64,000 nt of DNA from Tubulanus polymorphus. Taxonomy: Eukaryota > Animalia > Nemertea. The translations under genes and the position numbers were made by a program. The stretch is taken from NCBI RefSeq assembly GCF_964204645.1, contig NC_134028.1, positions 16,747,653-16,811,652 on the forward strand. Direction: 5' to 3'. This document shows positions 1-64,000 of the stretch, piece after piece; the first letter of the stretch is position 1; each line of letters starts with the position of its first letter. The notes under the pieces were generated by a model that was not told the DNA's origin, made no database searches, and was given only the letters and a program-made list of their open reading frames with translations.

Positions 1-1760
1 TCATGTTCCGGCAATAGCAGGAACGCTGGTCCGTGTTTCCATCTCTTATCCAGATCCTCAACGGAAATACCTCTGGACACGTCATCATCACCTCTCCGGG
101 GATATGTTTCCAATCCGATGGATCACAATTGCTCTGAATTTCTCCAACCCTGTTAGACACAAAGGGTTTGTATGATCTGGATTCATTTCGTATCCATTCA
201 AGGACTATCATACTGTCGGTCATAAACACGACCTTCTGTATCTGTAAACGCGTTTCTTCGAGGATCGCTTTGTACAATCTACTCGCCATTACCACTGCTT
301 GAAGTTCCAATCGAGGAATGGTTAATCCTCTCAACGGTGCAACTATTGACTTTGCCGCAATGAACCTCGCTCCATAAATGTCTCCAGATTCCCATCGTGT
401 ATATACACAGGTACCGAATGCCTCTTCGGATGCGTCTGAGATACGCATAGTACAAGATTTGATACATTCCTCGGAGTGAGACATCGGTCAGTGTATATCG
501 TACTAAGCTGTTGCATTTCTTCAAAGAATTTTTTCCAATCACTCTTGTCCGCCTCCGTCAACTATTCGTCCCACTCGAGACCTTTCTGCCACAACTTTTG
601 CATGCCAATTTTGGTGCGAATCAAAAAGGCAGCTGCCATACCGATAAGATCGAAAATACTGGATATTTGGCTGAGTATCTCTCTTTTGGTATTGAAATCC
701 ACTTTTCTATTGTCTACCTTGTAGCTAAGAGAATCGCTCCTGGTTTCCAGACAACGCCTAAGACCTTCTCTTCGACGTTTCCATTTGTACAATCTGATAG
801 CGGTTCGTTCGGTCGTTATTCAGAGTTAGATAACCATCCATTCACTCGGAAACCTCCTGTCGACAGTACGTCATCCACCTCAGCTGTTAGCGCCCTTGCC
901 TCGACTAGGGTATCAACCGAGTCACAGATATTGTCCATGTAGGTATTACTTAAAAGCACCTCTGCGGCTTTCGGCTATCGCTCTTTGGCTTCTATGGCCG
1001 TTTTACGTAACGCGGCCTGGGCCATCGCTGCGGCTGGTTTGTCTCCGAGTGGGAGGACCGACATAACGTAAACGTCTGGCTCCTTTTCCGCGTCAAACTG
1101 TCTCCATAAGAAGCGATGAACATGTTGATCTACCTCAGGTATCAGCACTCGATTATACATCTTCGATATATATGCCACCAGCGCAATTGACTTCTCGCGA
1201 AATCTAAAAATCACTCCGAACAGGTTGTTGAGCAAATCGGGGCCCTTCATCCAATAGTCATTCAACGAATGACCTTGAAATGCAGACGTATTGAAAGCAA
1301 TTATCAGCGGGGTACTAAACTTGTCCGGTCTCATAACTTCTCGATGGCATATGTAATGAATTGGACCCGTGTATTCATTAACCTCCGAATCTGTCAGCTT
1401 TCTAGCGAATTTTTCTTTTACCATCATTTCAATTTGGTCATTGTAGGCCCGAGCGTGTTCTGGAGTTCTTATGAGCCTTTCTTCTGTGGACTTACGCTTT
1501 CCGTTCAACTTGTTTTCTATTATCCGGTAAGGATGACGGATCCCTACGCCAAGGAAACGGGATCATCCACTGATTCCCGACCTTCTAACAAGACTGTACG
1601 ATCAGTTTAGCCTCTTCTCGTTCGACAGGGCTAATTTTATCACGTTTGCATGTACAATCCTTCATGGTGACTCCCATCGATTCGGTGGTCCAGAAGTTCC
1701 GCAAATCTACTGGTCCTCCAGCGTTTAAGTCTACGTGGAGTATTCCCTTCTTCCCAGCTA
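1..1760 (-). pseudogene. BEL/Pao LTR retrotransposon pol fragments (RT, peptidase A17/RNase H region), frameshifted
   Basis: ORFs 975-1508 and 562-792 carry BEL motifs: SLNDYWMKGPDLLNNLFGVIFRFR, ISKMYNRV, FLWR, LPLGDKPA, TKREILSQISSIFDLIG and LWQKGLEWDE. SRG-like...WKHGPAFL lies near position 1-90. Confidence 0.9.
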
Positions 1761-2354
1761 CAGATTCAGTGGTTCTTCAACCCACCCACTGCCAGCCATA
1801 TGGGAGGCGTGTGGGAACGTCTACTCCAGTCCGTAAAAAGATGCTTGAAACTGGTTCTACAACAGCCAACAACAGATGAAGTTCTACATACGCTTATGGT
1901 GGAAGTCGAAGCAGTCGTTAACTCACGCCCGCTTGTTTACACTGGAGATGCTGAGATTCCAGAGGCGCTAACTCCGTCACACTTTTTACTCGGCCGAGGA
2001 AGTCCAAACCTGCCGCCATGCATTTTCAAGAATGAAGTAGAAGTATCTCACCAACGTCGATGGAAGCAAACCCAGATGCTAGCTGCGCATTTCTGGAACA
2101 AGTGGAGCAGAGAGTATGTACCGACACTCATCACTAGAACGAAATGGTTACGCAAACGTCCAAACCTTGCCGTAAACGATGTTGTACTCGTCGTAGATGA
2201 AGACCTACCCCGGCGCCACTGGAAGTTAGGCCGCGTCGTTAAGATATTCGTCGGAAAAGATGGAAATGTAAGATCTGCAGAAGTAAAGACCCGTAAAGGA
2301 AATTATGTGAGACCTGTTTCAAAACTTTGCGTGCTTGAAAAATCGAAAGACTAA
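1761..2354 (+). pseudogene. BEL/Pao integrase C-terminal half (DUF5641-type)
   Basis: WFFNPPTASHMGGVWERL...VNSRPL...LTPSHFLLG...FWNKWSREY...WKLGRV...GKDGNVRSAEV...RPVSKL. Confidence 0.92.
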
Positions 2355-2506
2355 GCCGTTTCAGAAGTTGAACATTAATTATAGTGATAACTTTTTCGCT
2401 TCTGCCGGAAACTATGAACTATAAACCGTTACTAATTTGCATATATTTATTAAAACGAACTGTTTGTCTGTTTATAAGATATATCCATCTGTCGTGGGGT
2501 GGAGGA

Positions 2507-2936
2507 TGTTACAGATAATCCTACTGTCATATGTGTTCAGTCTTATAAACCATTGTGTATTATTATATTGTGACAAGCTGTATATTATCTAATGTCCATT
2601 TCAGACCGGTTCCTGCTTTGAATGACTGTAATCACGTTTTCATTTGGTCCTGGTCGCATTTCTGTATATTTAAATGGTCATAATACAGTCCTCTAGCTAA
2701 CTTTAAATCTCAATTCATGCTCAAGTTCGTTTCAGTACATTTTATTGTAAATAATCTCATACCGGCACTATTTCTGTATAGCCTTATCGCAGTCATTTCC
2801 TAAGGTCCAGTATAAATACTGCTGTACTCTTAACTCTATGAAACAGTTCAAAATAAACTCCATATATTGCAGTTCTAGTCTTCAGTTCTTGCCTCAAGCC
2901 AGTTTGCGTTCACAATCATGTCCACAGTGCATTACA
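2507..2936 (+). repeat. 3' LTR of BEL/Pao element (~430 bp) preceded by polypurine tract
   Basis: GGGGTGGAGGA (PPT) lies immediately before TGTTAC at 2507. TATAAATA is at ~2811 and AATAAA at ~2852. The LTR ends ATTACA at 2936; this end is inferred, as there is no second LTR in the window. Confidence 0.7.
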
Positions 2937-3136
2937 TAAACAAGGAAAAGCGTATTTGTATCCACAGATCGTGTCCAGGTTTCCCTATATAGCGATGAAC
3001 AAAAATGAAATGAGATATATATGCCAACATAATTCTCAAGGACTGCACAGAGTAAAACGAGCCGATTAAAAACCCGATAAATGAATGTTGGTGCACAAAA
3101 TATATTTATTACGATAACGGAATGAATACATTCTGT

Positions 3137-5137
3137 TCAGGCCAGTTCAGTATCATCATCACCGGTGTTACGTCCGGAAACTATATTCTCAATCAGTTCG
3201 AACTGCGGATGATCTTTGATGACGTCAAGTAGTTGCCGGGACATACTTTCAACGGTGGCAAATTTTATTTTGTAGCGCTCGTGATCTATTGTGGCATCTT
3301 TCAGAAAGGAACACTGTTCAGGTATTGAGTCAGGTGCTGGCTTGAAAAATATTGGCTTCGTTAATCTGCCGACACGATGTTTTTGCACATATCCAAAACC
3401 CACGGTCTGTAGCTGCTCCAGTTCGACTGCAAACATTAAGTTGACAATACATGAAAACATAATAAACATACGCGAATTGTGATTTGCTGTAATTTTCAAT
3501 TGACTTACTCTGAATTTGCTGCGATTGTGACCCCTTCATGTGCTTCTGAATGCTTCTAATTTCGAGAATTGGACCATCCAGGTGACACACTGCCCGTAAC
3601 AATTTCTGGCGGAACGTCTTTATGGTTCCAATAGCAACCGTTTCCGCAGCCGATGGAAGCGTATTATTAACTGCCTGTAACATAATTCAAATTACGATGA
3701 AGTGAAATGACGACGCAGTAACATTATTGAAAGAAATGATAAAGGTACCTCGTTATTATAGTGATTTCGAATATAATGTGCGAACTGTTACATATGGAAA
3801 CAGGCCTAATTGATACTTACATCGAGAAATATGGTTTTCTGTTGGTTGATCACATGCAGGAGCTTGTTGGCGGCTTGCAGGTGTTGTACGTTGATCGTGA
3901 CTGGAATTTGAATCGGCCTTTCTTGATCAAGAAAGTTAAAAACATACTCCAGAATGTGAATCGTAGCGGCCAGTCTTAAAACGTGTACCATATGTTTGGA
4001 TGACGTGTGCATGGGCTCATTTTCGTAAGCTTGGGAAATCGTCAGATATTGACTTTCGGTAGCTTCGTTTTCTGAAATGATAATAATAACAAAATGCTTA
4101 TGCATGCTGATGTCCAGTAATACAAAGTCGCCATCTATCCATTAACACTACTACAATCGATACACTCAATGAATTAGAAATGACATGGGCGTAGTGAGAA
4201 GAATCAATGTTCATATATGTATATTGACAGATATGTATATTTACCGTTTTCGGAATCAGTAGCATATTGGTCGTTAATGAACGATATGTAGGCATCTGTG
4301 ATTGTGTCGAATTGAGCTGTGGCCTCCTCATCCAATATTTACTGTATGTCCGCATCTTTATGAATATCATAGATGTGTTTGAATATTTTTTCCACGTGTC
4401 TGAGATTCGATGATCACGCAGCTGTGATACATGTTGTTTATTGACTGCAGACGTATACGCTTTCGGTTTCGTAACAAAAAACAGTAATCGGTCGATGAAC
4501 CATCATTCGTGCTAAACATCGCGCCTAGTTCATTAATTAGCGGTTCGACTTGGACTAAAATGTGCATACCGAGAGCAGTTTTCTCAAAACCACGCTCTCC
4601 AGTTGATAATGTACTGGCATCGCCGATACCGCCCCACATTTTGCACAGAAGGCTTCTTTCTGATTCACCTTTGTGCTGTTTATTATTAATCTGCTGCAAT
4701 AACCGGCTGCCTTCATCACTTATAATTAGGCCGTAGCCTTTGTTTTTCGATTGATGGTGCTGAATTCCGGCTGTCGAATATGTTTCCAGTTGCAAATTGT
4801 TTGTCGTATCAGCGGTATATTGGCGAAGGCCAGGCATGACAATTTTTTGATAGGCCATGGATTTCCCACCACCGGGATCGCACACGGTGATCAGATACAA
4901 GTTCAGAGTTGAGGAATATGTTCCGGCGTTAATTGTTGTCGTCGGTCCTGCTAGTGCGGCTGCCATTGACCAGAGCGTGGTCATTATGATGTCAATGGGT
5001 ATGTTGAACGCTTTATGCAGGATCAATGTCCAAGCGAATAATTCCGGCGATAATATTTCATCCCATTGAACTTTCACAGAATATGCCGTCTTGTATATCT
5101 TCTTTAAACTCTGGCGGTCGAAACGTTTTGTAGACAT
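3137..5137 (-). pseudogene. Spliced DUF3987/YfjI-like P-loop ATPase (helicase-like) gene, frameshifted
   Basis: Walker A LYLITVCDPGGGKS and Walker B-like LIISDEG, with STAGI, LCKMWGG and VLRLAA motifs. GTAAGT donors near 3819 and 3508 and pyrimidine-CAG acceptors near 3675 and 3426 join the downstream ORFs. TATATAAA lies upstream of the ATG at ~5175. Confidence 0.65.
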
Positions 5138-5905
5138 GACGTTAGCGATATCAGCGTGTGTGTGATTTGTTGTGGTTTATATAGACGTAGGGATTGAGAT
5201 AAGTACTCAGTTTTGATGCCATGAGTGAATTTGTTTAGAAAGCATTTTGATATGTGTTCAGAGTGGCACGTTTACAAAGACCCGAAATATCGAAAAGGAA
5301 ACACCTGAAAAGCCGTGCAGTCAGGACGTTGAACAGAGAAACCAAGATCCAAACGACGTAATGCAAAACCAACAAAACGAAGCATTACTCAGTTTGAAAG
5401 CGCTATATCGACTACAATTAGATGAAATCACAAATATTCATTTCAATGGAATTTTCCAAATCAACATTGACAATAAAAAAAGAATCGCCTTCACTAGGCG
5501 CTTTATTGGGCTTGTTTTGGTCGCTCATCGTGGTCACTCGACCTTCATTAGTGCGACGGCAGCGAAATGATTGTTTTCCAGTTGTACCGCCGTATTGTGA
5601 GTAGAAATGAATGAACGCAGCGCGGGAAATGTAATTGACACGCGTCATCGCGTTAAATGAACTACTTCATTCGTAGTCCAGCGACATCGATGCTTTTGTT
5701 GATTTATATCCCCCCATAGGTTAAAATATTAGAAAACATATCGTTGCATTAAGTAGTGTGTGACATGTCAAGAAATATTGAATAGTGTATGTAGTGTCAT
5801 GTCAGGTGAGTGAAATTTCGACTACTCCGATGTGACGGTAAACTAAAGCCTATAAATTGTGACATTCTGGTGATACCACGCACCTAGTTGTAAAGTTGAG
5901 CGATC

Positions 5906-6934
5906 ATGGCGACTGGCGATGTGGTTGCGTTAGGGCCGCAAAGGCCTGCACCTGGAATTATTAGTTCCGTCAATGAGGCGCTAATTTCTGATGTAAAATG
6001 TCGACAATATTTAATGTCGCAAAGACTTTTAGCCACAGAGTTAATGTGTGAGGTACGTACAGTAAGGTACCGTATAGTGTTCGGTAATCATTTTCATTCA
6101 GCATATTTATGTTTTAAGTAGGCTTTTTACGTTGACGATTATTTTCCAGACATGCAATGTGGCCTTGAAGTTGACGCCACGCCAAAACATATCGGACGGG
6201 GTTGCTTGGTATTGCCGGTTATGCCAGTGAACGAAATCAATCCGGAATGGATCATACTTTTCAAGGTCAAAACTGAAACTCCAGACGTTGCTGTTAATCA
6301 TATATTCATTCGGCATTGATTTGCAACAGTATGAGTTGCAAAAGTTGGAACCAAATATCAACGCGAAAGCCGTAATGGACCATTACCATTTTCTACAAGA
6401 AATCATGTCGGCAGCCCTAATGAAGAAACCCACGCGCATGGGTGGAAATGTGGTAGATGGAATTGTGGAAATCGACGAGAGCCTATTCGGAAAAAAAGCA
6501 AAGGCTCACAGGGGAACCAGCAAACAGCGAAATTGGATTTTTGGTTTGGTTGTGGTACACGTAATCTGTTTTTACGAGTCGTTCCATGTCGTTCATCCGA
6601 TACGTTGGTGCCAATAATTCGAGAGGTAGTTGAAACTGGTGCGACGGTGTATTCGGACATGTTGAGTGCATATCGGTGTTTAGAGAGATGTGGATATCGG
6701 CACGGAACTGTGAACCATTCGAAGGAATTCAAAAGCGCTGACGGGGTGTGTACCAACACCATCGAAGGAATATGGGGTAGTGTGAAAGGGAAAATTAAGG
6801 AAAGACACGGTTGCATTCCGAGCATGTTGCCATTATACTTAGATGAATACATGTACAGATACCGATTTGGCACTGGAAATGGTGATATATTTCACACGCT
6901 ATTGGCCGATATCGCTGATCAATACGCCGTTTAG
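5906..6934 (+). pseudogene. Merlin (IS1016/IS1595-like, ISXO2 DDE) transposase, two exons (5906-6052, 6150-6934), one stop and one frameshift
   Basis: A spliced Zn ribbon reads C-E|T-C...DGVAWYCRLC..SIRNGSYFSRSKL. Catalytic motifs are VEIDES, VYSD..AY, TVNHS..F, TNTIEGIW and YLDEYMYR. Confidence 0.9.
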
Positions 6935-7148
6935 AACAACATTAAAATGACTTCCGAAAATTGAAGCCCAATTTCTTGGCTACCCCTACGCGATTATTGA
7001 AACCGATGATACGATATTAGTGAAACCTGACAAGGACGTTTTCATTTGTAAATAATAAAGTTTTTTCTTGAAATTTCCTTTGAGACAGATTTCTTTGTGT
7101 TTGAGATCATCATGTGGTTGTAGTCCTCAAATTCAATTACAAGTCGGC

Positions 7149-7174
7149 AAACAATATTGGGCCCAATATTGTTT
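7149..7174. repeat. 26-bp perfect palindrome downstream of the Merlin transposase
   Basis: AAACAATATTGGG|CCCAATATTGTTT. Confidence 0.95.
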
Positions 7175-7388
7175 TACACTGAGATTTTTGCCTAAAAACC
7201 TCTAAAAATCGGTGGTTGGCGCAAGCAAAAGACATGAATAAAACAATTGGAAACGATATCAAGAATTATAACAACATAATTTTATTGTAATATGATTTTT
7301 GAAAACGATTTGTACCAGTCGATTCCTCATACCAAAATAAATATAAAACGACGAAAGTTTGATAGACGGTTCAAAAGTAACGGAATCT

Positions 7389-7609
7389 ACAGTTCACGAC
7401 GTATTGCATGTAGTGTCTACCTGCCGACCCCAATTACAGATAAACAGCAGGGGAATACTCACATCGACAGTTCACGACGTATTGTATGTAGTGTCTACCT
7501 GCCGACCCCAACTACAGATAAACAGCCGATTTACTCAATTGACTTTACGCATAGCGCACTATTTCGACGTATATCGGACTTGAGCCGAATTTTGTGCACA
7601 AAAATACCC
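7389..7609. repeat. Two ~60-bp direct repeats (78-bp period) and probable right terminus of the Merlin element (...AAAATACCC)
   Basis: ACAGTTCACGACGTATTG...CAGATAAACAGC occurs at 7389 and 7467. Homology to the 58130 copy of flanking DNA starts abruptly at ~7615, marking an insertion boundary ending in CC (Merlin TIRs begin GG). Confidence 0.5.
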
Positions 7610-8281
7610 TGTTAATTTGATATTTTGGGATTTGGATGAGGAGTCAGACATTTAGACTGTAATGAGTAGTAAAAAAAAAGATTTTAACGATGGGTAGAGT
7701 AATCTCCAGTGTCTTTATTTGAATATCGACAATCTTACACGATATTGTGTCAGTCACTGTTGTAAGTATTTCGACTTTGGCATGAACGATAGGACAGGAG
7801 CGATATTTTTGCATTGGACCCCCAAATGTGACCCAACCCACCCAGTGCACCCCATTTTTCCAAATTTAGATGTTTAATTTTCGAAGTCATGCACCTCTTT
7901 GTAGATGCGTAAAATAAATCAGTCAATTACAGATGATATCCACTAAAATAGGCCCTAATAAGTCAGTGACTGCATCCAGCAAAATAACCACTTCCTAATT
8001 TCATCAATATGCAAATCATCTAGGACACACAGGACTTAACAATAAAACATTCGGTATGTTAAAAACCCCCTCTACTAGAACAGTTACTAGGCCTACATTA
8101 TAACAATGATCTTCTTCCCGTCATGGAGATATAATAAAAATGAATGGCCACTATTGCAATGCTCATAATTGATCCAATTTGCGAAAATCCTGGGTATCTA
8201 AATCAATTTATGCGTATTAAAATTTTTGATCATTTTTTCGTATATCTTAAATTTAAAATTCTGCTTACAGATTTTTTATAG

Positions 8282-9775
8282 CTCAAAGTTCAAAGTTGAG
8301 CAGGATCGAATAGACAGTATTATGAATCCACCTATTTGTTCGGTCTTAGATGCTTTGTCAGCTCCTAAAAGACGACGTATTAGTGTTTCGGCAAAAGTCG
8401 AAAAGGTACGTATCCCTCGTCTTATTCCCGCTTAATATGGCTATTTTAACCAATATTGCTTTTACTCTTCTACTTGTACATAAACTAATATGTGCTGTCA
8501 TAACTGAAATTCTTACTATTGCTACTACTAATTGAACTACAGCCAAATCCTTACTCCATATGTAAACACGTAAATTCAAATCCATTATCTTATATTTTAT
8601 CCTAACAATTTAGCAATAATTCTTTTTTCACAAAGTCACTTGGTGCTAGGACCTGTTTTGATTGTATGGTGACATTTATTTTCAATTTTTATCAAGGTAA
8701 TTCAGAGCCCTGGTAAGCGAACCGATGTTCATCTATCTGATGACAACAATAATAAATTAGTCGCAAAATTTTGGAATGGTATTGAAGTTAGTGCTGGGTC
8801 TAGAGTTACCGTCAAGCGCATGGAAGTAAATATCTATAATAACGAAACGGAAATACAGTCTACTCCTACCACTACATTAGAGGTAAAGTAAACATTCATC
8901 ATATTTCTTCTAATATTATATTGAAGCCATCCTATTTTATTAAATATTATACATGGGATCATTCTTTAATTACGAACACATAAAATTTGAATTGTTCAAC
9001 CATCCCTCTCCCTCTGTAGGCCTACACAAATTTTTTCGTATACATTAAGCATTACAGTACACAATTACACTGACCCCTCCCCCTCCCCTAATGCGTACGT
9101 AATAAATAAATGATCCCTATTTTAAAATCAAGCTATTTACATAGCTAGTGTGAATTACTTTACATATATGTATCTACAATATAATTGTACATTGCATTTT
9201 TCAGTCAATTGAATCTACATTACATATGTTACTCATCTGTAACCGTCAAGATATTGTACTTATAGTAGAACTTATGACAGATATCAATTAACTATCCAAT
9301 TGTTAACAGTCATCCATGCTATTCTATACTACCTAGTACACATTTCATATCTACAGTATGTCAACATCTCTCGTTATACCACCTCTTACTGTCCACCATA
9401 ACCCCAACAACCTTTACACTTCCGAATTTAATTTGAATTAATGTCATTGCTAGATTTCATTAATAGACATGTCTTGTACATATGTCTCTACCAGTGGCTT
9501 CATTGTTTTAGTGGAAAAACAAACATCCCATAAATAAAACCTAAGTTATAAAATGAATTCTATATACATTACTATCAGTATTTTGTAATCAGATATATAT
9601 ATATATTTTTAACATTTATCTTTTCAAATTTTATGTTTATACGTTGAAAAATGCAAAGACAACCATGGCACATAAGCATTAGAAGCTGACATCTTAGCTC
9701 TACAGTTCGATTTACCACGAGACGTCATGTACACTTGTGAGGGAGACATGATCACAGAAATTGATTTGATTGAAT
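8282..9775 (+). pseudogene. Spliced OB-fold (RPA/SSB-like) gene, copy 1: exons 8282-8405, 8697-8882, degenerate ~9643-9775
   Basis: Canonical AG/GT phase-0 junctions give RRRISVSAKVEK|VIQSPGKRTDVHLSDDNNNKLVAKFWNGIEVSAGSRVTVKRMEVNIYNNETEIQSTPTTTLE, the beta-strand pattern of an OB fold. The third exon has a mutated acceptor and a deletion. Confidence 0.6.
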
Positions 9776-11115
9776 TATAACTACACCAAATACCTCACTT
9801 TTCTGGGGCCAGTTGCTCAAAAGTTAGTTAGAGTCAATAGACTTAGTATCTATGAAACATATTCTTATTTTTGTCAAATTGTTTATATGGTAAAAGCCAT
9901 GCACAATAAATGTTATACTATTATCATTAATATATTTCAACTTTGTTACATATTGTTTATTCTGCTTCATACCCATATCACGTCTTTTCAATTTAATCAA
10001 TCCTAGGGATAATCAAATTGGTTAAAAATCCTTGCCAACAGTACACCCTACCCTTTTATACCCAGGCACATACCAGGCCCAGACACAGCCTTTCTTTTAA
10101 GTGAGTGCGAATTTAGATGGAGTGGAACTTATTTGATGGTGGAACTGGAGATTGTGAGCACTGTCGGTGAAAAGCCCCCTGGGGTGTTCTGCAAAGAAAA
10201 TTTAGAATATTTTAAGCATTCTAGATCCCGATTTCTAGCTATTACACAATATTGGTTAGACAATATTGCATATAACAGAGTCGTTGAAAATTTTCTTAGA
10301 CAAAGCAAGTGGAACTAGGGATCATGTGGGGAAGTGCGTTCGCACCCAACACTAAACTGTAACTTTTCGGACATGATCAAAGTAACCCCTGGCAAGCAAA
10401 GACGATTGTCATTCAGAAACTTGGTCTACAAACGAAAGTTCAGTGAATAAAAGAGTCGAATTTGTCAGATTAAATTTCCTTTCAAGTAAATTCGGCATTA
10501 TGAGTTTTCCGGTTTGCTCGGCTACCCGTACTGGCGGGGTAGTCTAGAGAGGCTAATGAAAACTCCGGTTTGCTGAACCACCCCTCTTTGCGGGGATGCG
10601 GTATGATGTTTGATCTGACAGTTTCAAGTGGTTAATGGCTGTTTCAAGTGCTTACAACGATGCTTATTACTTCGTGGTACATGGTGGTTTAAAAAAAGAT
10701 TTCATAATAATACGCTCACCGCGTGGGCTTCGTAGAAAGACCACTACCTGTGACCTTCCCAAATTTTAATTGTCCTGTCCGATTTGGTTTCATCCAATTG
10801 AGAGACTGCCTTTTCCAGTTAGGGCATTTTTAGATCACGTCACTCCAGAAAATGATTTCATTTGAGCTATAGACCACAATGGTATCAACAATATCCGAGT
10901 CTGACCACTTGACTTCGAATTTCGGAAATTTATCATGTAATGTTTGTTTTCAAACCTCTAAGGAATCATCATTGCAAATTCATCACTGACCATCACTGAC
11001 CACCAATGACCAATTCAAACTTCTCGAATATGAAAACGATATACCGCGTTATGGTTTCAAACTAGAAAGGATTCGCCATTGAAAATTCATAAATTGACCA
11101 TCACTGACCACCACG

Positions 11116-14100
11116 CTGCCCTAGCATGATAAAAGGCAGTAACTCAATTTTTGGGGAAATTTATTTTTTCAACTTTTCTGAAGTAAAAGAATGTGCGCAA
11201 TCACCTGGTCAAGTCCGTTTTTTTATATATAGTTCGGTTTGTGAGATATAGAGGGCGCTATTTGAAAAAAAACCCTGTAAAGCGAGATAAAAAGCAGCAT
11301 CTCTGGACAAGTATACATCAATCTCGGAACAAACAACAGTAACTCAAAGATACTGCCTTTCAACATAGTGTAGTTACGAGTTGCTGCTGTTCATAATAAT
11401 CAATAACAGAGATACTGTTATTTAAGTCACCAGCCTATAAAGTTACTGCTTTTTAAAATATCGCGCCGCGAAGTTACTTTCTTTTAAAATACCTGCAATC
11501 AAAGTTACTGCTTTTCTACATACCAGGAACCTCGAGTCACTTCTTTTTCATACTACTCTAATTTTCTGCATGTGCTGCCATCTATTGAGTGATAGTAATA
11601 CCACGCTTGACACTTTTCTTAAATGATCTTAAAATCAAACTTGTTCGCTACTGAGTTAGGAATATATTCAATGAAAATCAAGTTGCACAATTCAAATGAT
11701 TAGTTAATGTCAATTTATGAGATAACTTTCAGTCATGTTGGACGTTGAAGCTGGTATAGATATTCACCAAATATATAGGTTTCAGTAAGTCATATATTTA
11801 ACTTTTTTAATGATGAAGATTATAATTGGTAATTACCATTTTTTGACGATCACTGTGACGTACTGCAATATGTCGTCCCGTGGAATGAAAATGCTACAAT
11901 TGGCGCTAGGGAAAAGGTCTCCTGGTAAGTGTCATTCATTGTTTTGTAATCTGAAGTTGAGGGGTGTATATATTCATAGATACTGTCTAAATGTCGATTA
12001 GGTTTCATTTTATGGATCGATGAGCTTTAAAAAGATAAAGTTGGTTATTCTTTTATTGAAAAAAAACGAATGTCCAAAGTGAAGAAAGTACCTCCTTAGT
12101 AATAATTTCTGTACACTCATTATTCTCGGCGGTGTAAATTAAAACGATTACTCGCGAATAGATAAGATTGCTTAAAAAAGCCACCTTCGTTGAAACATCT
12201 GATATTTTAAATATTTTCGATTTCTTTTTGCCACTACTAAAACACGATGGGTTCTGAGAAAATAACTGCTGATGTTTAAAATATATTAACATTTTGTTTT
12301 TAGAGCGAAAACGGAGACGCTTAACGCCGACAATTCTAACGCTGCCGCCCATACCTGGACCTGTAGTCACCCACGTTGATTTTGATGGAGATGTTCCTGT
12401 GGGTGAAGGGCTATTAGAATTAAGCACATTAAACACAACGATAGACATGAATTTTGTCAATCAGCTAAACGACGATGACGTCAGTGATCCAAATATTGAT
12501 TCAGAATTAGGTGACATAGCCCCCAATAGTTTTGAGAACCATATAGATGAAAATGTCACTGCTGATGGATATCAAATTGTGATGCGTGAACCAGCCGAAA
12601 ATCATGCAGCTGATGAAATCATCACTGCTAGCGGACAGCATACTAAGATGGTTAATCTAACCGCTGAAAACAACGTCGAACATCAAGATGAAGATAAAGA
12701 AAATCAACCAGAAAAATCGAAAAAAAAGTATAAGTACAAAAAAGAAATGCGGACCCATGAAGGCAGAAGAAAGCGAGATTCTGCGAAGCATATATTAAAA
12801 GCTGGTTGCAACGTACAATGTAGAAGGATGTGCTGTGAAGTCATATCGGAGCAAAGACGTGAGGCAATCTGGGAGGAATATTGGTCTTTGGATAGTTATA
12901 ATGACCGAAGGAAATTTATTTACAATTACGTTGGTCGCACAACAGTAGTTCGGAAAACAAACGGTGGTGATTCTAGGCGGAATTTCAGTTTCAGATATTC
13001 ATTTCTCGCACAAGATGGGAATGAAGTCCCCGTTTGTAAAACATTTTTTCTGACAACGTTAGGCTATCACCCAAAAAATGATTCGATTGTTTTCAACATT
13101 ATGAAGAATACACCTGTCACAAATATGTCACCTGCAAATGATAGACGTGGAACAACTCATAACATGAAAACTATCGACAAGAATATTATTAAAGACCATA
13201 TTGAGGCATTCAATCCGTGTGTAAGCCACTATCGGCGGGAGCATGCGCCCAATCGGCGGTATCTACCGTCAGACATTACAATAAAAACAATGCACCACGA
13301 TTTCCTAGAAAAGCATCCTAATGGTTGTAGCTATACCACGTACCGACACCAAGTTTCAGAGATGGGTATTAGTTTTGCTAAGCTAGGAGAAGAGCAGTGC
13401 GAGCAGTGCCTCAAGCATGAAATCCACACTAAAGAGGACCACAACCTAGCAGAATGTTCAATTTGCAAAAATCAGGAAGCCCATGCAACCAGAGCAGAAA
13501 CAGGAAGACGGCATTACAAACAAGACGCTGAATCTGGCCAGTTAAACGACACTATTATCCGTGCAGTAGATCTGCAAAAGGTGATCATGTTGCCCCGGAT
13601 GCCAGGAATAAAGAGCGTACTCTTCACTAAAAGATTGGTATGTTATCATGAAACGTTTGCGACAGTTGGCAAAAAGAGTAACACATGTAACAAACGGCCC
13701 AATATTTCCATCATCTGGCATGAAGGAGTTGCTGGACGTGCAGCAGAAGAGGTTTCCTCTGCATTTTACAATGCCATTTTGCAGGACAGCACGTACGAAC
13801 ACGTCGTATTCTGGCTTGATAATTGTTCAAGCCAGAATAAGTGCTATTGCCTGTTTACAACAATGATAACATTAGTGAACTCAGAGCTCATCAAAGCAAA
13901 AGACATCACATTCAAATATTTCGAACCAGGCCACACTTTCATGGCTGCTGATAGTATACACGCTGGAGTAGAAGCCCAATATAAGAAGGTTCCAGGTGGA
14001 AACGTATTTAATTTTGATGATTTCCGTCATGTAATTTCTGATTCAAATGGTAGAACAATTGATGTGATTGAAATAACAAATGACGACTTTCATGCCTGGA

Positions 14101-15153
14101 CTGGGAACCAGTCGCTGGCAAAACTGGGTAAAGCTGGCCGCCCACTTCTTAAGGAAATAGTATCGTTGAAATTTTGCAGAGGTTCAGTCGAAATCCTCTT
14201 CAAAAGTAGCCATGATGAAAAAAGTTGGAAAACGTTTTCCTATCTGAAAAAGAATGTGTCCTTGGCAAATCTGCGAGTTCCAAATTTGATACGCGAACAA
14301 CAACGTGGCTTGTTGACAGAGAAAAAGGCTGACATTGTGCGAAAATTGTGCCCCCTGATGCCAGAATCGAAACGTGCATTCTGGGAGAATATGCCTAACA
14401 GTGACAATGTTATCGATCTTATTAATGCTGAATAGATGGAGCTGAAAGAGCTTGATTAACTGTGGCTGAATATTTTCTTTAAATATACGGACAGTTGATT
14501 AATGAATTCGTTTATTCCTTTTCACTATATTGAAGATTGAGATTTTTGTTATTTGTTATAGTTCGAGTTCGGTTAAATTTTTCTGAATAAAAAGTTATCT
14601 TTTAAGTTTCAAGTAAAATTGTGAAACTTCTGTTTTCTGTAGTATTGAATGTTTATCATCAGTTTGTCCGCTATGCAAGCCTATTTTAAGATACGAGCCC
14701 ACAGTGTTCTCGGTCCCGTTTGAATATCGGGATCCAAACACCACCTGTGTGGACTGAGGTTACTTCTCTTTAACTGAACACAAAGATGTTACTGCTTTTT
14801 ATTATATTTCTCTTGAAGTTACTGGCATTTAACATTTTACAAATTGGAGTTGCTGCTTTTTATGCGGACACGTTTTTGGAATACTTCTTTTCTTATTATC
14901 AGGGACACGTAAAATATGACTCAATTTTCTGTCAAAAAGCAGTAACTGACAAAATATCAAATAATTCTGAGAAAAAATGAATTTTTTGCCATGAAAATAT
15001 GCGTAACCGTGTTTTGGAATGAATTGATTGTAATGGTATGAGATTTGAAGAATTTATACTAACTGGATCGATGGGGGAATGCCGTGAATCTTAAATCGCG
15101 TTTTTCTCAAAACTTTAAAAATTAAGTTACTGCCTTTTATCATGCTAGGGCAG
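11116..15153 (+). mobile_element. Sola1 DNA transposon, full length (~4.0 kb)
   Basis: TIRs are CTGCCCTAGCATGATAAAAGGCAGTAACT...AGTTACTGCCTTTTATCATGCTAGGGCAG. Many subterminal AGTTACTGCTTTT motifs are present. Flanks CACG/CACT versus empty site CACT suggest a 4-bp TSD with one mismatch. Confidence 0.85.
11870..14435 (+). CDS. Sola1-type DDE transposase; exon 1 11870-11924, exon 2 12304-14435
   Basis: Uninterrupted ORF with VCKTFFLTTL, SHYRREH, DLQKVIMLP, WHEGVAGR, WLDNCSSQNK and GHTFMAADSIH. The GTAAGT donor and TTTTAG acceptor join MSSRGMKMLQLALGKRSP in frame to ERKRRR. Confidence 0.85.
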
Positions 15154-17659
15154 CACTGACCAATTGAAACTTCTTGAAAGAACGATATACCGGTACCGCT
15201 TTTGGTGTGAAACGAGAAAGGATTCGCCATTAAAATTCATAAATTGACCATCACTGACCACCAGTGAAACTTCTCAAATATCGTGGTCGAATTCGAAAGT
15301 GCTTGTCGTCGTATTGCTATTTCTAGAAACCAGCAGAAAGTTTTGCTACTGTTTTTGAATGGCGTTGACATGATGGAAATTTATTACCCATAAGGGTTAC
15401 ACATCTGGATCACAGCACCTCACTTGCCGCAGTGCGTTATTTTCCCTGCATAGTAATGCTAATACATAAACTTTTTTACTACTTGACTCGAATCATCTGA
15501 ACAGTACTGCGTTTGAAAATTCAACGAATAGAAAATGTTTGCGGGATGCGCCTACGAATAAGTTATAATAAGATTAATTAATCGATGCATGAAAAACAAT
15601 TAAATCACAAGGTGACTAACACCCGTCTTTCAACCAATCTGCGCGATACCAATTAATTAAATCATTAAACGCATTGGGTTCCTAATATTTGAAATCATGT
15701 GATACAATAGTTGTTCTTTAGACTTGGCCACTTTCATTTCAGAAAACCGCGTACTAGACCAGTGGTCACCGAGGCATTAACCATTCCTTCAAGTTTTGAA
15801 AATTCGATGGTAATGCGGATTCTTCGCCTCTAAAAACAGTTTTCTTTATATTAAAAGTGTTCATAGGAATTGAAATTTGGAGTGATATCAGTCACAGCTG
15901 TAACCCTTTTTCATTGTCAGTTCTTTTTTGGAATTCAAGTAGATTAGTGAAAATATCAATGATGAAGTTCACTTATTATATCAAGTACCGTTTTTACTGT
16001 CGCATGCGAGTCGAAACAAAAAGATCTATCCAACTGCATATGTTCGGGTATAACCTGTGATATCCTTCAGTATGTTATGAATATCTTTAAAAATTTGTGT
16101 TCTAGTATAATACCCGAAGGTTTAACTATCGGACACATAAAAGATTCGCCATAATCAAAGTTTTTAAGAAAATCTTTCTTCGAGAAAGAAAGATCTTTAA
16201 AAGGACGATTGGCGTCAAACTAATCCATAATGGACTGTTGTGAATTTATTGAATAATCCACCTGAGAAATTTTAAGATTTCGAAGCGAAATTTATTCATA
16301 TAAATCAAAAATGCATAAATAACTTGACGTTATTTGCGGGTCTCATGAAACACTTTCGTGCGCTCTTTTTAAATCTAAAATAGCATAAATACATGCGTGT
16401 TTCGTTATAAACAAGGTTAAATTCCAAATGGAGCCTGTATCTCACACGATATACAGATCTTGAATTTCCTCTAACTACGTAGGCCCTTTCCAAACGGGAA
16501 TTGTTCAGTTTTTTAACGGCCGACATTCAGAGGCACCTAAAAAACCGGTTGTATAGCACTTGAGATTTTCGGTGTAGGGCACATCTCACATCGACTCGGC
16601 TCGCGGTCGGTGGTTTAATGGGAACACATCTGGTTGTTACTAGTTTAACAGTTGACGAATTCAGAAAACTTTTTCAAATGTCTTTGATAACTTTTTAAAC
16701 ATAGTATTCCTCTTAATTACATTTCGCTGATTCCATAGATATTTTTTCATGAAAATTGCTCCAGTTATAACGGATTTAAACATACATGTAAAATGATTAT
16801 TTTTAAAATATTCAATTTTCTCCGATTTTGAAGAAATTCTGACACAATATCATCTCCACTCGACACATGATTTTACTTCGGCGCCTTTGAAGGGAGTGTC
16901 ACTTGTTGTTGAGTTCATATTTAGTCAATAAAGAAGATATGCCTGATTCCTTTTTAGAATTTAGATTTCGACGGATACCATCAAATTACTAGAAAGGGAC
17001 AGCAGCTTTCGGTCATCCGCAAATAAATACCTAAAATGCTCTCCTAGGGTTATGGAAAAACATGTCACGAAACATACGGAAAATCCTTTGTTTGGTAGAC
17101 TGAAATCATTGAACTCTTAAATAGCAACATTCAGAGAAACAAAAACATAAGAATATATTCTCGCCCACCCTTTAAAAAAAAACGTGATTTCAATTGAAGA
17201 TGACACGTAGCCTCATATCAAATGATATGAACGCAACAGAGCCTATTCATTCTCTTTAAGAGGATGGGTCTCCACATTAATAGGATACGATACGAGATTC
17301 GTGGGTACGAATGATGAATACAACTGATAAAGCGCCAATTTCACTGATTCTTGCACATAAAGGTGTTTTAGAGTAATCTAGTTAACAGGTGTGTTTTAGT
17401 AGTATTTTGAATTTAAACTCAAATCGGGGTTCATGACGAACATTGAGCATTCTAGGGCTGGAGCAAGAAACGTGTGGGATCGTCCGCCAATGGTATCACC
17501 AAAGAAATAATAAGGAGCCAGTCCGTGGTGGCTATTGAAAGCGACGACCGCATGTGAATGCATTGATTGAATGACATCTCAAAAGTCAGATTTTATAAAA
17601 TTGTGACATAAATGTTCAATTAAAAAGTAGAAACCGAATCCATACTTCAGTCTGATATT

Positions 17660-17760
17660 GTTATAACATCAAACAGTCAAATTTAATCCTTTGTTAGATT
17701 GGTAGCCAGTGTAGATGCGCAAGAATAGTGGTCCCTAATTTTAATGTGGACTGTTCAACA
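17660..17760 (-). pseudogene. Very old L2/CR1-group LINE remnant inside the host repeat (also at ~51450-51540)
   Basis: The minus strand reads LHWLPI*QRIKF, the C-terminal signature of L2-type ORF2. Confidence 0.45.
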
Positions 17761-18526
17761 AGTTGGAGTTTGTGACGAGATGAATGAGTTTAAAATGGAG
17801 TTGAATTTAGATAATACTGTTTGAATGTCTATTACTCAATCTTTTTATTGATCATAAAAAATTGTGGTAAAATATTTGACTCTAGGGTTGGTTTTAGATT
17901 GTATCTCTCCACGCCAGAGGTAATCACGGATATTGGACTACACAAAATTCCTTGTGTACAGCTCAACTTTTTAAATCCCTGGAAAAGCTCGCCACGGATA
18001 TATCTCAGTAATGATTAATTTTCCCACAAATTCTCCCCTTCGAAAAACCTAAACAACCAATGTACGCTAGCTCTAAGTTTGCCAATGCACTATTGTTACC
18101 TTTTCTAGCTATTTGCACTAGCTGTTTGTCGCAAATAGATTGCATCCTCTATTACAGGAGTAAAGGATACAGCTCTGGGACCCGTTTCTCAAAAGATAAG
18201 TGTATTTAGTACACGTGTTTTTAAAATACCCTACAACTATTCATATCATTATGAGTTTTTCCGGTTTGCTCGGCTACCCGTACTGGCGGGGTAGTCTAGA
18301 GAGGCCAATGAAAACTCCGGTTTGCTGAACCACCCCTCTTTGCGGGGATGCGGTATGATGTTTGATCTGACAGTTTCAAGTGGTTAATGGCTGTTTCAAG
18401 TGCTTACAACGATGCTTATTACTTCATGGTACATGGTGGTTTAAAAAAAGATTTCATAATAATACGCTCACCGCGTGGGCTTCGTAGAAAGACCACTACC
18501 TGTGACCTTCCCAAATTTTAATTGTC

Positions 18527-19086
18527 AGTAAGAGGGTTAATGGGCTTTCAAGCCAAAGGTCGAACGGTCGAGCTCATTAAAATACAAAACATTAAAAGTA
18601 ATTTAAAACTATAATATATTTTCATAACCGTGCGCATTTTATATTATAACTAAATATTTATGTTAAGATATCAATAATTTAAATTTTAAAAGCATATTGT
18701 ATTAAATCAATTGGTCGCTCCACTTCGCTACCGCTCCGCTCTGCGACCAATTGATTTATTTATAATACACAAATTCATATAATCAAATACATTCAAATAA
18801 TAAGAATTATTCTATTATTCAACTGAAATACACACGGTTATGAAAATATATTATAGTTTTAAATTACTTTTAATATTTGTTTTTAATGAACTCGACCATT
18901 CAACCTTTAACCTGAAAGCCCATTACCCCTATTACTCTTAAAATAATCATGTACATGAATAACATTTAAATTGACAGATTATTCAATATAAAAGTATATA
19001 TTTACAACATTATTTCAATATTCATATTTGTGTGAGTTAGATTTTTAAACATTAAAAGTGTTAGTAAAGTGTGATTGAAATAATGC
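18527..19086 (+). repeat. Left TIR of Polinton, whose first 410 bp (18527-18936) form a fold-back
   Basis: Reverse complement of ~35862-36426. Internal arms are AGTAAGAGGGTTAATGGGCTTTCA.../...TGAAAGCCCATTACCCCTATTACT, with a central 16-bp stem at 18703-18718/18743-18758. Confidence 0.95.
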
Positions 19087-19804
19087 ATAGCTGTTTATAC
19101 TAGAACATGATTCTATTTGAGCCTATAAACATTTCATGTAATGAACTATTGAATAAATCTATAAATTCACAGCTGTTACAGCTGTTACTATGACGCCGAG
19201 ACATATGAGTCATTATTGCAGCAAACGTGTAGAGAAAATTGTAGAAGGTGTGCCGGAACCAGATGACGTGGCAGGAAATGAACAGGCGCTGTAACATTAC
19301 GCTCAGGATATTCTATCTCTCGAAACGAAATTAGGAGTTTATAGTTTACAATTCTAAATCTAAATGTAAGTACTGTTTTTTGTAGTTATTAGGGCTATTA
19401 AATATGAAACCTTTAGATATATTTAAGTGTATTTAGTATATCTTTTAGATGGCTAGAGTTGCCGCTAATATCTTCTAGATTAATAAAACGCCATACGCAT
19501 CAAGAAGTGATAGAGAAACTCAAGATACTCTTTCTGACTGAGGAATCAACAGCAATGGATATCGAACCAATAGAAATTAGCACAAGAAACACAAGAATCG
19601 CCAAAAGATCAACGAAGAAACTATATAAGAATTTCAAAAACATTAAGACTCCAATGATTAAGTTTAACATTTGTTGATGTAGTTAAATATTTACCAGCAA
19701 TTGAAAAAATGTTTGTAATTATAAATTGTATTTATAGAAATCAAATGATGTATTGGAAGAAACGACTGAACAACTTGTATAATGTATTGTGTAAATCTGA
19801 TTGG

Positions 19805-20170
19805 TGACACATGTAACGCATGTGACGCGGACATGAACGCGTTTGAATTTTCTATGTTCAGTTGTTTCTATTTTACAGAATGAATATATAATTATGATTA
19901 GCGCATGTGTATTAAGCAAAAGCGGACATCAATGGCCGCATGTGGCGCATGTAACGCATGTGACGAGGACATGAATGCGTTTGAATTTTCTATGTTCAGT
20001 TGTTTCTATTTGCATAATGAATATATAATTATGATTAACACATGTGCATTGATCCAAACCGGCCATAAATGGCCGCATGTGACGCATGTAACGCATGTGT
20101 TGTTTCTATTTTACAGAATTTATAGAATGAATATATCATTATGATTAACGCATGCGCATTAAGCAAAAGC
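19805..20170. repeat. ~140-bp tandem repeats (about 2.5 copies) rich in GCATGT/CATGTAACGCATGTGACG motifs
   Basis: Repeated CATGTAACGCATGTG...GTTGTTTCTATTTT..AGAATGAATATAT..TTATGATTA at ~19810, ~19948 and ~20085. Confidence 0.85.
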
Positions 20171-20343
20171 GCTCCTGTATGTCCGCATTTGACGCGGGTA
20201 TTGTAACTGGTATGATTTAGATATCAAGGAATCGAAACTGACTTATCAAAAGCAGCGAGGAATGAAAAAGGATGACGTTGGTCGAAGAAATGGAAGAGGA
20301 TTCTAAAATATTAACCAATTTAGTAAAAAAATACGTATAATAA

Positions 20344-21000
20344 ATGGAACCAGAACAACCACAAACTATCAATATTACAAATAACGCTGGTGTTATAAAT
20401 ATATATTACAAGAAGTGTTCTAAATGTGAATTAGATAAATTAGCTTTAACAGAATTTAGTAAGCGTAAGATTAGCCATGATGGTTTTCAATATTGCTGTA
20501 AAACTTGTTTTAAACTATATACCAAACAATACCGAGAAGATAATATAGAACATTATAATTATTATATGGCAGAATATATGAGAGAAAGATATCAAACAGA
20601 TCTTAATTTTAGATTGAAACAATGCTTAAGATCTAGATTAACACAATTATTCAACAAAGAAACACATTCAGAAACACTATCTAATCTATTGGGTTGTTCA
20701 GATGAATTTCTCAAATCATGGATTATATTTCAATTCGATGATAAAATGAATATAGATAATTATGGGGATTATTACCATATTGATCACGTGTTACCGATTT
20801 CTAAATTTAACATGAATGATGAATACAATAAAAAAACTTATTTGGGGTTGAAAAAATTTAAGACCTCTTGAAAAGAAAGAAAATCAAATCAAATCTAATA
20901 AACTAGATTTACAGTTATATTTAGAACAGTTAACAAAGGCAAAGAAATTTATTGATCAATGGAACAATGATCCAAATAATGAACAATACGTTGAGGAATT
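20344..21000 (+). pseudogene. HNH endonuclease with N-terminal Zn ribbon, NCLDV-like; frameshifted at C-terminus
   Basis: CSKC...EF...SHDG.QYCCKTC, LLGCS.EFLKSWI..QF and YHIDHVLPISKF. Another frame continues KNLRPLEKKENQIKSNK. Confidence 0.75.
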
Positions 21001-21324
21001 TGATATCAAGGATCCGAAATGACTTATCTGGACAGTTATAATTACTGCTCCTAATAGATAAACAAAAGTAGTGAGATATCAAATAGAATTTAAATAAAAT
21101 ATAATAAAAAAACAATAACTTCAACTAGCTAGTGAATTCTATTATATTTTTAATATTTTCTTTTCAAAAAGAGAATACTTTATATTTTGAATAGATTCAA
21201 ATATAAATTCTTTAAATTCAAATAGCTAGTATCAGTAGTCAATACTAGAATTCTTTAGCTTTAACTAGCTAGTATCATTTGAAGAATACTTATAATATTT
21301 TTTTGCTTTTTTTCTCTAATATAA

Positions 21325-21933
21325 ATGTCAAAGAAATCGAGTAAGAATAGTATTGATATTGAAAAGACATTAGTTGATTTGGGTATAAGTGATAATAAAG
21401 ATACAGTTGTAACTAATTGTGCTCAAGTTAATTGTAATATAGATTATGAATACTATTTATATTGTAAGCATCATCTAGAACTATTGATTGCCGGTGGAAA
21501 AACTAAGGAGTTTTTAAATAGAATCATTACTTTTCAAGAATTAGATGCTATGAAACCAGATAAAGTAATAAAATATTTTAAGATTTATGAAGAGGCAAGA
21601 TTGGCCCGAATAAATGATTCTATTTCAGATGGTATTGTCAAATGTTATTCTAAGTTATGTAACCAGTTAATACCAATTGATGATGAAAATAAATTATATA
21701 GTGATTTGAAAAATGACTACTTAGTTATGACTGAATTACAAAAATGGGTTGGTTATGCTTCATTTCAATTAGGATCGGTTATGACATTAATTTCTACTGG
21801 CGTCATAACATTTTCGAACATCAAGCCTATGGAATATAAATCAGGTAAGAATGAAACAGATGACGCTGTACTACAACCAAACAGCGAAACAGAAAATGAA
21901 TCAGAACAAAAATTAACTAAAATAAATGAGTGA
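21325..21933 (+). CDS. Polinton hypothetical protein (202 aa)
   Basis: Intact ORF with T7-N8-TAAATG start; function not identifiable. Confidence 0.7.
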   Translation: MSKKSSKNSIDIEKTLVDLGISDNKDTVVTNCAQVNCNIDYEYYLYCKHHLELLIAGGKTKEFLNRIITFQELDAMKPDKVIKYFKIYEEARLARINDSISDGIVKCYSKLCNQLIPIDDENKLYSDLKNDYLVMTELQKWVGYASFQLGSVMTLISTGVITFSNIKPMEYKSGKNETDDAVLQPNSETENESEQKLTKINE

Positions 21934-22257
21934 TAGCGTTAAGAAAAAGGCTAGATCCGAGAAACAAATTAAATGGGCAAGAGAATTAGGTAAAAGATCT
22001 TCAGAATTAAAAAAAGCTAAGAAAAAGAAATTAACTGATATAAATGAATCACAGACTTTATCTGATATTGATTCAAATAATAATCCATCTGATTCTTCTC
22101 ATGCTGGAAGTAATTATAAATTATATATTACAATTGGATAAGTAACAGTTATTATATTATCCGGCGTAATATATAAATCAAAATTCAAATCTGATGATAA
22201 ATATGATTCCAATGACAATAAACCTATTACCAAGATTATTATTAATGGATTAAAATA
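21926..22257 (+). pseudogene. Small basic protein with a hydrophobic segment (stop-interrupted)
   Basis: TAAATG start and KKKARSEKQIKWARELGKRS. The frame continues past a TAA with VTVIILSGVIY. Confidence 0.5.
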
Positions 22258-22259
22258 AG

Positions 22260-23373
22260 ATGAAAAAAGAACAATATTTAAGAGATTTATGTTATAACCC
22301 AGAAAGTGAAGTATCATATTCTAACGTTACAGAATTATGGGGTAAAATTAAATCTGATAAGGAAAATGGCGCCATACGGCACCCACACGGTGATATAAAA
22401 TATAGTGAATTGAAATCATGGTTACAAAATCAACCAACATATCAAATACACAAGAAAATGGATAAAACTTATTTAACAAGAAAAGTTATGGTTTCATATA
22501 TTGATCAACAATGGCAAGCAGATTTAATTGACATGAAGAACTTAGAAGAATACAACAAAGGATATTTCTGGATACTGAATGTTATAGACATATTCAGTCG
22601 ATACGCATGGTCAATTCCAATCAAAAATAAAACTGGTATCGAAGTAACAAATGCTTTTAAGAATATATTTAAAGAAGCTATTCCAGATAAGATACAATTT
22701 GATGAAGGTAAAGAATTTTATAACAAACATTTTAAAAAACTATTATCTGATAACGATGTAGAATATTTTCCAACACATTCAGATAAAAAAGCATCTATTA
22801 TAGAAAGATTTAATAAAACATTGAAAACTAGAATCTGGAAATATTTTACTGCTAATGAAACATATAAATATATCGATGTGTTAGATGATTTAGTGAAAGG
22901 TTATAATAATTCTAAACATAGTTCTATAAATATGAAACCTATACAAGCTAGAAAAGAAGATAATTCAGAAATAGTTTGGAATAATTTATATGGCGCATTT
23001 GTTACACATGATTTCGGAGAACCTAAATTTAAAATTGGACAACACGTAAGAATATCTAAATATAGAAAAACATTTTATAAAGGTTATACTCCAAATTTTA
23101 CAGAAGAAATATTTAAGATTAAAAAGATAATATTAACTAAACCTTTTGTTTATAAATTAGAAGATTTAAAAGATGAAAAAATATTAGGTTATTTCTATGA
23201 ACAAGAATTATCACTTGTACCAAATCCAGATGAAATAGAATACTAAATAGAAAAAGTATTGAAAACAAAAACTCTTAAAGGAAGAAAGTATTCTTTGGTG
23301 AAATATAAAGGATATGATGATAAATTTAATGAATGGATTTTATCTAGTAAAATTAAAAGAATAAATGAATAAA
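22260..23373 (+). pseudogene. Retroviral-like (RVE) integrase with C-terminal chromodomain; premature stop at 23244-23246
   Basis: WQADLIDM, VIDIFSRYAW, QFDEGKEF and IERFNKTLK. After the stop the frame reads IEKVLKTK...YSLVKYKGYDDKFNEWI (chromodomain). Confidence 0.92.
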
Positions 23374-23976
23374 GATTTATTTATATTTGAACCGTATAAT
23401 ATGTTAGTTACTGGAGTAACCAATTGTGGTAAAACACATTTCATATTAGATTTGTTAGAAACTATTTATAAGAATCATTTTGATAATATAATATTATTCT
23501 GTCCTACTTATGAAATGAATGAAACATATAATAGAGACATAGTTAAGATAAAAAAGTTTATTATATTAGATCCTAAAACAGTAAAAGAAAATTTAGATAA
23601 TTGTATAAAAATAGCAATTGATACTTATAAAGGATCAAATACATTATTCATTATAGATGATTGCGCAAATTTACATGATTCAAAAGTTAGAGAAAGTGAG
23701 TTATGTTATTTAGCTTTCTCTGGAAGACATTTTGGGATAACAACATCGGCTTTAAATCAAAAATATAATTCAATTATTAAAGACTTTAGGAAGAATATAA
23801 GATTTCTAGTTTTATTTTATAACAAAGATAAAAAATCTATGCAACAATCATTGGAAGAAAATCAAATTATACCTACTGAATTACATGATGAATATATGAA
23901 TAAATTAAAGAATAATAAAGGTTCAAAATTATTACTGAGATTACAATTTCCATATGAATATAAATTTATAAAATAA
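23365..23976 (+). CDS. A32/FtsK-like DNA packaging ATPase
   Basis: Walker A VTGVTNCGKT, Walker B LFIIDD, SGRH motif, NQ..IIKDFR. Confidence 0.93.
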   Translation: MNKDLFIFEPYNMLVTGVTNCGKTHFILDLLETIYKNHFDNIILFCPTYEMNETYNRDIVKIKKFIILDPKTVKENLDNCIKIAIDTYKGSNTLFIIDDCANLHDSKVRESELCYLAFSGRHFGITTSALNQKYNSIIKDFRKNIRFLVLFYNKDKKSMQQSLEENQIIPTELHDEYMNKLKNNKGSKLLLRLQFPYEYKFIK

Positions 23977-24289
23977 CTATTTATATATCTATCTAATACG
24001 TATTAAATACATTAATACTTAAAACCCCCTTTTTTTAAATAAATATTATTCATACAATTTTCAACCAATTTATTTTTATTTTTTTCAACTAATATATGAA
24101 TAAGTTTGAAAATAATAAAGGTTATTTATTATTACTGAGGTTTCAATATAAATTTGAAAATATAATTTAAGGTATTTTCAAATAATACGTATTAGATACG
24201 TATTAGATATGTATTAAATACGTATTAGATACCTTAATACTTAAAACCCCCTTTTTTATTTACTATTATTTTATACAATTTTCAACCTT

Positions 24290-25151
24290 TATTACTTTTT
24301 GAGTGTTAGGTAATCACTTTCTGAATCACTTTCACTATCAGACCCTAACAATTTATTCAAATGCGCTACCGTATCTTCATAAATAATTGGTTTATTGATA
24401 TACTTATTAGTCATCTCAACTATATCTTTATTTTCTGATTTAAGTTTCATAGAATCTTTATTATCAATGCGCTTTCCTGTATTTTCATTATTATCTTTAT
24501 TAGTGTTTGCTCCTAATATTTCATTTACAATGTTTGATTCTAATTTAATAGCATCGGTTAAATCTAATTCATCTTTATTAGGCGTTGCTAATAATAAATC
24601 TTTATATAATTCTTTACCATTTACTTTTTGATTTCAAACAAACTTTGTAACATATCTAAATGGGTGTTCTATAAATTCTCTTAAACCAATACGTTATAAC
24701 ATTATAACAATATAACATTAGTAATATGTGAATTTGTATTCATATGATTATTCCAATTTGATGGAGCGTTTGAAAACTCGCCTTTATAATAATCACAATA
24801 ATTTCTATTTTCACTAACATTTAATATTATTTCATTATTAGATGTAGAAGGTATTACATTATTAGATGTAGAAGGTAATACATTATTAGATGTAGAAGGT
24901 ATTACATTATTAGATGTAGAAGGTATTACATTATTAGATGTAGAAGGTATTACATTATTATCAATTACATTACTTAAATTATCAACAACACCACTTTAAT
25001 TATTATCGATTTCTATTAGTTTAGTTTTATAAATTTTGAAAATAGGATCAAATATCAAAGCTATATTACAAGGTATTACATAATATAAACCATCATTATT
25101 TTCATGTGTATCTATGTATGGAATATGTTTATATACTTTACCTCCTTCCAT
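24290..25151 (-). pseudogene. Polinton hypothetical gene with 24-bp (SNNVIPST) repeat array at 24833-24960
   Basis: TAAATGG start at 25151 (MEGGKVYKHIPY...). Five tandem CATTATTAGATGTAGAAGGTATTA units are present. The frame is broken by stops. Confidence 0.55.
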
Positions 25152-25183
25152 TTATTATATATATTTTTATTAAAGTTAAAATT

Positions 25184-26431
25184 TTAATACATAACACTAT
25201 CTAATTGTGAATTTACAATATTTAATTGTGCGTCAGATATAATATAAATGTGCATTTTAAAATTTTTGATTCCTTTATTCTTTGTCATGAATAATTGTAT
25301 TCCATCTTTAGTGTTTTGTAATTTTTTTCCAGAACCATGTAATGAATTATCCTCTGTTGTCCTAAAATCTAACCATAATGCATATTTATTACCGGTATAA
25401 TAATCAATTTGATTAATATTACAATTTTCAGATGATTTTACTTTTTCATTCATAAAATGTTTTCTAATTTCTGGCCATTGATCAATCATTCTCATTCCTT
25501 GACAAAATATTTTATTTGCTATTCCTTCGATAGTTATTTCTACTTTTGTTATTTCAGGATTATAATAATTATCAACATTTATTGCGCCATTAGTCTACGT
25601 TGCAATGGTAAAAAATATTAATATACCTTTAATAGATCTTCTTGGGAAGTTAATATTCTCATTAATAATTTCATCATTTGCATTAATAGTTACAGTTTTA
25701 AATTTATCAATATAATCATATAATAATGAAAATCCTTGATTGTATTGAGTTTGAATTATACTTGCAATATTTTCATCAGTTACTGTTTCATATTCTAAAC
25801 ATATATTCGATAATTTATAACTCATATCTTTATTAACGCTAGATAATACAATTTCATTTACAGGAGCAAATGTTATTTCGAATATAACGTCTTCTTGAAT
25901 TGCGTATTTATATAAAGGTGCATTATTATTTATTAATTCAAAGTCTAATGGAATTTTATATTTGCTTCCATATATAATTTTTATCAATTTATCTATAGAA
26001 TTAGTTAATATTGCGCTATTAGCTTCTGATCTTAATTTATTTTGGTTTTCTGATTGGATGCCTTGAAATATCATATTATTTCTATTTTCTTTAGTTAACC
26101 ATAAATCTTTATAATGCATAAATAAATTATAATCATCTAATGAGAAAACTGTTTCTGGACCAATCTTTATTGTTAATTTTTTAATCAAATACCTTCCAAC
26201 ATTATCAACAACATAATTATTATTATTACCGATTACTTTTATATCGGCTGATAAATAAATACTATTTGGAACATAAAAAGTATTTTGTGTTAATCGAGGA
26301 ATTCTAACATATAAAGTTTCATCGGGATTAATATTAGAAGGGTTATGAGTAATTATATGATGTGATCTTTCTGCTTTAATAGCATTAGATATTCTATGAT
26401 TCTTAGAAGGATTGATATAACTCCCACTCAT
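25184..26431 (-). pseudogene. Major capsid protein (double jelly-roll, Polinton type), split by one in-frame stop
   Basis: HNPSNINPDETLYVRIP, VDNVGR.LIKKL, YKDLWLT, NICLEYETV, RSIKGIL, YNPEITKVEITIEG..N, YALWLDFRT.EDN.LHGSG and IISDAQLNI match my recollection of invertebrate Polinton MCPs. Total length is ~415 aa. Confidence 0.8.
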
Positions 26432-26451
26432 TTATTTAACAAAAAAATTAA

Positions 26452-27903
26452 TTATTTATTTTTGATCATGTTTACTAACCCAAAAATAATAGCACTTACA
26501 ACTGTAATTAAAAATAAAATAATATGTTCAGCAGCAAAGTTAATAATGTTTCCTGCAGATTTCAATATAAAACCAACAATTGATGCAATAATTCCTGGTA
26601 ATGCTGCAGCAGATTTTTTAGATAGTTCCCATAAATATTTTGCTAATTTCTTTAAACCATCCTTAACTTTATCTTGTATAGAATTATTATCATTCGGGGG
26701 TTTATCTGGGTTATTGGGAGTAGGAGTAGATTTCAAAGCATTTGATATTGCTAAACCAATTGTTGTAAATACCATAGTTACAGCTGTTAGAATTGAAAGA
26801 ATTGTAATACCTTCTAACTTAAATAATCTTATTCTATCTTTCAATGATATTTTAGAATTTGGTTTAATCAACAAATCTTTAAAAACATCTTTTAATCTTT
26901 TAAAATTATAACCAAATTCTTTTAATAATATATCTCTTTCACCTTTCAGTACTTCTAAATTATCTTTTAAATTATTAATTTCTTTTTATAAACCTAATTC
27001 TTTTTGCCTATATTCTATTTTATCAATTGCTTGATGGTCTAAATCAGACTTTAATTTTTCTATTTCTTTATTTTTATCAGTTAATTCTTTTTCTAAATTG
27101 TTAATTTTAATATCTCTTATACTTTTTTCATTCGCAATTTTATCAGCCGATTCTTGCATACCTTTAATTTCTCTACGTGTTTGTTCAGGATATAATTCTA
27201 ATTCATCATCAGTTAAATCAAGTAATCCCTTCGGTAAAAGTTTTTCAGTTTGAACTTCGTTTGATTTAGGTTTACTAGTTTTGGAAGTTTTATTCTGTTC
27301 AGAAGTTGTTTCTGTTTCTGGATTATCATCGATTATTTTAAATAAGTCATCAATTCTTTGACTAAATACTCTTATATTATCATCTCTTTCTTCTTGTGTA
27401 ACATTGGTTATTTCATTACTAATACTTATTCTCTTAATTTAATCTGGACCTAATTTTCTCAAAGTTGATTCCGCTAATATTTTATTTAGTTTTGTTCTTT
27501 GATCAGTGATATCAATATAATAATCACCATCCAAACGATAATAATATTTACCTTTAAAAAGTTTTAATTTTTGTACTAAAAGTCTGGCGCCTCTATCATT
27601 TATATTATATCCAGATTCTTTAAATACACGTTGAAAATCATACATAAAATCAATATTTTCAATATCTTCCTTTGATAAACCTGGGTCTAAATTTTCAGTA
27701 GGTATTCTCGATCTAGTTCTTCTATCAAATTCATCTGTTGATGGGGCTTTAGAACCACTATCTGCTAAATTAGAATTATATGTTGTATCATTATCATTAT
27801 CAATATTAGTATCAGCAGTCATATAATCATCATTGTTAGTATTGGCATCATCATTATTTCCCATGCCTTCCATTTCATAATCTTCTCCACCTTTTACATC
27901 CAT
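26452..27903 (-). pseudogene. Acidic/coiled-coil protein with C-terminal transmembrane helices, fragmented
   Basis: The ORF pieces at 27439-27903 and 26452-26874 share one TAAATG start. LKDRIRLFKLEGITILSILTA...AALPGIIASIVGFILK is followed by a hydrophobic tail. Confidence 0.65.
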
Positions 27904-27918
27904 TTACATAACAAAAAA

Positions 27919-29123
27919 TTAAAATCTAAAATATAATATTCCTCCGATTACAATTCCTATACAAGTTAAAGCTAATTTAGCATTTTCATGGGATTTATTA
28001 TCATCATTTAGTTTAATTATTTCATGTTGAATATTATCAGTTTTTATATCTTCTGATGTATTGTAATCTTTTATTTTAGAATCATTATTTAATTTAATAT
28101 TATTAGTTTTAGTTTCAGTTGATTGAATGTGCTTTTTATTTTTTTCACCTTCCATTAATTTTGGAGCAGTAATAATCTTTTTATTTATATCATTTAAACC
28201 AAATGAATTATTCATTGTTGCTATCTGATATCTTACAATTTTTTCTGGAATCGATCTATTTTTATCATTATGAATTGAATCTTCAAATAATACTTTGAAT
28301 TGTTTCTGCGCATCGAATGAAGTGTTATCATTTCCAATTATTGGGGATCTTGTTTCAACTTGCGCGCCTAAAATACATATCAAATAAGTTCTAATTGATT
28401 GATTTATTCTTTGTATTCCAGCTTTAGTAAAACCTTCACTATTTTCTAAAATGAAATTAACCCAACCATTATTATTTTGTTGTTTATATTATTATAATAT
28501 TTTGGTAATTCATTCCAATTTAGTGTTCTTATATCTGAATTTGTCATTATTTTTCCAAATTCTTTAGTATACAATATTCCTAATCCACCCATTGTTCCAA
28601 TTTTTGCTCTAAAATCTTTATTTGAATTAATATCAAATTCATTACATATTTTATAAAACTTAGAAAAATTAATATTATTATTCAATTCTTTAAAATATTT
28701 TGAACCTGGTAAAGGACATTCTAATTCATCTAATATTAATTTTATTTAAAAATATGTATGAAATCTAAAAAGTGATAACATCAATGGTAAACTTGGTTTG
28801 TTTAAATGATCATTCCAGCTAATTCCACATCCTGTTGTTGCGCAATAAACAGCAAAATTTAATTGGTTCTGCCAATACTTCATATTAGATTTTAATAACC
28901 ATTGTTTTGCCTCATTTAAATTTTTGAAATTAATTGTATACACATGAAATATATTTTCCATCTTTACATGAAAATTATTACTTTCAGTAACATAAATATA
29001 TAAATCAATTAGTGAATTTAAAACTTCATTTCTGTATGTAATATCTTTATTAAAATCTATTGCAGGAATATTATATTTAATTGATTTATTATATAAGAAA
29101 GCTTTTGGAAAACTATCTGCCAT
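27919..29123 (-). pseudogene. Conserved Polinton protein of unknown function with C-terminal TM anchor, frameshifted
   Basis: WQNQLNFAVYCATTGCGIS and ILGAQVETRSPI. Three ORF pieces share one TAAATG start. Confidence 0.65.
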
Positions 29124-29139
29124 TTATATAACTAAAAAA

Positions 29140-29574
29140 TTAATAATTTATTAATTCTTTTAATAATTTATCTTGTTCTTCAACTGTTATATAGCCATTT
29201 AAACTTATTATATAATCTAGTGTATTCTTTAATTTATTAATTTCTTTTATATTAGTTTTAATTTTTTCTTTATTACTTTTTATATTTAATTTTGAACTTA
29301 TACTAGTTAATACACTTGAACTTAATCCTAATACACCAATTGATATAGCTAAAGGTGTTAATGGACTGAATATTGCTAGAAATGTTATTACAGAACTAAT
29401 TGTAACCGAACCACTTATAATCAAATAATATATAATTTTACTTTTTAAATATTTTTTCTTTTTTATCTTTAAGTCACTTTCAAATTCTAATATTTGTTTT
29501 TCTAAATATGTTTTTAATTTAGTTTTATTTATATCATGAGGAATAATATCAATATTATCAACTTTATCTTCCAT
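29140..29574 (-). CDS. Two-TM membrane protein
   Basis: Hydrophobic hairpin IIYYLIISGSVTISSVITFLAIFSPLTPLAISIGVLGLSSSVL flanked by basic/coiled regions. Confidence 0.75.
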   Translation of the reverse strand: MEDKVDNIDIIPHDINKTKLKTYLEKQILEFESDLKIKKKKYLKSKIIYYLIISGSVTISSVITFLAIFSPLTPLAISIGVLGLSSSVLTSISSKLNIKSNKEKIKTNIKEINKLKNTLDYIISLNGYITVEEQDKLLKELINY

Positions 29575-29590
29575 TTATTTAGCAAAAAAA

Positions 29591-30016
29591 TTACTTATTA
29601 GTAAACTTATAAGCAACAAATATAACAATAACTGTTCCACTTAAAATCCATATTATTTCATATTTCTGCTGTTCTTTACTTGGGGTATAATAATCTGATA
29701 ATTTAGGTTTGTATGGATGTAATTTTTCTTTATTTGTTACCGCGTTATATAAACTCATTGCATCATCAACTGATTGAAAATCTCTATGTGAAATCTTCTG
29801 ATCATATAATTCTTTGTTAATATAATCCATATAGTTTTGTCGTTTTTCTCTATATTCTTCTGCTGCTTTATTGTATATCTCTAATGCTAAGTTATGTCTT
29901 TTTTGTTCTGTTAATGAACCATTTCTATCAATATGCTTGAATAAATAACCACCACCAGTAAATGCTAAAGCGTTAACAATTGCCGATCCTATGATAGTTA
30001 TAATTGCAGAAGCCAT
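29591..30016 (-). CDS. Small protein with N-terminal hydrophobic/amphipathic helix and C-terminal TM
   Basis: MASAIITIIGSAIVNALAFTGGGYLF...EQKRHNLALE...PKLSDYYTPS..Q..YEIIWIL. Confidence 0.75.
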   Translation of the reverse strand: MASAIITIIGSAIVNALAFTGGGYLFKHIDRNGSLTEQKRHNLALEIYNKAAEEYREKRQNYMDYINKELYDQKISHRDFQSVDDAMSLYNAVTNKEKLHPYKPKLSDYYTPSKEQQKYEIIWILSGTVIVIFVAYKFTNK

Positions 30017-30040
30017 TTATTTAGTAAAATAATTACGCAT

Positions 30041-30263
30041 TTATATGGGAGGAATATATTTTTGTTTTTCCAAATAATCAATAGTTAAATTAGATAAAGT
30101 AACTGCTAACGTTAATTTTAAAATATCATTTATATCAAATCTATCAACATTAACACTTCCCCTTTTAAATACTTTTTTTAATACCATTGAATAACCAACA
30201 GTTCCAACTGATAGTAATGCGCCATTATATAATCCAGTTATTATCCACTTATTAATCACTCAT
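30041..30263 (-). CDS. Small hydrophobic protein (true ATG probably 30263, 1-nt shift)
   Basis: TAAATG overlaps the stop of the upstream ORF; LYNGALLSVGTVGYSMVLKK. Confidence 0.55.
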
Positions 30264-30605
30264 TTATTTATCAAAAAAATTACTATCTTCAAAATATTTA
30301 GTTAACTTATTTATGATTATTTCAACATTTATTTCATTACTACTTTTATGATTATCACATATTTTGGTTAATATGTTTTTAATATCATCAATAATTCCAT
30401 CTTCATTTAATTCATAATATTCTAAAGGTGATTTAATTAAATCAATTACTTTTTCTATATTATAATTTTCTTTATTAATCATTGATGCATTGTTAAATGA
30501 TTTACTTTTTATATCAGTAATTACATCATTTAGTTTAATTCTCATTTCTTTACCATGTTTAAAATCAAACCCAAAACATATACTCGGTCCAACAGTTATA
30601 TTCAT
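30264..30605 (-). CDS. Hypothetical protein (113 aa)
   Basis: Intact ORF with T7-N7-TAAATG start. Confidence 0.6.
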   Translation of the reverse strand: MNITVGPSICFGFDFKHGKEMRIKLNDVITDIKSKSFNNASMINKENYNIEKVIDLIKSPLEYYELNEDGIIDDIKNILTKICDNHKSSNEINVEIIINKLTKYFEDSNFFDK

Positions 30606-30622
30606 TTATATAGTGAAAAAAA

Positions 30623-31382
30623 TTACTCTTTACATCTTATAACTAATTCATAAATTACAGGAAAGTTATTCAAATCAATTAAATATCCATTGTGATTTCT
30701 AATTTCTAATCTAAAATTATTAAAACGAGGAATGCATGGTTTGAAATCACATTCTGTTAAATTATAATTTATTTGCGTTCCAAATTCTTTAACATTCTTC
30801 AATGGTAAAATGTTTAGTAAACCAGAATTACAAGTTATATCTTTAGTTGCTTCGAATATTTTGTAGGATCGATTAAATTGCAATAAATATAAAAATGCGT
30901 GTAAGGTATTAAGTTTGGTGTAGCAACATCAATATTTGTAAAAGATCTATCTGGAAGAATTCCTAACAGTTTAGCTATAGGTTTTTTTACCATAAATTTA
31001 TGTTTTTCACTATTAGACAACCTTATCTTTATTCTATCAGAACTATCACTTTTTAAAATCTAATACTAAACCCAGAACTACTACCTAATTTGTGCCAGGC
31101 TTTTCTATTAATTTCTTGTGCTAATGTATCTAAATTATATAACCCCGGTGTTAAATATATATAGACCCATGAATCTATGTGTCTATTAAAAACTAAAAAG
31201 GCTCTATGTTCAATAGTTTTATTCGATATATTATAAAAAGAATTACATAAACTTATATTAACTAATTTTAAATCAACACAATTCTTGAATTCTCTATCTA
31301 ATTGTACTAGTAAATTATGTGATTTATAATTAGTAAGTCTTCTAGAATCAACAAATATTCTGTATTCTTTTAATTCTACCAT
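30623..31382 (-). pseudogene. Minor capsid (penton-like) protein, frameshifted
   Basis: LVNISLCNSFYNIS, LTPGLYNLDTL, IYCNLID and LEIRNHNGYLIDLNNFPVIYEL follow the single jelly-roll penton pattern of Polintons/PLVs. Confidence 0.7.
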
Positions 31383-31396
31383 TTATTTTACATATT

Positions 31397-31750
31397 TTAT
31401 TCGAAATCTATTTCATGGTGCCCTTTTTCATTCTTACCTTTGTATACGAAATAGAAATCACCAGAACATAATTCTTCTAGATCTTCACTTGATAATCTAT
31501 GAAATCTATCCGGTAAATATGTTCTGAATTTATATGTATTTCCTTTTAATCCTTCATATTCTAAGTGTATAACTAATTTATCTCCATAGTTATTAGTAAA
31601 TGTAACAATATCTGTAATTAGATATTTCTTATGGATTGTTAATTCTGTTAACTTTTTGAATTTATAATCTACAGATTTTACATTTGTAGTATCTTTTATT
31701 CTATATAGAAATAATTTGTTGTTCTCACTGTGTGTTTGTTTACTCTCCAT
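31397..31750 (-). CDS. Small protein downstream of pPolB, possibly OB-fold ssDNA-binding
   Basis: FKKLTEL..KKYLI....TNNYGDKLVIHL...TYLPDRF...FVYKG; function inferred. Confidence 0.55.
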   Translation of the reverse strand: MESKQTHSENNKLFLYRIKDTTNVKSVDYKFKKLTELTIHKKYLITDIVTFTNNYGDKLVIHLEYEGLKGNTYKFRTYLPDRFHRLSSEDLEELCSGDFYFVYKGKNEKGHHEIDFE

Positions 31751-31779
31751 TTATAATACATATTTTTATTAAAATTTGA

Positions 31780-34700
31780 TTAACACGTTAGAATTCTTTT
31801 CATTATCTCGTTCTCTTTTGTTTCTTCTCTTTTAAATTTTAAGTATTCATATAAATTACAACCATAAGCAACTGTAGGAATTCCATCATCTAAAATATAT
31901 CTTTTATCATCAAATGGGTTTGGACTTATCTTTTCAATTTTTTCAATAAACATTTCATGATCTTCAGATCTTAAACATCTCATTTTATGTTTTCTAACTT
32001 CTTCATTGAATATACAATTGATGTAATCTTTGAAATGAATATTCTTTTCTACTACACTTTTGGTTATTCCTTTTAACTTTTTAGCTTCGTGGTCTTAAGT
32101 TTTATATGAATACATTTTAGATCTAATACCAATGAATTCAATCATTTCTTCACCGCCTAATTCATCTTTGAATTTACCGGGAACTTTTTTATTATCATTG
32201 CTAAACAATTCATGATTTTTAGGATAATTTCTAAAATCAAAATGATGTTTTAATGTTTTTAAATCATCTGTTATGTTATCAGTTTTTATCTTTAATATGT
32301 AACTGTCGGTATCAAAATATAATATTTCTATATGTTTTTCTCCAAAAAGTGGTTGTAATACATTATAATAGAATTCATACATTAGTAATTTTGATAATTC
32401 TAAAACTGAAGCGCCAACATAGATTGGTTTATTAAATTTCATTGATGTTCTTCTCATTTTAACTGCAGCTAAATTTTCATCAAATATTCTGTTACCAATG
32501 AACTTAGGATATGATTGTAAATGTCTAATTCTTTTACCATTACTAACTAACTCAATATCATTTCTATTTCTAATATTTTCACAAGTCTTACCATAGAATG
32601 CATTATTCATTAACTTGAAGAAATCTTTTTCGAAATCAGTTTGAGCTTTAGTTCTCTGTTTGGCGTTAAATTCTATATACTTTTCTAACCACTTAGATTG
32701 GCTGAATGAAATATATCTATGTACTTTTTTTAGAATTATTCCTTGTTTTAGATAAAACTTTAACATTCTATAATGTACTACATAATTATATTTATCTTCC
32801 TGAGTTACCATTATCTTTTCTGTATGAATATGATTTTCGGGTTTAATCTTTTTTGATAATTTGATAATTCTTCATGAGTTACAGTTTTATGTTCGGGACA
32901 GTAAGCTAGATTTCTAGATTTAAATTTAATATGTTCAGGATATTCTAAATCTACAACAAAGAAGTAACCAGTATCTGAATCATCTGCAATATCTAGAATT
33001 CTTTTCTTCCAATCAAATTTATCATTATTTTCATTCTGTAAAACTTCAGTTAATTCAAATACTCCATAAGGTTGTGGTTCCATCATTGCCCAACCATACA
33101 AATTATTTGCATCTATATATAATAACTTATATCCAGGGTTATCATTTACATTGAAATATCTATCACCTAATACACCTGAAACACCTCCTCTTATAGATTT
33201 TTCAAATAATAATAATTGATCTATTTTTGTTGACAAATCCATTTTTATATCTGTAAATTTTAAGCCACAATCCCATGTTAAACCTGGTGATGAATAACAA
33301 TGACAAGGATCAATATTAAAATATTTTAGGTTTACATCACTAAACCTTTCGAATATATCCGATAATAATAATACATCTGATTTTAAATATAAATCTACTA
33401 ATTGCCCATGATTTTCTATTTTGAAATGATTCCAAATATTCAATGTTCTATTATATACTTCATCTTTAACATATTCATTTTTTAATTCATCATAAAATTG
33501 TTCTTTTAATAATTCAGTTATATTGAAATCATTATGTGATTTATAAAATGAATGTGGAATTGCTCCTTTATATCTCATTAATTGAAAATCATCATTATTT
33601 GGGTAATATTCTTTTAATATCTTTAATTCATCATCAACTAATGATTTTGATAAGTAATCTAATGAACTATTTAAAAATCTATATGAATCTATAAATCTTA
33701 GGCAACCAAATTGGAATGATATATAATTCTCAGATGTTTTAGCTAACATTCTAAATTTATAAGTTGGTATTTTATCTTTTGATCTATTTGAATTTAATCG
33801 TTCTATTTCATTATTAATTTCTTCTATTTTATGGCATAACTGTTTGATGAATAAATGTGCATCATATCCTGATAGATTATGAAATATAACTGGTACAAAA
33901 TTGATTTTCTTAGCTTGTAAGTTACAATTATCATGTGTAGCAGCGCCTCTAAACTTTCCGTTCAAATGATTATGGTCTCTTACTTTTTTATCTTTAAAAT
34001 TAAATATCTTTTCACAATAATAACATTTATCTGCAAACGCAAATTCTTCTTTATCTTCTTCTGTCATTATAATTTCTATATTTGTATTCAATAATTTACT
34101 AAATCTTATTTCATATTCAATTAATAAGTCACAAAAATGATTGATAACATTTTCATTTCTATAATCATAAAATTCACTTTCAATTAGTTCTGGATAATCA
34201 GATTTTATACATAACCCGAAAGCAGCAGCTGATTGATGAATCTTTTTAATAGTATTTGTTTTTGGTGGTTCTTCAGAATAATCATTTTCATTAGAATTTA
34301 ATTTCTTTCTCTTATAATATATTTCTTTTCTATCTTGATCAGTTATTTCTTTATTTAATGATTCAAAATCTCCATATATTACAAATGGTACTTTATTTTT
34401 GTAATCATATTTTTTGAATTCTAATATTTTATCCTTTTCATTTGGTAAAACTAATTTACAATAATCATGATTTTCACATAATTGTTTATGATTTAATAAT
34501 GTACTTTCATTACTGAATCTATGTAAACATTTTCTACAAAGATATATTTTATGGTGATCATTTTCTGATTTAAAAAATAAATCGATTTGTTTAATCCACA
34601 TATAATGATTCTCATAATATAGTATATCTATTACATCATTTGAATCATAATCTTTTGATAGATATAAAGGTTCTAATGTATAATGTTTTATATTGTTACC

Positions 34701-35806
34701 TTTTGTATTTGGTAATTTGATTAAATCAAATACATTTATTCTTAAATTATTATCTCTTTCTATCTTTGGGACGTTTTTAATTCTAACAGGATACTTATCT
34801 ATCTTATAATTATTTTCAAATGGTTTATAATGAGTTAATCTAAAACTATGTTGTTTATAATCTTCAACTGGGTGTAAACAACTTATTATAGCCCATAGAA
34901 AACATTTATCATCATCATTTTGTACATTTATTACAGCATTAGTTTTAAATGGTAGTTTAATATAACTCGATGCTTCAATATCTGGTTCTTTATAATATGA
35001 TACATTATTTTCATCTATAGGTTTTGATTTTGTTAACTAATTATATTTTGTGTTAAACATGTAAAGTCATAAATATTATTTCATCAAATATTAAACCAGA
35101 TCCTTCAAAATATTTCTCTTCTATTTTAGTTTTTACTTCATTATAACATTTATCTAATTTATCATCTATATGTTGTTTATATATAATATGTTGTGAATGA
35201 GAATTTATATTATATATTGGTTTATCTTCAGATTTTATAAACTTTACTTTAGAAGATATACTAATTTTAATTACTTATTTTTATTATTTCTTTCATATTT
35301 TCTAAATGTTTTTTATTTTCTTCTAATGTTTTTCCTTTATGAAATTTAAACTCGATAGCTGTTGGACCAATATCACTTTTAAATGCTTCGGTTATCTCTA
35401 TATCTTTTTTATTATCTAATGAATTAATATATTTTCTTACATCTTCCATGTACGGTCTTTTATTGTTTAATTTATTTTTTATGCTTTTAATTGTCTTCTG
35501 TTTCTTATCATTATCTTTATCAAAATAATCTTCACCTAAAATATCATTATTCATATTTCTAATATGACTTTTAGATTTTAAATGTTCTTTATAATATCTT
35601 TTATCACTGAATGATTGATTACATGTATCACATTTGTATGTTTCTTTTTCATTCTTTAATTCATCTAATTTAGTTTCTAATATATCATCTTCATATTCTA
35701 ATTTCAATTTATTCTCTAAATGTGTTTTAGTTTTATTGTGTCTTGCTTTTTGGGATTTATCTATATTGATATCACATGTTGGGCAGTAGTACTTATTTGC
35801 TTCCAT
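31780..35806 (-). pseudogene. Protein-primed family B DNA polymerase with N-terminal C2H2 fingers and endonuclease VII-like insert; several frameshifts/stops
   Basis: Exo motifs VIYGDFES, FHNLSGYDAH and YLKSDVLLL. Pol motifs YIDANNLYG, KLMNNAFYGK and YFDTDS. CYYC...VRDHNHLNGKFRGAA.H.NCN is EndoVII-like. KCFLWAI..CLHP lies at ~34880. Confidence 0.95.
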
Positions 35807-35861
35807 TTTAATACTAAATTTTTTATTAAAATTGATTTTAGAAGTTCAATGATTTATATCA

Positions 35862-36426
35862 TGTATTATTTCAATCACACTTTACTAACTAACACTTTTA
35901 ATGTTTAAAAATCTAACTCACACAAATATGAATATTGAAATAATGTTGTAAATATATACTTTTATATTGAATAATCTGTCAATTTAAATGATATTCATGT
36001 ACATGATTATTTTAAGAGTAATAGGGGTAATGGGCTTTCAGGTTAAAGGTTGAATGGTCAAGTTCATTAAAAACAAATATTAAAAGTAATTTAAAACTAT
36101 AATATATTTTCATAACCGTGTGTATTTCAGTTGAATAATAGAATAATTATTATTATTAAAATATATTTGATTATATGAATTTGTGTATTGTAAATAAATC
36201 AATTGGTCGCGGAGCGGAGCGGTAGCGAAGTGGAGCGACCAATTGATTTAATACAATATGGTTTTTAAATTCAAATTATTGATATCTTAGAATAAATATT
36301 TAGTTATAATATAAAATGCACACGGTTATGAAAATATATTATAGTTTTAAATTACTTTTAATGTTTTGTTTTTTAATGAGCTCGACCGTTCGACCTTTGG
36401 CTTGAAAGCCCATTACCCCTATTACT
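35862..36426 (-). repeat. Right TIR of Polinton; fold-back at 36017-36426
   Basis: Reverse complement of the left TIR with scattered substitutions. Confidence 0.95.
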
Positions 36427-37779
36427 TTGTCCTGTCCGATTTGGTTTCATCCAATTGAGAGACTGCCTTTTCCAGTTAGGGCATTTTTGGATCACGTCAC
36501 TCCAGGAAATGACTTAACGCTTTTGGGCCCCTTCGTCGGTTCCACATGTTTCATTTGAGCTATAGACTACAATGGTGACACCATGATGGTCAGTAACTGA
36601 CCAATTGAGATATCCCCGAGTCTGAACACTTGACTTCGAATTTCGGAAATTTATCATGTAATGTTTGTTTTCAAACTACTAAGGAATCATCTTTGCAAAT
36701 TCATCACTGACCATCACTGACCACCAATGACCAATAGAGAATTTCGTTATCTCTTACGCCATTTTTCTCGGGGTTGCCAATGACCACTAGATGGCGCTTA
36801 ATGATCACCTAGTAAAAGACGATTGAATCTTCATCTACGACTTAATGATCATTTGAGGTAAGTATCGAGCAACTGATTTATAATCAGTGTGTTATTATCA
36901 TTCTTAGGGTGCTATAGACTTACCTTATCGCATCCGTAGGCCTGAGAAATATCCTATTGTTTCGCGAAATGTGCGTATATTTCGAGCGGCTGCCAACCAT
37001 TTTAGTTCAAAGTTCATATGCAGTGGCGCTCCTAGGAGAGTGACTATGGGAAGCCGTAAAGGCCAAAATATATTTAATTCAATTTAACTTTACTGTTATT
37101 TTTCAAGACCCGAATGTAATCAAATAAATTACTGAAATAACAATGAAACATATGGCTAAGAGCCATGGCTCAATAGATTAGGGCTACAAAAGATACCACA
37201 AGTCTCTGATCTAACGTCCCAGCGGGGTCAGTTTTAACTGCCGGGTACCGGTACCACAGTTCTATTTTACGATGTCGTCACTGGGTATTCAACCAGCCAT
37301 TTCCAAGAGAGAGAATTAGGAACTTTTGAATCATGACTGATTTTAGATTAATCTGAACTTATAGTTTGAGCAAGGCAATACGAGCCGGATCCGGGGTAGA
37401 CATACGTGTACGGTACATGTATCAAACAGGGGATTCCTTATGGCCATAAAACCAAACAAATGTGTTGAAAATAAAAATGTTTTATTATTTAATTAAGGTT
37501 AAGGAAACCAAATCCTTTGAAAACCAATTTCAACGCTAAAATTTATAATTCGATATACAATTCACAGCTAATAAATATTTACAGTAGGGCCTAACAGTTA
37601 ATAGGCCAGGCCTAATTAATAAGCCTATTCGAAATAAAGTTATTATTTATTATTAAATAACTTTATTTTAGGTAGAATTAAATTAACACAGTTTATCATA
37701 TCATTATTCGTAGTAATTATTGAATTAGTACACACAGATATTGTTTCAAAAATTAATTAATAACAACATGATCCTTAAT

Positions 37780-38940
37780 TTAAGAGCAAAGTGCGCGCTT
37801 GACATTTGATATTTCCACGCAAACAATAACTACATCATCCATTAAAGGAACGGTTTTGACCTCCAGCGTATTCTTTAAAATTCTGAAATTCTTCATCCGC
37901 CCTATAGCTTGCTCAACATATATCCGGACGTTTGCAATTCGGGATGTAGTTTTCACTGAATCCTTGGTCATCTGTGCATTATGATAAACAATCGGGGGGA
38001 TTGCTAACGTTGCGTGTCTTGATATTAAAATTTCCTGAACTTTGAAACCTCGGTCGGCCATTATTTCGTCGTGTGGTTCAATGAAGTCGAGAATACCGCA
38101 ATCAGTGAATATATATTTATCACTAGCACGACCTCCGTAGCAAGGCGAAACGTACGATATCAATCCACTTGGAGTAATGGCAATCAAAAACTTTATCGTA
38201 TTAGAATGTTTGTAGTCGCTCCAAGTAGCTGCTTGTAGGTCGAGCGCTGTTGGCGTTTCAATAGAAATTTCAGTGCAGTCCACGATACACCTTGTATGCG
38301 GATAAAACTGAACAAATGCAGCTGGTAGAAGAGCTTTGGTTTGATTCTTTGAAGGCCAGATAATGATACATGATAATTCAAGCCTCATTAGATGTATCCA
38401 CGTTGAAAATATCGAGCTAACGGCAGAAATTGATACGTTGAAACGGTGCGATAAATCACGAACCAATAACCCCAGACGTAAACGCATCAAAACCATGAAA
38501 TATTCATCTTCGAGGATTAGTTTTCTCCTTCTACCCATCTTATTGTTCGACAGAGTTTCTCTTGTTTGACCACCTCTCCAATAAACCATACAGGCAGCTT
38601 TTTCAGACAAGAAATTAAAAATAGTTTTCAAAGTTGCCCGATTATCGAAACCGGTAAAGAACTTTACGTCAACATCCCGCGTCATCTCATCAAATGCGAC
38701 GCACGATGTCAGGCTCATCGTGTTCCCATCACCTGAACCGTCTACCGCAACACCCGTATATATCGGCTGCGTTGTGGTCTTCTTACTAATCACCGAACGT
38801 GAACAATCTCTATTTTTTCGCTTCTTTGGCATATTTTGTTCCTCGTTTGTAACGTATGGATAAGGGTTGATATCGGTCGGCCTCCCATCGATGAAATGAT
38901 TTGAGCAGACCTTCGACGTCACTGTTAGCTGCTTACCCAT
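37780..38940 (-). CDS. THAP(partial)-HTH-DDE_Tnp_4 transposase
   Basis: VCSNHF (THAP C-half), FFTGF, VLMRLRLGL..DLSHRF, IVDCTEI, GGRASD, IMADRGF and RIYVEQAIGRMK. Confidence 0.9.
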   Translation of the reverse strand: MGKQLTVTSKVCSNHFIDGRPTDINPYPYVTNEEQNMPKKRKNRDCSRSVISKKTTTQPIYTGVAVDGSGDGNTMSLTSCVAFDEMTRDVDVKFFTGFDNRATLKTIFNFLSEKAACMVYWRGGQTRETLSNNKMGRRRKLILEDEYFMVLMRLRLGLLVRDLSHRFNVSISAVSSIFSTWIHLMRLELSCIIIWPSKNQTKALLPAAFVQFYPHTRCIVDCTEISIETPTALDLQAATWSDYKHSNTIKFLIAITPSGLISYVSPCYGGRASDKYIFTDCGILDFIEPHDEIMADRGFKVQEILISRHATLAIPPIVYHNAQMTKDSVKTTSRIANVRIYVEQAIGRMKNFRILKNTLEVKTVPLMDDVVIVCVEISNVKRALCS

Positions 38941-39177
38941 TTTTTTCTAGTGCGGTTTTACAGTGATTCACAAATGTTGGATCATTGCGTCGAACAATGT
39001 CGTAATATATCAATTTTCCATCTACATGAGGTTTTTTTTATCTCTGAGAACGGATAATTTCTTGCGTTTTCACAAAAACAGCAATTGTCATATTTCCCCA
39101 TCTGTAAATAAACGTAATACACATGTTTGTTATGAAAGCTTCTTAATTTGAAAAATTGATTTTATTTCCATTTCAGA

Positions 39178-40980
39178 ATGGCTGAGATCCAGGGATACGA
39201 TGATTTTGTCAAATTGACTGTAGACAAATTAAAATCGTATTTATGCGCTCGCGGTTTAAGGACGACGGGCACGAAAGCTGAATTGGTCGCAAGATGCTTT
39301 TGTGCATGGGAAAATAAAACTCCACTTAAAATAAGCGACGTCCAAATCGGGAAAAAACTAATCGATGAATTACAACCTTACGCTAATAAAGGCAGGACTC
39401 GACAACCAGCACGATCCGAAATCAACATCGAATTGGTCCACCGATATGAGAAATTGGACCATGCTGAACATAGGACAGATATTCAAATTCATCCTTGAAC
39501 ACAGAGATTACAATATCGATTACATCGGAAAGTACAAAACCATGAAGGCCTATTACTACTTTGCAAGCGGATACGTCGGACCAATCATGTATGAATTAAT
39601 TAATTTATCTATTCCAATCATCGTATATAAATCAACAGTAACACCTTCGCAGAAAATCAACGATAGTCCTCATAACGTTTGGATATCTTGTGATCGCCAG
39701 ACTAGTGATATAAAGGCAGCGTGGTGCAGTTGCACAGCAGGTTATGGAGAGACGTGCAATCATGTAATCGCAGTACTTTATAAACTTAATCATGCTATTG
39801 AAAATTTTCTAAATGATAAATCATGTACGGAGGAAGGATGCGCGTGGAACAATCAAGCCAGAAAACAGATCAAACCAATGAGAGTTAGTGATATGTATTT
39901 CAGAACTGATGCGGTAGCCTTGAATTATGATGTAAACGACGATGATGAGATTGATGAAAACGATACTACGCCAGTTATTTCGAGAAAGAACTTTGATCCG
40001 AGAACACCACAACATAGAGTGATTGACGAAACAAGATTAGCGTCACTATATGAATATCTGCATACTACAGCACCTAGATCAGTACTTGTCTCGGTATTGT
40101 CATTGCGAAACAACTCACAGATAGCACCTGCACTTCCACCAACTATTCGGGAAATAATTGATAATGAAGAGGATTGTAAAATAATTGAAACGATTATTTC
40201 AATATCTAATGCGCAAATTGAAGCACTTGAGGGCGCAACAAGAGGACAATCTTCATCGAATATGTGGAAAATTCATCGAATTGGCAGAATTACTGGCTCC
40301 GTGTGCCATAACGTATACACCAAGGTACGTACTTGAACGATTATCATCATTGCTCAATCATAGGCTCATTGATTATAATGAAAAACTATCATTTCATTCA
40401 AGGTCAACACAATGTTGCGATCAAGGGCAGCAGATGTCGACTGCGAAATCTTCTCTTCCGAATTTGTACGGCTGGCCCTTCATTAGCTTCTGTTCCGGCT
40501 GTAATTTGGGGAAATGAAAAAGAGGAAGGAGCAAAAGCGAAGTTCCTTTCGACGATGAAAGATAGAGGCCATGTCGATTGTTCTATATCGACATGTGGTC
40601 TGTTTTGCGACAAACAGAAGCCCTATATTGCTGCGTCCCCAGATGCGATTTTCGAGTGCAAATGTTGTGGGAAGTTTGTCGTGGAAATTAAATGCCCGTA
40701 TTCGATAAGAGGAAAAAACATTCTAGAGAACTATCAACAGACGTCATTTCTGGTTATGAACGGTGGTCAAATTCAACTGAATCGCAGCAGTAACTACTAC
40801 AGTCAAATCAACTGCGAAATGAAAGAGACGGGTATATCGGCGTGTTTCTTCGTTGTGTGGACGGGTCATGATCTGTTCATTGAACAAATTTCATTTGACA
40901 ATGATTTATGGGAGAGAATCGAAACGAATTCGGCAATATTTTTCAAAGACAAGATCATACAATATCTCAAAAGGAAGTGA
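39178..40980 (+). pseudogene. SAP + SWIM + YqaJ/lambda-exonuclease-like protein of ISL2EU; frameshift ~39365, probable intron from 40325
   Basis: LTVDKLKSYLCARGL..TGTKAELVAR (SAP), CSCTAG..ETCNHV (SWIM), TRGQS...W...R.GRITGS, AASPD..., VEIKCP and YYSQI. Confidence 0.88.
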
Positions 40981-41923
40981 AAAAGCCATGTACGGATGAA
41001 GCGATCACTAGCTACGACGATGCCAAATGTAGGAATTATATGTATATATATAGCTAGAATATAATTTTGTACAGCCCAACAGATTATTTGAACCTGTATT
41101 TTTCAATTTTGTTGTACAGTGTATATTTTAATTTATTATGTACATACATGTACGTAGCTAATATTTCCCGACTGTAAATACCTTTAATAATAATTTTAAT
41201 TGGTATGCCTAAAGTAAATACTACAATATGTATAAAGCATTTCAATAGATAATATATTTCTTTTATATTTCAATCTGTAATTATTTCAATCAACTTTTAT
41301 TAATCATATGTAAATGTTTTGATAAATTATTAAATTCGTCAATATCATTTCCAATACGAGTTAAGATGTTTCTGATTAAGTGACCGGCGGGGATTGTGAG
41401 CGGACTGGCTGGTGTCAAGACAAAGGATAACGAAAAAATCACGGGGTCGTCGTATACAGATTAAGCATGAATATTTAAACAAAAAACATCCATTTAAAAA
41501 TGTCTAAAATAGCTAAATGAAATTGACATTCGGGCCAGCGGTGCACTTCGATCACTAATAACACTAAAGTTAAATTGAATTGAATATATTTTGGCCTTTA
41601 CGGCTTCCCATAGTCACTCTCCTAGGAGCGCCACTGCATATGAACTTTGAACTAAAATGGTTGGCAGCCGCTCGAAATATACGCACATTTCGCGAAAAAA
41701 TAGGATATTTCTCAGGCCTACGGATGCGATAAGGTAAGTCTATAGCACCCTAAGAATGATAATAACACACTGATTATAAATCAGTTGCTCGATACTTACC
41801 TCAAATGATCATTAAGTCGTAGATGAAGATTTAATCGTCTTTTACTAGGTGATTGTTAAGCGCCATCTAGTGGTCATTGGCAACCCCGAGAAAAATGGCG
41901 TTAGAGATAACGAAATTCTCTAT

Positions 41924-42360
41924 TCAAACTTCTCGAATATGAAAGCGATATACCGCGTTATGGTGTCAAACTAGAAAGGATTCGCCATTGAAAATTAATA
42001 AATTGGCCATCACTGACCACCACTGACCAATTGAAACTTCTTGAAAGAACGATATACCGGTACCGCATTACATGTGAAACTAGAAAGGATTCGCCATTGA
42101 AAATTAATAAATTGACCATCACTGACCACCACTGACCAATTGAAACTTCTTGAAAGAACGATATACCGGTACCGCATTTGATGTGAAACTAGAAAGGATT
42201 CGCCATTGAAAATTAATAAATTGACCATCACTGACCACCACTGACCAATTGAAACTTCTTGAAAGAACGATATACCGGTACCGCATTTGATGTGAAACTA
42301 GAAAGGATTCGCCGTTAAAATTCATAAATTGACCATCACTGACCACCACTGCCCAAGTGA
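41924..42360. repeat. 109-bp minisatellite (~4 units; again at 45135-45570; fewer units at 10980-11115/15154-15270)
   Basis: Unit CACTGACCACCACTGACCAATTGAAACTTCTTGAAAGAACGATATACCGGTACC...GAAAATTAATAAATTGACCAT. Confidence 0.95.
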
Positions 42361-44185
42361 AACTTCTCAAATATCGTGGTCGAATTCGAAAGTGCTTGTC
42401 GTCGTATTGCTATTTCTAGAAACCAGCAGAAAGTTTTGCTACTTTTTTTGAATGGCGTTGACATGATGGAAATTTATTACCCATAAATGGGTTACACATC
42501 TGGATCACAGCACCTCACTTGCCGCAGTGCGTTATTTTCACTGCATAGTAATGCTAATACATAAACTTTTTTACTACTTGACTCGAATCATCTGAACAGT
42601 ACTGCGTTTGAAAACTCAACGAATAGAAGATGTTTGCGGGAAGCGCCTACAAATAAGTTATAATAAGATTAATTAATCGATGCATGAAAAACAATTAAAT
42701 CACAATTAAATCTTTCAACCAATCTGCGCGATACCAATTAATTAAATCATTAAACGCATTTGGGTTCCTAATATTTGAAATCATGTGATACAATAATTGT
42801 TCTTTAGACTTGGCCACTTTCATTTCAGAAAACCGCGTACTAGACCAGTGATCACCGAGGCATTAACCATTCCTTCAAGTTATGAAAATTCGATGGTAAC
42901 GCGGATTCTTCGCCTCTAAAAACTGTTTCGTTAATAGTTTTCTTTATATGAAAAGTGTTCATAGGAATTGAAATTTGGAGTGATATCAGTCACAGCTGTA
43001 ACCCTTTTTCATTGTCAGTTCTTTTTTGGAATTCAAGTAGATTAGTGAAAATATCAATGATGAAGTTCACTTATTATATCAAGTACCGTTTTTACTGTCG
43101 CATGCGAGTCGAAACAAAAAGATCCATCCAACTATATATATCTTCGGGTATAAACTGTGATATCCTTCAGTATGTTATGAATATCTTTAAAAATTTGTGT
43201 TCTAGTATAATACCCGAAGGTTTAACTATCGGACACATAAAAGATTCGCCATAATCAAAGTTTTTAAGAAAATCTTTAAAAGAACGATTGGCGTCAAACT
43301 AATCCATAATGGACTGTTGTGAATTTATTGAATAATCCACCTGAGAAATTTTAAGATTTCGAAGCGAAATTTATTCATATAAATCAAAAATGCATGAATA
43401 ACTTGACGTTATTTGCGGGTCTCATGAAACACTTTCGTGCGCTCTTTTTAAATCTAAAATAGCATAAATACATGCGTATTTCGTTATAAACAAGGTTAGA
43501 TTCCAAACGCACATGAAATATGGAGCCTGTATCACACGATATACACATCTTGAATTTTCTCTAACTACGTAGGCCCTTTCCAAATGGGAATTGTTCAGTT
43601 TTTTAACGGCCGACATTAAGAGGCACCTAAAAAACCGGTTGTATAGCACTTGAGATTTTCGGTGTAGGGCACATCTCACATCGACTCGGCTCGCGGTCGG
43701 TGGTTTAATGGGAACACATCTGGTTGTTACTAGTTTAACAGTTGACGAATTCAGAAAACTTTTTTCAAATGTCTTTGATAACTTTTTAAACAAAGTATTC
43801 TTCTTAGTTACATTTCGCTGATTCCATAGATATTTTTTCATGAAAATTGCTCCAGTTATAACGGATTTAAACATACATGTAAAATGATTATTTTCAAAAT
43901 ATTCAATTTTCTCCGATTTTGAAGAAATTCTGACACAATATCATCTCCACTCGACACATGATTTTACTTCGGCGCCTTTGAAGGGAGTGTCACTTGTTGT
44001 TGAGTTCATATTTAGTCAAACAAGAAGATATGCCTGATTCCTTTTTAGAATTTAGATTTCGACGGATACCATCAAATTACTAGAAAGGGACAGCAGCTTT
44101 CGGTCATCCGCAAAAAAATACCTAAAATGCTCTCCTAGGGTAATGGAAAAACATGTCACGAAACATACGTTTATCAATGACTGAT

Positions 44186-47100
44186 AGTGAAAAAGCCATG
44201 TACGGATGAAGCGATCACTAGCTACGACGATGCCAAATGTAGGAATTATATGTATATATATAGCTAGAATATAATTTTGTACAGCCCAACAGATTATTTG
44301 AACCTGTATTTTTCAATTTTGTTGTACAGTGTATATTTTAATTTATTATGTACATACATGTACGTAGCTAATATTTCCCGACTGTAAATACCTTTAATAA
44401 TAATTTTAATTGGTATGCCTAAAGTAAATACTACAATATGTATAAAGCATTTCAATAGATAATATATTTCTTTTATATTTCAATCTGTAATTATTTCAAT
44501 CAACTTTTATTAATCATATGTAAATGTTTTGATAAATTATTAAATTCGTCAATATCATTTCCAATACGAGTTAAGATGTTTTCTGATTAAGTGACCGGCG
44601 GGGATTGTGAGCGGACTGGCTGGTGTCAAGACAAAGGATAACGAAAAAATCACGGGGTCGTCGTATACAGATTGAGCATGAATATTTAAACAAAAAACAT
44701 CCATTTAAAAATGTCTAAAATAGCTAAATGAAATTGACATTCGGGCCAGCGGTGCACTTAGATCACTAATAACACTAAAGTTAAATTGAATTGAATATAT
44801 TTTGGCCTTTACGGCTTCCCATAGTCACTCTCCTAGGAGCGCCACTGCATATGAACTTTGAACTAAAATGGTTGGCAGCCGCTCGAAATATACGCACATT
44901 TCGCGAAAAAATAGGATATTTCTCAGGCCTACGGATGCGATAAGGTAAGTCTATAGCACCCTAAGAATGATAATAACACACTGATTATAAATCAGTTGCT
45001 CGATACTTACCTCAAATGATCATTAAGTCGTAGATGAAGATTTAATCGTCTTTTACTAGGTGATTGTTAAGCGCCATCTAGTGGTCATTGGCAACCCCGA
45101 GAAAAATGGCGTTAGAGATAACGAAATTCTCTATTCAAACTTCTCGAATATGAAAGCGATATACCGCGTTATGGTGTCAAACTAGAAAGGATTCGCCATT
45201 GAAAATTAATAAATTGGCCATCACTGACCACCACTGACCAATTGAAACTTCTTGAAAGAACGATATACCGGTACCGCATTACATGTGAAACTAGAAAGGA
45301 TTCGCCATTGAAAATTAATAAATTGACCATCACTGACCACCACTGACCAATTGAAACTTCTTGAAAGAACGATATACCGGTACCGCATTTGATGTGAAAC
45401 TAGAAAGGATTCGCCATTGAAAATTAATAAATTGACCATCACTGACCACCACTGACCAATTGAAACTTCTTGAAAGAACGATATACCGGTACCGCATTTG
45501 ATGTGAAACTAGAAAGGATTCGCCGTTAAAATTCATAAATTGACCATCACTGACCACCACTGCCCAAGTGAAACTTCTCAAATATCGTGGTCGAATTCGA
45601 AAGTGCTTGTCGTCGTATTGCTATTTCTAGAAACCAGCAGAAAGTTTTGCTACTGTTTTTGAATGGCGTTGACATGATGGAAATTTATTACCCATAAATG
45701 GGTTACACATCTGGATCACAGCACCTCACTTGCCACAGTGCGTTATTTTCACTGCATAGTAATGCTAATACATAAACTTTTTTACTACTTGACTCGAATC
45801 ATCTGAACAGTACTGCGTTTGAAAACTCAACGAATAGAAGATGTTTGCGGGAAGCGCCTACAAATAAGTTATAATAAGATTAATTAATCGATGCATGAAA
45901 AACAATTAAATCACAATTAAATCTTTCAACCAATCTGCGCGATACCAATTAATTAAATCATTAAACGCATTTGGGTTCCTAATATTTGAAATCATGTGAT
46001 ACAATAATTGTTCTTTAGACTTGGCCACTTTCATTTCAGAAAACCGCGTACTAGACCAGTGATCACCGAGGCATTAACCATTCCTTCAAGTTATGAAAAT
46101 TCGATGGTAACGCGGATTCTTCGCCTCTAAAAACTGTTTCGTTAATAGTTTTCTTTATATGAAAAGTGTTCATAGGAATTGAAATTTGGAGTGATATCAG
46201 TCACAGCTGTAACCCTTTTTCATTGTCAGTTCTTTTTTGGAATTCAAGTAGATTAGTGAAAATATCAATGATGAAGTTCACTTATTATATCAAGTACCGT
46301 TTTTACTGTCGCATGCGAGTCGAAACAAAAAGATCCATCCAACTATATATATCTTCGGGTATAAACTGTGATATCCTTCAGTATGTTATGAATATCTTTA
46401 AAAATTTGTGTTCTAGTATAATACCCGAAGGTTTAACTATCGGACACATAAAAGATTCGCCATAATCAAAGTTTTTAAGAAAATCTTTAAAAGAACGATT
46501 GGCGTCAAACTAATCCATAATGGACTGTTGTGAATTTATTGAATAATCCACCTGAGAAATTTTAAGATTTCGAAGCGAAATTTATTCATCTAAATCAAAA
46601 ATGCATGAATAACTTGACGTTATTTGCGGGTCTCATGAAACACTTTCGTGCGCTCTTTTTAAATCTAAAATAGCATAAATACATGCGTATTTCGTTATAA
46701 ACAAGGTTAGATTCCAAACGCACATGAAATATGGAGCCTGTATCACACGATATACACATCTTGAATTTTCTCTAACTACGTAGGCCCTTTCCAAATGGGA
46801 ATTGTTCAGTTTTTTAACGGCCGACATTAAGAGGCACCTAAAAAACCGGTTGTATAGCACTTGAGATTTTCGGTGTAGGGCACATCTCACATCGACTCGG
46901 CTCGCGGTCGGTGGTTTAATGGGAACACATCTGGTTGTTACTAGTTTAACAGTTGACGAATTCAGAAAACTTTTTTCAAATGTCTTTGATAACTTTTTAA
47001 ACAAAGTATTCTTCTTAGTTACATTTCGCTGATTCCATAGATATTTTTTCATGAAAATTGCTCCAGTTATAACGGATTTAAACATACATGTAAAATGATT

Positions 47101-47379
47101 ATTTTCAAAATATTCAATTTTCTCCGATTTTGAAGAAATTCTGACACAATATCATCTCCACTCGACACATGATTTTACTTCGGCGCCTTTGAAGGGAGTG
47201 TCACTTGTTGTTGAGTTCATATTTAGTCAAACAAGAAGATATGCCTGATTCCTTTTTAGAATTTAGATTTCGACGGATACCATCAAATTACTAGAAAGGG
47301 ACAGCAGCTTTCGGTCATCCGCAAAAAATACCTAAAATGCTCTCCTAGGGTTATGGAAAAACATGTCACGAAACATACG
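44186..47379. repeat. Tandem duplication of 40976-44169 (3194 bp), including the ISL2EU right end
   Basis: Near-identical with a handful of substitutions; 16-bp filler TTTATCAATGACTGAT at 44170-44185. Confidence 0.95.
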
Positions 47380-47610
47380 GAAAATCCTTTGTTTGGTAGA
47401 CTGAAATCGTTGAACTCTTAAATAGCAACATTCAGAGAAACAAAAACATAAGAATATATTCTCGCCCACCCTTTAAAAAAACAACGTGATTTCAATTGAA
47501 GATGACACGTAGCCTCATATCAAATGATATGAACGCAACAGAGCCTATTCATTCTCTTTACGAGGATGGGTCTCCACATTCATAGGAGACGATACGAGAT
47601 TCGTGGGTAC

Positions 47611-50600
47611 TGTAGTATCCTGCCAAGATAACGACCGATTAAAATGACAAGAAATAACGATTCGGCTTAATTGAACTCCATGCTTTATTCGTCAACTTCC
47701 GGTCGTACTAATTACCACAACATACACTACATCCCTCCTCATCTTAGACAAATGAATGTACATAAACAACATAATAAATCCAACAAGAAATACAAATATT
47801 TTCCTATCTTAATCTAAATCAAAATTCAAACCAGAAATAATTCAAATAAACTTTCTGTTTAAAATTACAAACTACAGCTCACTATACATACGTAAGCCAG
47901 TAATATAATACAAGCAATACAGTATTAATCCAAACAAGTTATACCTTTTAAGTATTATAATCTGTTAAGTATTGGGGAGGCTTGCTAACCCTGATACTTC
48001 TGCGCAAATTAGGTTCTACTAACTTGTCCGGACAATGACTGATAGGATCTTCTACACTTGGATTTACATACTGCTGATTTGCAGACCGTTCTTCATAATC
48101 TGTGCTAGACACGGGTTGTTCTGAAACAGACTTATCCAAACTAACACCAGAACTGCCGTCTCTGTCTGTATTTCCAAGACTATCTGAAGTGTCAGTATCA
48201 TAATTGTACCGTTTTACAAATGAACTGTTTCTGTTATACTGTACACCCTCAGGTGACTCAATAGTTAGTTACCTGACTACCAGTCTTCCCTACAACTTTA
48301 TAAGGAATATTTTCAAATCTGGTAGACAACTTATTTGACGGATTCTGTTTCAGCAACACAGTGTCTCCACACTCAATATTCGATTTACAAGCATTTCGTT
48401 TCATATCTGTATACTCTTTCCCTTTTGATTTAAAATAACTATCTCTATCACGAACACTGTAATCTACAATGACCTGATCTGTACTTAAATTAGGTACTAG
48501 AATTTTAGTACGAATTTCCCTGTTAAACAATAATTTAGACGGACTCTGTCCGGTTACACAGTGAGGTGTAGAACGATAAGCTAAAAGAAATTTCTGTAAT
48601 TCTTTCCGCCAATCTTTCTTTTCCACCTGAGCGATTTTCATAGCTTTTAACAACGATCTATTCTGTCTCTCTATTTCGCCATTGGCTTGTGGCCACAGAG
48701 GTGTAGTTCCTTTTCTCACAATATTAATACATTCTAAATAATTATTAAACTCTTGTGATATGAATTGTGGCCCGTTATCGGCTTTAATAGATTCAGGCAA
48801 CCCATGTACCGAAAATACTCTGTCTAATCGCTCACAAATTTTATCTGATTTCGTAGAATACATAATTTCGACTTCTAACCATCTACTGTAATAATCTACA
48901 ATACAAAGAAGGTTTTCACCAGTAGGCATAGGACCTAATAAATCAATTGCTACACTTATCCATGGAGCAGTAGGAAACTCTGTTGATTCAACAGGTTCCA
49001 CAGAAGACAAGTTGCCTGTTAACTGACAGCCATGACAGCAATTGCAACGCTTCTCTACAGCCTGATCAATATTCGGCCACCATACCTTACTACGAATTCT
49101 CGCTTTACATTTTACCACACCTTGGTGACCTTCATGTGCTAAATCTACAACTCTTTTTCTTAAAGTTTTCGGAATCACTAATCGTGTTCCACGTAACAAA
49201 ACGTTACCTACAACACATAGTTCCTGACGTACGTGCCGATATGCCGGAGGACTACCTTCCCAATTATTCCTAGTAACCCGTTTACAAATATCTACAATTT
49301 CAGGGTCTAAACGGGATTCTGATTCTATTTCTTCTAAACTCACAGCATATGGTCACGAATTCTGAACCACAAAATTAACATATTCCTCAGCACAATTTTC
49401 AAAAACATCACTTTTAATACAAGTCTTAGAATCAAAACAAGATAATCGAGATAAAACATCAGCTATGTTTTTAATACCCGGAATGTGTTTAACAACATAT
49501 CTATATGGTTGCAGGCGTAGAACCCATCGTTCAATACGCGCACATGGTTTCGACCTAGATGAGTATATAAACTCTAATGGCTTATGATCCGTCAAAATTT
49601 CAAATTGAACACCATATAAATACATATAAAAATGTTCGCATCCCCAAACTATACCTAATGCCTCCTTTTCTGTTTGAGAGTACCTCTTCTCAACCTCTGA
49701 CAAGCTTCTGCTACCACAGGATATCAGTCTCAACCCATCGGCTTGCTCCTGAGTTAAAACCGCCCCTAAACCAACTGGACTTGCATCCACTACTAACTGA
49801 GTCTTGGCACAGGGGTCAAAATATCCCAGAATACATTTGTCAGACAAAGCCGATTTAAGATTTTGAAAAGATCTATCTTGATCTTTACCCCAACAAAATG
49901 GGACCTCTTTTCGAATTAACCTTCTATGAGGTTCTGATAATGTGGCGACATTAGGTATAAATTTGCTTACGAAATTTACCAAGCCAAGAAAACTCCTGAC
50001 TTCGCTTACACATGTTGGTCTTCGAAAATTAGACAACGCTTTAATTTTGTCCGCCGCTGGACTCATTCCCTTGTCTGAGAGTACATGACCAAAAAATTCG
50101 AGTTTTGGCAATCTAAACAAACACTTTGGCATGTTTATCGTTAAACCATGCTCTTCGAGTCTTTTCAAGACCATCTCTAACGCTTTGTCGTGTTCTTCGT
50201 CGTTAACACCGTGAATAATTAAATCGTCCGCTATATTTCGAGCACCTTTAACGCCTGAAATGACTTGCGCAATTATACGCTGGTATAATTCTGGTGCGGA
50301 GCTTACCCCGAAGAGTAAACGTTTATATCGATATGTGCCGCAATGTGTCACAAATGTCGTAATGTCTCGCGATTTCTGATGCAACTCGATCTGATGAAAT
50401 CCCCACTTTAAGTCAAGTTTTGAGAACACAGTACTTCCATTCAGTTCTTGAATAATTTCGTCGACGGTCGGAATTTGAACCTGTTCTCGTATGACAGCTT
50501 TATTAGCCTCGCGCATATCGATGCATAGACGAATGTCATCTTGTTTCGGTTTCGGGACCACAACCACTGGACTGGACCATGTAGTTGGCCCTTCCACTTT

Positions 50601-51038
50601 TTCGATGATATCCAACGATTCTAACTGATTTAACTTATCTTCTACTTTTTTTCGCAACGCGAACGGAATACGCCTCGATTTCTGCTGAATCGGGGTTAAA
50701 GATTCATCAATATGAATTTTCGCCTGATAACCCTTTAATTTTCCGACACCTTCGAATAGGTGTTTATATTTTGATTCGATTTTTCGGTCATCTGCGGTGG
50801 AGTCCTGAACTGAGTTTAGCGAACCGACCCCTACCTTCAGTACACCAAGCTTTTCAGCTGTACTTTTACCGATAAGCGAACGTCCCTTACCGCGAATCAC
50901 CATAAACTCGTCCTCGATGCAGCGATCACCAACTGAAATTTCCGAACGAAATTTTCCGATGGTTGTCAGTGGTTGACGAGTCCCATATGGATACAGCTTC
51001 TTTGATGTACGTTCCGCTTTACCACAACATACACTACA
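47611..51038 (-). mobile_element. Ty3/Gypsy LTR retrotransposon, internally deleted (gag and most of 5' LTR lost); TSD GGTAC
   Basis: The 3' LTR at 47611-47731 (TGTAGT...ACTACA) lies next to the PPT. A 20-bp LTR remnant is at 51019-51038. GGTAC at 47606-47610 and 51039-51043 is a single copy in the empty site at ~17304. Confidence 0.92.
48258..50903 (-). pseudogene. Gypsy pol: RT-RNase H (49353-50903) and integrase (48258-49343), separated by a stop
   Basis: RLCIDMR, FSKLDLKWGFHQ, LLFGVSSAPE, IADD, VDASPVGLG, YSQTEKE, TDHKPL, HEGHQG...C..C, DNGPQF and NGEIERQNR. Confidence 0.95.
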
Positions 51039-54000
51039 GGTACGAATGATGAATACAACTGATTAAGCGCCAATTTCACTGATTCTTGCACATTAAAGGT
51101 GTTTTAGAGTAATCTAGTTAACAGGTGTGTTTTAGGAGTATTTTGAATTTAAATTCAAATCGGGGTTCATGACGAACATTGATCATTCTAGGGCTGGAGC
51201 AAGAAACGTGTGGAATCGTCCGCCAATGGTATCGCCAAAGAAATAATAAGGAGCCAGTCCGTGGTGGCTATTGAAAGCGACGACCGCATACGAATGCATT
51301 GATTGAATGACATCTCAAAAGTCAGATTATATAAAATTGAACATGGATAGGTTATTCCATATATACTGGTAAAAATGATGCCCAATATGTGATATAAATG
51401 TTCAATTAAAAAGTAGAAACCGAATCCATACTTTAGTCTGGTATTGTTATAACATCAAACACTCAAATTTAATCCTTTGTTAGATTGGTAGCCAGTGTAG
51501 ATGAGCAAGAATAGTGGTCCCTAATTTTAATGTGGACTGTTCAACAAGTTGGAGTTTGTGTAGAGATGAATGAGTTTAAAATGGAGTGGAATTTAATACT
51601 CTTTGAATGTCTATTACTCAATCTTTTTATTGATCATAAAAAATTGTGGTAAAATATTTGACTCTAGGGTTGGTTTTAGATTGTATCTCTCCACGCCGGA
51701 GGTAATCACGGATATTGGGCTACACAAAATTCCTTGTGTACAGCTCAGCTTTTTAAATCCCTGGAAAAGCTCGCCACGGATATATCTCAGTAATGATTAA
51801 TTTTCCCAAAAAGTCCCCCCTTCGAAAAACCTAAACAACCAATGTACGCTTGCTCTAAGTTTGCCAATGCACTATTGTTACCTTTTCTAGCTATTTGTAC
51901 TAGCTGTTTGTAGCAAATAGATTGCATCCTCTATTACAGGAGTAAAGGATACAGCTCTGGGACCCGTTTCTCAAAAGATAGTTTAAATTAACCATCATCC
52001 AATATGATACATGACTAAATACACTGAAAAAGATCAACTATGTACACATTTCAAATTTCAAACCAAGTCTTATCATTAGAAAATTACGACACAACGTTCG
52101 ATCTCCCACTAGAGATAATCTTTTTGAATTTGTACACTGAGTTTTCGTATCGTATTATCGTATTTTCAATTCTCTGCTTTTGAGTCAACAAGTACAAAGT
52201 TATTTTAGCAATGAAAATTTAATTGTCATTATAAATGTTAACTATCCACTGGTAAACTTACTAACTTTTGGCAACTGACCTTAGATCGTGAAATGGTCTC
52301 AGGTGGCCTGCTGATCCACTCTTTATTTATACTACTAAAGAAATATACAGTATAAGACGTAAAAAGTATATGAACATATAATTTATCTTTATATCGCGAT
52401 AATTCGTGTACGTATGATTGAAAAACGATATTCTATCGAATCTCATGGTACTTATGATTATTGTGTATAGAATCAATAATTAGCAACCCTCCACTGATAC
52501 GAAGGAAGTTTACATCCTACCAAAATTTCCCTCGAAACTCTCAGCATTATTTCAAGGGTCCGTCTTAGAAAATATATGAAGGACGTGTTCACAGGTTAAC
52601 GAGGCCAAAAATCTTCCCCAAAATTTCAAATATTTACAAAGATAATATTCTTCATGCTTTTGGTGCAAAAAAAAATACATGTCCACAAAATGCAAATTGT
52701 GTTTTCAAAGTAAACAATTGAGTGTGGAATTGTTTCGAATTCAAGGTTTTCCCATTAACACTCCGGTATTTTTCAATAAAATAAGTCTATTTTTCAATAA
52801 GATAAGTCAAACTATTGTTGTGATGGCCAGTTGAATACTTCATCATTATATTGAAAGATATGTTATACTTAATGCATCTTTTCTTAGGCCTTACAGCTTT
52901 CTCTATTGGTTAGCGTTGTGATCACTCAAAATTAACCATAAGTTTGAATTCTCACTGATCTACTACATCTCTATAACAAAAATATATTTCATATCAGGCA
53001 ATTAGCTTTGATCCGTGGTCAGTGGACAGCAGCTACGAAACATTTCAAACTACTACATTACCATTCCATCTATTCATGTATATATAATATGATATGATAT
53101 CTTCTTTGTTCAGTTTAAAAGTCTTGATCGTCCAAGTTTGACAAGTCTCGCACGTTCGTACCGATACGCACGTTCACGCGAGTGAAATGTGCACGTTACA
53201 GGCTCAAATGCGCACGTTACAATTACAAATGGAAACGTTGTTCGTTCAAAACCCTACGTAAAAATTTTATGCATTTTAGCGGAATTTCAAAGTTAGCTCG
53301 CTATCTACAACAAAAATCGGACAAGACTTTTTCAAGCGACAAATTTAAATGTAAGAGCTAGTAGTACTAACGAAGGATTCACTAAACATATAAATTACTT
53401 ATGGGGGTTCTGGTTAGCACTGTCAACTGGTCTGTACTGGTCAAGCATTGGTCAGTTAAACAATTTTTAGATTAATGCCCACATCATATCTAGTTATTTG
53501 ACACCAAACAACTTAATTGTTTGCAAACAAATAATTTACTATATGGTCAGTACTGGTCATGCATTGGTCAGTTAAAAGACCATGGTCCACGCCACATGAT
53601 ACCAAACATGATTGGATTGTGTCGTTTCGAAAATTTATCTGTTGGGCAATTTGTGGCTAGCCCTGGTTCGTTAGGTTCTTATTTTGCGGGCATTTTATCT
53701 CGAACCACCGAAAGACCGAATCACTTATTAATTCACCAGATCGTTAATTGCTGAAAATGAAGATTAGTGTTTAACTAATAGTCCTTGTCTGAACAAAATG
53801 TCTCTGGTATGGGTCCTATGGAATCATGTCCTTAACTGTACACCGTACTGTATCTTTGTACTGTATCTTTTTATGTTCACTACTACCGTAATTGACTATG
53901 ATGTTTTCAAGTGGTCTTAAGTACCGCTAATAGCCGAAAGTCGTTGATTTATGTGAAGTTTACATACAGCGCCACCCGTTGATAGTAAAACTAACCCGAG

Positions 54001-54540
54001 CAATACGGGTGTTAAATAGATACGCTAGCAAACCGGCATTCTCATAATGTTTACCGTTGTAAAGTTGGAGAGACTGTTTCTGCTAAATTTGAATAAATCA
54101 CATATATTGTGATTTTTTTGTATATGCATTCAGCATACTACATCTACATAGTAACGAATTTCTTTATGCCCTCGGCATAACTGCCAGCATTAAACGTACT
54201 GACATTTACTCTTATAAAATCGGAGAGGCTGTTGCTGCTAAATTGTCAGCCGGTAACTATATCAAAATAAAGGGACACAACGCAAAGGAAGAAGACGACA
54301 TCTTCAATATCACTGTGGGAACTTTTGCTAAGGTTTGTTTTCATGCTTTATAACGCAGTCTGAGTGTTGATTTCCACTATTTTACTCTAGATCATTACTG
54401 CTTGGCTGAATTACACTGCACATGCGCACAGAGGTGTGCGAACTTAGAAAATTCAAGGAGAGTGTCAAGAATAGGGTTAGAAAAAAATAGAGCAGATCGA
54501 GCGAGACTCGAACCCGGACCAGTGAATTTACCAAAATGAA

Positions 54541-54869
54541 CCGAGATGAAATATAGCATAATTGTTTATTCCTTATCAATTTTAACACTTGATATCATGT
54601 TATATCAGTAATAAATACCTTTCTAGAGTCATATTTTTCCAGACATTTGGTTTCAAAAATGTGGACTTCGAATACGTAATCTCGGTTAGCAATAAAATTT
54701 CATTAAATTTGATTGATCAATGATCTCATCTCGGTAAAGTTAAGTTATTTTTCAACAAAAATATCCAACAAAATATGACTCCAGCAGGCATTTCTTACTG
54801 ATATAATAACATTTCAAGTGTTAAACCGATAAGGAATAAATAAATATGTTATATTTCATGTCATCTCGG
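54541..54869. mobile_element. MITE-like fold-back (~100-bp imperfect TIRs)
   Basis: ATGAAATATAGCATA..TTATTCCTTATC..TTAACACTTGA...GAGTCATATTTT is mirrored at 54770-54869. Confidence 0.6.
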
Positions 54870-55003
54870 TAAAATACGTCATCTCAGTAATAAGGATGAC
54901 CGTCATAGCACTAGACCACCGAGCTCATTAAATTCCACCCGAATGAGGAGAGAATCCCACAATGATAATAAAAAATCCGAAAAAGAAACTTCGAGATAGT
55001 CGT

Positions 55004-55050
55004 TTATTTCAACGTTTCGACTATATCCTAATAGTCATCTTCAGGAATAA
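55004..55050 (-). ncRNA. Second hammerhead ribozyme copy on the inverted arm
   Basis: Reverse complement AACGTTTCGACTATATCCTAATAGTCATCTTCAG. Confidence 0.8.
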
Positions 55051-55773
55051 TGAGATACTACAGAAATTATGAGATATATATACAATCCAGAGACAAAGAG
55101 ACTAATTCAAGTAATCAGAGATGATACAAACTAAAGGAAAATTAACGTAGAAACAGTTACAAGCTAAAATAGATTAAAGGGAAGCAAACTAAGGGGTGAT
55201 TATAAACAACAATAGTGAGTATAAATATAAATGAAACTTAAAGTCAGTAGTAAAAAGAAAGACAAACTAGGGGGCACTTAAATTAAAACAAAGGTGAATA
55301 CAAGTTAAGTCAGAGACGAAATTGATGAGAGAACAAATAACAAATAATCAAAGGGGAAATCAAGTGTTGAGTTAAACCAGTTTACAGAGGAATTTTGATA
55401 TAAGTTTATTATGGGGTGAAAAACCATTGTTAAGGTTTACAACGTTGTTCGAATTTTCAATAATTAATGCAGATTCCAAAATATGTCTTCTAGTTTTATC
55501 GCTGCAAGGGTAAATTAATTCAGCATTAGCAAAATCAAAATTGTGTGAAGTCTGAAAAACATGACTAGCAACTCCGCTTTCACGTTTAAAGTTTTTTACA
55601 TCTAATTTATGCTCTTTTATGCGTTGATTAAGATTCCGACCTGTTTCTCCTATATATACTTTGTCGCAAACTTTACAAGGTATTTTATAAATTCCACAGT
55701 TTAGGGATTCGGTTTTCGGTTTGTTATTAATCAATATGTTACTAAGTTTATTATTGTATTTAAAGATAAGTTG

Positions 55774-56727
55774 CCTCTTTACACTGATATTCACCCTAAA
55801 ATCTGGCTCAGATATGTTGACGATGTTCTGGCTTTGGTTCCCTTTGACTTCAATGTTGATAACTTTCTTATATATTTAAACTCCCTTTACCCGTCTCTGG
55901 CTTTTACGTATGAATGGGAATCTAATAGTAAAATACCTTTTCTGGATGTTTTGATTTTTAACTGATGATCCTTTTTGAAATTCGCGGTTTATAGGAAACC
56001 TACCAACGCTGAATCCTACCTCCATTACTTCTCTTTTACTTCTCCGGATATTAAACTCGGTTTAGCTCAAGGATTATTTCTTCGCGCTTTGAGAATTTGC
56101 GACCCCTCATTTCTACCCGATGAAATTCACCATATTAACCAATCTCTCAAAAAACTTGCCTACCCCGATTTCCTATTGAAAAAAGCTCTACTTAAAGCTC
56201 GTACTACGCATTTTAGAAATAACAACCTTAGAACTCCTACGTTGGCTACCGATAAACAGCCTATCATTGTACCGTATGTACCTTTCCTCGAGAATTCTAA
56301 AGTTTCTCTTCGGTCACTAAATAAACAACTTATCTTTAAATACAATAATAAACTTAGTAACATATTGATTAATAACAAACCGAAAACCGAATCCCTAAAC
56401 TGTGGAATTTATAAAATACCTTGTAAAGTTTGCGACAAAGTATATATAGGAGAAACAGGTCGGAATCTTAATCAACGCATAAAAGAGCATAAATTAGATG
56501 TAAAAAACTTTAAACGTGAAAGCGGAGTTGCTAGTCATGTTTTTCAGACTTCACACAATTTTGATTTTGCTAATGCTGAATTAATTTACCCTTGCAGCGA
56601 TAAAACTAGAAGACATATTTTGGAATCTGCATTAATTATTGAAAATTCGAACAACGTTGTAAACCTTAACAATGGTTTTTCACCCCATAATAAACTTATA
56701 TCAAAATTCCTCTGTAAACTGGTTTAA
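55774..56727 (+). pseudogene. Penelope RT C-terminus and GIY-YIG endonuclease (one stop at 55963)
   Basis: ORFs 55771-55965 and 55975-56727 are in the same frame. An inverted copy of the GIY-YIG part lies at 55372-55773. Confidence 0.92.
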
Positions 56728-57047
56728 CTCAACACTTGATTTCCCCTTTGATTATTTGTTATTTGTTCTCTCATCAATTTCGTCTCTGACTTAACTTGTA
56801 TTCACCTTTGTTTTAATTTAAGTGCCCCCTAGTTTGTCTTTCTTTTTACTACTGACTTTAAGTTTCATTTATATTTATACTCACTATTGTTGTTTATAAT
56901 CACCCCTTAGTTTGCTTCCCTTTAATCTATTTTAGCTTGTAACTGTTTCTACGTTAATTTTCCTTTAGTTTGTATCATCTCTGATTACTTGAATTAGTCT
57001 CTTTGTCTCTGGATTGTATATATATCTCATAATTTCTGTAGTATCTC

Positions 57048-57096
57048 ATTATTCCTGAAGATGACTATTAGGATATAGTCGAAACGTTGAAATAAA
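57048..57096 (+). ncRNA. Minimal type I hammerhead ribozyme in Penelope pLTR
   Basis: CTGAAGA-T-GACTAT[TAGGAT]ATAGTC-GAAAC-GTT, with flanks TTATTCC/GAAATAA as an imperfect stem I. Confidence 0.8.
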
Positions 57097-57700
57097 CTAC
57101 TATCTCGAAGTTTCTTTTTCGGACTTTTTATTATCATTGTGGGATTCTCTCCTCATCGCGTCAACACGGATATAGTGTTCTACCAATCGTGATCCACCCG
57201 AATGTTTTAGCTATCTACAGTACGTCCCCTTACCCTAATCCTATCCCTAGGGGTAAAAAGAACCCTCTTCTCACCCTCTCCACACTAACCCTATCAAAAC
57301 CTTAACCAAATAAAATCATTTTATTGTTACTTTTATTAGTTAATACTATGATATATAGTAATACAATGTACAGTAAAATAGTGAAAGTAAATACTTGACC
57401 GTATACAGTTAAATATCCACTTCATTAGAATAACTATTTATGCCTGACATCTAGAATGGTGATCAAACTACAGATCTAAAATTTCTGTAAATACTTTCTA
57501 ATATAATCCATTTTAAAACCTTTATTTCAGTTAAACTCCAGCCATATCCATACTCCATATCTAAACATGTACATTCAAATCCATTATCTTATATTTTATA
57601 TATATATTAACAATTTAGCAATAATTCTTTTTGGACAGAGTCACTTGGTCCTAGGGCAGTTTTAACTGTATTGTAATATTTATTTTCAATTTTTATCAAG

Positions 57701-59654
57701 GTAATTCAGAGCCTTGGTAAGAGAACCGATGTTCATCTATCTGATGACAACAATAATAGATTAGTCGCAAAAATTTTGGAATGGTATTGAAGTAAGTGCT
57801 GGATCTAGAGTTACAGTCAAGCGCATGGAAGTAAATATCTATAATAACGAAACGGAAATACAGTCTACTCCTACCACTACTTTAGAACTTGGAGTGATGA
57901 TTACTCCAAGATTAGAGGTAAAGTAAACAGTCATCCTACTTATTCAAATATTATATTAACTGTTTCATGCCAAGAGACAAATAAATCTATTAATTGCCTT
58001 ACTTGTACCTAACTTTTAATCGTACATTGCATTATCCAGTCCTTCGAAATCCATCATCATTGATATCTACATTTGTGAAGTTACTCATCTGTAACCATCA
58101 AAATATTGTCATAAAATGCCACATTTATTTGATATTTTGGGATTTGGATGAAGAGTCAGACATTCAGATTGTAATGAGAAGTATAACAGAGATTTTAACA
58201 ATGGGTATAGTAATCTCCACTGTCTTTATTTGGATATCGACAATCTTACACGATATTGTGTAAGTATTTCAACTTTGGCATGAACGATAGGACAGGAGCA
58301 GAATTTTTGCATTGGACCCCCAAATGTGACCCAACCCACCCAGTGCACCCCATTTTTCGAAATTTAGATATTTAATTTTCAAAGTCATGCACCTCTTTGC
58401 ACATGCATAAAATAAATCAGGCAATCAGAGATGATATCCACCAAAATAGACCCTATCGTTTAAAAGAGTCAATGACTGCGTCCAGCAAAATAACCACTTC
58501 CTAATTTCATCAATATGCAAATCATCTAGGACACACAGGACTTAACAATATAACACTCGGTATGTTAAAAACCCCCTCTACTAGAACAGTTACTAAGCCT
58601 ACATTATAACCATGATCTTCTTCCCCTCATGGAGATATAATAAAAATGAATGGCTACTATTGCAATGCTCAAAGTTGATCAAATTTGTGAAAATTCTGTG
58701 TGTCTTAATCAATTTACAGGTATTAAAATGTTTGATCATTTTTTCTAATATATTACATTTAAAATTCTGCTTACAGATTTTTTTATAGCTCAACGTTCAA
58801 AGTTGAGCAGGATCGAATAGACAGTATTAAGAATCCACCTATTTGTTCGGTCTTAGATGCTTTGTCAGCTCCTAAAAGACGACGTATTAGTGTTACTGCA
58901 AATGTGGAAAAGGTACGTTCCTAAGTATCCCTTGTCTTATTCCCACTTAATTCTACAAGAGAAATGCAAATAGCCATTTTAACCAATGAGTAATGAGTCA
59001 GGCCTTTCAAAATAAACCGTCACATCCAACTGTTAGTAACAATCCTGCGACGACTATGAAGTATCTCTATAATATAAATGAGAGTAGCTCATGTTTCGAC
59101 AAATGTGGAGAAGGTACGTTAACAGTCATCCATGCTATTCTATACTACCTAATACACATTTCATATCTACAGTACGTAAATTGCTCTCGTTATACCACTT
59201 CTTACCATCCACCATAACACCAACAACCTTTACACTTCCTACATTAATTTGAATTAATGTCAATGCTAGATTTAATTAATAGACATGTCTTATACATATG
59301 TCTCTACCACTGACTTCTCATTGTTTTAGTGTCAAAACATACATCTCATAAATAAAACCGTAATTGTAGAGTAAATTATAAGTAAATTACAATCATTATT
59401 TTGTAATCATATGTATATATGATTGAAATTTATCTTTTCAAATTTTGTTTTAATAGGTTGAAAATTGCAAAGACATCTGTGACACATTAACCAATATCGA
59501 CAATGAGGATCACACTGTTATTATTGATAAGAAACTTCTCAAACATCATACCAAGTTAGAAACTGACATCTTAGCTCTACAATTTAATTTACCACGAGAC
59601 GTCATGTACACTTGTGAAGGAGACATGATCACAGAAATTGATTTGACTGATTAA
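57701..59654 (+). pseudogene. OB-fold gene copy 2 with exon order B (57701-57917), A (58789-58912), C (59457-59654); extra exon C fragment at ~60550-60690
   Basis: High nucleotide identity to 7615-9800 including introns. Exon C is open: VENCKDICDTLTNIDNEDH...EIDLTD*. Confidence 0.65.
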
Positions 59655-59675
59655 TAACTACACCACAATACTCAT

Positions 59676-60200
59676 TTTTAGCCCACTTGGGACTTTGGTC
59701 CCAGCGGGCTATTGCATTCACTTTTCATCCGTCCGTCCGTTCGTCGGTCAGATATGATCTATAATTGTGGTGAGTTTTTAAGGACATTAGTTATTCCATA
59801 TAGTCACCAGGTGGCATTGAATTGTAGAATAGCTTGGTATTTCCTCATTAAGATTGGTTCCTAGGCATATTTTGTTAACATGATCAATTACAAATTTGTA
59901 TTTCATGACATGTACTACGATTGTGGTGAGTTTTAAGGTCATTGGGTTTTGCATATGGTAACAAGAGGGCATTGAATAATAGAATAACTTAGTATATCCC
60001 TATTAAACTGTTAACTACCATATTTTGTTAACACAATCATATACAAGATCATAGCTGTTGACATGTTCTATGATTGTAGTGAATTTCAAGGTCATTGATT
60101 TTGTATATGGTTACTAGGGGTTGTTATGTTTTGAAATTGTTAGATTGTTGAACATTTGAAACCACTTCCCAAGTGGTCATGGTGTCCCTGGACCCCTAGT
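59676..60200 (+). mobile_element. Helentron-associated non-autonomous repeat (HINE/DINE-like); shorter copy on minus strand at 63113-63212
   Basis: TTTTTAGCCCACTTGGGA start, 5' hairpin, (TCCG)n microsatellite, internal ~140-bp repeats, subTIR TCCCAAGTGG and 3' GGTGTCCCTGGACCCCTAGT. Confidence 0.6.
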
Positions 60201-62219
60201 CTGTTTAGTCCTTATTGCTCCTATTAAGATTGTTTGTCTGTATAGCGGTGGAAAGGAAATGACTCCGTTCTGTGTCAAACCCATGATTTATTCTCTCACA
60301 CCCACTATACTGACATACAACCCTTATGAACTAGTTATTTTCTGTTCAGTATGATTTCTTTAATGTTTTTAGGATTGCTTATCAGTATAGAACTGAAGGA
60401 GAAATGGTCCGGCTCTAAGTCAAACCCACTGTTTATTCTCTTCCACCCACTATACTGACATACAACCCTACTAGGAGCCGTAAACAAATCATTTCCTGTG
60501 CGTTATGATTTCTTTACTGCTATTTGCTATAAAGCAACTGCGTCACATTTACTGATATCAACAATGAAGATCACACTGTTATTATCAATGTAACAATTTT
60601 GTATCATCTCAAATATCATACGAACTTGGAAACTGACATGCCTGCTCTGCAGTTTAATCTACCAACAGATGTGTTGTACACTTGTGAAAGAATCTTTTTG
60701 AACAGTAACTGCATCAAAGTTACCTTTTATATATTATAGGTACTTATAACCAAGGCCCTATTTAAGTCACTTATATTGACTTTAAATTAACGGACCATTC
60801 ATTTATTACATACGCATTAACGAAAGGGGAAAAGGTAATACATTGTACAATTAAGTTCTGTAACACTTAAAGTATATGTAAAAATGGCAATTTTTCGTAC
60901 AGGAGGTAAGTCTTAAGTAAGTATTTAAAAAGTCAATTATCATGCGTATTTAATAAATGAATGATGGCAAGTAGTTACATTATCCTCCTTCAGGAATTCT
61001 TATATATATTTTTGATGACAACTAGTGATCATATTATGAACATGACTAATCATTCTTTCTCCTGGAAATCTATAATCATCACTGATATGAATCTCAATTT
61101 TCTAATCCTGATCATCAATGATTCCAATACGTGTATTTGAATGTGGGCCATGGTGGGTGAAAGTCAATGTCTACTAATACATAACCGGAATAAATAACTA
61201 TTCGTGGTAAAAGTCATCTAAATGTTCCTTTTTTTCATTTTCATTTTTGATTTTTTCTCAAATGATTATTACAAATATTAGCATTTTGGAAAAGATTGAT
61301 GATATTCCTCTACAATTGACTCATTAATTTGAAATCAATTTGCATAAATCACCTTGCATCGGTTTATTACTTCACAAGCCTTAGCTATAGTGTGCACTAT
61401 AGCGACAGTGAAACGAATACTTCACAAACCTTAGGCGATTCCACAATCAACCGAAACCTTCGATTTTCTACTGATCGACCCATTCATACCGTATGGAGAC
61501 TATGGAAAACTGAAGAGTCCTGTGTCAAAAGTCTCTTTAAATACTCCAGACGACGAAAAGAACGTAAATACTATGCATTCGATTCGATGTGATGTGAATA
61601 ATTATTTTGTATATCCCTTTCTTAGACTATCTTCAGGTCGGCCTTTACACTGATATCCATCCAACACTCACGACACGCAGGTCGGCCCAAAATATCAGTT
61701 ATATCTCTTCTATCTAATACTCTTGTCTTCGAATCTATTCAGAATTTATTAGCATATTAACTTAAATCTATTCCAAATCATAATACATTCTTATCTATAA
61801 ATCTACTCAATCTATCGACTCGACAGGTGCCTAAGATGAGATAAATTCATAAATTCATAATAATTGAATGAAGGTTATCACCTTTGACATTTTACACAGT
61901 GATTGCATATTAGGAAATTCGAATCTATAAATGCAATTTTTTGGTATTTCAATTTACTACCATTACCATCATCAAGAATGAATTTGCAGAAAACCCGTTA
62001 TCGCTGCTTAGCAGCTATATTTCGATATTACAGTTTTTCAAGTTATTTATAAGTTTATTATTAACTTCAACATGTAAAATATTTATTCTAAACTTCAACA
62101 AATAAATGCAAATGCAGTGTGTATAAAATTAGACATTATTTCTAAAATAACAAACATTACTTTGAACTAAGTAAAACTTAGGTAACATGAAACTATATCA
62201 AGCCAACAAACTTTGAAAA

Positions 62220-62777
62220 CTACAATTTTTCGGCAATTTCATTCATAACTGCGAGGGTTTCTTGATGCATCCGTTCAAAAGTTTCATGGATAGATTTGTC
62301 TCTTATTTCCATGTATTCAAGGATTTGAGACACAGTAGGTTTCCCTTTCTTGCATGGCTTCTCCCCAGATGTAGTAGGAGCTTTACGCTTTCTAGAGCCT
62401 TCAGAATTTGAATCTCCATCATCATCGCCATCATTAACAAGATTATTATTTTCCTCCTCTGTACACGAAGATTCATTTCGGAATGAATCTGCTGCATACT
62501 CTGGTACCACACTGGGGTCGTCCCCCATGATATCATGCATTTGATCGGCAAAGACAAATTTTGTCGGTTTTGACCCAGTCTTATTATTTAACTGTACATA
62601 ATTCCTATACGCTTTCTTTAAATTCTTCTATTTATCAACACATTTTTGGAATATTCATCTCCTCTGCAATTTTGCGCCACACCTTTGTTTTGTTGCGTGC
62701 AGCGTTGAGATAATCAAAATTGTCTTTTATCACTGCAAGAAGTTTTCTTGTTGACACAACAGTCCAATCATATCTCA
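62220..62777 (-). pseudogene. Myb/SANT-like (trihelix) DNA-binding protein, typical of the Harbinger accessory ORF
   Basis: RYDWTVVSTRKL...KVWRKIAE...KCVDK*KNLKKAYRNY..NNKTGS....F.FADQMHDIMG.DP, followed by an acidic linker and coiled tail. Confidence 0.7.
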
Positions 62778-63212
62778 CTGAAAAAAACATTTTTACAATC
62801 TAAAATACAACTTATTGTTTTTTACCAAAACCACATGCGAATTACCATATTAAATACATGTGCTTACATGTGCATACATGTGCTTACCAATATTTTCATT
62901 GAACACTGATGATGATTCATCTTCCACTTCTGAAACTGCTGTCTGATTATTGCTGGACGCATTCACTTAAGAGAAATACAAAAAGAAATTGCAGGTATAA
63001 ATAAAAACTTTCATGCAGTACAGTTTAAAGGAAACAAACTGTTTCTTGCTATGATATGATTGTCAAAGTTCAGATAATTTTTTAAACTGAACCTTGACTA
63101 TCTGTTACTTGAACTAGGGGACCAGGGACACCATGCGGCCCACTTGGGAAATGGTTTCAAATGCTCAACAAAGTAACAATTTCAACATTAGCCCCAAAGT
63201 AGGCTAAAAATG

Positions 63213-63217
63213 ATATA

Positions 63218-63306
<89 letters not shown>
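63213..63306. repeat. (TA)n microsatellite
   Basis: ~45 TA units. Confidence 0.99.
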
Positions 63307-63308
<2 letters not shown>

Positions 63309-63845
63309 TTTCCACTTTTGAACTGCCGTTTTGTGGTGTCATAATCCCACTTTCATCATATTTCCGTAGTTTTCATCGGTTCCCCACTCGGCGAGTTGAG
63401 CCTGGTCGCACCGCTAGGCGGCTCACTTTTATTGCGCGCGGATATCAAACTCGAGTTTGATTTTCAAAGTCCGATTTTAACCTTTCAAATTTATTCTTTT
63501 GGTATTTTTAGCGCGTGTATTGATAATATTTTATCTCTGGGAGTATTAATCTTCCTGTTTAACTATTCTATTCGCGTTCTATTTAGCGCGCGCTCTTGGC
63601 CTAATTCGCGCGTAGTGATATCACTACTGGCCAATGAGCGCCCCCAGATTTCTATAAAAGGCGGGTCGTTCAAGCATGACGGTCATTCTGATTTTCAAAT
63701 CACACGCGACGTACATAGCATTACTAAGCATCAATAACCTACAGCAATTGAATTCGTAATTGAATTGGATTATAAAGATGTAAGCGATAAGAGACGCCTC
63801 TCAATCCCGCCTTGTCCAACCCGAGATATATTCACTTTGATCGTC

Positions 63846-63910
63846 TGGCCAAGTTTGATTTTGGCCAAGTTTGATTCTGGCAAAGTTTGATTTCGACCGA
63901 GTTTGATTTT
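63846..63910. repeat. 15-bp tandem repeat (TGGCCAAGTTTGATT-like, ~4 copies)
   Basis: Direct reading. Confidence 0.85.
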
Positions 63911-64000
63911 CCGGTCTCCTATCTTAGAGAAACCAACCGACCGAGAGCGTCACTACGATGGACAGTCATGATCAATTTTGTTTAGCTTAGTCGAGCCGAC

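What the first reader, a model, noticed from the sequence alone, without database searches (positions are those of the whole stretch)
20320..35830. Polinton genes are driven by poxvirus-like promoters: candidate endogenous virophage/hyperparasite of an unknown pox-like virus
Seen: the ATG is embedded in TAAATG for ORFs starting at 20344, 21325, 21926 and 23365 (+), and at 25151, 26431, 27903, 29123, 29574, 30016, 30263, 30605, 31382 and 31750 (-). Only pPolB (TAAAATG) and integrase (TAAGATG) deviate. The capsid/membrane cluster adds a T-run at near-fixed spacing: T7-GTTAAA-TAAATG (MCP), T6-GTTATG- (27903), T6-AGTTATA- (29123), T7-GCTAAA- (29574), T7-CACTATA- (30605) and T7-CTCTAATA- (21325). 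Intergenic spacers are only ~15-25 bp, too short for ordinary Pol II promoters, and no introns are evident. Established: vaccinia late promoters are a T-run, a short spacer and TAAAT(G), and mavirus shares its late promoter motif with its giant-virus helper CroV. Inference: this element is transcribed by the RNA polymerase of a co-infecting cytoplasmic pox-like virus, possibly as an integrated antiviral virophage of an invertebrate. I recall Polinton-like viruses being reported with entomopoxviruses, so novelty would lie in the host lineage and the promoter architecture.
Basis: partly seen in the sequence, partly recalled or inferred. Interest (0 to 1): 0.88.

Follow-up and report, generated by a model that had tools for sequence, protein, structure and literature searches.

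The report
Polinton with poxvirus-style gene promoters
A decayed virus-like jumping element, in what is likely an animal genome, starts nearly all its genes at one short poxvirus-style signal that its relatives share, which suggests these elements likely borrow the transcription machinery of a co-infecting large DNA virus not yet identified.

Summary
Observation confirmed. The stretch is a decayed 17.9-kb Polinton/Maverick (18527-36426): terminal inverted repeats, integrase, A32 ATPase, pPolB, double-jelly-roll capsid. TAAATG holds the start codon in 14 of 16 genes (38 of 611 other ATGs). It also does so in 58 of 64 starts in metagenomic relatives, across gene shuffling and 20-44% GC; a sister lineage shows 0 of 8. 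The signal is bipartite: a G/C-free A-to-T tract at -18..-12, T at -12 in 65 of 68 promoters, a short spacer, then TAAATG. This matches published vaccinia late/intermediate promoters to within one base. Divergent gene pairs 19-30 nt apart carry it on both strands, which argues against stop-start coupling. Best reading: transcription by a helper large DNA virus, most like a poxvirus (0.62). Against: no helper or polymerase gene was found; TAA-ATG starts also occur in non-pox giant-virus contigs; the left arm has a likely spliceosomal intron; antiviral benefit is untested. My paper searches found no such promoter analysis in print. The scan noted the same phenomenon earlier in another genome (e1-8580207).

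The parts
18527..19065 (+). Left terminal inverted repeat, 539 nt; its first 410 nt are themselves an imperfect palindrome; flanked by TTGTC
19366..19478 (+). Likely spliceosomal intron (GTAAGT donor, CTAAT branch-like site, TTCTAG acceptor) in a left-arm transcript
   Evidence: joint 19365-19479 in contigs of run X4, 0 supporting reads in DNA run X5; sequence; run type not on record, short side 22 nt
19800..20200 (+). Repeated left-arm segment (CACATG/TGACGCATG units and TTTCTATTTTACAG acceptor-like sites), function unknown
   Evidence: sequence
20326..20871 (+). A-tract promoter + TAAATG; HNH-nuclease-like gene, first fragment 175 aa, interrupted near its end
   Evidence: HNH_4 E 0.05, weak; relative HNH E 0.006
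21307..21933 (+). T-tract promoter + TAAATG; conserved 202-aa gene of unknown function
   Evidence: orthologs in L001, L003, L005
21908..22141 (+). A-tract promoter inside the upstream ORF + TAAATG; basic protein, first fragment 71 aa (relatives 129-177 aa)
22260..23354 (+). RVE integrase, start TAAG-ATG; interrupted by a stop at 23244-23246; relatives end in a chromodomain
23347..23976 (+). A-tract promoter + TAAATG; A32-type packaging ATPase, 203 aa, open
   Evidence: (Pox_A32 E 6.5e-12)
24292..25169 (-). A-tract promoter + TAAATG at 25151; low-complexity protein with a 24-nt tandem repeat, in fragments
25184..26449 (-). T-tract promoter + TAAATG at 26431; major capsid protein, double jelly roll, interrupted by a stop at 25595-25597
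   Evidence: model of natural relative P0001 matches iridovirus, PBCV-1 and mavirus capsids
26452..27921 (-). T-tract promoter + TAAATG at 27903; coiled-coil protein with hydrophobic C-terminus, in three fragments
27919..29141 (-). T-tract promoter + TAAATG at 29123; widely conserved ~440-aa protein of unknown fold, interrupted
   Evidence: (1321 homologs)
29140..29592 (-). T-tract promoter + TAAATG at 29574; 144-aa two-helix membrane protein, weakly SLATT-like
29591..30034 (-). Mixed tract promoter + TAAATG at 30016; 141-aa small hydrophobic protein conserved in L001, L006-L009, L016
30033..30281 (-). T-tract promoter + TAAATG at 30263; small hydrophobic gene, interrupted after three codons; by position and sequence it corresponds to the 75-80-aa gene of relatives
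   Evidence: correspondence by eye, too short for the blastp grouping
30264..30623 (-). T-tract promoter + TAAATG at 30605; 113-aa gene of unknown function
30623..31400 (-). A-tract promoter + TAAATG at 31382; probable minor capsid gene (inferred from size and position, not tested), interrupted
   Evidence: 254-aa ortholog in L001
31397..31768 (-). A-tract promoter + TAAATG at 31750; 117-aa gene of unknown function
31780..35824 (-). [quoted passage not shown]
   Evidence: (DNA_pol_B_2 E 5e-11)
35888..36426 (-). Right terminal inverted repeat, 97% complementary to the left; 410-nt hairpin; followed by TTGTC

Best explanation
This is a decayed copy of a multi-copy Polinton whose genes nearly all begin at one bipartite signal (A/T tract, T at -12, short spacer, TAAATG), and that signal is likely a post-replicative promoter read by the transcription machinery of a co-infecting large DNA virus, most likely pox-like. 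Shown: the element, the motif, its conservation and its two-strand use. Inferred steps: the helper's polymerase would start at the TAAA and give messages with almost no templated leader (poxviruses add a poly(A) leader by slippage there); the core genes would stay largely silent or be cut short in the uninfected nucleus; infection would switch on replication, packaging and capsid genes, as for mavirus and CroV. A left-arm unit is likely transcribed and spliced by host Pol II. Whether the element harms the helper or protects the host is untested.
For: 14 of 16 window starts. 58 of 64 starts in L001-L014 and L017 against 83 of 2208 other ATGs; 5 of the 6 misses still have TAAA within 7 nt. Kept at 20-44% GC and through gene-order changes. 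T at -12 in 65 of 68 distinct promoters against 26 of 83 non-start TAAATG; A5 or T5 tract in 48 of 68 against 12 of 83; G at +4 in 47 of 68. Vaccinia late promoters: TAAAT(G) over the start codon with a conserved T ten nt upstream; intermediate: A/T-rich block 15-19 nt upstream ending in T (PMC11980589); 5-7 bp spacer (PMC5294985); TAAA read directly by the viral polymerase (PMC12917281). Six of 8 divergent pairs have 19-30 nt between start codons with the motif on both strands. TAA closes an upstream frame of 50 codons or more in only 3 of 58 cases. AATAAA is not avoided in coding strands: 122 in 20.4 kb, 121 expected; AT-rich yeast cytoplasmic-element genes are cut when expressed in the nucleus (PMC4431711 abstract). 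No polymerase-family hit in the ORFs scanned. Virophages share late promoters with their helpers (PMC6428243).
Against: TAA-ATG starts are also frequent in non-pox giant-virus-like loci (L192 9 of 15, L203 6 of 16, L146 5 of 14, up to two each by selection), although the full motif is not enriched over control in the two records tested (7 vs 6 and 6 vs 4). The likely intron shows nuclear transcription of the left arm. Host transposons in the window do not avoid AATAAA either (9 vs 8.2), so that test is weak. A-tract versus T-tract does not sort cleanly by gene function: capsid promoters are 7 T, 3 A, 3 mixed. Coral polintovirus core genes are reported as expressed in field colonies (PMC11131425; clade and infection state unknown). 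Promoters of orthologs share ancestry, so the p-values overstate independence. No transcription start was observed.
Confidence: 0.62

Rival explanations
1. Sub-case of the best explanation: the helper is not a poxvirus but another large DNA virus, or a plasmid-like element carrying a pox-related polymerase as in yeast pGKL2. About a third of the 0.62 lies here.
For: TAA-ATG in non-pox giant-virus-like loci. The mimivirus late motif printed in PMC11464507 also has a T twelve nt before its start block. Yeast virus-like elements use a TAAAN initiator (PMC6211774). Basal egovirus polymerase genes come from marine sediments (10.1101/2024.03.23.586382).
Against: Mimivirus late motif with at most one mismatch: 6 of 68 against 5.7 shuffled; CroV TCTA 15 vs 13.9; yeast UCS 1 vs 5.8. 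Full motif not enriched in two non-pox records.
Confidence: 0.22
2. No helper: host Pol II, steered by an element-encoded factor or an unusual core promoter, starts at the motif in the nucleus.
For: Likely spliced left-arm transcript. Chromodomain integrase in relatives and many integrated copies imply a nuclear phase. Several conserved proteins have no known function. Expression of coral polintovirus genes. Prasinoviruses, recalled to lack their own polymerase, seem to be the kin of L146/L203, which have many TAA-ATG starts (family label recalled, not tested).
Against: The tract lies 12-18 nt from the ATG; a TBP-bound start 25-30 nt downstream (established spacing, recalled) would fall inside the coding sequence. 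One AATAAA per 170-220 coding nt. T at -3 runs against the purine of the Kozak context (recalled).
Confidence: 0.23
3. The motif is a translation signal (stop-start re-initiation, internal entry or trans-splice site) on long polycistronic messages from the two ends.
For: The window's genes lie in two head-to-tail arrays; the upstream stop often sits directly before the T-run; at 30263 the TAA is the upstream stop.
Against: The motif stands on both strands in divergent pairs with no upstream gene; TAA is an upstream stop in 3 of 58; a YAG acceptor lies within 12 nt in 5 of 68; the motif survives gene shuffling.
Confidence: 0.1
4. The motif is a by-product of AT-richness and first-ATG-after-stop calling.
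For: The element is 20-29% GC.
Against: Short ORFs called the same way have TAA before ATG in 37 of 411; the motif persists at 36-44% GC and is absent in L015/L016 at about 30% GC.
Confidence: 0.02

Closest known systems
Polintons/Mavericks (Polintoviricetes; adintoviruses of PMC8502044)
   Same: Terminal inverted repeats, flanking target repeat, RVE integrase, pPolB, A32 ATPase, double-jelly-roll capsid, 18 kb, many copies.
   Different: No adenovirus-type protease found in this copy or L001-L022; no promoter motif of this kind turned up in the passages and searches listed; assignment to group 1 or 2 not tested.
Poxvirus intermediate and late promoters (PMC11980589, PMC12917281, PMC5294985)
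   Same: TAAAT(G) over the start codon, conserved T about ten nt upstream, A/T-rich block 15-19 nt upstream, short spacer.
   Different: The element shows one continuous A-to-T tract class rather than two clean classes; it has no polymerase; activity is untested.
Mavirus/CroV and Sputnik-Zamilon/mimivirus virophage pairs (PMC6428243, PMC11464507)
   Same: Integrating small DNA virus with pPolB and RVE integrase (mavirus) whose genes carry a helper-type late promoter.
   Different: Different motif (not TCTA or the mimivirus motif); likely animal host; capsid of the Polinton kind; helper unknown; protection not shown.
Entomopoxvirus-associated Polinton-like viruses (PMC11296320)
   Same: Proposed parasites of poxviruses in animals.
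   Different: Those have a protease, lack RVE integrase and have highly divergent capsids; the paper has no promoter analysis; here the link rests on promoters, there on co-isolation.
Yeast cytoplasmic virus-like elements pGKL1/2 (PMC6211774, PMC4431711)
   Same: AT-rich linear pPolB elements with TAAAN initiators and a pox-related polymerase supplied by one of the pair.
   Different: They need the ATNTGA upstream sequence (1 of 68 here); no capsid or integrase (recalled).

Membership tests
Polinton/Maverick | Long terminal inverted repeats | tested here: met
   539 nt, 97%
Polinton/Maverick | Target-site duplication (5-6 bp, recalled) | tested here: met
   TTGTC on both sides, 5 bp
Polinton/Maverick | Protein-primed DNA polymerase B | tested here: met
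   DNA_pol_B_2 E 5e-11; aligns along the 1253-aa pPolB-like protein of L171; broken in this copy
Polinton/Maverick | RVE integrase | tested here: met
   rve E 1e-9
Polinton/Maverick | A32 ATPase and double-jelly-roll major capsid | tested here: met
   (Foldseek E 1e-14, model of relative P0001, 78% identical)
Polinton/Maverick | Minor capsid (penton) | not tested
   31382 gene is the candidate by size and position only
Group 1 Polinton / adintovirus | Adenovirus-type cysteine protease | tested here: inconclusive
   No Pfam hit; tblastn with the protease-like domain of L171 found nothing in the element or L001-L022; a diverged protease is not excluded
Poxvirus late/intermediate promoter | TAAAT(G) initiator over the start codon | tested here: met
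   14 of 16; 58 of 64
Poxvirus late/intermediate promoter | Conserved T about ten nt upstream and A/T-rich block 15-19 nt upstream | tested here: met
   T at -12 in 65 of 68; it is the 9th base before TAAAT and the 10th before its first A, so within one base of the text of PMC11980589; no direct comparison with poxvirus sequences was possible
Poxvirus late/intermediate promoter | [quoted passage not shown] | not testable with these tools
   No raw RNA reads were offered
Poxvirus late/intermediate promoter | Needs viral polymerase and stage factors | not testable with these tools
   needs reporter or in vitro transcription
Virophage (functional sense) | Replicates only with a helper large DNA virus | not testable with these tools
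   no helper identified
Virophage (functional sense) | No RNA polymerase of its own | tested here: inconclusive
   No family hit in scanned ORFs and no fold match for the 442-aa protein; the other unknown proteins were not folded
Mimivirus/CroV-type virophage promoter | Mimivirus late motif or TCTA upstream of genes | tested here: not met
   6 of 68 vs 5.7; 15 vs 13.9
Yeast virus-like element promoter | ATNTGA 20-40 nt upstream | tested here: not met
   1 of 68 vs 5.8

The most novel reading that the evidence does not exclude
A broad clade of integrated animal Polintons are endogenous virophages of undiscovered pox-like viruses. They lie in hundreds of copies, run one spliced unit on host Pol II, and keep every replication and capsid gene behind poxvirus-type post-replicative promoters, so that infection triggers them as an inherited antiviral trap.
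Probability: 0.3. Interest if true: 0.92.

Novelty: new variant of a known kind. Interest (0 to 1): 0.72.

Why it matters
How animal Polintons are expressed, and whether they ever form particles, is a long-open question. A promoter that points to a helper virus makes it testable with short reporter fragments and 5'-end sequencing. It would extend the integrated-virophage strategy of protists to animals, predict pox-like or related viruses in hosts where none is described, and give a sequence mark for sorting Polintons into helper-dependent and autonomous lineages.

Tried and rejected
No whole genome is held, so sister copies could not be read directly. Viral-contig scans with the capsid, ATPase, 442-aa protein and kinase alignment found no relative. 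The kinase alone gave one 37% locus, L143, with TAA-ATG at 2 of 19 starts. Motif scan 1: of 80 loci with flanks, 2 had TAA at half or more of their starts; neither matched the element's proteins and one has Shine-Dalgarno-like leaders. No RNA polymerase Rpb2 domain in 3 of 3 partial records searched, which shows nothing. No RNA holder is on record; runs X6 and X7 laid nothing. Contig depth in X4 is far higher over 19230-21100 than over the core, but contig depth cannot rank genes, so I do not count it. The 442-aa protein folded well (pLDDT 83) but matched nothing: best Foldseek E 0.9 and 0.1, best Z 4.6; the Atlas gave no usable hit. Rfam: 0 matches. Rejected: T-run as a mere terminator (it occurs in divergent pairs and at 21325, far from an upstream stop); baculovirus late DTAAG (11 vs 12.3) and pox early core (0 of 68); a clean intermediate/late split by gene function. 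The capsid tree is a quick tree with long branches at L015 and L144, so gain versus loss of the motif is not settled. The host taxon could not be determined. PMC3196450 is not held. Supplements of bioRxiv preprints could not be seen and might hold promoter analyses.


Full report
1. What the stretch is. An AT-rich island (20-29% GC against 31-47% around it) is bounded by 539-nt inverted repeats at 18527-19065 and 35888-36426, with TTGTC on both flanks. It encodes an RVE integrase, an A32 ATPase and a family B polymerase of the protein-primed kind. The 26431 gene is 78% identical to P0001, whose model (pLDDT 84) matches double-jelly-roll capsids of an iridovirus, PBCV-1 and mavirus (E 1e-14 to 1e-10). 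It is a Polinton/Maverick. Most genes of this copy are interrupted. DNA reads of the same species label cover the whole element about 600-fold from 1,934 Mb read, mostly 90-99% alike. That is a multi-copy family: roughly 150-600 copies if the genome is 0.5-2 Gb (inference). The host is probably an animal, from the flanking transposon types, a likely spliceosomal intron, and the statement that such elements are almost always in animal genomes (10.64898/2026.06.19.733378). I could not name the group.

2. The observation. TAA precedes 14 of 16 gene starts, 38 of 611 other ATGs, 37 of 411 short ORFs called by the same rule and 0 of 20 long ORFs in the flanks. The 16 starts were chosen from gene layout; internal ATGs of broken fragments were left out. 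The position table shows more than was reported: T at -12 in 15 of 16 starts, and only A or T from -18 to -14.

3. Relatives. A scan of metagenome contigs with a capsid alignment gave 22 loci; L018-L022 are degraded and were not counted. In L001-L014 and L017, after dropping 6 ORF calls that were shadows or internal ATGs, 58 of 64 starts are TAA-ATG against 83 of 2208 other ATGs; L015 and L016 (capsid about 45% identical) have 0 of 8. The motif holds at 20-44% GC and through changes of gene order and strand. Among 68 distinct promoters (window plus relatives), T stands at -12 in 65 against 26 of 83 non-start TAAATG, A dominates -18 to -16 and gives way to T, G/C is nearly absent from -18 to -12, and G follows ATG in 47. 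Motif-bearing loci lie on all main branches of a quick capsid tree of 61 rows; L015 and L144 lie outside on long, unsure branches. Orthologous promoters are related, so these counts are not independent events. A further Polinton, L171, has TAA-ATG at 7 of 7 genes without the tract, and L144 has TAAA-ATG at 3 of 4.

4. What kind of signal. Eight divergent gene pairs were found; six have 19-30 nt between the start codons and read CATTTA...TAAATG. There is no upstream gene on either strand, so re-initiation cannot explain them. The TAA is an upstream stop in only 3 of 58 cases, and a YAG acceptor lies near 5 of 68 starts. A signal on both strands of a 24-nt spacer, with fixed spacing to the ATG, is most simply a promoter that starts at the TAAA (inference). 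The published vaccinia description fits: late promoters have TAAAT(G) over the start codon and a conserved T ten nt upstream, intermediate ones an A/T-rich block 15-19 nt upstream followed by T (PMC11980589), with a 5-7 bp spacer (PMC5294985), and the viral polymerase reads TAAA directly (PMC12917281). The match of the T is within one base, depending on how the paper counts. Mimivirus late, CroV, yeast-element, baculovirus and pox early motifs are not enriched. A-rich and T-rich variants are stable within some ortholog groups (ATPase 5 of 5 A; 21325 group 4 of 4 T) but not in the capsid group (7 T, 3 A, 3 mixed), so I do not claim a two-stage cascade.

5. Who reads it. No scanned ORF hit a polymerase family (one chance-level Rap94 hit, E 0.02, in motif-less L016), and the largest unknown protein has no fold match. 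Coding strands carry one AATAAA per 170-220 nt with no avoidance, which would be a problem for Pol II messages by analogy with yeast cytoplasmic elements (PMC4431711); but host transposons show no avoidance either, at far lower density. Virophages share late promoters with their helpers, and integrated mavirus is silent until infection (PMC6428243). Polinton-like viruses have been found with entomopoxviruses (PMC11296320). A helper-driven programme is therefore the best reading.

6. Results against. No helper was found. Non-pox giant-virus-like loci also favour TAA-ATG, though not the full motif in the two records tested, so 'poxvirus' is likelier than other helpers but not established. Contigs of run X4 join 19365 to 19479 across GT..AG, with two more joints from the same donor and matching loose ends, while DNA run X5 has no such read. 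The run type is not on record and the short sides are 22-28 nt, so the intron is likely, not proven. Coral polintovirus core genes are reported as expressed (PMC11131425). Antiviral benefit has no evidence here.

7. Novelty. Searches for polinton with TAAATG, TAAAT, promoter motif, late promoter, entomopoxvirus or helper virus listed no paper whose title or abstract start describes this. PMC11296320 has no promoter or motif passage in its text or supplement, and two 2026 surveys have no 'promot'. Subscription papers and preprint supplements were not searchable. I could not check that genome; I found no such subunit here, and the look-ups by sequence found no look-alike window, so it is probably another lineage. 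It is a lead, not support. Two other notes on giant viruses with AAAATG starts prompted the non-pox rival.

8. Papers seen. Passages: PMC12917281, PMC11980589, PMC5294985, PMC6211774, PMC6428243, PMC11464507, PMC11131425, PMC8363768, 10.64898/2026.07.28.741278, 10.64898/2026.10.13.758929, 10.1101/2024.03.23.586382. Passages and section 5: 10.64898/2026.06.19.733378. Abstract, passages, section 5 and supplement search: PMC11296320. Part 2 of 6: PMC8502044. Abstract only: PMC4431711. Recalled, from no call: Kozak context, TBP spacing, typical target-site length, the prasinovirus label for L146/L203 and their lack of a polymerase.

9. Verdict. A real, clade-wide, promoter-like signal in a Polinton lineage. 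Helper-virus transcription 0.62 (pox-like about 0.40, other helper about 0.22); host Pol II 0.23; translation signal 0.10; composition artefact 0.02. New variant of a known kind; interest 0.72.

Noticed in passing
window 18527-18936 and 36017-36426: The first 410 nt of each terminal repeat form a long imperfect hairpin (-110 kcal/mol, z -22), so each end holds the terminal sequence twice, head to head.
   Followed up: partly
window 19260-19300: TGACGT and CAGGAA motifs lie just before the first exon of the spliced left-arm unit, and AATAAA sites at 21093 and 21103 follow the HNH-like gene; possibly a Pol II unit (factor names recalled).
   Followed up: partly
L001:10340-10981: A relative carries a deoxynucleoside kinase gene (Pfam dNK E 2e-31) behind a T-tract TAAATG promoter; only three other close homologs were found.
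   Followed up: partly
L171: A second Polinton lineage with a protease-like domain fused to the integrase has TAA-ATG at 7 of 7 genes but not the full tract motif.
   Followed up: partly
L144: A more distant Polinton-like contig (capsid 36% identical) filed in a bacterial genome bin has AAA-ATG at 4 of 4 starts, 3 as TAAA-ATG, with A/T-rich divergent spacers; likely a misbinned contig.
   Followed up: partly
L192: Giant-virus-like locus with TAA-ATG at 9 of 15 starts; family not determined.
   Followed up: partly
window 24000-24260: Two copies of AATACGTATT...AAAACCCCCTTTTTTT between the converging gene arrays; possible termination or binding site.
   Followed up: no
window 20907 and 35695: About 120-130 DNA reads join these two places on opposite strands, suggesting rearranged copies in the family.
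   Followed up: no
window 27919-29123; L001:2996-4324: The conserved ~440-aa protein gives a confident model with no match in solved or viral structure libraries.
   Followed up: partly
L001, L003, L005-L013 coding regions: Runs of T5/T6 and A6 are depleted in coding strands (z -3 to -5) in motif-bearing relatives but not in L015/L016 or host transposons.
   Followed up: partly
window 37780-40980, 48258-51062, 54943-57156: Flanks hold a DDE_Tnp_4 transposase next to a SWIM/YqaJ gene, a Gypsy-type RT/RNase H/integrase, and an 839-nt inverted repeat with GIY-YIG ORFs.
   Followed up: no
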